Origin: Botryllus schlosseri
Taxonomy: Eukaryota
Assembly: GCA_051294905.1 (NCBI GenBank)
Contig: CM119372.1
Location: 28,274,001 to 28,338,000, forward strand
Direction: 5' to 3'
Length of the DNA: 64,000 nucleotides
Shown here: positions 1 through 64,000 of the stretch, piece by piece
Layout: each line of letters opens with the position of its first letter
Position numbering within the stretch: position 1 is the first letter of the stretch
Translations under genes and position numbers: made by a program
Notes under the pieces: model-generated
Database searches by the model: none
What the model saw: only the letters and a program-made list of their open reading frames with translations
Told to the model about the DNA's origin: nothing

Positions 1-499
1 GTTGTTTTGTTTGGAATACATTCATGAACTCAGTACTAAATTCAATGTGACCAAAGATCTCTAGCTCTACCCAGTGGCGTAGCAGCCACTTGGCGGTTCT
101 GGCTCTGCGCCAGGGGCGGCAGGCTCCAAGGGGGCGGCAAAATGAGGCTAACACAATGTACACAGCTGGTTAAAGCAGCGTATTTGGTAGTCCTATAGCT
201 GGCGTCCCGTGAGCTAAAATTTAATCAAACTGGTCTTAAACGAAAGCTAGTGTCACGCTAATTCCGAAAACACGAATTAATATGTTAACATGACAATGGA
301 ACCATTCCGAAATAGCCATCAAGGGCGCGTGTTCCTAACAATGGTTGGTTAGTTAATGCAAAGCTACTGCATGCGACACCTTATATATACTCGTGTCTGG
401 AACTTCATCTGACCATTGGTGTTTCAATTGAGGGCTGTGCGAGGAGCTTCTCAAAGCTCAAACTGATTAAGTCTTATTTACGTTCTACCATGAATGATG

Positions 500-966
500 T
501 AGTGCGGAGCATGGACCGGAGCCGGATTGGATATCCGGCCGGATTTTTACAATTTTGGCCGGACCGGATTGGAGCCGGATCAGTACTTTTTCTCTTACGG
601 CCGGAGCCGGATCGGAGCCGGATCACTACTTTTTTGATCCGGCCAGAATTTTTATGGATAAGCATGACTTTTATATGGATAAGCATGACTTTTATATGGA
701 TAAGCATGACTTTTATAACTATATAACTACCAACCAACCACACGTAAGTAACCTCCAAGCCAGTGTGAACATAAACGAGGCATATTTATCAATTCACGGA
801 ACCTCCGTACCGAGTAGGACCGGATTTCTGGCCGGACTTTTTCATTTTTGGCCGGATCGGATTGGAGCCGGATCAGTACTTTTTCGGATACGGCCGGAGC
901 CGGACCAGAGAATTGAACAACCGGATCGGAGCCGGACCAGAGAATTTGTCGATCCGCCCCGCACTA
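500..966. mobile_element. Non-autonomous hAT-type MITE (TAGTGCGG termini) with CCGGATC-rich subterminal repeats
   Basis: Termini TAGTGCGG..CCGCACTA; perfect TSD GAATGATG at 492-499 and 967-974. An inverted second copy lies at 15145-15494. Confidence 0.9.
651..717. repeat. 21-bp tandem repeat, 3 copies (TATGGATAAGCATGACTTTTA)
   Basis: Visible directly; the sister element at 15145-15494 has only one unit. Confidence 0.85.
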
Positions 967-998
967 GAATGATGATCGGCTATCATCTCTATCGATAG

Positions 999-1902
999 CA
1001 GTGGTTCTCAACCTTTTTGTCTTCGCGGAACACTTTGACCGCTACAGACCCCCGTGGACACCCTCAATTATCGTGCAACCGCCAACTGTCTCGTGCAAAC
1101 ATTGATTTTAGGTTAGTAATAAACAGCCAGAAAATGAATTTTATTCAAAATAACATCACACTATATATGTCGAAATTGGGTAGACTTTTAATATTTCGAA
1201 ACGAATTCTCCACCTGTATTTATTGTCTTGAAAATTCCCGTCTTTGATTGGATATGAACGAGTGCCGAAAGTCCATTTCCACAAAGATAGATTGGTGGCG
1301 AATGTAATATCAACGCGTAACGCTTCTGCATGACGACAGCTTTTGGTGTGTGTTTGTAATGAACATATCATGTCCATTGTCCACGCAGCCTATATAGTCA
1401 ATTCTATCTAGCATCTCATCTTGAAGGCATTTAGTGGTTATATCACAGAAGAAAATGGACTTCGTGGCGGCGCGGTTTCAATTCCTTCATTGGGACAGAT
1501 CAGGAAACAAGTTCAGGAACTTCTATTTCAAACGAATGTTTACAAATTTGCTGCGACTGACAACTGCAAATCCAAATTGCTATCTTCAACATTTAATTTT
1601 TCAGAAACCTTAACAAAACATTTATAAACAGCAATATATGTTTACATCGGCATGCCATTGGTAAGTTGACAATAAAATGAGTTTGCACAGTCGGATATTT
1701 CATCTCAGACGAACATTTTAATGACGTGAGTCCTAAAGTTTTAGTAATTATGAAGCGAAGCGAAAACTGTCCCATGCTTTTCCTAATTAAAAAATGTAAA
1801 GTAAGTTACTTATGACTTTACAATGACCAGAGGCTTCGTAGACCCCCTGAAAATGCTTCGTGGCCCACCAGGGGTCCGCGGATCCCCGGTTGAGAACCAC
1901 TG
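999..1902. mobile_element. hAT-type MITE (CAGTGGTTCTCAACC TIR)
   Basis: 15-bp perfect TIRs; degenerate TSD ATCGATAG/GTCTATAG; ends shared with 45302-46017. Confidence 0.85.
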
Positions 1903-2138
1903 GTCTATAGAAAGAGACTACGTTCAAAATCTTGAATTTGAGGATATTATCGCTGATTTTTCATCGGCAAAGCCCGAAAAGTTAAGGCTATTGATTTTCT
2001 ATTTGCACAATACATTCGTTCGCTATTTCTTGTCCTTAATATTTTTGACCTTATTAACGTTGAGACGGTGAGGCTGAGACGCGGCGTATTACTTGTAATT
2101 ATTTTTATTGACAAGATTGTTTGAACATGAATCTATAT

Positions 2139-2944
2139 CACGGGCGGGCAACTTCTTCAGTCGGCGGGCCAGATATTGGAAAATTAGGAACTTGTCGGCC
2201 GGATTTCTGAATCGATACATTATCCGCCCATTTATCCACATATACAAGGAATAAATCGTATTTAATGACGGTATTTTAACGACACCAATGTAACTTTAAA
2301 GCCATTTCTCGCCAATAATGACTAAGACAATGTGGATTTGAGAACAGCATTGTCATACTAGCACCACCATGTCTGCTTCTCTCTGATCAATCAACACACG
2401 GTGCAATCATCAATTAGGATTTCAAGGCGTTCGATAAGCCCGGTACCCCAAATGTTCTAAGATATCAATTCATTGGGGTTTAGTAGGTAACGAGACAACT
2501 GCCTATTTTATCTCGATATTGAATTCATGCGGCCGGCGGCCTCTACGAAATTTGAAAGTGGCAAACGGTGTCTTACAGAAGCCTGCATGTGTGCTGTGCT
2601 ACAAGTCGACGGTTACAGAATCAAAAATAAGAAATATCGGCCTGGTGTAAATGACCATTGTAGTCGACAGACACCATGATTACCACAAATGTCATTAGGG
2701 TTCAGTACATCGTAAATGCCGATAATGCAATAAGTCTTCTCGCTTCGACGAACTGACGCGTATTAGCGTCACCCTCGCTTGCTGCGTAATGCGTATATAC
2801 ATGTGTATAATGACATACAGTAACTAAAATTTAACGTATGTAAGCACTAAGCAGGTAGTGGGGAATCTCGGAAGACTGGGGCCGCGGGCCACATCATCAT
2901 GTAAGACGGAAAACTGTCCGCGGGCCGTATGTTGCCCGCCCCTG
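2139..2944. mobile_element. hAT-type MITE (CAGGGGCGGGCAAC-like TIR)
   Basis: CACGGGCGGGCAAC..GTTGCCCGCCCCTG; perfect TSD ATCTATAT at 2131-2138 and 2945-2952. Confidence 0.88.
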
Positions 2945-3563
2945 ATCTATATTGATATTAGTTGCGGTCTACTTAGGGGGCGGCATTTTAAGCGAAAGCC
3001 AGGGGCAGCAGCACATGCTGCTACGCCAGTGGCTCTACCACCATCTCAGTTGATTCACTGTAGCGATCAGAGGTGGTCAAAGTAGTCAAGAAAGCAACTC
3101 AAGTAGAAGTAGAAGTAGCGACGGAAAAATCTACTCAAGTACGAGTAGAAGTACTTCTTTCATAAGCAACCTAAAACTACTTGAACTAGACGTAGAATTG
3201 ACTGACTTTGAATCTACTCAAGTAAGTAATTGTGAAAACGATCGTAATTGGTTCGCATGGACTGTCAAAAGCTGCAAATTGCGCTATGCGGAAAGTGTAG
3301 AAAGCTTAATTGATTCATATTGATGCATCCCTGAAGGTGTCAATTTTTGACAGAATAAGCAGTCGTCTACATCATGGGATGTAAATGATAGTATTGATAT
3401 GGAAATGCGATACTAATCCTTTGTTTACTCGAACACCCGGTTTTAGAGACAATCACGGCATGGCGCCCTCTCCCATATTATAAGGCCCCTAGTTCAGTCG
3501 AAGAGCAATGCGGAGAAGTTATGTAAAGTATGGCAGATCGTAAAAATGCCATATAGTGTATAG

Positions 3564-4769
3564 CAGGGGTGGCCAACCTTTTTGCCATTCACGGCCGCCT
3601 TCCGACTACTCATGTAGCCTACGGCCGCATTCCAGGGCATCGTCGTAATGAACGAGCTGGACGTCAAATACCCATGTTAAAGTGTCTATGTCCATTTCCG
3701 GTGAACTCTGGACTGATATATTTAATGATATAGGCTTACTATAGGCCTACCAGGCTTACCATATTTCGGAAATCTAAAAAGAGGACACTTTTTCAGAAAT
3801 TTTAGACTTGCAAAACCGGAGAAGAATTCTCAAAAACCGGTTAATTTTTCCCACTTTGTGATCGGTTGACTAAAAAAAAAAAGGTATTCTTTTCGCTCAA
3901 AATACCGTTTTTCTCTCCACATTGCTAGGTGTATGACTAAAAAAATAAATTAAAAAAGGTCAAATCACCGTTTTTCACTCCGAAATACCCGCCGGAGCGT
4001 CACTTCTGTGCTAATTTACGGCATATCACTCGCAATTTGCTCTAAATCTGACCTAAATTTTCAAAAAAAGAGGACAAAAGGGCGTCCTCTGAGGACACTT
4101 TCAAAAAAGTCAAAAAAGAGGAAAATCCTCTTAAAAGAGGACGTATGGTAACCCTATACTATACGCACCGAAATATCGAGTGGTCATGCTAAGTAATGCT
4201 AAGGGACTGATTAATTATAGTCACGCGAAGCAAGAAAAAATTTAAGATTTCCTAACCAAAGTTTTACATATTAAATGCTATCAAAGATTTACCCTTTCTC
4301 AGCCCATGGGATCGGATTCACCGGTATAGAGTTGATGCAGGGGCGTTTTCGAAAATTTAGGGCAAGTTATAAATGTTGATGCATCTTCGGATGGGCCAAT
4401 TGTTATTAGTCACTTTGTTACATGCTGTTATTTCTTTACCTCCAATCAGGATTGTCGGTATAGTGAGGAGAACACACGATTCCGAGTTGTTATTTCCATA
4501 TGAGGCTCATCGTTTTCCTTTGGTGTTCGCATCAGTATTGTGGGGCTCTGATTGCAACGAGCTCTACTATATTTAAATCGAAAAATGATGACACATTGAT
4601 TCGCGCGCAGCGCGAAGAAAATATCAAGATTAATTAAAATCTTTCAAGAAATCGGGAGTCAATTCGTTGAATTCAAATTGCATGTCGACGGCCGCCAACA
4701 TATACTAATTGAATTACGTGTCCATTGCCGCACAGATTTCTCTTTACGGCCGCAGGTTGGCCACCCCTG
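3564..4769. mobile_element. hAT-type MITE (CAGGGGTGGCCAACC TIR), nested
   Basis: Perfect 15-bp TIRs; perfect TSD GTGTATAG. It contains a further insert at ~3751-4156. A related copy lies at 55556-57548. Confidence 0.9.
3751..4156. mobile_element. MITE of the TAGGGTTACC family (GAGGAC subterminal motifs)
   Basis: CAGGCTTACCATA..TATGGTAACCCTA termini; homologous copies at 7613-7984 and 17897-18235; TSD not clear for this copy. Confidence 0.7.
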
Positions 4770-7612
4770 GTGTATAGCTTTATTTTCGGAAAATATAATA
4801 CATTACTACACTAGCTTTTATACTTCAACATGTATGCTCTCCAAACAAAAGAACTGAATCTATAATTAGAACTCAACGCATAGTACTCGTTATTGAAAGA
4901 AAAATACAAATACTACCTCTAAAAAGCGGTAAATGTATTTCATGTCCAGAAAGTTTCTACGGTGGTCTGCTAAAACAAATCTAACGTTAAAAAGTCAAAG
5001 TCCACTTTTCCAGATTAGGACACGTCATGGACTGCTAGATATAATAGGTAATTGCTAGATTTCGAAACGGTAGTTTCAACGTTATGGGAGGGGGGGGGGG
5101 TGCATAGGCTACTTACTGTGATGAAATATTCGATGTAGGCGACAATGTGGTGTGAACGGAACGTTCCTTAAAACATATTTGCCACTCCATATCCACTGTG
5201 CGCGCGAAGCGCAACGAAAATTCTGGGTATTACATGACTTTCATGAAAATTTAATGTTGGTACTACGTGAAAACAGCCCCGAAATTCCTCGGGCTATCTT
5301 TCTTATTGGGGGATTACACTACTTATACTTGACAAACTGAAAATAGCGAAAAGAAAGTTAGTAGTTCATAAAATATTACGAAGTAGAAATAGCTAAAAAA
5401 AGATCTATTTGAGTAAGTACCAGAAGTAAAAGAAAACTACTTGAGTACTCCGAAAAAGTAGAAGTTCTTCGTTACTAACCACCTCTGGTAAAGATAAAAA
5501 GTAATAAAACAAAACCCAGTACAATGAACGTCCCCGGGAAGGGGAATCACTGGTATAGTGGGATGGAATAGCCCAAACGTACCAGAATCAATTTTTGTTT
5601 CGTGAGGGCACAAAAAGTTTCAGGTTAGTATTTCTATATCGGGCTCATCAATTTCTCTGCCGTTCGCGTCTGTACTGTGGGCCTCAGACTGCAAAGGGTG
5701 TAGAGGACGCTATTATATTAAAACCGAAAAAAGAAGCAGGCTACGTCGTATTGAATCGCGCCTAGCGCGAAGAAAATTTCAAGATTAATTAAAATCTCTC
5801 AAAATTTCGGGAGTCAATTCGTAGGGTAAATTAAATTTGCATGTCGACTGACCCAAACACATACTAATTGAATTACGTGTCGACGGCCGCAGGTTGGCTT
5901 CCCCTGTGCCATGTGAACGTGAACAGTGAACACCATGTGAACGTGAACAGTGAACACTGAACACGCACCTTCCAACCCGACATCTCCGTAAAGTGATATA
6001 ATAATTTATATCAGTGGTTCCTAAACTTTTTTTAGCACGACCCAAATCCGAGTTTTATTAATACCATCAATCGACCCAAGCCGCCTACATCGAAGGATAT
6101 GCATTTCTAATATTATTATGCTACGTATCAACAGGGTAGGCCATATGCATCAACCGGGTAAGGTGCGGACAACCGGCTGTACTCAACACTATTCGATGAA
6201 ACATTCTTCACTACAAAAGTTCATTGATACAGTGGCTATGTTACTACAGTGACAATATGACTACTTTAATGATATTGATCACGGTGAAAACCCCCAAACC
6301 TTTTGACAGTCCATGCGAACGAATTACGACCGTTTTCACAACTACTTACTTACTGGTTTAAGTAGATTTAAAGTCAATCAATTCTACTTCTCTTCAAGTA
6401 GTTTTAGGTTGCTTTTAAAAGTACTACTTTTAATCGTACTTGAGTAGATTTTTGCATCGCTACTCCTACTTCTACCTCAGTAGCTTTCTTGACTACTTTG
6501 GCCACCTCTACTGATCAGTGACCAGGAGTCACATCGATATTGTAGGATAATATTCATTGTTGGTAGGCTAATGTTGGACAAAATCGAGTATCTAGCTAGG
6601 TGATTCGATGTCGAGTACCACCGCAGGTAAAATGATGCCATTTACACTTAATCAAAAGCAATTTTGAATTTCTCGACCATGACTATTTTGCGGCGATATG
6701 TGGCTATCACTGCCTTAAGAAATGTCGCCCCAACCTTATTAGTAGCCTTATGCAAGATGTTTTTCGTTGATAAACTACGGCTGTAGATGCGGTTTCGAGG
6801 CTCCAACGGAGCATATACTGCGTATACACTACAGCAGTGCTTTTCAACCTTTTTGAGCTCCATTCGCACTTTAAAAAAAATTTCATTCGCACCAGCCAGT
6901 CGGAATTTATTACTCAAATAGAAAATGAAGAAACTTGTCACTTTTGTATTCGAAGAGCGCTTGTTGGATGTGCAGAGCTTCATTATTTTACAATCAGCGT
7001 AGATTATTGAATTGATTAATCAAGTACTAAAATCACTGCAGTAGAAAAATCACAGATATCGGACTTCCGTTGTCCCAAATGTGTTCCTTGCTTTTTCGGA
7101 GGGTATCGTGCAGTGATTTTCTTCGAAGCTCAAAGGGCGAACCCAGGAACATTATTCACTCGCAACAATATCACTTTTCCACTAAATCGACATCGCGATG
7201 TGGATGTGTTCGCACTCAGGACGCACAAAAGAGTGAAACTGCACTTTAATCCTAGCATCAATGTTGCGACGTGCACCTTTGGTTCATTTTCTGACAATAT
7301 TCGAAAAGATGCTTCACCGTACTAAGGTATGTAATGTACGGTGGGCGTTAAAAACAGGCAGGACTTGCTATACAAACCCACACAATCAGAGTAATTGATG
7401 ACGGTTATTTATGGATAGACTTGGGCTTCTTTCACTTCTTATCTATGCCATAAACAAATCAACATATCTTCCCAGAACAACGCGAGGTTTCCTTGTGGTT
7501 GTTGAAACCAACACTTAAACCTTATTGAATAATTATTACTTATACGAGATTCATGATTAATGCACAGTTAATTATATCGGCCAGTGTTGCCAACTGCGGA
7601 ATGGCTCTTAGG

Positions 7613-7984
7613 TAGGGTTACCATACGTCCTCTTTTTTGGCTTTTTTGAAAGTGTCCTCGGAGGACGCCCCTTTGTCCTCTTTTTTGAGAACTTTGGTCA
7701 TATATATAGCAAAATCCGACTGAGATGCCGTAAATCAGCAGCCAAGTGACGCTCTGGCGGGTATTTCGGGAGCTGAGCGGAAAGTTAACCTTTTTTTTTC
7801 TTTAGTCAACCACCTGACAATGTGAGCAGAAAAACTGTATTTTGGGCACACAGAGAAAGATGACCTTTTTTTAGTCAACCGACCACCAAGTGGGTAAAAT
7901 TGACCATTTATTGAGAATTCTCCTCCGGTTTTGCAAGTCTGAAAAAGTGTCCTCATTTTAGATTTCTAAAATATGGTAACCCCG
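7613..7984. mobile_element. MITE of the TAGGGTTACC family
   Basis: TAGGGTTACCATA..TATGGTAACCCCG; TSD CTCTTAGG/CTCTTACG; inverted homolog of 3751-4156. Confidence 0.8.
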
Positions 7985-9101
7985 CTCTTACGGCAATCGT
8001 ACAATATTGGCAAACTGACTGAAATGATGCTAAATTATCTTTAATAGCTCAAATATCCTTATTAGGGCTGTTCAAAAAAAACTTTTTTTCCTGAATCTTG
8101 CTGGTTACGTGATTAAATCGTTAGCTTGCCTTAAAAAACGACGCACACCAAATTTTAATTCATTCCAACCAATAATCGCGGATTTCGTACAGTTTGAAAA
8201 TTTTGAATTTACCCAAAGATGCAAAAAAATATTTTTGTCAAATTTTTCTGTCAACCCCATGAAATTGTTGCGCTGTCTTCAAAGACGATGCAAAACAAAT
8301 TTGACTCAATTCCAACCCGTAGAAGCGGAGCTAATTGAGTTTTTCTTCGATAATTCAGGGATTATCTTTGATCGGTGGATAATCCAAGAATTATCATCGA
8401 AAAACTCAAATACTTGATATCCTATCATGTTTATTTGATTTATTCCACGTCACAAAAAGTGAGAAATATGGACATGACGATTTTCATTCGCACCACGCTT
8501 GTCATTCGCCCCGAATTCTTTTTCATTCACACAAGTGCGAATCGTCACACAGGTAGAAAAGCACTGAACTGCAGCATCGAAACTTAAATCTGTCGTTTAT
8601 GAAGTATTACTCTCGAGGTGATGATGATGATACTCAACTCTATTACTTAAATCATTCTGATCAGTCATACTCCCGGTCAATGAACCTACACAGCAGATTT
8701 CCTCACCAGACCAGAAGTGGATCGGCTGCTAGTAAATGGCGCAAAATATATTTTTAATATTACGCCACAAAGGTTACTGAAATGTCACGCAGACCAACGT
8801 ATGACAGCAAATCTTTGCCACTCGAGCTGAAAAAACGCACACAGTACGTTATTAGCAAATGTCCAATGCAACGGGCGAGTCCGATTTATCAACACAAAAT
8901 TGCGAATTACCAACATCAGAAAACGAGGGCGAAAATGAATGAAAATAAAACGACAGTACAAGAATCATGATTCATAAATTTAACATTATAATCTTCCGTC
9001 CCCCCATCCCAGGTAGTTTGACTACGAAATTCCCCGAGAAAACCCACCATATTATGGAGTCCGCACACTGGGAATGCAACCCGCCAACAGATTTGGGGAC
9101 A

Positions 9102-9294
9102 CTACCCAACAGAGTAATTATCCATGATATATTTAACAACGCTAGCCAGATGGGTGCGCGTGTTGTGCGGCTTGTTGTCCATGTACTGCTTAATAAAAGC
9201 GTCCATGCGCGCGTTGTGGGGGTTATTCTTGGCAGTTGGCACTGTGATACTGCCGCCGTTGGGCTGCAGTACGATGGGCGTCACCACTGCTTGT
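9102..9294 (-). CDS. MED14: MED14 last coding exon
   Basis: Acceptor TTTCAG, phase 2; reads [25 protein letters not shown], aligning with the MED14 C-terminus. Confidence 0.85.
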
Positions 9295-12200
9295 CTGAAA
9301 TCGGAAAAATGTTGGTTTTAAAACAAAGTACGGCAAGCAAAACGGATGCAGGGGAGGTCGGTAACCAAAGGTATTAGATTGACGCTCTATTGATTATTCT
9401 GGTGGTCAACACGTTTTTTTTTTGCGGAAGATTGTGTGTGAAGACTCTTTTTCACCTGATCTGTGTGCGCTGAATTCGAATCTGGCTTCATTTTGTTTCT
9501 ATAACATCATATTTTTGAGAAATATATATGGAGGTACAGAACTTCAATATACAATTGAATAGTATATTCCTATTGAAATGAGCCCGAGCATTTTCGGCTG
9601 ACACTCATAAGGGGTGATCGTCAGCAACTAGCAGAGAATAGGCAAGAACTATGCATATCAACAATCGTATCACGAAATATGAGGTCGCTAGCATGAAATT
9701 TCAACAATTGAGGCGAAGAAAGGGCTCAAGCTCAAAGTACTAATTTTAGATGGTACACAAGCTCCTTCTGTAGGCACAGACGTGGTTGGCGTATTTTGAT
9801 AGCACCAAATCTGTCGTCCCGAAATATATATGTTCATTACAGAAGTGGTCAGTAACAAAGTAATTCTACTTTCTCGGACCACCAAGTATGTAGTAGTACT
9901 AAATTATTATTATAAAGTCGTACTTACTAGTTATTTAGGCCAAACTAGACCTAGAATACCTACTTTACTTACTTGGAAATAGCTATTTAAAATGTGTAGA
10001 AATTTACAAAGTTAGTTCTACTTCTACTCGAGTACCAACGAGGACTACTTTGACCACCTCATCCGGGTTAATTTCAATATGAATATACTATGCAATTGTA
10101 TACTGATGGTCTGTCCAGGGTGTTAATGACTCAAGTCATGACTCGACTCGCGATTTGTTGGTGACTCGCCTTGACTAGAGTCATTTTTTTAAATGCGTGA
10201 AATGACTCGACTCAAGTCAATTTTTATATCGACTCGAGTCATTGTGCATGACTCGAGACTAGGACGGCCAAGACGGAATAGTAAAGTTACCACATTATTG
10301 GTATTTCGTCTATCAGTCCTGATACTTGGGGAAACAGGGCCAGAAACGGTTAAAACTAAGGAAAACTACTAGGCCTATACCGTATATGAATGCGAGCCAT
10401 TCTATATCACTCGCGCAGAGTTGAAGAAGAGGGTTGGACCGGATTGAACTGAAAACTGAACTTAATGACTTGGACTCGAGTCAAAATACTATGACTCGGA
10501 CTCGCCCCTCTACTAGCTGAATTGGACTCGGAGTTGACTCGGTGGTGAATTTAAAATGACTCAAGTAAAAACTATAATAGTGAGATAGACTTGTGACTCG
10601 GAACCTTGCGTCTTGGTTACGACCCTGGCTCACCTGTCCCTGTATTACTGTATGCTGTATCATATAGTTATCGAATAATCAACCCATATGTAGCGCAATT
10701 AAATCATTTTGCATTGGTTGCGAAGATACATCTGGCAAGTTCGGTAGAAGCCTCTTCCTATGAACTGTTACAAGGGCAATTACCTATTTACCTAAAGCAC
10801 GGACGATTTTGCACTAAAAAATCAAAAAAAATTTGACATCAAAAAACTATATTTGAAAAAATTTTGCAGTAAGGTATTTATGTTAGGCAATGTTGCGCAT
10901 TACGTTAGAATCGTGGTACATTTCTGGTTGAAATTGTCTGTCATTACGAAGTAGCTTGGCAAGAATACCGACAGTGTTTGTTACCTACATCGACTTTGTT
11001 AGGCCTCAACCGAAATCTGAGTTTTGTTAAGATCCACCCATATGTTGAGAAACACAGTGATATAAAAACCAATGTCCATCATGCAGTTAAGCTTCAGATT
11101 TCGGATATCGGCGGGAGCTGACCTACTAGAAATTTCACTCGTTTTAGGTGCCATGATCATCATGCCTCTTGAACTTGTTTCATTCGATGGTCAATGATTC
11201 ACAATTAGTAGACAATGGACCGTCTACAACTGTAAGACTATCAAGTAGAGTACAAGGTGTAAAAAAGTTCACCGATAGTGCAACCTCTGCGACAATAACA
11301 AATGCAGTCTGCAAGACAATTTTGACTTAGTAAACAATTTTGACAATATTTCAACCTTAACGATACAACTTTGACAAAATTTGGACTATTTCTGCAATGT
11401 CAAAAAATAATCGCCCTAGAAGTATGCCACCGCTCGACGAAATCTATCTTTCGAAACAGGATGGACAGGATAGTGGAGTTTATCGATAATCCAACTTTAT
11501 GATCTCCGCCCTAAAAGTAGATTTGGTCGAGGGGAGGCATACACCCAGAGGTGGCTACTTTCAAAATTGCAAGTTGACTCTTTGCGGCTAACGAAAAACG
11601 ATCACGCTACAAATAATCGATATATATCGAGTTACCGTGGACATTAGGGGAATTGATCTGATCAAACTGATCCCGAAACTGTCTCCTACTTTTCAAAATC
11701 CCACGTCGGTGGTCTTCTAACACCAAATAGCCATGGTCACACTGGAGCAAATTTACGATAAACAAGACCATTATACAACACCGCCACACACAAAATGGTA
11801 CCGACCTGCTAGCTGGAGCATTTCCGATGTTCTTTGGCACAAAGGTCATCACAATCAGCACCTTCTCCTTGATAAACACGGCAGGTGCGCACGGCACCGC
11901 CATCGCCAGTTTAGGCGGCACAGTCAGGCACAGCTGCGGCAGCCACCGAACAGCCATATCCGTCTTATGGTCGCTGAGCTCCAGCCTCATGATGCCCATG
12001 AAATCGTTCAGTATCGGCCATTTGGCCAAGAGAATCAGGCAGAAGCTGTGCATGTTGTTGGACCGGTACGGGTGGGTCGCCACTCTGAGTTGAAAAAACC
12101 TTTCGAGTATCACCAGGTTCTCGGGACGCCAGCTTTCCTGGGGCAAGCCGCGTTGCTGCAAAGTATACGCCGGGACTGGTTGTAATTTAAGAGCAAGCCC

Positions 12201-15200
12201 TAACGATTCGTTGGACGCTTGCAATGAACACCGGACGTGGACCGAGTTGACCGCAAATTCGAGGCAAGATATCTCTGAAGGTACCGGGGCAGTGTTCACA
12301 TTGTCCGGGAAATAGAAGGCGTCGTTAGTCTGTGTCATGTGCATCATGTCCCTTTTCAGGGATGTCAGACCCATGAAGTGTTCAAGAACGCAAGGGCCAG
12401 TCTGAGAGTTGACTTTTTGTTCTCGGAGGAGTTTCACGAAATCGACGTGGCCGATAATAACTGGGCTGTCACCGGCCCAGTTGCCATGCGGTATGGTCCG
12501 CACTTCAACACCGTTTAGCATCTTGTGTCCCTGGTCAGACGTAGGCGGGTCCGCTCTAGTCGCGGTAGGGCCAGCGTAGTAAGCCGACTTGAAAAGCGCC
12601 GTCAAAAAATTAACGAGCCCCGGAATTGGTTGCAAACCCTCCTTAATAACAGACGAGTCACACTTTGACAACGCGCCGTCGCGTAGCGCCACCCTGCGCC
12701 CCGACATGCAGCACACTTCCAACGCAAAAAGAGATCGGTACACCATAAGAAACCTCCACGGGCTTTGCACCAATACGGTGAAGTTGTCGGACACAGATTT
12801 GGCGTTGCCTGACCCGATGCCCATTCCTAACACAGGAAAAGACGAAATCGAACACGCCACGTGGAAAGGGTCAGAAGTGTCGTGTAAGACCTGAACCAGC
12901 CTCCCTAAATCATTACAATCGTTGAACATGGCCGTTAGATAGTGCGAGGAGTACGCGTGGCTGTTAAACCCGATCGACCCCACCCTGCCGAAATGCAACG
13001 CGAAGTTTTGGTGCTGGTGAGACCAGGATACAGAGACTGTAAACTTTCTGCGTGCACCATACTTCAGAACTAACGACTGAAAATCATAAGAATGCACGGA
13101 TACCATCTGGCCCAGAGACGAGTCCCGATCATATAAGACATCTGCAAACTTACGCACGACTTCGTACAGCCTGCCTACAGCTTTCCAAGCCTCTTTGAAA
13201 GTTTGCACTGGGGAATCGGCGTTGGGAACATCAAGCTTCAGAGTGAGACGCGTGACGGCGTCCTGTCTCGCTTCGATTTTCATTGGATTGTCGGCAAACA
13301 CTAATTCTGCGTGCCAGACTCTGGCGGCGACTGCGTCTGAAGATTTAGACACCTTCTCGATACACCTGTACCTGAAAGCGCACTGTAACGTGTTCTTAAC
13401 CAAAGAATCGGCGCCGGTCACGCCAGCTATGGGCCCTAGATCCAGTAATTTCACGCAAAAACCCGCGTCCGAATCAGCCAGCAGTCCTTGATATGCCAAG
13501 CCTTCTTTTGCCAAGTCCCGGGTCAAACCGACAAATGGTATACGCGCGTCGCAGGCCGACACCACGGCTGAAAGTTCAGAGTTTTCAAACTTCCGATCTC
13601 CACTGAAGTCAGACCTGTCTAAGAGATGAGAATTCAGCTGGACCAGGGCGTCTGCCTTGTAATCCCCGACACCCTGCTGATTGGCGCCGTCTTTCACAAC
13701 CCTCAAAAGGTGATACCGACAAGATATCGATGAAGTCGACAATTCATCGTCGATGATTTGTGCGACAATGTAGAAATTCTCAAAAGCTGTCATCTTGATA
13801 TAAATCACATTGTCACCTAGCTTCCCTACGGCATGCGTGGAGAAATTAGTCAGCGAGAGTTTATCAACGTATCGGGCCGGCAAAGACTGCAAGGCAGCCT
13901 TGCATCGTTCCCTCGCGAAGACAAACGTAAGCCTTGGAATCCATGTCACTAGTTTCGCGACAGACTCGTTGACGGCAGACTCAATTTCATCGAGAACATC
14001 GCGGCCCAAACCAGGCGACGCACAAACATACGCACCGGTCTGTGGGTCTACGGATATATGCAAGTCACCTGGCGACTCAAAGCGTTCGGTCAGCGGTATG
14101 ACCAGACAAGAATGCCCGTCTGTAATGTGCGACGCATCGTTCTTGACATGCTTGCGTAACGTCTGCTGGACCGCGTGCAACTTGTGGTAGGACCGGACCA
14201 GGATTGTGTCACCGAGCAGCCGTTCCAGGGACAGGTCTTTGACTGCGGATGCCCTCTGGACGAGGTCGACGTTTTGGAGAATCAGGGCGGGTTTGTGGGT
14301 TACTTTGAGGGCAACGTCGTCGCCTTTTCGTTCTTGATGTATGGAGATTGTCATCGGGTCCGGTTTGGAGGTCTTGGATATGGCAGTCCTGCAATGACGA
14401 GTGTCTCATGGTGACTGCGAATTATAGTAGCCTATGTCCAGTATTTCAGCAAGCGGGCCATATTTTAATATCACGGTGAACCATGGGAAAAGTCGAGGTA
14501 GAAAAGAAAGTAGAGTATTTGAGTACCACCTGCTACACCGTCATAACGGCAATAATGAACTGGAAAATTCAAAAAATATATCCTTTTTGTGGCCGCAAGT
14601 AAAATTTTGCCAGCATTTCGTACCATTTGTGACAATACCAGGGGTCGATCACTTAACTCACGTAACGCACGTAGCTTTGTGAAACACGTACCAGATGCCG
14701 AGTTACCGAGAACCAAGGTTTGGAGGCCTCCACGATGGGAAGAATGTATTGAAACTATATTTTACGTTGATCAAAATAACTCTCAATGCTCTCAACTCTC
14801 AAAACTCTCGCATTGAGAAGGATGTATATTTTCGAAAATATCGACTCTGACTGTTGGACTCAAATCCTTATAATTGATACACAACTCGGATTCGAGTACC
14901 CTACTTGTGCCCAGCTATACTAGTAAGATGACACTCTAACACCCCGATATGGTTAACCATTCAACTCGACATGGGGGCATTTTGCAAATGATGACTAGTG
15001 ACCAGTTTTTACAAAAGACAATCCATCATGGCACGGGCTACAATCAGTTTACAAATCTTGATAGAACATCACATAGGCAGCAATTATCTGCCACACTCAT
15101 TTACATACAGTACAAATATTGAATTGGATCTGTCGGTTGCCTACTAGTGCGGAGCGGATCGACAAATTTTCTGGTCCGGCCGTATCAGGAAAAAGTAGTG

Positions 15201-18200
15201 ATCCAGCTCCGACCAAAAATGTAGAAGTCCGGACCTACACGTTACGGGGGTTCCGTGAATTTATAAATATGCCTCGTTTATATTCGCACTGGCTTGGCGG
15301 TTACTTGTGTGTGGTTGGTTGGTAGTTATTTAGTTATAAAAGTCATGCTTATCCATAACGATTATGGCCATATCAAAAAAGTAGTGATCCGGCTCCGGCC
15401 GTAACTGAAAAAATACTGATCCGGCTCCGATCCGGTCAAAATTAAAAAAATCCGGCCGGATATCCAATCCGGCTTCGGTCCATGCTCCGCACTATTGTCT
15501 ACACGGGTTACGTCAGATTAACGACAGCTTCATCAGTAGCAAATGACACAATTCTACTTTAGTTGAGCTACAGCCATTGCACAATGCACAGTAGGGGTGT
15601 TCAATAATGACTTTTTTTCACAAATTGTACTGGCTACTAGGGTTGGGACTTGGGATCAAATTTGAAATCCCGGGATCGGGATTTCCCGGGATTTTCGCTC
15701 CTCAATCCCGGGATTAGAAAAGTAGTAAAATACACATACAAGTTACACAAATAACATTTATTCCTTGTGATATTTAATTGACGCAAAACATAAGAGCATC
15801 AAGAGTATCATCGTTTAGATCAGGGGACCCAAACTCCAATTTGCTTGCGGGCCAATTTCGTAGTTTTTGATGACGCGGCGGGCAGCAGCATCAAATAGGG
15901 GTATAATATGTATTTCCCAGTACGCCTTTTTTGTCGGACCTTGCAGATTAGCATTCCATACACATTGTGAAAATATAATACACTATTGTAATATTCACGG
16001 TTGTCACGAAAAAGTCATATTTTTCAACATTTTTTAAAAATATTGTTGTGCTTGGCATAATTTGGCGACATAAGGAGTTATATAGACAGTTAGAAACCAT
16101 GCGAGACGTCAAATGCATCGTGTCATCGTAAAAGCTGTCGCATTATAATTTAGCAGCTAGTATGGGCGTTTGATGTATGACAGCGATTCAGGTTTTTGGA
16201 GGGGTTTCAGAATGAAATTTCAAGTTCTCAAATCCGAAATCTGAAATTTTCGAGTTTAATATTGTCGAATGCTTGAAAAGTCAAAACGCCGACGTGGGCC
16301 GCATAAACAGTTTTGGCGGGCCGCGTGTTTGAGGCCACTGTTCTAGACAATCAGCCGAGTTTGTAACACTGCTTTATTACCAAAATAAGAGATATGGCGC
16401 TACATAAGCCTTGGTAGATGCTGTTCACAAATCCCGGGATTTGATCGGGACCAATCCCGGGATCGGGATTGCTTCAAATCCCGGGATCCCGGGATCGGGA
16501 TTTCCCGGGGTCCCAACGCTACTGGCTACTTGATAAAATTGTTAGGTTACCGTACCGTACCGTACCTAATTAAGCGTACGCACCAAATTTGATTCAATTC
16601 CAGTCAGTAGCCGCATTGCTACAGGAGAAGAAAGTTTCTATTTGTCAATATTTTTTAACACCTCTAATGCACAGAACACATTGGATCCCACCTCCAGTAG
16701 GACAAGACCACTTTGTTTCCAGGGTGGGACTCGTCAATGTGAATCAGCCGCCCCCATCGGTGACGAAGAAGGCGATAGGCCTGGGCTTCGAGGACCTCCA
16801 GTTTCAATGAAAGGCAGAAGGAATGAAGGACTTGGTACAGGTCCTAAAAAGGAACCAACGCCATAAGTCACTCACCACAACTGTTATATTTGAACTTATT
16901 GGGCAGATTATAAACTCTACCAAAGTATATTCAGTATTGGACAGTAATTGACTGAGTGGAAATAAACTACCGACTGATTTCACAAGTCCCTGTCATTTGA
17001 CGGATTTGACACACGAGTATTTTTCAGTTATAAATCTCTTATCATATCTGGAGATCACATTGAGTTGCAAACTACCATAATTCAAGAAACAAAATTTGAG
17101 CTAATCCAAAACTATGACCATTTCCACCGTTTCATTCGATTAAGAAATGGCATTTTGGTATCATCAACACAAAAATCAGAAGTGTTCATACTATGATCAA
17201 ATCTCATAGACTCAAAGGAATTTGATAAACCATATTTTTGCAGTTCAAGCAATTATTGTCTACACATTAGTAAATATTGTATCAAGTTCATGACCATACG
17301 GTGAACTTTTGAAAACAATTTGGTTGATTTACATGGAATGTTGAACTATTTTTCCGGCAGTCAGTTTGCATTTCAAGTGTAAATCAATAATTCAATTCAA
17401 ATATATGTAATTACAATACGATATCATGCTTACTTTGACGCACCAGCACCAAAGTCTATCTAACAGCCATTGTAGCCTACCTCAGCAAATACGCTTTTGG
17501 TCTCTCAAACCAGAGGTCTCCCAAAAGCCCAGCCAATGGTGGGCTAAATCAATGCCAATTGCTTTGATTATGGAAGAAAAGGTCACTCACCACCAAAGGA
17601 TCTTCGTTTGTCAGTAGTCTTGATTGGACAAGCTCGTGGACGTATTCAACTTGCAAATGATGGACTAGCGCCTTACCGGCGCCAATGTATTCATCTTCCA
17701 CTGATATATCTATCTTCAAAAGCCTCCATGGAATATCGTCCGACTGGCCCATGAGAGTAAGTATTGCCTAAAACACGTAAAACACAATATAATGTGTATA
17801 ATACTTGAACCGCATTCAAGGCCCTATTCAGACAAAAAGTAAAGGAGGAGAATACTTTTAACACATAATTGGAGAGTACTTGCGAAAAGACTAATGTAGG
17901 GTTACCGTAAAGGCAGACACTTTTATCAAATCATAAAAGTTAGTTCACCGAAATTGAAAACAGCTGATTTTGTTGTTTACTGGAAATGTTGCGTTGTCAA
18001 AAAAACTTCGACTCAACCCCCAGTTTACCCAATTTTTACGTTACTTCTGTGGTATTGACTAAAAAAAGGTTGTTTTTTAAATTTTACTCCCATGTAACCC
18101 GTCGTCTATCTTTTAGGCCGAAATCTAATGTCTTTTGTGGTCTTTTCGGGTATTTTACACTATTCAAATTTTCAAAAAGGAGGACATTTGGACAAAGGGC

Positions 18201-19563
18201 GGACATTTCTTCAAAAAGGACGTATGGTAAGCCTAACTAATGACACTGCAAACTGGTACAATTTTCAAGAATAAACTCAGTTACCGGAATACAGGGGCTA
18301 TTGTACCCAGTTTCCATAGTTGCTTGTGGTCGTTCTCTTTTTTATTTAAAGGTCATCGAATCAACCACTATAAAGCCGCAAAAGCCGATCCTCTGTTACC
18401 AGAAGGAACATCTCTACACTCTGGGAATCTTTCTTTAGTGTTGTTTTGCCACTCGGCTGTTTGACAGCCGATTTTGTGTATGTTGTACTGTAACTGTGCG
18501 TTGTTTACAGCGTTCGTGACTCTGCGTACTTGTCATTATTACGTCACAACGACAAAATTCTTAATTTATTTCGAATTTGGCTAACCTCATTTACTGACGT
18601 TAGCTCCTGATGAGAGTCAGTTGGAAAGCTTCGAGTGGAATAAATTTGGCAAAATGAACGTATTGTTTGCTGCAATATTGAAGTTCTGTACTTCCAAAAG
18701 CCAATTTGCTACTAGTTGCTGATGAGTGTCAGCGATAAATATTCGGGTTCATTTCAACATGAATATACTATTGAAGAGGTTAGCAAATAGCAATTTCAAA
18801 TACATGCCAAAATCGCTTGGAAGTAGAAAAAGAAACGTCTGAAAACTAATCAAGAACCATATTTTAAAAAAGTTGATTCGGAAGCAGCTAAAACCTTCTG
18901 CGCTACTTTGTAAAGGTAGATGAAATCTGTTACCTTGAATTCACTTGGCACTGTCAACTTCACCATCCCCTTGTCCACCACGATGTCGGTGATTTGGAGA
19001 GGAATTTTAGTCACCGCCAGCCTGTGGCAGATGATCTCATCGAGTCTCTTCAAAGTTATCGATTTCTCTAATGGCGTTATCGGATCGGGCGGAATGATCT
19101 TGTCTCTGATCGCTTTCGGCAGTCGTGGATACGACCCTGTGGTTAAAACGTCGATAGCCGCAGGAACGGAGAAGTTTGGCAGTCTGGCTTGCACCACAAA
19201 TTGATTGGCTAACGTGTGGAGTTTGTCTGCGGTGTCAACGAATAAAAGTCCCTGCTGGTCCAAGAGCTGAGTGATTACTTCGCATTTGATCACTTTTGAA
19301 ACAGATCCGGCCCATTTCACCACCGTCAGTAACCTGATAACTAACTGACGGGTACGGTTTGCGAAATGCGCGATGTCGATCTTTCTTTCCAGGTCGGACT
19401 TTCCCGGAAGTAAATCCGCGAGGACCACGATGTCGTGGTATGTCTTTTGCAGTATGTAGTCAATAACTGTTTGTAAAGGTATGGTTCCGATTGGCGGTTG
19501 TTGGCTGACGGGGTTCCATTGACCCTGTACTGGAGTCATAGGCTGTACAGCAACTGGCATCAT
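9102..19563 (-). CDS. MED14: Mediator of RNA polymerase II transcription subunit 14; join(19563-18934,17767-17591,16843-16692,14388-11806,9294-9102), 1244 aa
   Basis: All four introns are GT-AG with consistent phases (0,0,2,2); total 3735 nt. Motifs match MED14 as recalled: [83 protein letters not shown]. Confidence 0.95.
10116..10627. mobile_element. GACTCGAGTC-rich MITE family, copy in MED14 intron 4
   Basis: CAGGGTGTTAATGACTC..GGTTACGACCCTG; homologous copies at 26596-26940, 27031-27548, 38990-39571, 55011-55440 and 63110-63692. Confidence 0.8.
11806..14388 (-). CDS. MED14: MED14 large coding exon 4 (2583 nt)
   Basis: Long ORF 11607-14354; acceptor TTGCAG (AG at 14389-14390); donor AG|GTCGGT at 11805. 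Confidence 0.93.
15145..15494. mobile_element. TAGTGCGG-family MITE (inverted relative to 500-966)
   Basis: TAGTGCGGAGC..GCTCCGCACTA; TSD TTGCCTAC/TTGTCTAC. Confidence 0.88.
15592..16666. mobile_element. Three-level nest of DNA-transposon derivatives in MED14 intron 3
   Basis: Outer TAGGGGTGTT..AACACCTCTA with TSD ATGCACAG; middle 15638-16521 TAGGGTTGGGAC..GTCCCAACGCTA with TSD CTGGCTAC; inner 15821-16340 CAGGGGACCCAAAC..GTTTGAGGCCACTG. Confidence 0.87.
16692..16843 (-). CDS. MED14: MED14 coding exon 3
   Basis: [51 protein letters not shown], bounded by TTTTAG and GTGGGA; absent from the ORF track. Confidence 0.92.
17591..17767 (-). CDS. MED14: MED14 coding exon 2
   Basis: [35 protein letters not shown], bounded by TTTTAG and GTGAGT. 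Confidence 0.92.
17897..18235. mobile_element. MITE of the TAGGGTTACC family
   Basis: TAGGGTTACC..GGTAAGCCTA flanked by ACTAATG on both sides. Confidence 0.75.
18934..19563 (-). CDS. MED14: MED14 coding exon 1 (Med14 N-terminal domain)
   Basis: ORF 18850-19563; donor AAG|GTAACA after VPSEFK; an upstream acceptor TTTCACAG lies at 19612. Confidence 0.93.
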
Positions 19564-20607
19564 TGTTGTCCACAGCCGTGTACAATAAGTCTTGGTTAAT
19601 TAGTTGTATCGCTGTGAAACAGGAGTCAGTTTTTCGAAGGTATTCTAAGCACTATTATATCTATTTATATTTGTATCTCAGAAAACAGATCTGGTCAAAG
19701 TAGCCAGCATTGCAGCTGTACTCGAGTAGTCTTGAAACAGCCGAGACATTTCCAAACTACTTGAAGTAGAAGAAGAAATTATAGAAGGTAGGTGACTACC
19801 GGTATACATTTAAATTTGCAAGATGCATCTTCTCTGCTATGGTATGTAAGATGACTGAGGTATAACTACGAGGTGCAGTCTTATATTCAGTTACTGTGAA
19901 ACTGATACAGAGCACTCACAAAAGTGATGTGAACTTACCTTAAATCTATTTTTTACTTTTCAAAACACAAAGTTCACTAAAGCTTAAAAGCAAGTAATAT
20001 GTCCTGAAAAACCAGCAATTATAGTGGCGGAAGAAGTCCGAAAACATACTTGAGTTGTCGAGTACACTAAAAAAGTAGAATCAATAATTCTTTACTGCAG
20101 CTCTAACCTGGTTTAGTCAATGATGCTACTCAAGTAATTGCATCCCTAGCTCAATACTATATTTATTCAACTCGAGATTATGTGAAGTTAACGCAGCATT
20201 TTTAAACATATCAAACACATTTGTGAAAAAAACTAATGTGAGCAAGAGAACATCGAGAGCGAGAGCACGAGCAACACTTTTTTTTGTCTACTCTACAGTC
20301 CACGATAAATTTTTACAGGAACTGTTACATTCCAGCGACAGGTCTCTCATCATAGGTAATCGGAAATTCTCACCTCAAATATCGTTTGAAGTGTATGTAG
20401 TTGCTCTGCCTAACAAGACTGGAAAGTATGGCAAATAATTACAAGGGTACCGTAAACTGTAGTTTCTTTCCAGCTGAGATTTTATGTCTGCGAGTCGTGC
20501 TCGTGATCCATGTCTTTTCTTTTCCACTAGATTGGAAAGTGTGGCAAATGCAAAACTGTAGATAGGTGAGTTATCTATAGCAAAACAGTGCACTGCCGCC
20601 ATCTAGC

Positions 20608-20861
20608 GATGAGGCAGATTTATTTTCGCCGGCACCATCGAGATGCTTTTTGACGATGGAGATGCGATACGACCTTTAAGCAAGGTCATCTAGTCTGCAC
20701 CCCCGTATTTTTCTCCTCCACGCTATCCATGGATGCTGAGCGCCTAGCAGGATAGCCACGGATACCAGTTTTAGAGTCTTTGGTCTGACCCGGCCGGGGA
20801 TTGAACCCACGACCTACCGATCGAAAAGCTGGACGCATAACCATTACACTATCTCGCTCGG
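20608..20861 (-). mobile_element. tRNA-derived SINE
   Basis: Minus strand carries A box TAGTGTAATGG and B box GGTTCAATCCC, followed by a non-tRNA body. A second full copy is at 33070-33325 and a body fragment at ~28905-28970. Confidence 0.8.
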
Positions 20862-21029
20862 TATACGATGCTCCTCCAATATTGTGTTAGTTTGGATTGT
20901 ACAGTGTAGCCTACCTCAAAAACCTAACCTTTCGTCAATCTTCATTGGCTCATCTACTTTCCGGACCTTATTTTGAACTGAACTTAACCGAATGACAGTT
21001 GATCAGGCCTGAGCCATATTGTGGTTATT

Positions 21030-21285
21030 TTTCGTTTTAATATCATTTTCATCATTTCAAAACACCACAAGATTGTGATACAAACAAATGACTGGAAGGT
21101 GTCGAAACGACATAGAGTAGTCGTATAATCAGACGCGTTCCTTGGCCTAGCACATGTAAATAAGAAGCACTCATACTGAATGACAAGTATTAGCTAAGCT
21201 ACCATAAAATCATAGCCTTTATAAAGGCTATGATAAAATGACAAGCGATGAAAATCTTGTCGCATGTGGCGGCAGGCAGCCACCG
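21030..21285. repeat. Dispersed repeat of unknown class
   Basis: ATTTTCATCATTTCAAAA..GTGTCGAAAC..CCTTGGCCTAG..GCATGTGGCGG recurs at ~31285-31825 (MITE-interrupted), ~32945-33015 (partial) and, inverted, ~54481-54572. Confidence 0.6.
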
Positions 21286-21960
21286 AACTGAATATGTCAA
21301 ATTTAGTATGATCATTTATTCTTATGAATTATATATTGATCAAAAATTTAGCTATGTTCTCGACGCATTAAAATATGAATGAGTTCGTTTCAAGGAAATG
21401 CTATGACTCCACTGATCATGTACAGTTCACGGTTCAATGGAGTCTATATAAATAATAATAATAAAGTTTTGAGGCAGTCGCAGTACATGATCTATTACCA
21501 TGTATGGTGTAATTTTCTCGGGAAGTTATAAAGTAAGTTAAGTATGTGAGTTCAGTGAGTAGATCTTGGAAGATGTCGTTTCTAGTAGAAGTTACTTAAT
21601 GATGAAATGATGACAAAATGCGTCAGTACCAACCATGATTTTGCACTGTTACTGTTTTAATAGAGACGCCAATTGTGCAATTGCAAACCTGTACCAGTGT
21701 ACCACAATACGATGTTTCATTGTGAAGCTGGTTCGTGTTTGTTTGTCTGCACGGTAAAACTTGAGAAAAATGAGTCCCGTCTCCTCTTTTTCCCATCCCT
21801 GACTGGTTTTGGTTAGCTTAGCTATAACTGACCCGGGTGAGAGGGAGTGTCTTGGTCAGAAAAACCCAACGTCTAGTAGCAGAAGGAACAATCGAAGAAT
21901 ATCCTTTTTCGTGTGGTAGGGTATAGTTGACTAATACACTTCTCTCTATCTTTTGCAGGT

Positions 21961-23106
21961 ATGGATGGAAGCAATTGGTTTGGAATACCTGACCATATAG
22001 TTCTACAAATCTTTTCCTACGTATCCCAAAACGATCGATATAGCCTGAGCCTGGTTTGCAAAGATTGGTCTGCTATCTTCCACGATTCACACTTGTGGAG
22101 TCGATTCATTTTCAAATTCGATACAAGCTATGATAAAGATGGTCGGGCTATTACGTGCGTGGAGAGGTACGGACAGGAGCTGAAAGACGTTGAAATAGAT
22201 GTCAATCAGGCGGAGCCCATTAGCTTAAAACGGGCCCTAAGTGTGCTGGATAACTTGATTGGGGTGAAGAATTGGAAAGTGATCAAATTCAAGTTCGTAT
22301 TCACTGGTTGGAATCCGCCTCTTTTCAATGGCAGGTTGATTCTTAATAAAGTTAAAGACTTTCTTTCTTCCATCAAAGATAAAGAATGCATCTTCAATTT
22401 GGAAGTTATCGACCTCGCAAAACTCGGCATAGTACTCGACAATGGCTTGTTAAAGATTCTCGCGGACTACCACAAACGTTTGAAAGTAGTGAACATCCAG
22501 AACCGATGTCTCGTGGACAACATCACTGAAGATTGTGTCATGAATTTGTTAAAATCTTGCGTTTATATTGAGGAGTTCTATGCATTTTATCACCACGTCG
22601 ACGACGAGGTCTTGGAGATACTCTCAGAAGATGGCCGTACCAAAATTAGGAAACTTTCCTTCATGTGCAACCGAAGCGACAAGTATAAAAGCATGATATC
22701 TTCGGAAGCGTGGGAATCACTGAAAAAATTCAGCCCCCATATGGAGTTGGAAATGAAATTTCATAGTACAATGCCTCTCTACATGGTGAACCAAATCTTA
22801 TGCCCAGAAATCCCAGCGACTTTTATCGACTTGCATATATACGCTTGGGTGCACGAGCAAATACATCACATTGCAAAGAACTGTAATAAAACCCTGAAAT
22901 ATTTGAGCTGCCATACGGACTTGGATCCTGATTCAACTGCGAATGTTGAACTATCGCCTGCCCTGCTGGATTTGTCAGTGCAATGTGAAAACTTGGAAGA
23001 ACTGCATTGCCATTGTAATCTTCCGGAATCCACGATTAAAAGCATTAAAGCTATCAGGTCGTTGAAATCGTCAACACTTTACATGAATCTTGGACAGGGC
23101 AATTAA
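21961..23106 (+). CDS. FBXL8: F-box/LRR-repeat protein, FBXL8-like (381 aa, single coding exon)
   Basis: N-terminal F-box (IPDHIVLQIFSYVS..LSLVCKDW..LW) followed by degenerate LRRs. GWNPPLF, SEAWESLK..P.MELE and QCENLEELHCHC parallel FBXL8 as recalled. A strong acceptor CTTTTGCAG lies 2 nt before the ATG. Confidence 0.85.
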   Translation: MDGSNWFGIPDHIVLQIFSYVSQNDRYSLSLVCKDWSAIFHDSHLWSRFIFKFDTSYDKDGRAITCVERYGQELKDVEIDVNQAEPISLKRALSVLDNLIGVKNWKVIKFKFVFTGWNPPLFNGRLILNKVKDFLSSIKDKECIFNLEVIDLAKLGIVLDNGLLKILADYHKRLKVVNIQNRCLVDNITEDCVMNLLKSCVYIEEFYAFYHHVDDEVLEILSEDGRTKIRKLSFMCNRSDKYKSMISSEAWESLKKFSPHMELEMKFHSTMPLYMVNQILCPEIPATFIDLHIYAWVHEQIHHIAKNCNKTLKYLSCHTDLDPDSTANVELSPALLDLSVQCENLEELHCHCNLPESTIKSIKAIRSLKSSTLYMNLGQGN

Positions 23107-25103
23107 TTGCAGTTTTATGAAATTGATCGTTCAACTGGTAGGCTGGTTTTAGTTTCTAGATTGCTTCCAACTGTGTCTTCATTCAATTACAAATATTTCC
23201 GTCCGACATCGAATTTTTTTCAGTACTGAAAAGCAGTTCATGATATTTTTGTGCATCAGGCTATGTGTAAAAACTGACGAAATGCATGAACCATGCATTA
23301 ACTATTATGCGAAAGGCAAACAATCGCTACCGGTACATAAAATTATGGGAGTAGAAATTTAGACTTACAGTATCAATGTGAATGACATCAATTATTTTCC
23401 ATTGCCCCTTAGTAGCTAGACTTCTTTCGTTTTTTAGGCAGTATTATGTATGTTGCGATCTTATTTGATACATTGCACTTATTTTCATTGTGATTTATGA
23501 CTTAAGATTTTGGTCATTGATTGCTTGTTTTCTTTCATTCCCTTTGCGTTTTATGTAAGATGCAATCGACCCCTGCACTTGATAATTTCAGGGCAAATAT
23601 GATCTCCTGATAATATTTTGAAGTAAGATGAATAATTTGACCCTTTATGCATGTTTAAAAAAACGAGGTCTCGATATGAGTGATGGGTGAGAAATAGCAA
23701 TGTATAATTTCAAAAATAGATTCATTTTTATTACCTGAAGCTTTTGGAGCCTCTACCTACACTCATCAGGGGTTACCTTCTACAATAATGTGAACGTTTA
23801 AAAACTTCTGTTTGTCAACAGTTTTGCTAATTACGACATCGCACACAGTCAAATACAAAATTTACTGTAGAGTTATATTATTACCATTATTAGTTTGGGT
23901 CCGAATGAAAAATATCTCCATTTTACTGTTTTTGCGTATCAGACACGTGTCTTTAAAATAAATTAACGTGAACTGAGAGATATACCCCACTGGATTTTAG
24001 AATTATTAAATTAGATTGAAATTCACTTTGTCTATTTCAGGTGAAATATATATGAGAAAATGTGGTCCTATAGCCTGTATGATAAATTATAATGGGTTGC
24101 TCCTGAGATCACTATCTTCTTAGAGCACTTCATTTGCTACAGCACTTATCTTATCGAGTTTAAATACCGGTATATTGCTCTGTGTCAAATACAGTTTGAT
24201 TTCATGCTTTGTAATTGCTTCATCTCGCGTGGTAATTTCACAATGCTTCATGAGCCTTTCTGAAAATGTTACAATGCCATTTGAAATTCTCGGAATACAA
24301 GTTTCATTTTAACGTCTGATACTAGGACATTTGCTTGGTGTCAGTTTGCCATAGGGCAATGACTTTCCCAAATCTGTTTAAAGAGACCCCTGGTATATTG
24401 GTATGGTACCTAGAAAATTAATGTTTTATTCGAAGTTTCAGTATGAGACAACAAAGTAGTAAACATGCCAATGGCTGGTGTAATTATTCGTAATCTGAAT
24501 GTGGCCTGTTATCCATAAATGTTGCACGCCCCTGTAGTATTCATTCACATTAACATTACTTTGACCACCCTCTAGGCTCAAGCATAGTGAAAAGCTACAG
24601 AGGATTCAAAACACCGAAGTATGGCACTCCTATGCACTCCTATGCTGATAATGCACCACCTGCTCATTCGATGACAAACGTTCATGTAAGAAATTCATTG
24701 CTTTATTGCTTCCCAGAATAACATATATGTATGCAAAAACCAGAACAGAAAAACATTCTGAATTTATTGAGACTGTACCAGTTTACATTGTACAGCGCAA
24801 TAGGTTGAGGAAGGGTGGGGGAGAGGCAAAATATCAGTTCACACATTAGCTTTGTCCTAGCAGCTTTTCGGGAAAAATCTTGTAGTACAGTATTCGAAAA
24901 ACAAATTCAAAAAATAAAGACTGATACCAAAGTAACGCGTGAAAATGGGATAAATTTTTTATTTTAACATTTAGTCAGTTGTGATGTAACAACGTAAATG
25001 TAATGACAATCAATCGCTGCAAGTCGTTTGCGTCTCAAATATCTTTTTGCTACGTCCGTGAGATAGCATTTCTGAAAGGGGGGTAATAAGCGTCCAGCCC
25101 ACT

Positions 25104-28100
25104 TTACAAATTGCTTTGCGCCTTCGATTTCGGCGTAGTCATCACATAACGAAGCTCATGCTGAAATTACAGAAAAGAAACTTATTATGATTTTGACATC
25201 GTTTGGTTTATACGATATTCACAACCTTCTCATTCAAGGGGGATGTTTATCTTCCATATGAGTATGTGACCCAGTCAGATACCTTATTGAGTCGTGACGT
25301 GACATCCATACGGCCTGTTTCGAAAACAAATTTGTCTTTCGCTAATCTCTTATCGCCCCTGATTTATTTTACCTGATCTATTCTCTGTCGGCACACTGAA
25401 TAGTGCGCGGTGGTGCCGTTTTTTCGATTTCTGAACCTCTTCCTCAAGAATATCGCTGCATATCGACACGATATCATCTGCCGAAACAAAGCCTGTTGAC
25501 TCTAATCTTCCTAAATTGTAATGTAGCAACAAGATCCGGCTTACCCTGGTCTTGCGTGGAAGTTTCTAAAAATCTCTTACGCATGGCCGATTGTGTGTTG
25601 GGCGTCAACTTATCTTTGACTGAGAATTGCCGAATGGATTTACTCGATTGGACGTAGAACTTTGTCTTGGAACCACTGTGTACCTTGAATTCGCTGAATG
25701 ACTTGAGAAAAATGGGTTGGAATCAGATTCATTTTTATTGAAAGTCTTGTCGATTAAAAATAATACAAGAACCGAGAAAAAAGGCCGTCTAAACCAATTG
25801 TGCTCAAGTCTTACTGGCCGGTTTGCCAAATGTATCTCAATTTGTTCTGAATAGTAAAATGTAAGAGGTTAAGGGCTTGGCCATTAACTAAAGAGATAAA
25901 ACACAAATTTTAATCTCATTTAGAAATTTGAAACGTAATTTAGAATGCTTGCTGACGTGACATAGAGTTCATGGTCTACTCTCGACCTATTTTACATACG
26001 GTAACCATGCTGCTTATGTATTAACAGACTGAATAAAAAAAGTCTCGATTGAGACCAGAGATTAGTGACCAGTAAACAGATGTAATATCCAAGACTGTAA
26101 CAAATGTCTCGTTAAATTAAATTTCCCATTCTTTGCTTTGAGTTGAATACTTTTCTCGTAATTACATTGGGTTGATTTTGATTCTTGAAAGTTTAGACTG
26201 GTTCGCAAGCTGAAAAGGTCGAGAACCACTGGTGTAAACGACTTGGTGGTCCATCAATCAGACTGCCAACTTGGTCTACGAATATGGAAATAATCTTAGA
26301 TAGAATGATGCACAGTACACCTTCTACTCAATGCAAAATATGGCCAACAGAAGTATCAAAAAATGGGCCTGCGATGAAAGGGCATGTTACAGGATGGGGC
26401 ACAGGCCAAGTCGGCGTGTCGAAACCAATCTGACAATTTCAAAACGTATCCTAGAAACTGCTTGAATTTAGACTTGAGTTGTGAGCTTTACCGGGGCACA
26501 GTGACTCGCGTACAAGAGTAGGGCAGGGAAAAATCGATTACCGGTAACTGAGCGAGTCGACTTCGAGTCTAGCATTTCTGGACCATGACTAAAATCAGGG
26601 TTGTAACTAAGTCACAAGGTCAATTTCACTTCCATAGTTTTGACTCAGGTCAAGTCGAGTCCAAGTCAGGGTGCGGAGGGTCGAGTCCGAGTCATAGTAA
26701 TAAGACTCGAGTACGAGTCCAAGTCATAGAGCTCACTTTTTAGTTTCGAGTTCAAGTCTCATTCTTAACAGTTTTTGGCTCTATCATTCATGTACGAGTA
26801 CTAATTGAATACCAATAAGGAGGAACTTGATTAGAATAATTTTTATTAGAAATCACAATGAAATAAGTTTGTCTCGGCCATCCGAGTCTCGAGTCATACG
26901 ACTTGTCATGAATCAATGACTCGAGTACCAGTAGAATCAATACACAAACTTTTCAGAAGGAAAATTGCGCCAGATGCACATCAAATACAAATACATAACT
27001 GATTTTGCATTTATGGACCATGACTAAAATCAGCATTGTAACCAAGTCACAAGGCTCCAAGTCATGCGTCAATCTAATCTCCCTTTTATAGTTTTAACTC
27101 GAGTCAAGTCAAGTCATTTTCAATTCACCTCCGAGTCCAAGTCATGGTATTGGCTGCTCAGTTTCCTGTTGAAGTCTTGTTGAACCCAATTTTTATAACT
27201 CTGTTCAGTGATATCGAATGGTTCGCATTTATAATATATTAATTTACCTCACTTTTAGCAGTTTCTGGAAGCATCTTCAAGTACCAATATCAATAGACGA
27301 AATCCCAATAATGTGGTGACTTTACCATTCTTCAAAATTACAATGAAAGTCTCGAGTCATATGACTTGGTCCAAGTCAAGTCAATACACAGATTGACTCG
27401 AGTCGAGTCATTGCCGTATTTCGAGAAAATGACTCGAGTCATCATGAACATCGTGACTCTAGCCAAGTACAAGTCGAGTAATTTTACGCATTTGAAAAAA
27501 TGACTCCAGTCAAGTCAAGTCACCAAAACTCGAGTCATTAAAACCCTGGCTAAAATACACAAAATTCTTATCCAAAAGCAACAGGCATAACAAATTTGAA
27601 AGTAGACTCTACTGCCTTCACACATGGTTGGTACGTGGTACCCTACCTGTGAGGGAACTTTGAAGGTGTCATTTCTTGAATAATTTTCGGTCTTTTTACG
27701 ATTCCATTCTGTCTTAGTTCTGTCTCTGACTGCTTTTCTCTGAGCACTTGACCCGTCATGTAGCGGCATTCGGGAATAGGACCTCTCACTTTCACCGATC
27801 CGTTTCAATTTGCGTCTACAAACGGATCGCTAATTGACATTTGAAGCCGCGCAGCATGTTGTCGTTAGAGGTGAAGTACTTTCCTTTTTCTAAGCCTACA
27901 TTTACTAATAACTCGAGTGATTATGGTTTTAGACTACATCCAGTTTTCGTTTAGGTCGGTGATTTTCAACCCTTTTGAGAACCATCCGCATTTTTATTTT
28001 TTCAAAATTTCATCTGCACAAACCAACCGAAAATTGTTACACAAAATGAAAATGGGGAGACTTAACGCTTTCTTATTCAAATGTCTAGCAAGTTTATGAA

Positions 28101-31100
28101 TCACTCGTTTGCTGTTGAGTATTTCTAGCAATTTCAGAGCAGTTCGGCAAAAATTCTTGAGTTCTACTTGAGAAGCAACACTGATTACTTTGCCCCTGCC
28201 TTGTGCCCATAACCTATCAGCGGTGCAACAGTGGAACATACCAATAACGAAGCACAAACAAAAAAAATTACAGAAATCATTTCCCAATAAGCGTTGAAAG
28301 ACAGCGATTTATTCTGTTTATCATCTTGATGCAATTATTAATATTTTATTGAAAGAGTATTGCCAGTCCTTTTTACTCTTAACAAGCTTTTCATGGTAAC
28401 GCAGTGGTTCCAAACCTGTGGTACGCTAAGGTCTTCCTGGTGGCACATGAGAAAATTATGTTTTTTCGACCGAAGGGAGTTATTAGTTCAGGTGGGGTTG
28501 ACTTTGAGATTTATGAGGCTGTCGTCATCGTGGGTAGGAGCAATCACACCAATGACAGGCGTACAGGGAAGAGATCTAGTCATAAAGCATTGGGATTCTT
28601 ACCTAACCAAGTTCCGTTTTAATATATTTGACCACCGGAATTACAAATGGAACCACTACAGAAATCATACTGTTCCTCAACACAGTGGAAAAAGTTTTGA
28701 TCGTCTTCGGCGCGCTTAACTTATGTAGGTGGTACGCGAGCGCTGCATACAACCTCGAAACGATACGTGGGTGAAAAAAGGTTGCGAACCAATGTTGTAA
28801 CGCAATCTTGTGACGATTTGAACTTACAAAATTACTAAAAAACTGAAAACTGAGAACAAAATAATTAGTAAATGACGTAGACCCAGAAAGAATGCCAAAA
28901 TCTCATTCAAAACTGGTATTCATGACTTTCCTGCTTAGCGCTCAGCATTACTGGGACAGCAGAGAGGGTGGAGAAGGCTTAGAAAGCCTCGCAAAGCTAT
29001 ATCTGCACCTTCCTTGTCCAGCGGCATATGCACATCATGCACTGAAAGTATGCATATTCAGATATCGTGTGTATGTAAATCACGAGTCGGTGTTTATGCC
29101 GCAAAAACATCTAGGACAAAAACAGTCTATGTCCTATTCCTACTCAATTAAGTATAAACACCAGGAACGATAGCTCGTTGGCGAACTACAGGTTCGAGCG
29201 CATCGGATGACACTAACCGTCCATTTGACGCCGGTGTTTGGAACCGGTCATCTAATGCATACAACTGCCGATCATTTCTTCCCTTCCGCCCGGCCTTTGA
29301 ATACAAATCCGGTTCTCTCTTCCTGTTACAAACTGGCGTCATGGTGGAAGCTTCTCGCGAAGGCGCTGCAAGTGGTCTGATGCATGAGCAAAACACAGGG
29401 TCCTAGCCCGCAGGGCACAGAACAGCCAAAAACGAGTATTTCATACCACATACTCGACTAACTCAGTCATCTAAAGTGGTCATTAACTCAGTAAAGGTGC
29501 GGGCCACTGTTGAGGCGTGGACTGCTGCGACATCATGAGACTGCGATATCAATGCTACTTGGCGTGGCTTCAGATTCACCCCCGATTTTTACAGGAACAA
29601 CACTAAAAGTGTTTTTTTGATCGAAATAGAAATATGTAATTTTGGATGTCTAGAGTTATTTTCTTAAAAAATATGAAATTTGGGTTAAAGTCTATGAATG
29701 CACAATTGCACATGATTTGGTCTTGTTCATTGCGGGTGTCATTGGTATTGAATTGGAAAGTCAATGGACTAAGTCATATTTCTATGTAAATCACACTAAT
29801 CTTGATATTTGGCAGAAATCATCTTTAAGGCATGGATGGGGCACTTGAGGTATGGGTCATTAAACAGGTTCACATATCGGCCAAGGCAAGTGAGTGCACA
29901 CTTATAATACCTGTCATAACACAAATACTCTACCTCGTGGTGTGCTGTTTGCAAATTTCTTTTCAATAAGACTACGATGGTCCTCTTCGCTTTTCAATCT
30001 CAGATTCCGTTCCTTCAAAACATCAACACACACAATTTAACGCAGTGTTCAAACATAAAACGACAATCATTCGGGCTGGGAATAAGCAGGCGAGCCAGCA
30101 TTGAACTTTAAATCATAGCTTGATAGACATCTCTCTATCATTATCACTACTGATTGATATCCATCAGCTTGTTCAATAACATCACCACGACAGTACTATC
30201 TGATTGACTAGTGAGAAACGTATCTGTTTGACATATCTCAAGGTATACCGCTGACGTCACTTCAATGCTAATAATTTCGTTGCCCATCCCAATTTTCTTT
30301 TTCATACCGCTAGCTGTCGATACTCCTAAAGATCAAAACGATCAAATACTAGCCGCTTTTAGCACTAACCGCCAGGAGTAATTCTTGTAGCAGGTTAATT
30401 TGTTTTTGCTGCTGCTGGAACATTTCCATCACCGAGTCGTTCATTCCGGCATCAGTCTTCGTTTCCGACACCCCAACCTTTTTGTCCTGCAGAGGTTAAA
30501 CAGTATTTCTACTTGACAGATTACTCATGCTCTGTGAGTACCGATTCACAATATAGCATGAAGTAGAAAATCCCTCAGGTACATAGCCGATAAAAGCTGA
30601 GCACCTCCAATGCCAACAAATAAGCCTATGTGTATTTTTTATGTTACCATATCAAATTGATAGCTCACACTCCTATCCATCATATTCAATTTAATCGGAG
30701 GTATCTGCAAAATGTATGTAATACAATATCAGACATTATTACCACACTGAGAATTCCAGTAGGCCTATATTTTGTTGTAAAACTTCATTTTATTTATTTA
30801 TTCCAATATTAATATATAGGACATATGATACGGGTAATCTAATATCCTCGTAACTTCTCGATTGCCTGTACCACCATGATAATTGGATATAGGTTCATTT
30901 AGGTATATACTATACTCAACTAGAAGTAGAAATTGATTGGAGTTGGCTATTTTCCAAATTACAGCGTATATCTTAGTGACTAATGCAACATGACGAATGA
31001 TACCACAAATTTGTTGCAAATTTCGAAAAGATACCCATTTGCCTTGATATAGGGGCTATTCCGCACAGCTCTCATGACAATGTCACTTATGAAAACGAGG

Positions 31101-34100
31101 GAAACATACCCCAACACTACTATCCAATTTACTAAAATTCAAATCGCAAGAAGCGTAGCCCAAGCAAGTGGTTTTGCCTGAAGGACTATTAAGTAGAATT
31201 GGATGTACTCCAAACACATAACCACTTGCGTGAACAGTGCAAGTGGGCCAAAACTAATTGAGTTCTTCGTTCAATCAATCGGTTTTATTAATATTTTCAT
31301 CATTTCAAAATACCACAAAACTGCGATACAATGAAAAAAGATAGGAAAGTGTCGAAACTTGTAGTAGAGTCTTTGGGATCAGGACACCCACCTTGGCCTA
31401 GGCCAGTGGTTCCCAACTTTTTTCGACTCATCGCCCCCTTTTCAAGCTAAACGCCACTCATCGCCCCCCAGATTTTGTGAACCGAAAAATCGGTATACAA
31501 TCCGGGTTGACTAAAAAAAAAAAAGGTCAATTTCTCGGCTCGTTGTCGAATTTTACACTTTTGCCACTAAATTTCCGTGGGTTGACTAAAAAAAAGGTCA
31601 TTTCTCTGTCTTCACTCCAATATAGCCGTTTTAACGCGTCATCGACTCTCTATCGCCCCCTTCGCTATTTTCGCCCCCTTTGTCCATTTTCGCTCCCTAG
31701 GGGGCGATATCGCCCACGTTGGAAACCACTGGCCTAGGCGAAGTACAGAAGAGGCATGCGCAGTGAATGAAAAGTAAAGCAGAGAATATAAAAGGCAAGC
31801 GACAAAATGAGGGGCATGTGGCGGAAGACGAGATCGATGTTACGTCGTGGTCCGGTAAACCTGAAAGCTGACCAGTTACTCACTACCTCTGACCACTTCT
31901 CTATGGGGTAACATTATAACATACACTACTAAAACTGACATACCTGTAAAACATCTTGTGGTGCTGACTCTGAATCTTCATCCATATCCGAATCACTCTC
32001 ACTCGAAGAACCATCAGTTTTCAAAGAAGTACAAGCAGGTTCGTCTTAACACAATTCACGACTCAGGGAATAGCTCACGAAATCATAAAATGAGATTCTA
32101 ACCTTGGTGCTTATCCAAACAAAAACCAAGCAGGTGCGCGGCTACCTTATTGAAATACGCGTCTCCATCGATTTCGTTCATCAGCCGTACGATACAAGAG
32201 GCTGTGTTTTCCCGTGAGAGAAGTTTGCGGCACTGTTCTGTTGAACGCATGACCGTATTGGGCAAGATATTGGTTTCAAACAACGCGGTACCTACCGGAA
32301 TCGTTGGCACACTTTGTTAGAATTGTCAACGCTTGATTCAAATGGCAAATCCCTAACGATCGTGCTGGATTGGATTCCGAGTTCAGCAGTGATATAAATA
32401 TTGAGAGACCGCCCAGTTTTTGAAATCTCGTGCAGTATTCGCCTTCAAGATATAAATACATCTGTTGGCACAAATTTGTGTCTCGGTAGCTTCAACACCT
32501 TATTCAACGTCCACTTACGAATTGATAATCTTATTGGTTCCACCGAATTAGCGTAGAGGGTCTAAACCAGTGCTTCTCAAACTTTTTTTAGACACCTCCC
32601 CGCCCCCGTTATGAAAGTGAACAATTTTGCGCCTTCCTTATCGTCATACCACAAAATGCAACCAGAATGCTAGCAATCCCAACATATAGTTTGATGGCAT
32701 GGAAGATTTCTCAAATATGGAATCCGCACTCTACTCAGAGAAATAACTATGAATTGTAGGTAAATCGTGCCGAACGCGAAAAAAGATTGTTGACCGCATC
32801 TTCGCGTCCTTCTTCAGATGCTTTCACGTTCCCCAAGGGGGCCTAAATGGTCACCGATGGTACTCAAGCACTTGGCTTTCTCTTCCATTTCATTACTATT
32901 GGTATACTTGTAGGCCAAGGTTGATTCGCTAATTTGTTTATTTAGAAATTCCATCATTTCCAGACACCGCAAGATTGCGAAGTGATGAAAAGATCGGAAG
33001 GTGTTGACGCATGATAGCAGAATGTGGTGGCTTTCCGGAGAAAATGGCTTGCTGACTGAATGTATGAGTCAAGCGAGATAGTGTAATGGCGATGCGTCCG
33101 GCTTCTCGATCAGTAGGTCGTGGGTCCGATTCCTGGCCGGGTCGGATTAAAGACTCGAAAACTGGTATCCGCAGCTATGCCGCTAGGCACTAAGCATTCA
33201 CAGACAGCATGGAGGAGACAAAAATGGGGGTGCATACTAGGTGACCATACGGTCATATCGCATCTCTGTAGTCAAAGCTTCTTGATGGTGCGGGCGAAAA
33301 ATAATATCATCTCACTCTCTCTCTCCACTGAAATTTACACCAGGACGATAAGCAATTTTTTGCTTCAATTAGTTAAGAGATTAAAATGAAAAAGCAGTCT
33401 AGAACAACGCATCGTAGACTTTTAATTGTTGAACGGCTGTGGAATTGGAGTCAGATTTGCGATTAGGAGTCTTATTGAGACAGCCAGGAGTGATTTGGGA
33501 TTTTAGTGCAAAATCTGAACACGAGGACATGAAGTGGAAGCAGCACCGTAACTGCCGCACCCCAAACCCCTAAATTGGGGGGGGCCCGAGCTCAAAAGGG
33601 GCCCCAAATTATTTCGTGAATTAGCATAAATTATAGAGTATTTTTTGAAAATGTATGCAATTTTTTCCAAAAATTTTCGCGCTGCGCGCGATTTAAAGCT
33701 GCCAAATATCTTCATTATTTGGTGCTCTTCCCCTAAGAAAAAAATGCAAGATTTATAGAAATGGACATATCGGCGTTGGCCATTAACACGCCACTACGCA
33801 CTAAGATATATAATGATTTAGGACTTATTGCATGCGACTCCAAGAAGTGTGCCAGAACGATCGGCAGCGCGAAAAGCTTGGCCGAAACGGACTGCCCTTA
33901 CGCAGACCGAAAACTTCGTTATATATACAAAATAATAGGTTTAATTGTCCATAGGCGCCTAAATGACTGGCGCCATATGTTGCTGTCTTGGCAATCTGAA
34001 CCTCAGAAGACAAATACCATCCAGCAGGAAAAAAATATATGCCAGTGAAGAAATACCAATTTGAAATCATGTGCGTCTTTTAGTTTAGTACGTTTGAGCG

Positions 34101-37100
34101 ATTCTATATTTTTGATATAGCAGACAGGAGGTCACGAAATAAAATCACGTTATGAAGTCATACCAACGGGTCCGCCCGCCCGAACATGTTTAATTAATTA
34201 TTATTTACGGGCCCTAAAGTTTCCGGTAAATCTGATAACGTGAGCAGAGAGGACGATATACTGATAGCAATATATATGCAATTCCCGATCTTATTGGCCG
34301 ATTGTATCATGACTTATCGAAAATTTTCGCGCTTCGAGCTGGCTCACTAAACAGTGAAGCTAATTTCTTGGCAAAAGCGAACACTGTGATGAGGGGTCGG
34401 TTAATCACCCTATGAGAACCCCAAACCCAAGTTTTTATGTGGGGGGGGGCTGACGAAGTGCTGTTTCGTTCCTGCCAACGGGAATACGGCCGAAGATGTC
34501 TAATTATTATTGGGCGGTCCTACGTTTTAAAACAGACTTCGCTCAGCTCTACCGGTAAATCTGATTACGTGAGCAGAGAGAGGCTCCAAATTGATAGCAA
34601 TATATATGTAATTCCCGATCATATTGCCCGATTACATTCTTGAATTACTGAAATTTTTCGCGCTTCGCGCGTCTAAGTGGGAAAAGCTGTGTCACCTAAC
34701 GGATATCCAATGGAGATGTGAAATAGCATAAAAAAAGCGGATAGCGAAAGGGGGGTCTGGTGGGCGAAGCCCCCCAGAAGTTAGGTTTATCACCCCATGG
34801 GGGGCCCGAAACGAACGTTTTGGGGGGGGCCTGACGAAGTGCTGTTACGGCCCTGAGTGGAAGACTTGGACAACTAGAAAATTTTCAATACCACATTTTA
34901 ATACACTGCTGCAAATATATGTCCATCACAAAGTAATGTCTTGCTGAAGTGAACTCTTTCTTCGTTACTAGTGAAGGCCTATTTCCTCTACCTCACCACT
35001 ATGCTATCTGTGTCAGTAAATATATACAATAAGGCATGGGCAAAAAAACATATCTCACCCTTATCGGCAATCAAACTGCTCACGGCTGTGATGATATTCC
35101 CCACAATTTCCGTTTCGCCGTGTCGACTTGCCCACGACTGTAGAAGGAGAATGAATACTTCCACCCCTCGTGCTTTGAAGGCAATACTCTGACAATGTTC
35201 TAAAATATGATATATCCGTATTGCTGTATATTGGAACGTTTAAATTCCACAATGCATCTACCACCCCCTGATTTGGTGCTTCGTACCACCAAGGGGTCTG
35301 TGGATCCTCAGTTAAGAACCTGTCATGTAGATGTTGTGGAATAAACAGTCGTGTTTGGATCACTTTGTCACACTTACTGAATTGAAAGTGTCATGACGAA
35401 GGGTGAATGATGACTTTGTATGCTGGCATGAGATTGAAACGCTTAAAATTGCGCCCATTTTAGTCACCATCAGTCATTTGCATTGGTATATTAGATGCAT
35501 CTTGCAATTTGAACTCTGTTACCTTTCTACTTTCACCTGAATATGGCACTTACTTGATCTTCATCAAGTCAAGTAGAAGGTACTTTACAGGTACGTTTGC
35601 ATAATTTTACAAGTGAAATCGTCATCACGACAAGCAATTTTACCCATAATATATCACAACAACAGAACACCATTTGGATCACATCACATTTATTTGTGGC
35701 ATCATTTGCCATTTCGCATTGGAAACAATGGTGAATCTTGCAATTTTGAAAGCTGTTACAATCTACTTTTGCAAACTACTTACTTGAATAATATTGAAAC
35801 CTTGTGCATTTGACTTTTACTTATGACATGTAATTATGCCATGAATTGAAAATCTATACTTCTACTTGTAACCAAGTAGAAATTTACAGTGTTGCATATA
35901 TGTGTTCTTGAGTAGCATGAATGACTACTTTGACTGGGTCCTACGATTGCCAACGTCCTGACTTCCATGTACTCGCGAAAGCTGATAGCCAACCGAATAT
36001 CTTACCGTTGTTTGAGACTACCGCAGAAAACAGCTGACAGGATTGCAAAATGACGTTCTTATCTCCCTTGGATTCGTATAAAACGGTAACGATATGCGGT
36101 ACGTATTGTGCGCATTGCCGCTGATTTTGCACTGAATTATATAGAAAAGTTAGCAAAAAGAACAAAGACAAATATATCTAATTTACCATTCTGCGGCAGA
36201 GCCAAAGAAAGTTTCAAGGCTTTGCACGATAAGAGCCAGAGGTCGCCGCCTTGTTTTTCCGCGGAAATTCGGCAATTGGATAAAAATTTTATTTTTTTCC
36301 TAAAAAAATCGATGATTATTACTGAGGTTATGCCTTGAACGGCATTGATTGCCTACATATATATTCGCAGGAGACTTTGCAGGCAGCCCGTAGTAAGCAT
36401 TAGGTCTTGTGCAGAAACTGTAAGTACAAAGCTTGATCAAAACACAGCTGCACTGCGAGCAAGTCGCTAAGGCTGTTCTCTGAAAAGTACACAAATCCAA
36501 CATGCTCATGCTCAGTAATAGGATGGAGTGAAAAATTTTGAATTTCAAAACGGACATTTGAAATGTGGTGCCAAATATCAAAAAAATAATTTCTATAATA
36601 ATTCAGGGCTCGTGCACCCTCTAGTGGTCATGCAATTTCACCGAACGTGCCAAAAATAGCTAATTTCGCTATATATTGATAGCCGCTTACGCTAGTAAGC
36701 TGATTTTGGGCTTAAAAGATGGGGAACCAACAGGCTTCTAACTCACTTCCACAGAGCCTTGTCTTAAAAATGAACGTAAGAAAGTTACAAGCAAATTATT
36801 GATTTTTAGACCGTTTTTCGGTAAAATTAGGCACTGAAGCAGTGGGTACGATGCCAAAAGCATGTAGTGATTGATCTTATGACTGACAACTCCATATTGA
36901 AAGCACATAAATTGCAAATCCATATTGAAAACACAAAAACATCAATTCTATATTGAAAAAAGATATCTTTCGAAGATGGTTTCACTACCAGAGTACCAGT
37001 CTGTACAAACTTTAAAATCTTGTTTCGTAACAAAGAATTTCATCTGCTTTTGAGACTTCAGTTTTTGTCTGATGAGGCCATCTCTACGCTTAAATCCCGA

Positions 37101-40100
37101 CACATGGGCAGATGTTTCGGTCACCACTTTAACGTCTCTTTCCACTGCCTGGTTGTGCCAAGGATGATTGAGCCATAATGGTGATTACCTTAGATTTTCC
37201 AGCTCGAGATATGACGAGTTTTTGATTGCTGGTGGCTGTTCCATATCTTTTAGATTCAAGTTGACAATTTGTTGGTATGATTTGGCTTTTATGTTTATAA
37301 TTGGGACTTTTACCAATCTGATTCTAGTGTCAACGTTGTTTTTAGGTTTCGGTTCATTAACATATATCCTAGTTCAAAGTCGCCAATTGCAATCTGGTAT
37401 TGTGTTTGATCTGCTGATAGTTGTAATCTTGATAACTGCAAGTCTTCTGAGGCCTTCATCATCATCACCGAGCATCCCCAGAAAAACATTTTCTGGATGT
37501 GCAAAATATGTCTTTAGTTGTAGCACAGATAGTGCAAGGTTACGAATTCGTGTATCGCAAAGCTTTGAAACATGGGAAACTATGTTGTAGAAGTTTTTAG
37601 CACCATCAACAATGGAATTGTGCATTTTTATTTCAAACCATGACGAAAAATAAACCTCCCCGCAGAGTTGAGCAAGATAGTTGAGATTGCTTGATGGATG
37701 ACTCTGCCGCGCATAGAACATGTCGAATTTTGAGGTTCTTTGTGAGACAGAGTCATCCATCAAGCAATCTGAACTATCTTGCTCAGTTCTACATGGAGGT
37801 TTATTTTCCGTCATGGTTTGGAATACAAATGCACAACTATGGACGACTCTGTCCCACATAGAACATGCCGAATTTTTAGGTTCTATGTGCGACAGAGTCA
37901 TCCCACAACTGTATAACAATTATACTGTGCAATATTGGAGTTAAGCTTTTGAATAATACCTTGCCTATTTATTACATCTATATTTATTACATTATTTAAA
38001 TGTACTATGAAGTTCTGTACTTGAGTAGGCTTAATGGACTTACTAATGCACAACGGTTAAACGGCACACACAGTGTATATTTATTGATTGTATCCAATCA
38101 GAAAAAGCAACAAAATCTTGCTAAAATGTCAAGACGATAGTTATAAGCCACTTTGCGTGTTATATTGCATTGTTCGAAATCCAGATTAACATATGAAACC
38201 TGAAATTGATGTTAAGAAATCACAACAATAGGCCAACATCACTCATGGATTCAAACAAGCGACAACGCCAAAGATAACCGTACCATTATCAGACAGAAGT
38301 GTCAGCAGAAAGTATATTGAGCAGAGTTTTGTCCGTTCGAGCACTACTTCACTGTCCAGCATTCCTTTGATGTTTTCGAAAAGTTGCTTGTTCGTCAAAT
38401 ACCTTTTGACGTTATCTGTGAGTAAATGTAGGGTTATATCCATTCCATCTTACAGTTCTAATCTAACATAATACTTTCGCAACCGATAAAGTTAACATGC
38501 TAATAAAGAGTATAATGCCGTAAATACACACTCCAATACAAATAGTGATCTCCAAATGACCCCTAAATGTATTTAGTAACTCAACATGTCCTGAATTGAT
38601 CTTAAATCATTATCTGCCAACCAACCAACAATGCGCTTACAGAATCCCCGCCGTTAGCAGACTCCTTTAAACAACTAATCAGCAAGACGCCACCGTTATG
38701 ATCATTGATGCGTAGCCGACGCTAGCCGTGATTTCGTGATTACTATTCTTGTTGCCGTTCTATGGTCGCTGGCACGCCCACTCGTCGGTAGCTACTTTCA
38801 AACGCTTTGCGACAAATCTTAACGACTTTCCTGTGAGCTTATTCCAGGCTCATTGCTGTTTTTTATCAATAATCTATAGAATGAGACATTGATACCCGTC
38901 ATTTTTGAGATTTTCCAAATTTTGGACAACCCTAGTGGTCATATTTGTTCAGCGTCACGAATTATGCAGCGACCATCGAGTATAACCAACAAGGTTGTAA
39001 TGACTCGACCCGAGTCACGATTTTTTGGTCACTCCATTTGACTCGAGTCATTTTTTCAAATGCGTATGATGACTCAACTCGAGTGAATTGTTGCATTGAC
39101 TCGACTTGTAATCGATTCATTGTGCATGACTCGAACCAATTCATATAAATCGAGGCTAAGACGGCCAAGACATTTTGACCTTGTAATTTTGAAGAATAGT
39201 AAAGTTACCACATTATTGGTATTTCGTATATCAGTCCTGATCCTTGGAAAATAGGGCCAAAAACTGTTAAGACTGAGGACAAATACGATATTATGAATGC
39301 CATCCATTCTATATTACTCGAGTAGAGTTGAAAAAGTGCGTTGAACCGGATTGAACTGAAAACTGAACAGTGAACATCATCGAGCTAGTACAACGACTTG
39401 GACTCGAATTCTAGTCAAAACACTGTGACTCGGACTCGACCCTCTACTAGCGGACTTGGACTCGGACTTGACTCGGTGGTGAATTGAAAATGACTCGACT
39501 TGACTCGAGTCAAAATCATAAAAGTGAGATGGACTTGTGACGCGGAACCTTGTGACGTGGTTACAACCCTGATACCCTCAATGGAACTTCCACTTGCACT
39601 CAGTATCAGTCAAGAAAAATATGCAAGGTGTACACTGTGCACGGCCACTGGCCATTCTGGAATTGCGTAAAAGTATTTCTGGCTATTGCAACTGGCGTAC
39701 CATAATCCAGGAGCTCAATCTCAAACTGTTCCATATCACTTGAACTGCCCACGTAAACTCAATAGGATTTTCAGCACTTCAGCAAGCCGTCTCACGACTA
39801 CACTCCAAGACAACCTAGCTCCGAGACGACTTCACCGTGTTAATGGGCTTAATGAACTTCTAGCCAGGGTTGCAATCCAGGTACGTTTTGTGCAATATAC
39901 TTTGTGTGGCAAGATAGTACCCAGTATCACACGGCCCAAAGTATGTGTAGTGAGTATAAACTTTGGTGTGCATGAGACACCGATTCCAGTGGCCTATAGC
40001 ATTATTTCAAACATGGTTATCTAGCTGAATTTAATTTCAACTTGTGGCATCAAAGGCAATTTTTAATGTCTCTGCAGGTTACACTGTTATTGCTCAGCAA

Positions 40101-41060
40101 TGATAGCCTGAACAACTATCATTCTTTATCTGTAATAAGTTTATTTCAACAAGAATTACTCACTGCTCATTTCGACTGCACAAGACAGTGTATATAGACA
40201 CGTTTGGCATACACCTGGATCGTTGGTCTTTTGATACAGTTCCCATATTGTGTCTATTCCACCAACTCTGTGCAAATTATCCACCCCTGCAATAGAAAGG
40301 TAGAGATTGCATAAACAGTGATTAAAATGTTTTTCAAACTTTAGGTGATATCACTACATAACATATTTAAATCGGTCTATGGACATTTGAGCATACAATA
40401 TAATAGCATACTTGCCACACTTCAGCATGTGACAATTGGGCATACGACACATGAGCATGTGGGTTAAATTTCGGGCTCGGGCCGGAGTGGAATTGATGGC
40501 AACGTCACGCGCAACTTTCCATTTAATCACATTATTATTCTATGCAAGAAAATCTTCTGTCACGCGCAACTTATTGCCAAAACAATCCACTATTTGCAGT
40601 CATGGGTTAGGGTTGGATTTGGGGTTAGGATAGGTTCATGGATTAAGGGTAGGTTTCAGCATCATGGTTCGTCGTTTTAGGGTTAAGCTATAAAGTGTCA
40701 TATGCTCAACTTTTCCTTGTGTGGCATGCTCAGATGTCGGGCATCCGATTAAATCACCTTATAGGCCCACTGTAGTTACACGAGTTCTTTTCATCAAAGC
40801 TCTGAAAATTTATACATTCTCTCGTCAACATTACCAGCATAGTACGGTAGCAATTTAATTTCGGCCGAGCTACAAAGAGCCTATAGAGCCCAAGGAATAA
40901 ACGCATCGTAAGCTGCCATACCATCTTCGGAACACATTACAGAAATCGTCTGTAAGCTGGTGATTTGGGCTTCGTAATTATCGGTCTCGTCGTCTCCTGA
41001 TTGCAGGAAATGAAGCAATACTTCGATATCATTCAAAGTTCCCTTCATTTTACAGTCCAT
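25104..41060 (-). CDS. TERB1: TERB1 (CCDC79)-like armadillo-repeat meiotic telomere protein; exons 41060-40922, 40286-40164, 38415-38284, 36417-36357, 36299-36187, 36131-36006, 35199-35059, 32442-32296, 32237-32103, 32044-31944, 30486-30370, 30325-30308, 30012-29934, 29365-29218, 27815-27647, [uncertain exons ~25850-25555], ~25510-25373, 25314-25283, 25160-25104
   Basis: The first 15 exons join in frame with GT-AG sites. Colinear similarity to human TERB1 as recalled: NDIEVLLHFLQ~TDLNLLLECLK, CLYTLSCAVE~ALYTLGAIAE, SAQDLMLTTGCL~TGQTLVRETGCI, LW..C..L...PQNVQNQ~LWSSVCSTL..PQNDENQ, NKVAAHLLGFC~NKAATFVLHNC, ICSDILEEEV~LCSDIINKEV. The 3' exons are less certain. Confidence 0.8.
27031..27548. mobile_element. 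GACTCGAGTC-rich MITE (inverted), preceded by a partial second copy at 26596-26940
   Basis: TSD ACTAAAAT/GCTAAAAT; both copies are preceded by the same flank TGGACCATGACTAAAAT. Confidence 0.78.
28402..28794. mobile_element. hAT-type MITE
   Basis: CAGTGGTTCCAAACCT..AGGTTGCGAACCAATG; TSD TGGTAACG/TTGTAACG. Confidence 0.75.
31404..31731. mobile_element. hAT-type MITE (CAGTGGTTCCCAAC TIR, TCGCCCCC subterminal repeats)
   Basis: Perfect TSD GCCTAGGC; inverted sister copy at 44295-44671. Confidence 0.9.
33070..33325 (+). mobile_element. tRNA-derived SINE, second copy
   Basis: A box TAGTGTAATGG, B-box-like GGTCCGATTCC, colinear with 20608-20861, ending in a (CT)n tail. Confidence 0.78.
33541..34855. 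mobile_element. Non-autonomous hAT-type element
   Basis: CAGCACCGTAAC..GTTACGGCCCTG termini; perfect TSD AGTGGAAG; internal duplication ~34222-34335 / ~34551-34665. Confidence 0.85.
36519..37905 (-). pseudogene. Truncated, frameshifted DNA transposase (hATm-like) in a TERB1 intron
   Basis: Minus-strand fragments YFSSWFEIK..YFAHPENVFLGMLGD and HNQAVERDVKVVTETS..RRDGLIRQKL match motifs recalled from hATm-type transposases. One candidate terminus TAGGATGGAG at 36519; the other end was not found. Confidence 0.75.
38990..39571. mobile_element. GACTCGAGTC-rich MITE copy
   Basis: CAAGGTTGTAATGAC..GGTTACAACCCTG; colinear with 10116-10627 and 63110-63692. Confidence 0.82.
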
Positions 41061-41389
41061 CTCTCAACGTTGACGCTTCTGAAAACCACTGTGATTCTAA
41101 TAGAATTCTCGGGAATTATATATGTTCATGTGAAACACAAAAAATAGCAGGGGCATCATGGTATTTTTCAGTTTATAATTTTTACCGGAATTCCTGAAAC
41201 CACTTGCCAGATTTTACAATATTTATTTTGTGGCAGGTTATCGGGATACCTGATCAAGAATGCGACTCAATCAGTAAACACAGGTGCCCAACTGTAACAC
41301 AGATTTGCAATAAAAATGGTTTGAAATAACTTAGGAATAAGAACAGACCAGAATCACAACCAGTTCAATGAAATATCGCGTTGATCAAT

Positions 41390-44045
41390 ACATAGACACA
41401 CTTGAATTTCCGACAAAATCGATACATATATAATTGAAGAATTACCCATGTTGGGACCCTAAAGGAAGATATTCAACCGCATCAGTGGACGTAAGTACCC
41501 CTAATAAAGAATTATTGACGATCATGAAGCTTCGGAATAACTCAGGAACAGAACAGAATCCAATCGAATTCGGTGGAATATCGCGTCGTTCAATCCAAAG
41601 ATACACTTGAATTTCCGACAAAATCGGCACATATATAATTGAAGAATTACCCATGCTGGGACCCTAAAGGAAGATATTCAACCTCATCAGTGGACGTAAG
41701 TACCCCTAATAAAGAATTATTGACGATCATTAAGCTTCGGAATGACAAAGGAACAGAACAGAATCCGAATGAATTCGGTGGAATATCACCTCGTTCAATA
41801 CATAAACAGACTTGAAATCCCGACGAAATCGATACATATATAATTGAAGAATTACCCATGCTGGGACCCTAAAGGAAGATATTCAACCCCATCAGTGGAC
41901 GTAAGTACCCCTAATGAAGAGTTGTTGACAAACAATAAGCTTCGGAATAACTCAGGAACAGAACAGAATCCAATCGAATTCGGTGGAATATCGCGTCGTT
42001 CAATCCAAAGATACACTTGAATTTCTGACAAAATCGGCACATATATAATTAAAGAATTACCCATGCTGGGACCCTAAAGGAAGATATTCAACCCCATCAG
42101 TGGACGTAAGTACCCCTAATGAAGAGTTATTGACAAACAATAAGCTTCGGAATAACTCAGGAACAGAACAGAATCCAATCGAATTCGTTGGAATATCGCG
42201 TCGTTCAATCCAAAGATACACTTGAATTTCTGACAAATTCGGCACATATATAATTGAAGAATTACCCATGCTGGGACCCTAAAGGAAGATATTCAACCCC
42301 ATCAGTGGACGTAAGTACCCCTAATAAAGAATTATTGACGATCATTAAGCTTCGGAATGACAAAGGAACAGAACAGAATTCGAATGAATTCGGTGGAATA
42401 TCACCTCGTTCAATACTTAGACACACTTGAATTACCGACAAAATCGATACATATATAATTGAAGAATTACCCATGTTGGGACCCTAGAGGAAGATATTCA
42501 ACCGCATCAGTGGACGTAAGTACCCCTAATAAAGAATTATTGACAAGAAATAAGCTTCGGAATAACTCAGGAACAGAACAGCATCCAATCGAATTCGGTG
42601 GAATATCGCGTCGTTCAATCCATAGATACACTTGAATTTCTGACAAAATCGGCACATATATAATTAAAGAATTACCCATGCTGGAACCCTAAAGGAAGAT
42701 ATTCAACCCTATCAGTGGACGTATGTACCCCTACTAGAGAATTAGTGACGATCATTAAGCTTCGGAATGACAAAGGAACAGAACAGAATCCGAATGAATT
42801 CGGTGGAATATTACCTCGTTCAATACATAAACACACTTGAAATCCCGACGAAATCGATACATATATAATTGAAGAATTACCCATGCTGGGACCGTAAAGG
42901 AAGATATTCAACCCCATCAGTGGACGTAAGTACCCCTAATAAAAAATTATTTACGATCATCAAGCTTCGGAATGACGAAGGAACAGAACAGCATCCGAAT
43001 GAATTCGGTGGAATATCGCCTCGTTCAATACATAGACACATTTGAATTTCCGACGAAGTCGAGACATATATAATTGAAATATTACCCCTACTGGGATCCT
43101 AAAGGAAGATGTTCAACCCCATCAGTGGACATAAGTACCCCTAATGAAGAATTATTGACAAACAATAAGCTTCGGAATAACTCAGGAACAGAACAGAATC
43201 CAATCGAATTCGGTGGAATATCGCGTCGTTCAATCCATAGATACACTTGAATTTCTGACAAAATCGGCACATATATAATTAAAGAATTACCCATGCTGGG
43301 ACCCTAAAGGAAGATATTCAACCCTATCAGTGGACGTATGTACCCCTACTAGAGAATTAGTGACGATCATTAAGCTTCGGAATGACAAAGGAACAGAACA
43401 GAATCCGAATGAATTCGGTGGAATATTACCTCGTTCAATACATAAACACACTTGAAATCCCGACGAAATCGATACATATATAATTGAAGAATTACCCATG
43501 CTGGGACCGTAAAGGAAGATATTCAACCCCATCAGTGGACGTAAGTACCCCTAATAAAAAATTATTTACGATCATCAAGCTTCGGAATGACGAAGGAACA
43601 GAACAGCATCCGAATGAATTCGGTGGAATATCGCCTCGTTCAATACATAGACACATTTGAATTTCCGACGAAGTCGAGACATATATAATTGAAATATTAC
43701 CCCTACTGGGATCCTAAAGGAAGATGTTCAACCCCATCAGTGGACATAAGTACCCCTAATGAAGAATTATTGACAAACAATAAGCTTCGGAATAACTCAG
43801 GAACAGAACAGATTCCAATCGAATTCGGTGGAATATCGCGTCGTTCAATACATAGATACACTTGAATTTCTGACAAAATCGGCACATATATAATTAAAGA
43901 ATTACCCATGTTGGGACCCTAAAGGAAGATGTTCAACCCTATCAGTGGACGTAAGTACCCCTAATAAAGAATTATTGACGATCATGATGCTTCGGAATTA
44001 CTCAGGAGCAGAACAGAATCCGATCGAATTCGGTGGAATATCCCG
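41390..44045 (-). repeat. 205-bp tandem array, about 13 units (left arm)
   Basis: Anchors recur every 205 nt (41449, 41654, 41859 ... 43909). Confidence 0.97.
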
Positions 44046-44294
44046 TTAGTCAATATATTAATACTTCAAGTTACTCCTACAACGTGATATGTACAATTCA
44101 TTTATGTTGTTGTACATGATAACTAACCAAATTGGCGCCGGCTTTGCATCGAACACAATTTCCTTTTTAAAACAGTTCCAAGAATATATAGTCTACTAGT
44201 TAGAGTATAGCGAAAAGTAACGATATAGCGTGTGAAATTGTGTTTCCAAATGTATAGGTGGAGGGGGGTATATTCAGTTTATTTTCGTCTACTC

Positions 44295-44671
44295 CAGTGG
44301 TTCCCAACGTGGGCGATATCGCCCCCCAGGGGGCGATTTCGCGGTCTAGGGGGCGAAAATAACGAAGGGGGCGAAAATGGGAAAATGGACAAAGGGGGCG
44401 ACGGGGCGAGAAAAGAACGAAGGAGGAGATAGGGGTGCGATGACGCGTCAAAACGGATGACCTTTTTTTTTCATTTAGTCAACCCACGGTAATTTCGTTA
44501 CAAAAGTGTGTCAAATTAGACATCGAGCCGAAAATTTGACCTTTTTTTTTAGTCAACCCGCCGGTGATTACAGTTTGTATGCCCAATTTTCGGTAAACAA
44601 AATTTGGGGGGCGATGATCGGTGTTGACCTTGAAAAGGGGGCGATGGGTTGAAAAAGGTTGGGAACCACTG
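44295..44671. mobile_element. hAT-type MITE inside the foldback core
   Basis: CAGTGGTTCCCAAC TIRs; perfect TSD GTCTACTC. Confidence 0.92.
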
Positions 44672-44935
44672 GTCTACTCCTTCGGTATAATTTACCAATG
44701 TAGATGAGCAGGCACCGTTGGTTGGATCACTAGACACCATTCTATCTAGGATTTCAGAAAACTTTGAAATATAGTCGCTCTTATGATCAAGTATAGTGCG
44801 GCGCGGATGGACAACTTCTCTGATATCTTGTCTTTTCAATTCGCTGGCCCTACTTCGGTCCAACTCTAAGGTCGGATTCTTGAAATGACAGTGATCCTGT
44901 CGTAAAACCCCGATATTATTCATTTACTCACACGG

Positions 44936-46442
44936 CAGTGTTGGGATCAAGTCACTACCTTCGAGTCACGAGTCATCTCGAGTCATTGCACATTTTGACT
45001 CGAGTCAAATTAAGTCAATCGATTTTCGAAGGTGACTTTAGTCAAGTCAAGTCACTCATTTTTTGGAGGTGGCTTGAGTCGAATCAAGTCGAGTCAAGTT
45101 AAGTCACGAGAAAAGTCACAATTCAACTCAAATTGACTTTTCGGAGTATGAGTGATAATTCAAAGTCATTAGCATCACTCGTTGCGTGAAAGACAGATTA
45201 ATTGAATTAAATTTGATTGAATCAAACAACGAATATAAATTTAAATACCTGAGTAACCGTGTAGCTGAATGCTACAGTCTGGTAGTATCAGCAGATCTAG
45301 GCAGTGGTTCTCAACCTTTTTGTCTCCGCGGACCCCCTTGAACCTGTCACAGACCCCCGCGGACCCCCAAGTTTTAGATCGGATTTAGCTCGATTATCGA
45401 GTAACCGTTATCTGCCTTGCCTGCAAATATCGACCTTATGCTATAGGGATCAAGCAACCAGAATGCTAACATTCCCAACGGATTGTCTGATAGCATGCAA
45501 GGTTATAGTTGTTGAAGAGAGATTTCTAAAATATGAAATCTGAAGTTTTAAGCAGAACAATAACTACCAATAGCATGTATATCGCGCGAAGCGTTAAAAA
45601 AATTTCAGTTCAGTGCAGCTTTGCGCCCCACTTCAGATGCTTTCACCTATCCTAGTTTGAGAACCAAAACAGATGAATGTGGAGGATTGCAAATACTACG
45701 AAATCACCGTGATGGACCTTACTACTTCCATTTTTTATTCTTTCCCCAAACCCCCACAAAACATTTCTGAACAGCAATATGTTTGTATCAGTAGGCTGTT
45801 GGAAATTAAATTGAGTTCGCGGTGTAGGTTATTTGATCTCCGACGGTCATTCTGATTATGTAAGTCATGAAGTTTTGGTAGTAATAAAGTGAAACTGCCT
45901 CGTGATATCCCTAATTAGAAAAAAATCCACCCTTTTGCAAATTTAGAGGTCTCGTGGACCCCCTGCAAATGCTTCGCGGACCCCCAGGGGTCCGTAGAGC
46001 CCGGTTGAGAACCACTGAACTAGAGGATCGAATAAGAATCCGCGAGAAGTGATACAAATTGATATTGTACAATACAATACCCATCTACACATACATGAGA
46101 ATACAAACGCATCAACATATTCGTTTGAATCAAACTATACAAGAGGGTTGGTAAAGAGAATCCCGGAGAATTTATTTGAGATGTAACAATGGAGGTCCAG
46201 TGAGAGGTACAAGTACAATCAGTGAATGACTGGTTGCTCTCAGGACAGTCACGAGTGACACCGGCGTATATCGAACAATCGTAACATATTTAAGATTAAG
46301 GGATTTAATCGATACTGGGTACTTGATGACTTGAAATTTACTCGTAAATTTTACTTCGAGTCACGAGTCAATCCACATTTTTGAAGGGCCGAGTCAAGTC
46401 AAGTCATATACGAAAAGGTTAACTCGAGTCATCCCAACACTG
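44936..46442. mobile_element. CAGTGTTGGGAT-TIR element (AGTCA-rich ends) with nested MITE 45302-46017
   Basis: CAGTGTTGGGAT..ATCCCAACACTG; perfect TSD TCACACGG; sister copy starts at 61632. Confidence 0.9.
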
Positions 46443-47499
46443 TCACACGGTGGTTTTGAATATTGATTGACACAAAACAAGCAGGAATTAAAAAAAATAA
46501 AGAACAACCCCAACCCTAATCTGAAATAGCCTAGCTATGTCAACTTGGACTTAGCATGTGGTTTATTTCTATGAACTGCTGTTCAATGCAACTATTGATG
46601 CCAGGGCGGAAGAGGATACGGCTGCCCTTTTCTTTGTGAAAAAGCACTGGTGTAGCTCCAATCCGGCTCCACCTCTGCGCTATCTCAGGTGTAAATTCAG
46701 GACGTGATACGGGGAGAGACATGTGAGGCACCGCGTGTGTATGGTTGGTACTTGCATGGCTGACCGGATAAGAATACCGAGTGCCGTAGGCTTTTCAAAT
46801 TTTCGAACAAAGTCGTTTTTTTATTGCTTTACTGAATTTTTATGATTACTTCTGTTCTTTTGGCTCACTTACGAATATTAATTTAATAATTTTTCCGCTA
46901 CTTTCAATCGTGCACTCACGCGAAATTTGTAGTAACACATTTTCGTTCTATCGCAGTCTCGTGGTCTTTTGATATGATGAAAGTTGCAATTATATGACTA
47001 TATCAGTGTAATCTGGTGCTGTTTCGACCATATACATACAAGAACAGAGCGTGATACGAATATTCATCGTTTGAATGATCCTGACAGTTATCCGATTGAC
47101 TGTTCAACGTTATAGGCCAGTAATTGATCGTTTACAACATTTGACCACCATTCACTACGCAATCGGCATATTAATTGTTCAGAAATATAGAGTGAAAGAA
47201 GAGACGAGACACAGTTGAGGAACAAACGAGCCCAACCTCCACCTGATTGCAGACGAAATTGTGTTCCCGCGCTGGTGATATCTAGGGCTGGGCACAATGA
47301 TTCGAGTACTCGAATCTGAATCGAGTATTAACTTTAATGATTCGAGTCGAGTAGTAAAAGACGATGTTTTCGAGTACTGAAATTATACTCTTCTCGCCAC
47401 TGCATGTTATTTTATTAGCGAAAATTGCAGTTTCAATACTATTTTCCAATCTGGAAGCCTTGAAACCTTGATTGGCCTATCGCAACGTACGAAACATAT

Positions 47500-49990
47500 A
47501 GTGTGTCTATGTATTAAACGAGGCGATATTCCACCGAATTCATTCGGATTCTGTTCCGTTCCTTTGTCATTCCGAAGCTTAATGATCGTCAATAATTCTT
47601 TATTAGGAGTACTTACGTCCACTGATGGGGTTGAATATCTTCCTTTAGGGTCCCAGCATGGGTAATTCCTCAATTATATATGTATCGATTTCGTCGGAAA
47701 TTCAAGTGTGTCTATGTATTAAACGAAGCGATATTCCACCGAATTCATTCGGATTCTGTTCCGTTCCTTTGTCATTCCGAAGCTTAATGATCGTCAATAA
47801 TTCTTTATGAGGGGTACTTACGTCCACTGATGGGGTTGAATATCTTCCTTTAGGGTCCCAGCATGGGTAATTCTTCAATTATATATGTACCGATTTTGTC
47901 AGAAATTCAAATGTATCTATGGATTGAACGACGCGATATTCCACCGAATTCGATTGGATTCTGTTCTGTTCCTGAGTTATTCCGAAGCTTAATGATCGTC
48001 AATAATTCTTTATTAGGGGTACTTACGTCCACTGATGGGGTTGAACATCTTTCTTTAGGGTCCCAACATGGGTAATTCTTTAATTATATATGTGCCGATT
48101 TTGTCAGAAATTCAAGTGTATCTATGGATTGAACGACGCGATATTTCACCGAATTCGATTGGATTCTGTTCTGTTCCTGAGTTATTCCGAAGCTTATTGT
48201 TTGTCAATAACTCTTCATTAGGGGTACTTACGTCCACTGATGGGGTTGAATATCTTCCTTTAGAGTCCCAGCATGGGTAATTCTTCAATTATAAATGTAC
48301 CGATTATGTCAGAAATTCAAGTGTATCTATGGATTGAACGACGCGATATTCCACCGAATTCGATTGGATTCTGTTCTGTTCCTGAGTTATTCCGAAGCTC
48401 ATTGTTTGTCGATATTTCTTTCATAAGGTCACTTACGTCCACTGATGGGGTTGAATATCTTCCTTTAGGGTCCCAACATGGGTAATTCTTCAATTATATA
48501 TGGGCCGATTTTGTCAGAAATTCAAGTGTATCTATGGATTGAACGACGCGATATTCCACCGAATTCGATTGGATTCTGTTCTGTTCCTGAGTTATTCCGA
48601 AGCTTATTGTTTGTCAATAACTCTTCATTAGGGGTACTTCCGTTCACTGATGGGGTTGAATATCTTCCTTTAGAGTCCCAGCATGGGTAATTCTTCAATT
48701 ATAAATGTACCGATTATGTCAGAAATTCAAGTGTATCTATGGATTGAACGACGCGATATTCCACCGAATTCGATTGGATTCTGTTCTGTTCCTGAGTTAT
48801 TCCGAAGCTTATTGTTTGTCAATAACTCTTCATTAGGGGTACTTACGTCCACTGATGGGGTTGAATATCTTCCTTTAGGGTCCCAGCATGGGTAATTCTT
48901 TAATTATATATGTGCCGATTTTGTCAGTAATTCAAGTGTATCTATGGATTGAACGACGCGATATTCCACCGAATTCGATTAGATTCTGTTCTGTTTCTGA
49001 GTTATTCCGAAGCTTAATGATCGTCAATAATTCTTTATTACGGGTACTTACGTCCACTGATGGGGTTGAATATCTTCCTTTAGGGTCCCAACATGGGTAA
49101 TTCTTCAATTATATATGGGCCGATTTTGTCAGAAATTCAAGTGTATCTATGGATTGAACGACGCGATATTCCACCGAATTCGATTGGATTCTGTTCTGTT
49201 CCTGAGTTATTCCGAAGCTTATTGCTTGTCAATAACTCTTCATTAGGGACACTTACGTCCACTGATGGGGTTGAATATCTTCCTTTAGAGTCCCAGCATG
49301 GGTAATTCTTCAATTATAAATGTACCGATTATGTCAGAAATTCAAGTGTATCTATGGATTGAACGACGCGATATTCCACCGAATTCGATTGGATTCTGTT
49401 CTGTTCCTGAGTTATTCCGAAGCTTATTGTTTGTCAATAACTCTTCATTAGGGGTACTTACGTCCACTGATGGGGTTGAATATCTTCCTTTACGGTCCCA
49501 GCATGGGTAATTCTTTAATTATATATGTGCCGATTTTGTCAGTAATTCAAGTGTATCTATGGATTGAACGACGCGATATTCCACCGAATTCGATTAGATT
49601 CTGTTCTGTTCCTGAGTTATTCCGAAGCTTAATGATCGTCAATAATTCTTTATTACGCGTACTTACGTCCACTGATGGGGTTGAATATCTTCCTTTAGGG
49701 TCCCAGCATGGGTAATTCTTCAATTATATATGTACCGATTTTGTCAGAAATTCAAGTGTATCTATGGATTGAACGACGCGATATTCCGCCGAATTCGATT
49801 GGATTCTGTTCTGTTCCTGAGTTATTCCGAAGCTTATTGTTTGTCAATATTTCTTTTATAAGGTCACTTACGTCCACTGATGGGGTTGAATATCTTCCTT
49901 TAGGGTCCCAACATGGGTAATTCTTCAATTATATATGTGTCGATTTTGTCGAAAATACAAGTATATCTATGTATTGAACAACGTGATATT
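47500..49990 (+). repeat. 205-bp tandem array, about 12 units (right arm, inverted relative to left)
   Basis: Anchors recur every 205 nt (47658, 47863 ... 49913); the unit is the reverse complement of the left array unit. Confidence 0.97.
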
Positions 49991-51207
49991 TCATCGTATT
50001 GGTGGTGATTCCGGTCTGTTCGTATTCCTGAGATATTTCAAACCATTTTTATTGTAAATTTGTTTTATAGTTGGGTACCTGTGTCTACCGATTCAGTCGC
50101 ATTCTTGATCAGATATCCCTTTAACCTGTCACAAAAAGCTATTGTAAAATCTGGCAAGTTGTTTTTGGAATTCTGGTAAAAATTCTAAACTGAAAAATAT
50201 CATGATGTCCGCGCTGTTTTTTGTGTTTTACCTGAACATATATAATTCCCGAGAATTCTATTAGAATCACAGTGGTTTCTGAAATGACCTTATATTTGCA
50301 TCCATAGATCATGATAAAATAACAACAGGGTGTAAATAAGCATTATGACGTCATCGCGTGAAATAATGAAGACGAATTTACTTATTCATTCATGTGATTA
50401 AGTGTGTTTCATTATAGAGATTGTACAATCGCTATAGTTTCACACTTTTTCACTTCTCACACATTTTACGAAAACGTAACGTAGCGGCACTGGTGTAATT
50501 ATTTTTATAACCCCGTTACAAAAACACCAGACATTTAAAAATGACCCTCTCGCAGTATTCCAGATTGTTTAGCACACAAGCAACTATTATTTCTGGTAGT
50601 TTGGTATAACGTGTGCATCGTCCAAAAACGAACTTTCTGTCACGTATATTTCGTAGCACCGGGTCAGATATTGATGATAATGCCGGATACCGGTATTTCA
50701 AGCGAAGCGGAACGATTGTCAAGGCAACCAGTAAAGTATGACGAGAAACAGCAGCAAACGATTGCTGTTGAAATTGACTGTACTAATAAATCACATGTAT
50801 AAATTCAATAACTCACTGCAGTAGGAGCTATTTGAAGTTCTAAATGACATAATTTAGTGGGAAGTAGGTTTCCCAACAGTATCCATTGCAATCGTGGTCG
50901 AGGAAAGAGGTAAATCGCCATTGGCTTAAAGGTTTCAGGGTTTCAACGCTTCAGAGTGATCGATACGGTTACCGTTGCGTTTTGCGGACGTAAAGACGTA
51001 GCTTCCTTTAAGCTCATAAATACATCTTTAATTCCGAAACAGTATTGTTGCATTACCAAATATGCCTATCAATTCACATACGGTATGCATCCGTAAAAAC
51101 CAACCGGATAAACTGTTGAATGTTCAATATTAATAGCTATCTCAACTATTATAACTGCAGTATTTATATTGGAATTTAGTGAGTTGTTTATTAAGATACT
51201 TTACATT

Positions 51208-54200
51208 ATGACGGAGGCTACAGAGACTAAAAAAGAAGAAGCTCATGACTACCGACGGTTACACAGTTATCCGCTGATTCGGGTAAGATGTTATGTTAAT
51301 TAATAATTTATCATACATTATATCTTGGACCGTTGCCACAACCTCTAATAAAGAATAATATATCCAAATTATAATTGAAAGATTCTAAATTAATGTTAAA
51401 TTTATGTTTTGTTGTATTCATATTTTTTCATCCTAACCCCACACTATTAATATCCAACTGTTTTTATTTTTTGTAGGCCTCAGTTAGCTCAGTATATGTT
51501 GAAGATTCTGTCGCTAAGTAGGGCGGTTACATGATAGTATGGGCTCATGCTTCATAACTCACACACAAATGGCACATTTACCTGCAAAATTTGAAGCCAT
51601 TTTTATCTTACGGCCTATCCGTCGTTTGGCTTACCAAACGTCTCACTCGTAAGTCATATTGGTAAAAGGTGTGCAAATGAATGCAATTTCACAAGGGAAA
51701 ATTTGCTGAGCTAAGTCTAATTTGCAAATGAAGGAAGTTATCTTGTCTTAGTTAAGTCCAACTGCACTATCAGCACTTTCGTCAAGGTGTTTCGACTGAT
51801 ATAATTCAAGGTTCCAGTTGAACCACTTGTATCCAAATCCTCCTATCATAATTTTTTGATTAATTGCCATCCTTGCGCTCGGATAGAAAAACTATAGTGA
51901 AAAGTGGTCAGTAATAACGCAATTCTTCTTTTTTGGAGTAGGCCTACTCAAGGACGGTTTGTAGACTACTGCTAATTAGTTAATTGATGATCTTTTTAGA
52001 CTAATTTCACTTCAACTGTTTCCTACGTCACGCTACTCTTTCAAATTTTGTCAAATAGGAAGTTCTGTTTTGATAGATTTCCATCAATCTTGTAGGTGAA
52101 ATTGTCCCATCAACTGTTTCATATGGCCTCTACATCACAGTAACTGAATATAATTTTCAGCACTCCTTTTAATTTAGAAGTAATTAGCTAATTAGATAAT
52201 GCATATGTTGCAATTTTTTGAATGAGTAGAAATTTACAGTAGCATATCGCTTCTACTTGTTCTCAAGTATCATAGTGACCAAATGGACCACCTCAGCATT
52301 TTTTATATATTTCAAAACAATGCCCTACTTTGCCGTAAGCTAAGGTCCAACTGCGTATCAAACTTTTGTGTAGCTAATCACATATAGTAGGCCTTAATAT
52401 ATATGGTAAGTATTGAAGGTGGTGACCTAACGATTATATTCTATGGCAGCATACAGATATGCCGGAAGAAATGAGAGTTGAAGCCATGGAGCTTTGTGTG
52501 ACCGCCTGTGAAAAATTCGCCACAAACAATGAAGTAAGTTAAGCCATTGTACATACTCTTCGATATCATAAGCTTCAAACTAGGTATTGCAAATTTATTT
52601 TATCCAAGTACAACAATACATGACACCATCATAGTGATGTATTTTGAATAAATGCAATTGTTGTTTTGGTTCATTTTATATGTTATAATAAAACAACACT
52701 GTACAGGCCTACTTGGGTCAAATTGTTTTATTCTGAACATAAGGCTGCCAACAACAGAAGCCGTCCTTCATTAGTGTTGCACTCTTTTATTTTCGTTTCC
52801 TGACTTGCCGTCTTCTCCTACTTGACTGAAGGAGGAAATTGATTATTAATATTACCGGGTACTTCTAAATATGCTTGGGTGACTCTGGTCGGAAGAGTTT
52901 GGCCATATTGGTTCTCCCAGTCTATACCATGTAATTTATATATGTTTGTCAATTATAATAATTTCTTATCTTAGGACTTGAATGGTTGTGAATATGGCCT
53001 ACTCTATTTCATGGTTGACGTAATAAAAGAATTCTCTCTCTCTCTCTCACCATTATACAACTGCCAGTAGTGAAGGTTTCAGACACTAGAAAAGAAATAA
53101 TTTCCAAACAATGCGGCTATCATACTTTGTGCTATATCGACTAGAGTACCATTCCTTCAGATCATTAGTGATTAGTTGTATGATGAGGCTGTGAACTCGA
53201 ACCAGAGTAGATCGTTCTTTTCAAATGCCGGTACATATGCAAATCCATACCCACTTGATATGTAAGAAAATTGTGTTGGGAACCTGGATTGAATCAAACA
53301 CGATCTATCAGGTTTTGAAATCCTATCTGTTATGAATCAGAAATTTTATGTTCAAATCTGTTTCAGAAAATTCATGAATCCAAATTCAGTCCAAAATCTG
53401 TTTTTCCTAACCCTAACCCAAATCCATGCTTATTTTTTGCTCCTGTTAGATTTTTGAGATGCTGGATAGGTGTTGGCAGCTATTTTTGATCCAATGTGTC
53501 TGAAACCTTCACTACTTGTAGTTGATTAATGGTGAGAGAGAATTCTTTTCTTACGTCACCTGGTGACCTGTGGTGTACCCCAAGGCTCAGTACTTGGACC
53601 GGTATATCAATATTACAGCAACTAGTTAATATCCATAACGGTCAGAATAATTATTTTTGTGACAGCATAAGCAGATCTTTGACAGACCAAGACAGTGAGG
53701 TATCCAGGGTTAGAGGCTCGCATCCCTCTTTTCAAAATCCTTAAATGTATGTTGATGTCGCGCCGACGACTAACATCACTCGCGAATTCGATGTATACGA
53801 TATCGCGCGCCTTGAAATCTTGGATTGATTGATCAAAGATAATACCGGACATGGCGACGCTTGTGTGACAATTAAGCTTTCAAATACACATTTTCTTCCT
53901 GATCCACGCCTAGGAAAGAACTGCATTGGAAGTGACATTCCCAATTCGAAATTCAAATTAACAACAACTCCATAGCTATCCATGTAGCTTTCTAATACCG
54001 CTGTTAAAATGTAGGTGTGTAGCGTAAATAGCCGAATACTGATCAAGTCGATCAATATTTACATACCGTGTTCGGATTCAGTGCGACTATTACATTTAAT
54101 TAATATCGGTGAATATATTTACGATGAGTTGCGCTATCACAAGTGAAGCTTGGCCCTTCTGTGTCTCACCTATGCCTTGCCTCTCATGTCGCGCTTTATT

Positions 54201-57200
54201 TCGAACAAAATTTGAAAATGGGAGTAAAAAAATTCAAAATCTAGTCATTTATAAACATCCATAGAAAATCCCAATAATCATTGGTTTCAAGGTATGTAGC
54301 CTACTGCTGTAGAGACAATGTTTGGCTCCATCTACTCATGTGAGCAGAGGAAATATGGCGCGACGAATCCCATGGAGTAGTGTTGTGACGTAACCGTTGA
54401 CATTTATGGCTCTTTGTGAGTTATGATTGGAAATATTGGGTCAATATGGCTCTTTGGTCGAAAAAGGTTCCCGACCACTGGCCTAGGCCAAGGTGGGTGT
54501 CTGATGCCATAGACCACTCCAAGTCGCTTCGACACCTTCCTGTCTTTTCATTGTATCACATTTTTGTGGTGTATGGAACTGATAAAATTGCTAATAAACC
54601 AATGATGATGACGATAATGATGATGATGTTCTTCATTCTGCTTCACAGAAGCACTGATAGCAAATTTTGAGCCAGTTTGTTTTTCTTCATTGCTGTTGGT
54701 TTCTTATGCAAAATAGCAGTTGTTTTCTGTATTTGAATTTCAAAGTCGGAATCCTGAATTTAGTCGAATCATGCAGACATCCAGTATTCAAAAGTCGCAC
54801 AAAAATTGCGAATTGATATAAATTCCATGTTCAAGTTCAAATTAAGCACCAAAGATTCTTAAAGCTAAATCCGGCCTCCGAATCCTAATACCAGTACTTG
54901 TAGGTAGGCAGAAGTGGTCAAAGTAATAGTAATTGGCGTTCCTACTAAATTAGCAGTAGAGGGAGGTGTCTATCCTGCACCAGTGAAAGTAGAAAATGAA
55001 AGGTTCAAAACAGGGTTGTAATGACTCGAGTCGCGATTTTTCGGACTCGACTTGACTCAAGTCATTTTTTCAAATGCATAAAAGAATTCGACTCGAGTCA
55101 ATTTTTATATTGACTCGACCTGTACTCGAGTCATTGTGCATGACTCGGACCAAGTCACATGACTCGAGACGAGGACGGCCTTGGAAGGCATACATTTCAT
55201 TTTAACTTCGAAGAATAGTAAAGTCACCCCATTATTGGTATTTCGTCCATCAGTCCTGATGCTTGGAAAATAGGACCAGAAACTGTTAAGACTGAAAATT
55301 GCGATGTTATGAATTCAAGCATATTCTATATCACTCGAGCAGAGTTGAAAAATTGGGTTGAACCGGCTTGAACTGAAAACTGAACAATGACTTGGACTTG
55401 GACTCGGTTCAAAACACTATGACTCGGACTCGACCCTCTAATACAGCGGTTCTCAACCTTTTTGGACATGCGCCCCTTTGGTGATGGTCAAAAAAATTGC
55501 GCCCCCCTGACCCCCTGCACTTATCGTCATGTCAAAAAGAGCACATCATCTAACACAGAGGTAGGCAACCTTTTTGCTAATCAGGCCGCATTTCGATTAC
55601 TTACGTAGCCTAAGGCCGCATTCCAGGGCATAACCGTAATGAACTAAGTGGACGCAAAATACCTATGTTAATCTGTCCATATCCATTCCCGGTGAACTCC
55701 GGACTATTCTACTTTTCATTCTATTGTAAGCACTGAAATCGCGAGTGGCAATGTTATGATTAGTTGCTGGGATTGCATATTGTCGCGAAAATTTTTCAGA
55801 TTCACGAATGAATTCGGTAATTGCTAGTAGCAGTATCACATATTACTATAAAATATTTATCCTTTCTCAGCCCATGTTATAAAGGATAATGCATCTTTGT
55901 TGTTCTTGCTATGATGCATATTTTTGCTGGGCACACTGTGTACACTAGGGCTCTTCTAAAATGACTTTTTTTCTCAAATCGTACTGGCTACTTGATAAAA
56001 TTGTTAGGTTACCTAATTCAAGCCTACACACAAAATTTGGTTCAATTCCAGCCAGTGACCGCTTTGCTACAGGAGAAGTAAGTTTCTATTTATTATATAA
56101 AAATAAGTAATAAAAAATTTGAAAATTTTCTGTTCACCCCATGAAAGTGTTAGGCTGTCTATAGAAACGATGTTCACCAAATTTGATTCAATTCCAACCA
56201 GTGGAAGCGGACTTATTGCCGTTGAAAAATTTGGATTTGAATAAAATAGTATTTACGGTGAGCACAACTATAATAAATGAACAAAGAATCGGTCACCGTA
56301 AATACTATTTTATTAAAATCCAAATTTTTTGACGGCAATAACTCCGCTTCCACTGGTTGGAATTGAACCAAATTTGGTGAGCATCGTTTCTATAGACAGC
56401 CTAACACTTTCATGGGGTGAACAGAAAATTTTCAAATTTTTTGTTATTTATTTTTATATAATAAATAGAAACTTTATTCTCCTGTAGCAAAGTGGTTACT
56501 GGCTGGAATTGAACCAAATTTTGTGTGTAGGCTTAAATTAGGTAACCTAACAATTTCATCAAGTATCCAGTACGATTTGAGAAAAAAAAGTCATTTTTGA
56601 AGAACCCTAGTATACACTGTATATTGTATACCGGTACTATGCTTGGATGTTTACTGCTGATTTTCCATGATTTTTATCTTTTGTTATTTTTATGACCACT
56701 GGTTAACCGCCATAATCGTTAGTATTGATAGACTTACATCGTGCCATATTTACTCATTTATAACTCCGCTGGGTGGCGACTAAATCTAAGACCTTCCGGT
56801 CCCCCGTCGTCTCCCAATCCATACCAATTTACATGTTGTGTTTGTTGGTGAGATGAATAAAAGCATACTGACTGACTGGGCGCAGGCGCCGACTTTTATT
56901 TTTTTTCGAGGTGGCGAATTCTTGTGACGTCATAATTGTTCCATATCGATGACGTAATCGTCGCACGAAAACGCACTTTACTGCATGCCGCCGGTGTACG
57001 TGCAGAGTTGAACCATTCGCGTGACGTTTTAATATCGGCCCTGCACTCATTAATATCAAACCATGCGTTCGAGTTATTAAATGGATCTTAAAACGGTACG
57101 ATCATTTGAAGTGTAACTGCGGCCTGCGCTACCAGTCCGTCCGACGGAATCTGCAGTTGCATCCCTTGCATCAATGTTATTCACGCGCAATGCCCCGCGT

Positions 57201-60200
57201 GAGTAACGAAATACACTACGCACTGGCCTTGCAAGTAACACATGACAACTCTCGAAAACTTCCAGCAGACAATAATGATGATTACAAACGCGAAATCGCG
57301 CAGCCAATTAGTAATTGCCTCTTGCGGTTTCTTGCTTCGCGTTGACCAACTCGATTCGCGGCAATTGTTTGATGATTGAAACATTGGTGCATTTCCCGAT
57401 TTAAGTTCGCGAAGCGTTTCTGGAGTACATCGGTCTATTCGTAAATTCAATCTGCATGTCGACGGCCGCCAACGCATACTAATTGAATTACGTGTTGTGT
57501 TGACGGCCGCACAAATTTCCTTCTACGGCCGCGGGTTGGCCACCCCTGGGCTAGAATTAATTCCACTTCCGGCCGCATGCCGCGATCTTACCAATAGAAA
57601 CCCACTGTCTATTTAATGCCTAATAGTTTAATATTCGATAATGTTGTTCTGGATACGAGTACATCCAGCAATGAAGTTTATCGGAATGTAGAAGGTTCCC
57701 TGTTCAAACGAATCGAATAAAATCAGAATTTTTGCCACCCATATTCTCGTGATGCATCACGTTAATAATGAAAGGAACACTGAAATATGACTTCGTGCGA
57801 TAATTTCAGAGTACGAATGTATCAAGTTGATAACAAGAAATATGGATGATGGCAAATGAGAAAGCGTGTATTCTAATCAGTATCGCCACGAATCGGTTTT
57901 GAGCGTGACACCGTATTGAGTAGCTTTCGTGGCGACAATTGTTTTCTCATTATATCGGTGTTTTCTCCTTATATCGGTGTTTAAGCTGTCTTGCTGCATT
58001 TCCCGATTAATGCCACTGGCAAAGCCTTGTTATAGAAACGAATCTGCGCAGAAATGAATTCCAATTTGCAGGCACACACCAACACACCCTCCAATTTCGC
58101 GCTCCGATTTCCTATCACGAAGCTAGCTAGCTCATGAATGGTTTTGTAAACGAATATGGGCGCACATAATTTAGATTTCAGAAAAGCAGAACGTACATTT
58201 GGGCGTCTGGTCGGGAGAGGAGATCTAGGATGGTGCTTTTCAGCACACGCTAGGCGCGTAGCCAGTAGAAAAATTAGGGGAATTTGGAGTTTTTTTTCAA
58301 ATTTACCAATATAGCATCAATTCAATTCGGGTCAAGTACATGTGTAAATGGCGGTCATATAATCTCTTCGTATCGACGATTTTAATCGTATGATGAGCTT
58401 GCCAAAGAGCGCGGGAGTGCTGTCAATTAGCGAGTTCCTGATCTCTGGTGAACAATTAAATAGGCGCGCGTATTACGCAGTCTCGGCTGTATACAGTTTT
58501 CGCAAATCAAAATGTCCGAACTTGATGGCACCGATTTCAAACCTTTGTCGTATTTCAGAACTCGAGACATGATACACATCTTCTGATCGTAACGTTCAAG
58601 TATTAGCGGGAATCAATTTCGTACGTTAAAGTCTGTTTGCAGCGATTCGATGTTAGCCTATTCAGTTTCGTGATGTCGTTTATTAATCAATATGACATAG
58701 AACAATCACTACCGTAATTAGCGTAAACTCGACCGCATCGTCGCCAAACCAGCGAAAGATAGGAGCCAAGGCATGCTAGGCCCGAGACGCGATGGTCAGG
58801 CCATAGGCCAGCAATGATCTCTTTCACTCCAGGCCTATTGCAGATGCTATTGTGTGAGCCAGCGATGATATCGTGCACACCAGGCCGAAGTCGCCAATGC
58901 AGATGCGATTGCGCAGTTAAGCGATGATATAGTGTGGACTGGGCCTATTGCAGATGCGATTGTTGAAGCCTGCGGAACCAGGCTTGATCGAGACGCGATA
59001 AATCAGGCTAGCGACGATTGCCACACGCACGGGAATGAATGGCCTAATTCCGCGACCATCTCAGCGGCAGATAATCACAGATTCTTCTCGCTAATTGACG
59101 ACACGTTTCTCGCAAACCCGCCGCGCGGAACACTGATTACACAATTATTGAATTGCAACCGAATATTAGAGTTAGAATGATCATTTCAAAATGACGGGGT
59201 TTCGCGTTTCGAATAGAGAAGTTCGAACCCCGAAACCCCCGTGGCTACGCGCCTGGCACACGCGCGTATCGAAATCGAGGACGTCTCTAACGAGGTCGCA
59301 TCGATTCGCCTGATTACTAATTACTGGCCACAAATCACTTGGGCGTTTGAGCGTTTTGTACGAGGTGGCCGCCACCTCGTAAATATGGGCCAATTGTTAT
59401 TAGTCACTTTGTTGCATGCTGTTATTTCTTGACCCGCCCCCCCCCCCCCCATCATCAGGATTGTCGATTGTATCGGCAGTGGAAATAGTGGAAATATAAT
59501 GAAATCGCCCAAAAGTACCACAAACAAATTTCTTTCGTGAGGAGCACACGATTCCGGCTCAGATTGAATAGGGTGCTACTATATTAAAATCGAAAAATGA
59601 AGTTATGTTGAATTGCGCGGAGCGCGAAGAAAATTTCAAGATTAATTAAAATCTCTCAAAAATTTGGGAGTGAATTTGTAATTTCAATTTGCAAGTCGAC
59701 GGCCGCCAGCACATACTAATTGAATTGGGTGTTGGCGGCCGCACAAAGTCCCGTCTACAGGTTGCCACAGGTCGCCCATACTTGAACTAATAGTATACAT
59801 ATATATGGTATGTCTTACACCAAGTTTAAATCCGCATTCCAATCGTTGAGTCTTTAACATTTCCGACAAATTTCCCCAAACTTGTTTGAAAATAGCAAAA
59901 AAACATTGAACAGGACATCAATTTATTTCAAGGTAGGTTGCGATGAGACTAATCCCAATGCTGGTAGTGACTACAGAAAGCACGGCGTCGTTCTGCACTG
60001 CCATGCTAAATGTGATCAGTTTTCGAGTTGAATTAAATTATGTTGATTTAGGGTAGCGTAATTGAGGGCGAAACCGGGCAACCTATATTGCATCCAAGTC
60101 TGTCTTAGGCAGGGCAGTTTGCCAGCTATTAACAACAGCTACCCAGCACACCGAGCTTTAGGCTACTGCCAAAGCTATATGAATTAATGAATGACTTACA

Positions 60201-61073
60201 CGTGGGAATTGCTCTAAATCTTCAAATAATATCAAAATTTTGCTCAAATGAAGTTTAAATCAGCGTATACTCCATTGAGCGTGACTGCTAGAGTTTGGTC
60301 GCGTAGTTTTAGTAGTTAATCGGCGGTGTCTACTTTCAATGTTGAAAGATATATTTAAAGCGACTTATGTAAAATGACTATTGACGCTACGAATACGAAC
60401 AATATTCGAAAATATGTTCAGTTACGGTGATAGGAGGGCTGTTTCACGCGGTTCTTTAACTCAAAAAGTGATCCAAACGTATCCAAAAATTACTTATTTC
60501 AAAGTCAAATGTATGAAACGAAAGTAGTTTTGCCTAAGCAACTGTGTAGGTGGAAGTGGAAATGGTTTAATTACGTACCCACTTGGGTAAGTAATGCAGG
60601 TATACAAAGCTACTTGAGCACCCTGAAAAAGTAGAAGTACTGCGTTACTGACCACCTCTGAGTACAAATCCATCCTCAATTTCTTATAAAATATAATCCT
60701 ATTGCTTATTTGAGTTTAACATTCAAAGTCGATTCCAGAATTCATCTCTTGTCATGCCCTAATCCACTAATAAGGACACGGAATTATCTAGAAGTCACAT
60801 TCCATGACCAAATCCAAGACCGGCTTCTCGAAATTCCAATATCTGGCCAAGCTTACGTAACCCTGATTTTCCGATCCAAATCCAAAACGCATGCTGATCT
60901 CTGTTCAGAACGCTGCAAAGATGATCAAAGAGAACATGGATAAGAAGTTTGGCTCGTCGTGGCACGCCATCGTCGGCGAAGGCTATGGCTTCGAGATCAC
61001 TCACGAAATGAAGAATATATTGTATATGTTTTTTGGAGGCGCCACCGCAATCACGATTTGGAAGTGTTCCTGA
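51208..61073 (+). CDS. DNAL4: Dynein axonemal light chain 4; join(51208-51282,52450-52533,60909-61073), 107 aa
   Basis: MTEATETKKEEAHDYRRLHSYPLIR|HTDMPEEMRVEAMELCVTACEKFATNNE|NAAKMIKENMDKKFGSSWHAIVGEGYGFEITHEMKNILYMFFGGATAITIWKCS-stop; both introns GT-AG, phase 0; closely matches DNAL4 as recalled. Confidence 0.95.
52450..52533 (+). CDS. DNAL4: DNAL4 coding exon 2
   Basis: GGCAG|CATACAGATATG..AATGAA|GTAAGT. Confidence 0.93.
53013..53559. mobile_element. Probable MITE with ~70-bp imperfect terminal inverted repeats
   Basis: TGACGTAATAAAAGAATTCTCTC..GTAGTGAAGGTTTCAGACA is mirrored at 53498-53559; TSD not resolved. Confidence 0.6.
55011..55440. mobile_element. GACTCGAGTC-rich MITE copy, interrupted at 55444 by a CAGCGGTTCTCAACC element
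   Basis: Starts CAGGGTTGTAATGACTCG and is colinear with 38990-39450 until the insertion. Confidence 0.78.
55556..57548. mobile_element. hAT-type element related to 3564-4769, with nested palindrome
   Basis: CAGAGGTAGGCAACC..GGTTGGCCACCCCTG; both end regions are homologous to 3564-4769. Confidence 0.75.
55946..56609. mobile_element. Near-perfect palindromic MITE (~315-bp arms, ~30-bp loop)
   Basis: TAGGGCTCTTCTAAAATGAC..GTCATTTTTGAAGAACCCTA; TSD GTGTACAC/GTATACAC; related fragments at ~8063-8345 and 15592-16666. Confidence 0.92.
60909..61073 (+). CDS. DNAL4: DNAL4 last coding exon
   Basis: GTTCAG acceptor; dynein light chain motif MDKKFGSSWHAIVG. Confidence 0.94.
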   Translation, partial: NAAKMIKENMDKKFGSSWHAIVGEGYGFEITHEMKNILYMFFGGATAITIWKCS

Positions 61074-61631
61074 TTCGCGAGATACCTGTTGCTTTTATTT
61101 GTAAAAAAATGTATATTTTCTACTCCGTAACTTGATAGATTTGAAGCGTGCATCTTCCGTATGGGACTAATAGGGCGAAAATAGTTGGATCAGGGCGGGA
61201 AGCAACGACCGCATGTCACTGAAGAAAGCTTATAAGAATTAAAAGAAGATTAGGTATGGGGAACCACTTTTCCACCTTACAGATGGAAGGGGATTACTAC
61301 TACGCGGTATGGTGAAGTGGAGAACCAGTAAAACGTATAAGATGACGACGATTACGATCAAGGGTTTAATACGATTTTCCCACCTTGCGGGTGAAAGTGA
61401 GTTTCATCACGCCATTTAAGGAGTAAAATCTTCCAGGACAATTAAATTTGTGTTGGTTTAGTCGGCGAACCGCGTGCCTTACAGAGGTGTAGGATCGCTG
61501 TGTGATTTGAGGATCCACGTAGGCTACGCGTCTTACTGGACATTGGACAGTGCACACGGAGACGCGACTAGGTGCTGGAGAACTCGATGTTGCATCCCAC
61601 AAGAGTAAATGAAGATCCTTTATGTTACTAT

Positions 61632-62932
61632 CAGTGTTGGGATCAAGTCACTACCTTCGAGTCACGAGTCATCTCGAGTCATTGCAGATTTTGACTCGAG
61701 TCAAGTCAAGTCACTCGATTTTCAAATGTGACTCGAGTCAAGTCAAGTCACCCGATTTTTGGAGGTGACTCGAGTCAAGTCAAGTTGAATTTTCAAAGTA
61801 CGATAAATGATTCAAGGTCATTGCATTTTGCTAACTGTTTTAAATACAGATGGAGTCCCCATTTATTCTGAATCGAGGAACGTAAAAAGAGTTGATTATA
61901 CACGCAAGAAGGCGCTCTATCGCTCATGGATACGTAGAACTCTCGAACTACGCAAGTATAGCGGTATACCCTCAGTCTATAACAGGGCTGGGAAAACTGC
62001 GACTCGTGAGCCGCATGCTGCTCTTTGAGTATTTGATTGCGGCTCTTCAATGAGTGTGCAATGTGCAATCGGTGATAATGAGCGTAAGCCACTGTGCCTT
62101 TTCCGTCAAGATTCACCCAATAATCCCAAAGCTAGAATTGAATCGTCATTACGAAACCAAACACCAAAACCTTAATTGCCAAGAGTTACACAAAAAAGAC
62201 ATATTTACGAAGTATTATGATTACCGAGCTCCGAACTGTTTGACGTCATATAAGTCCGATTTCAAACACCTTTCAGCCTAGGTGGAGACACATCGTCTGA
62301 TACCACACAATAATAGACTTCATTCGATACCCTACATTTCCTTGTGACGGAATAAATCAGTATATATAAATTTTTGTGTTGTGACTCTTTTACGGCAACG
62401 ATTTTTGATATGCGGCTTGCGCGTGAAGCAGCTCTGAAAACCCCTGATCTATAATTATCAGCCAAAATATAAGATAGAATATGAACTTATGAAGCATCAG
62501 GAATATCAATAAAATGATATGGAGCAATACCCTACCCGCATATATATCCATGATATGCAATTATAAACGTATGGACGATATTCGTTCGATTTAAAGCACG
62601 CAAGAGGGTTAGGTTGAGGTGAGCAAGTTTACGACAACGTAAGCTATAAGCTCCGGTCGCTGCGTTAACAATCAATTCATTAGTGGTGTAACAATGGAGG
62701 CTCGGTAAAACGCACAATCATTGAGTGACTGGTTAATAATCCGAACTTATACAAGATACGGCGATTTAGTCAACATCGATTAAGCTACTTGATGACTTGA
62801 AATTGACTCGTAAATTTTGCTTCGAGTCACGAGTCAATCTGCATTTTCGAAGCGTCGAGTCAAGTCAACTCAAGTCATTTTTGCAAAGTGACTCGAGTCA
62901 AGTCAAGTCATACGAAAAAGTTGTCTCGAGTC
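61632..62932. mobile_element. CAGTGTTGGGAT-family element, right terminus missing, with nested hAT derivative
   Basis: The first ~65 bp are nearly identical to 44936 onward; the 3' part matches ~46315-46430. Confidence 0.8.
61983..62446 (+). mobile_element. hAT (Buster/Charlie-like) deletion derivative
   Basis: CAGGG..CCCTG ends; TSD GTCTATAA/ATCTATAA; remnant LNRHYETKH resembles the N-terminal BED-finger motif of these transposases. Confidence 0.75.
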
Positions 62933-63109
62933 TGACGTTTATAAATATTTTTTGAAAAGACGGATATTCATGAAATGTCCACGATAGGTAGAGCTTGTAT
63001 CGAAGTGTTAGACAGCAAAAGATCTGCTATTCTCGGTTTAAGATTTGAGGGCCAGATATAATTTTGCAATTTTTGATCCATCGGTACCACATCTCCCCTA
63101 CATTATATC

Positions 63110-63692
63110 CAGGGGTGTAATGACTCGAGTCAGACTCGAGTAACGATTTTCTGATGACTCGACTTGACTCGAGTCATTTTCTTAAAATACGGAAATGACT
63201 CGACTCGACTCGACTCGAGTGAATGTGTGTATTGACTCGACTTGGACTCGAGTCATTGCGCATGACTCGAACCAAGTCATATGACTCGAGACTCAGACGG
63301 CCTATACCGACATTTCATTGTCATTTCGAAGAACAGTAAAGTAACCTGCCTATTGGGATTTCGTATATTGGTACTTGTACTTGAAAATACGACCAAAACT
63401 GTTAAAAGTGAGGAAAATTGATATATTATAAATGCGAACCATTCGATATCACCAAACAGAGTTAAATAAGTGGGTTTAACAGGACTTTAACTGGAAACTG
63501 AGCAGTCAACACAATGACTTGGACTCGGACTCGAGTCATAATACAATGACTCGGACTCGAACCTTTGTTCGATTACTTGGACTCGGATTTGACTCGGTGG
63601 TGAATAGAAAATGACTCGACTTGAGTCGAGTCAAAACCATAAAAGATAGATTGACTTGTGACTCGGAGCTTTGTGACTTGGTTACAACCCTG
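63110..63692. mobile_element. GACTCGAGTC-rich MITE copy
   Basis: CAGGGGTGTAATGACTC..GGTTACAACCCTG; flanks TTATATC/ATATATC. Confidence 0.82.
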
Positions 63693-64000
63693 ATATATCA
63701 CGGAAAATATGGGCTCCGTTCGAGCAACACCGTTATCCGCAAACCATGGAATTGGCACAAATACGATGATTGGCTGATTTACGACAGTCATAAACCACTA
63801 AAGCAGTGGCTCCGACGACGATACAAGTTGGGATATATTTATGCTCCTCGTTGTTTCAATCGTTATTAGTCGATTACTATTCACGCTTCTATGGAAACTG
63901 GGGCTGGAGCTTTTTGGGTCAGAATAAGGTAAACAGCAGTGCTACCAAATATATTTGAATAATATTCTTCGTGTAGCTATATTATATGCTCGGTGCATTT

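Follow-up and report, generated by a model that had tools for sequence, protein, structure and literature searches.

A non-autonomous foldback element inserted directly upstream of a probable meiosis gene in Botryllus schlosseri

The locus and its genes

The window, i.e., the whole stretch of 64,000 nucleotides which was analysed, contains two genes in head-to-head orientation and, between them, a foldback element of 9192 bp (41085-50276), directly upstream of a probable meiosis gene (Table 1). This gene, termed TERB1-like here, is single-copy; all 15 introns are GT-AG with consistent phases, the splice between exons 3 and 2 having been inferred from one record of run X5. Its N-terminal half is of the ARM type and a terminal MYB domain is absent. 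Exon 5 matched ARM/KAP clusters at 0.94–0.95, which is a lead only, since ARM is not specific to TERB1. The homologues P0002 and P0003 (each 50% identical) begin with a methionine at about the same place as exon 1 and diverge at the same exon end. Searches with single exons of 34–46 amino acids as queries gave no match to a named TERB1, a PDB sequence search with exon 14 gave no hits, and metagenome scans gave no match to the locus. The gene is presumably TERB1, and its short C-terminal block appears to resemble the TERB2-binding region. The divergent gene matched Pfam Dynein_light with E 0.0028 (below the cut-off) and dynein light chain 10 in the PDB with E 0.013, and is presumably DNAL4. Of the neighbours named in the original prediction, an intact 16-exon ARM gene and a dynein light chain gene are thus present; the names TERB1 and DNAL4 are putative. 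The N-terminal ARM region is a likeness to TERB1, forms of which without MYB have been described for a number of invertebrate lineages (PMC7227075); the main text of that study makes no mention of tunicates.

The element is flanked by an exact 8-bp target site duplication (TSD), TTCTGAAA, and both flanks are single-copy; the insertion point lies 25 bp upstream of the start codon. The arms of about 2.8 kb, which contain arrays of a 205-bp unit, are 90.4% complementary, with a longest perfect run of 83 nt, and 12 AATAAA motifs occur on the minus strand of the element. A 9.2-kb foldback with an 8-bp TSD and arms of this length had been predicted, and the coordinates, the exact TSD and the complementarity bear this out. 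It also holds that the ARM coding region is cut off from its upstream region, the distance from ATG to ATG of the two genes being 10,148 bp in the filled and 948 bp in the empty state. The transposase gene has been deleted from the core: the ORF region of the C8 and C11 copies of the family is missing. The first nested element in the core, with ends presumably of the hAT type, occurs also in a sister copy, C4, and is absent from C8 and C11.

Table 1. Features at the insertion locus, with positions in the window
Feature	Position	Strand	Remarks
TERB1-like gene	25104..41060	-	manual model: 16 coding exons, 607 codons, no internal stop
Coding exon 1, containing the start codon	40922..41060	-	homologues P0002 and P0003
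Left TSD copy	41077..41084	+	-17 to -24 from ATG; minus-strand AG at 41080-41079
Left unique terminal inverted repeat (TIR)	41085..41340	+	256 bp; first 44 bp perfect versus right end; 88% overall
Left subterminal array	41341..44046	+	13.2 x 205 bp
Non-coding core	44047..47499		94–97% identical to left core part of full-length C8/C11 copies
Nested short TIR element	44295..44671		own 8-bp TSD GTCTACTC
Older nested short TIR element	45302..46017		present in C8 and C11 copies too
Right subterminal array	47500..49990	-	12.2 x 205 bp; inner side truncated at deletion junction
Right unique TIR	50023..50276	-	terminal 44 bp perfect versus left end
Strong donor-like site CAG/GTAAAA	50226..50234	-	45 nt inside right TIR; score 7.45
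Right TSD copy	50277..50284	+	AG at 50280-50279, native upstream context
Native intergenic region of head-to-head genes	50285..51207		presumed shared promoter (inferred); TGACGTCA at 50346-50353; weak GT at 50381
Dynein light chain gene, first two coding exons	51208-51282, 52450-52533	+	Pfam/PDB matches

The transposon family and its protein

At least 40 end matches belong to the family, among them 16 opposed pairs (2.7–24 kb) and 8 unpaired ends; seven of the paired copies in their interiors, and the unpaired ends on their far side, were read in part only. Of the 15 pairs examined, 12 had an exact 8-bp TSD, and these TSDs have no sequence in common; in the remaining three pairs the TSD was imperfect (C8) or absent (C6a, C4b). 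Arrays of the 205-bp unit were found in both arms of all nine copies examined, with 5–49 units per arm. In the C4 sister copy, each of the two unique TIRs shows 98% identity and the nested insert is present as well; since it possesses the same two arm types, the arm-to-arm divergence (88% identity) provides no date for the insertion. The C8 copy breaks the reading frame of an M17 aminopeptidase, so that simple gene knock-outs by this family occur in the present assembly.

Full copies encode a PHD-DDE-Ulp1-like protein, the closest relatives being Drosophila FB-NOF/Rehavkus and IS256-type folds. In copy C14, an open frame of 1362 codons showed weak PHD and C48 matches; the PHD finger of the family protein reached a Pfam E value of 0.0026, which is below the gathering cut-off. 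The top Atlas cluster was the NOF-FB 120.7-kDa protein (0.97; 220 of 256 features), whose members carry C48 (45%) and PHD (34%) domains; a second cluster with a MULE domain (0.85) is a lead only, and none of 14 genomic cores matched the Pfam MULE domain at E ≤ 1. Putative DDE and CxxH residues were conserved in the 14 genomic copies, D129, D199 and C245 being invariant and H248 and E463 present in at least 90%; the catalytic assignment of these residues is presumed. A predicted structure of the protein (pLDDT 78.7) came closest in fold to ISCth4 (Foldseek E 1.4e-5; VIA Z 13.0, rmsd 5.0, 267 aligned), which we take to be a member of the IS256 family, followed by the P element (VIA Z 9.8). A single-sequence AlphaFold model was unusable (pLDDT 35), and a PDB profile search gave a chance match only. 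Zisupton, which was weighed for its 8-bp TSD, was dropped because the family ORF pointed to NOF/IS256.

Judged by its sequence, the element upstream of the TERB1-like gene is a transposase-less, internally deleted and non-autonomous copy of a Rehavkus/FB-NOF-like foldback family of Mutator type. The family is a recently mobile, Rehavkus-like one with 8-bp TSDs, from an animal group in which such elements have been described only thinly.

Polymorphism and probable effect of the insertion

In X6, which is another sample from another study, a contig of 1433 nt at single-copy depth (79) matches positions 40497-41084 and leaves the match at the last base of the TSD; the remaining 851 letters are not TIR. 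Since the match ends exactly at the TSD, the insertion is probably polymorphic, and this supports, by inference, the empty site which had been predicted. The minor haplotype of X1 carries the X6 alleles at 41037 and 41046. The sequenced animal is probably heterozygous for the insertion; the depths of the X1 haplotypes are unequal, about 9 versus 3, a ratio which a simple heterozygote would not give. Among the X1 matches listed, no contig crosses 41084-41085, and the junction therefore rests on the assembly. Together with the difficulty of assembling long inverted arrays, this could suggest an assembly artefact; however, the exact TSD is flanked by single-copy sequence, the same architecture occurs with distinct TSDs at 11 other loci, and the unique deletion junction and the arm variants are common to a sister copy, which makes an artefact highly improbable.

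On the minus strand the TSD reads TTTCAG/AA, with the AG of the left copy 18 nt before the ATG at 41060; from this, a duplicated splice acceptor had been proposed. Scored with a matrix from the 15 introns of the TERB1-like gene model, the AG reached 4.9 in the right and 4.3 in the left copy, i.e., the top 7–9% of AGs in the window and mid-range among true acceptors. An AG of this quality is expected by chance in about 5% of random 8-mers when both strands are counted (2.6% per strand). Among the other TSDs, one of 11 contained an AG scoring at least 4.88, versus about 5% per site by chance; acceptor-like AGs are thus found in 2 of 12 TSDs, including the ascertained site. The second is that of sister copy C10, whose AG scores 7.2 and which precedes a GNAT gene by about 510 bp. 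Targeting of AG by the family was rejected, as the frequency of AG in TSDs is not above chance. P0005 is a genomic read-through of exon 1, which has a Lys codon (AAA or AAG) where the AG would lie. Run mapping covered 4 of 24 listed runs and the left flank only, with no RNA run listed for 38200-41084; none of the raw RNA reads of X23 (6% of the run) fell on the exons, and the X5 contigs left 41042-41112 uncovered, both being silent on the AG. The positions and the motif of the original prediction are correct, whereas the role as acceptor is putative.

The original prediction further envisaged a native 103-nt intron in the 5' UTR, with its donor at 50381, which the insertion would have converted into a self-folding intron of 9.3 kb ending at the left AG. 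GT and both AGs exist at these positions, but the donor scores only 0.8, a value equalled by 34% of GTs in the window and below 14 of the 15 true donors, and the right AG scores higher and is met first. Moreover, the sequence spanned by the proposed intron includes TGACGTCA, which in the empty allele is 86 nt away from the ATG and would fit a proximal promoter at least equally well, the role we presume for it. A splice from 50382 to 41078 is unsupported, and this model can hardly be upheld.

If splicing rescues the gene, the likelier donor is the site at 50232/50231 inside the right TIR, in a geometry known from introners. It belongs to the top 1.4% of GTs in the window, and its 9-mer is the same as that of the donor of coding exon 14. 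This donor, the identity of the family and the possibility of an outward promoter of the Mu type had escaped the original prediction. A transcript entering the right TIR could be spliced, in introner- or Ds-like manner, from 50232 to the left TSD AG (41078), with arm pairing joining both ends; 9.15 kb would be removed and 47 nt added to the 5' UTR. The score of the donor, the presence of CAG/GT at this position in 17 of 30 family ends and the 90% complementarity of the arms speak for such a rescue, as does the described combination of element donor and TSD acceptor (PMC11282704). Yet 13 of 30 ends are without a good donor, the splice is a predicted one, and 26 AGs on the minus strand of the element equal or exceed the left-copy AG in score, two of which (50189 and 50172) are within 60 nt of the donor; there are also the 12 AATAAA motifs, the pyrimidine tract of the left acceptor would sit within the perfect terminal stem, and the product would have an out-of-frame upstream ATG at -26 which overlaps the start. 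We regard this rescue as unlikely. Still less probable is the stronger claim of a giant self-pairing introner, in which the TIR donor and a captured TSD AG allow removal of the 9.15 kb, aided by the 2.8-kb stem, so that the meiotic gene survives, and in which acceptor-like sites close to the starts of genes may be preferred targets of the family (2 of 12 TSDs). If shown, such splicing between the TIR donor and the TSD AG would carry the introner mechanism, known from short elements, over to a 9-kb hairpin, and one could test directly whether splicing is aided by RNA pairing over a long range.

The AG could also be a natural acceptor for SL trans-splicing, and transcripts of the filled allele which cross the left AG would then give normal mRNA. 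In the 100 nt of native upstream sequence, A+T makes up 68% and T 41%, although A+T is near the local average. In Ciona, 5' UTRs hold about 60% of trans-splice acceptors, and the peak for outrons is near 100 nt (PMC11155486, PMC4691747); however, trans-splicing favours the first unpaired acceptor (PMC11155486, PMC1488885), and this would now be the right copy, at a distance of 9 kb from the coding region, while the left AG would find a partner in the TIR donor. A pattern made of a Ciona-type leader and a donor had 55 matches with at most two mismatches, versus 37 in the control, and no exact match. Trans-splicing at this site appears very unlikely.

No AG would be needed if an outward promoter in the left TIR, as in Mu elements, started transcripts just upstream of the ATG; the gene would still be expressed, perhaps depending on the silencing state of the element. 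The entire coding sequence is outside the element, and three other copies are located 0.5–1.3 kb from the 5' end of host ORFs reading away from them (GNAT, FMN dehydrogenase, NF-Y/histone-fold). For maize Mu, 20 of 33 alleles had outward-reading promoters (10.1101/2023.06.05.543741), but this precedent is from plants and promoter activity of the left TIR is only putative; in addition, the left TIR contains three upstream ATGs (41129, 41156, 41159) at most 100 nt from the start codon, and the native cis-elements are 9.2 kb distant. We consider such a rescue rather improbable.

Most likely, then, this is a commonplace insertion that damages the gene, with no novel splicing mechanism involved. 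A Rehavkus/FB-NOF-like copy with an internal deletion, presumably mobilised in trans, has landed just before the start of the single-copy TERB1-like coding region. Native-promoter transcripts would enter the 9.2-kb element, where poly(A) signals and cryptic splice sites are numerous, and long dsRNA could arise from them; the filled allele would thus be a null or strong hypomorph alongside an intact allele. The whole reading, i.e., a non-autonomous foldback insertion as a segregating null or hypomorphic allele with an incidental AG in its TSD, is held with moderate confidence. Among the four outcomes offered originally (a self-folding intron, bypass by SL trans-splicing, silencing through dsRNA, a null allele) the null allele is the most likely. 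The filled locus is a naturally occurring candidate for a loss-of-function allele, probably a segregating one, of a gene with a putative role in tethering meiotic telomeres. It is of use to specialists, who gain a mutant and a marker for genotyping, and is unsurprising otherwise.

Comparison with known systems

In the MULE/Mutator superfamily TSDs range from 8 to 11 bp (PMC6446971), to which the present family conforms with 8 bp in all its exact cases. Long TIRs are likewise found here (the 256-bp unique TIR plus arrays), and the autonomous copies are predicted to encode a DDE transposase of IS256/Mutator fold with a CxxH motif. Rehavkus, a group named in Repbase, is placed within or next to the MULE/MuDR superfamily (PMC6446971, 10.1101/2024.12.02.626372), and it shares long inverted termini with subterminal tandem repeats in varying numbers and, with full copies, a single long ORF with PHD finger and DDE core. 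The review table gives a TSD of 9 bp instead of 8 bp, hence the label "Rehavkus-like", and its hosts are arthropods and annelids only. The copy at 41085-50276 differs in being without ORF; the likeness is drawn from published features and not from Repbase sequences.

Besides the top Atlas cluster, Drosophila FB elements offer non-autonomous foldbacks with repeat-filled arms and long TSDs; FB4, however, has TSDs of 9–10 bp and TIRs of about 700 bp (PMC8277862), in contrast to the 8 bp, arms of about 2.8 kb and 205-bp unit described here. With introners the element shares a candidate donor within and an acceptor AG co-opted from the TSD, but these are short and recurrent at many splice-competent sites (PMC11282704), whereas splice-competent ends do not recur across the copies of this family. 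In the literature searched (Repbase Reports and subscription papers being outside it) there was no report of a multi-kb foldback spliced out via its TSD.

Insertion of MULEs in or near genes, with sequence preference absent, is known (PMC5225508). Alleles with maize Mutator in the 5' region (10.1101/2023.06.05.543741) and mosquito Muta1 (PMC5225508) resemble the present case in the insertion at the 5' end of a gene and in the TSD of 8–9 bp with no sequence preference. The arms here are far longer and capable of forming dsRNA; in those systems the usual outcome is a transcript which terminates in the element.

Structure and relatives of the element

The terminal inverted repeats (TIRs) of the foldback element are perfect over their first 44 bp; in each arm a unique part of about 256 bp is followed by an array of a 205-bp unit, with 13.2 copies in the left and 12.2 in the right arm. 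Aligned in register, the arms showed a complementarity of 90.4%; perfect runs reached up to 83 nt, and 32 of them measured at least 21 nt. Both flanks are single-copy in the assembly.

With the left end as query at least 40 matches were obtained in the same genome, which yielded 16 opposed pairs of ends, spanning 2.7–24 kb, and 8 unpaired ends. Among the 15 pairs with both flanks read, the 8-bp target site duplication (TSD) was exact in 12, imperfect in one (contig C8) and absent from two; family TSDs are 68% A+T, otherwise without a common sequence. Eight other copies, read whole, contained 5–49 units per arm.

Positions of features (window positions, unless a contig or assembly stretch, L, is named)
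Feature	Position	Strand	Remarks
Foldback element	41085-50276		9192 bp; bounded by two copies of TTCTGAAA
TSD, left copy	41077-41084
TSD, right copy	50277-50284
Nested insert	44295-44671		also in C4 copy
TERB1-like gene, manual model	41060 to 25104	-	16 coding exons, 607 codons
Decayed transposase fragment, 220-bp palindrome	36560-37900	-	intron 3 of TERB1-like gene
F-box/LRR gene	21931-23106	+	single exon; Pfam F-box-like, E 8.8e-13; convergent with 3' end of TERB1-like gene
Presumed MED14-like (Mediator subunit) gene, long exons	11607-14405, 18850-19599	-	one unusually large 2.8-kb open frame
Near-perfect inverted repeat (small foldback/MITE)	55966-56588		296 bp, 31-nt loop, 95%; in dynein light chain gene intron
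Minimal family copy, L050	C14:8024860-8027538		2.7 kb; two arms only (5 and 6 units), hardly any loop; exact TSD
Open frame of 24-kb C14 copy	L032:291-4379		1362 codons
C8 copy	9.81-9.83 Mb; L034:1-198, L029:1757-3010		21.6 kb
C10 copy, L015/L026	C10:18760011-18779046
Copies L010, L022	C12 20.44 Mb, C11 26.76 Mb		adjoin or sit within other Rehavkus-like transposase genes; related families nested

The long C14 frame gave weak matches to PHD (E 0.0026) and C48/Ulp1 (E 0.0084), both below the Pfam cut-offs, and its top Atlas cluster was the NOF-FB protein (0.97). In 14 genomic relatives, D129, D199 and C245 of the core fragment did not vary, whereas H248 and E463 were almost invariant; Pfam MULE matched 0 of these 14. 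The structure model built from this alignment (pLDDT 78.7) had ISCth4 as best fold match (E 1.4e-5; Z 13.0, rmsd 5.0, 267 aligned), with the P and Hermes transposases ranking below. This PHD-DDE-Ulp1-like frame is the best candidate for an autonomous driver of the family. The C14 core as query produced 90 matches; they belong to several related families, and many of them lack stops.

The element in the window is a non-autonomous Rehavkus/FB-NOF-like foldback MULE. Its core comprises the left 3 kb only, 94–97% identical to the C8 and C11 copies, and the transposase gene is lost. The C4 copy is 98% identical to it at both unique TIRs; since both contain the nested insert, their sub-lineage was mobile after gaining it. 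The data show transposition by a MULE-type family, an internal deletion, and insertion at -25 of a gene which is intact and present once.

The adjacent gene and probable polymorphism of the insertion

All introns of the gene model are GT-AG and no internal stop is present. The start codon at 41060 is supported by two unnamed homologues (50% identity each): both have their initial Met at about this point, and in both the alignment breaks off where the exon ends. Exon 5 appears ARM-like, as a lead only. We take the gene to resemble TERB1; named TERB1 was absent from the matches in homologue searches with its exons. From this resemblance, and considering that invertebrate TERB1 may be MYB-less, the identification is probable. 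Absence of the MYB domain from several invertebrate TERB1 is reported in an excerpt of PMC7227075. The divergent neighbour is a dynein light chain gene, with an ATG-to-ATG gap of 948 bp without the element.

In the RNA run X5, a 195-nt contig equalled exon 2 exactly and another of equal depth (25.2) stopped at the exon 3 edge; some animals therefore splice transcripts of this gene. The latter contig had a non-reference base at 38403, an unspliced contig the reference base, too thin for an allele-specific call.

Four of 24 listed sequencing runs were compared with 38200-41112, which takes in 28 nt of the TIR. Run X6 comes from a different sample and a different study, and its depth is even, at about 79. 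One of its contigs, 1433 nt long, matched 40497-41084, the match ending on the last TSD base, and its 851 further letters did not continue into the TIR. X6 thus appears to carry the empty site, for which the original prediction had suggested looking in the other haplotype or other individuals; a match that stops exactly at the TSD is as expected of such a site, the site itself being deduced from the contig. In run X1, possibly the assembly's own sample, contigs identical to the reference had a depth of about 9; a minor haplotype, with a depth of about 3, has the same bases as X6 at 41037 and 41046. None of the contigs listed crossed from the flank into the TIR; an assembly artefact is nevertheless highly improbable. 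Polymorphism of the insertion is partly established. The stretch 38200-41084 is itself highly polymorphic between samples (X6, for instance, has 20 differences in 588 bp, besides 6 gap positions).

Candidate splice sites and predicted expression of the filled allele

As stated in the original prediction, the TSD contains an AG on the minus strand, 18 nt upstream of the ATG. The RNA of the runs compared did not reach this candidate acceptor. Scored with a matrix from the 15 introns of the gene, which is small and gives rough values, its right copy reached 4.9 and its left 4.3, within the top 7–9% of window AGs and mid-range for true acceptors, whose leave-one-out scores extend from -2.8 to 10.9. 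An AG of at least 4.88 is expected in 2.6% of random 8-mers per strand, and was found in one of 11 other exact TSDs (C10, 7.2), within chance. The candidate donor at 50381, which in one option of the original prediction would allow the 9-kb element to be spliced out as a self-folding intron, scored 0.8, below 14 of 15 true donors, so that this model is very improbable.

In the right TIR, 45 nt inwards, lies a strong donor missed by that prediction, CAG/GTAAAA (7.45, top 1.4%); CAG/GT occupies this place in 17 of 30 family ends. Splicing from it to the left TSD AG would follow a known introner geometry (PMC11282704, in part), but would need to bypass 26 acceptors that score at least as well, together with 12 AATAAA, and the product would keep an out-of-frame ATG at -26; we regard it as unlikely. 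Still less likely is trans-splicing of a putative SL to the TSD AG: the first unpaired acceptor, favoured in this process according to sections of PMC11155486 and PMC1488885, is now the right TSD copy. An outward-reading TIR promoter, with a precedent in the available text of 10.1101/2023.06.05.543741, is somewhat less doubtful than either, yet improbable.

For 28 further ends of the family, the 95 flanking ORFs of at least 75 aa were searched against Pfam. Host-type ORFs adjoined four copies, namely GNAT (C10a), FMN dehydrogenase (C10b), NF-Y/histone-fold (C16b) and M17 aminopeptidase (C8); three further matches are probably other transposons. As observed counts, these agree with the genic insertion bias of MULEs reported in part of PMC5225508. 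The C8 copy, with its transposase frameshifted (900 + 440 codons), interrupts the aminopeptidase coding region; the family thus leaves unrescued knock-outs in the assembly, and therefore the window insertion needs no rescue mechanism. The GNAT acetyltransferase ORF lies about 510 bp downstream of the C10 copy, on the same strand; it is presumably RimL-like and might be of bacterial origin.

We consider it fairly probable that, after insertion of the internally deleted copy at -25, transcription into the element would lead to termination or mis-splicing, possibly with dsRNA formed from its transcript, leaving the filled allele with no or strongly reduced expression.

Introners combine a donor in the element with an acceptor from the TSD, as described in portions of PMC11282704; the present element has matching candidate sites. 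It is set apart by its 8-bp TSD from published Rehavkus, for which 9 bp are given in the part of PMC6446971 available.
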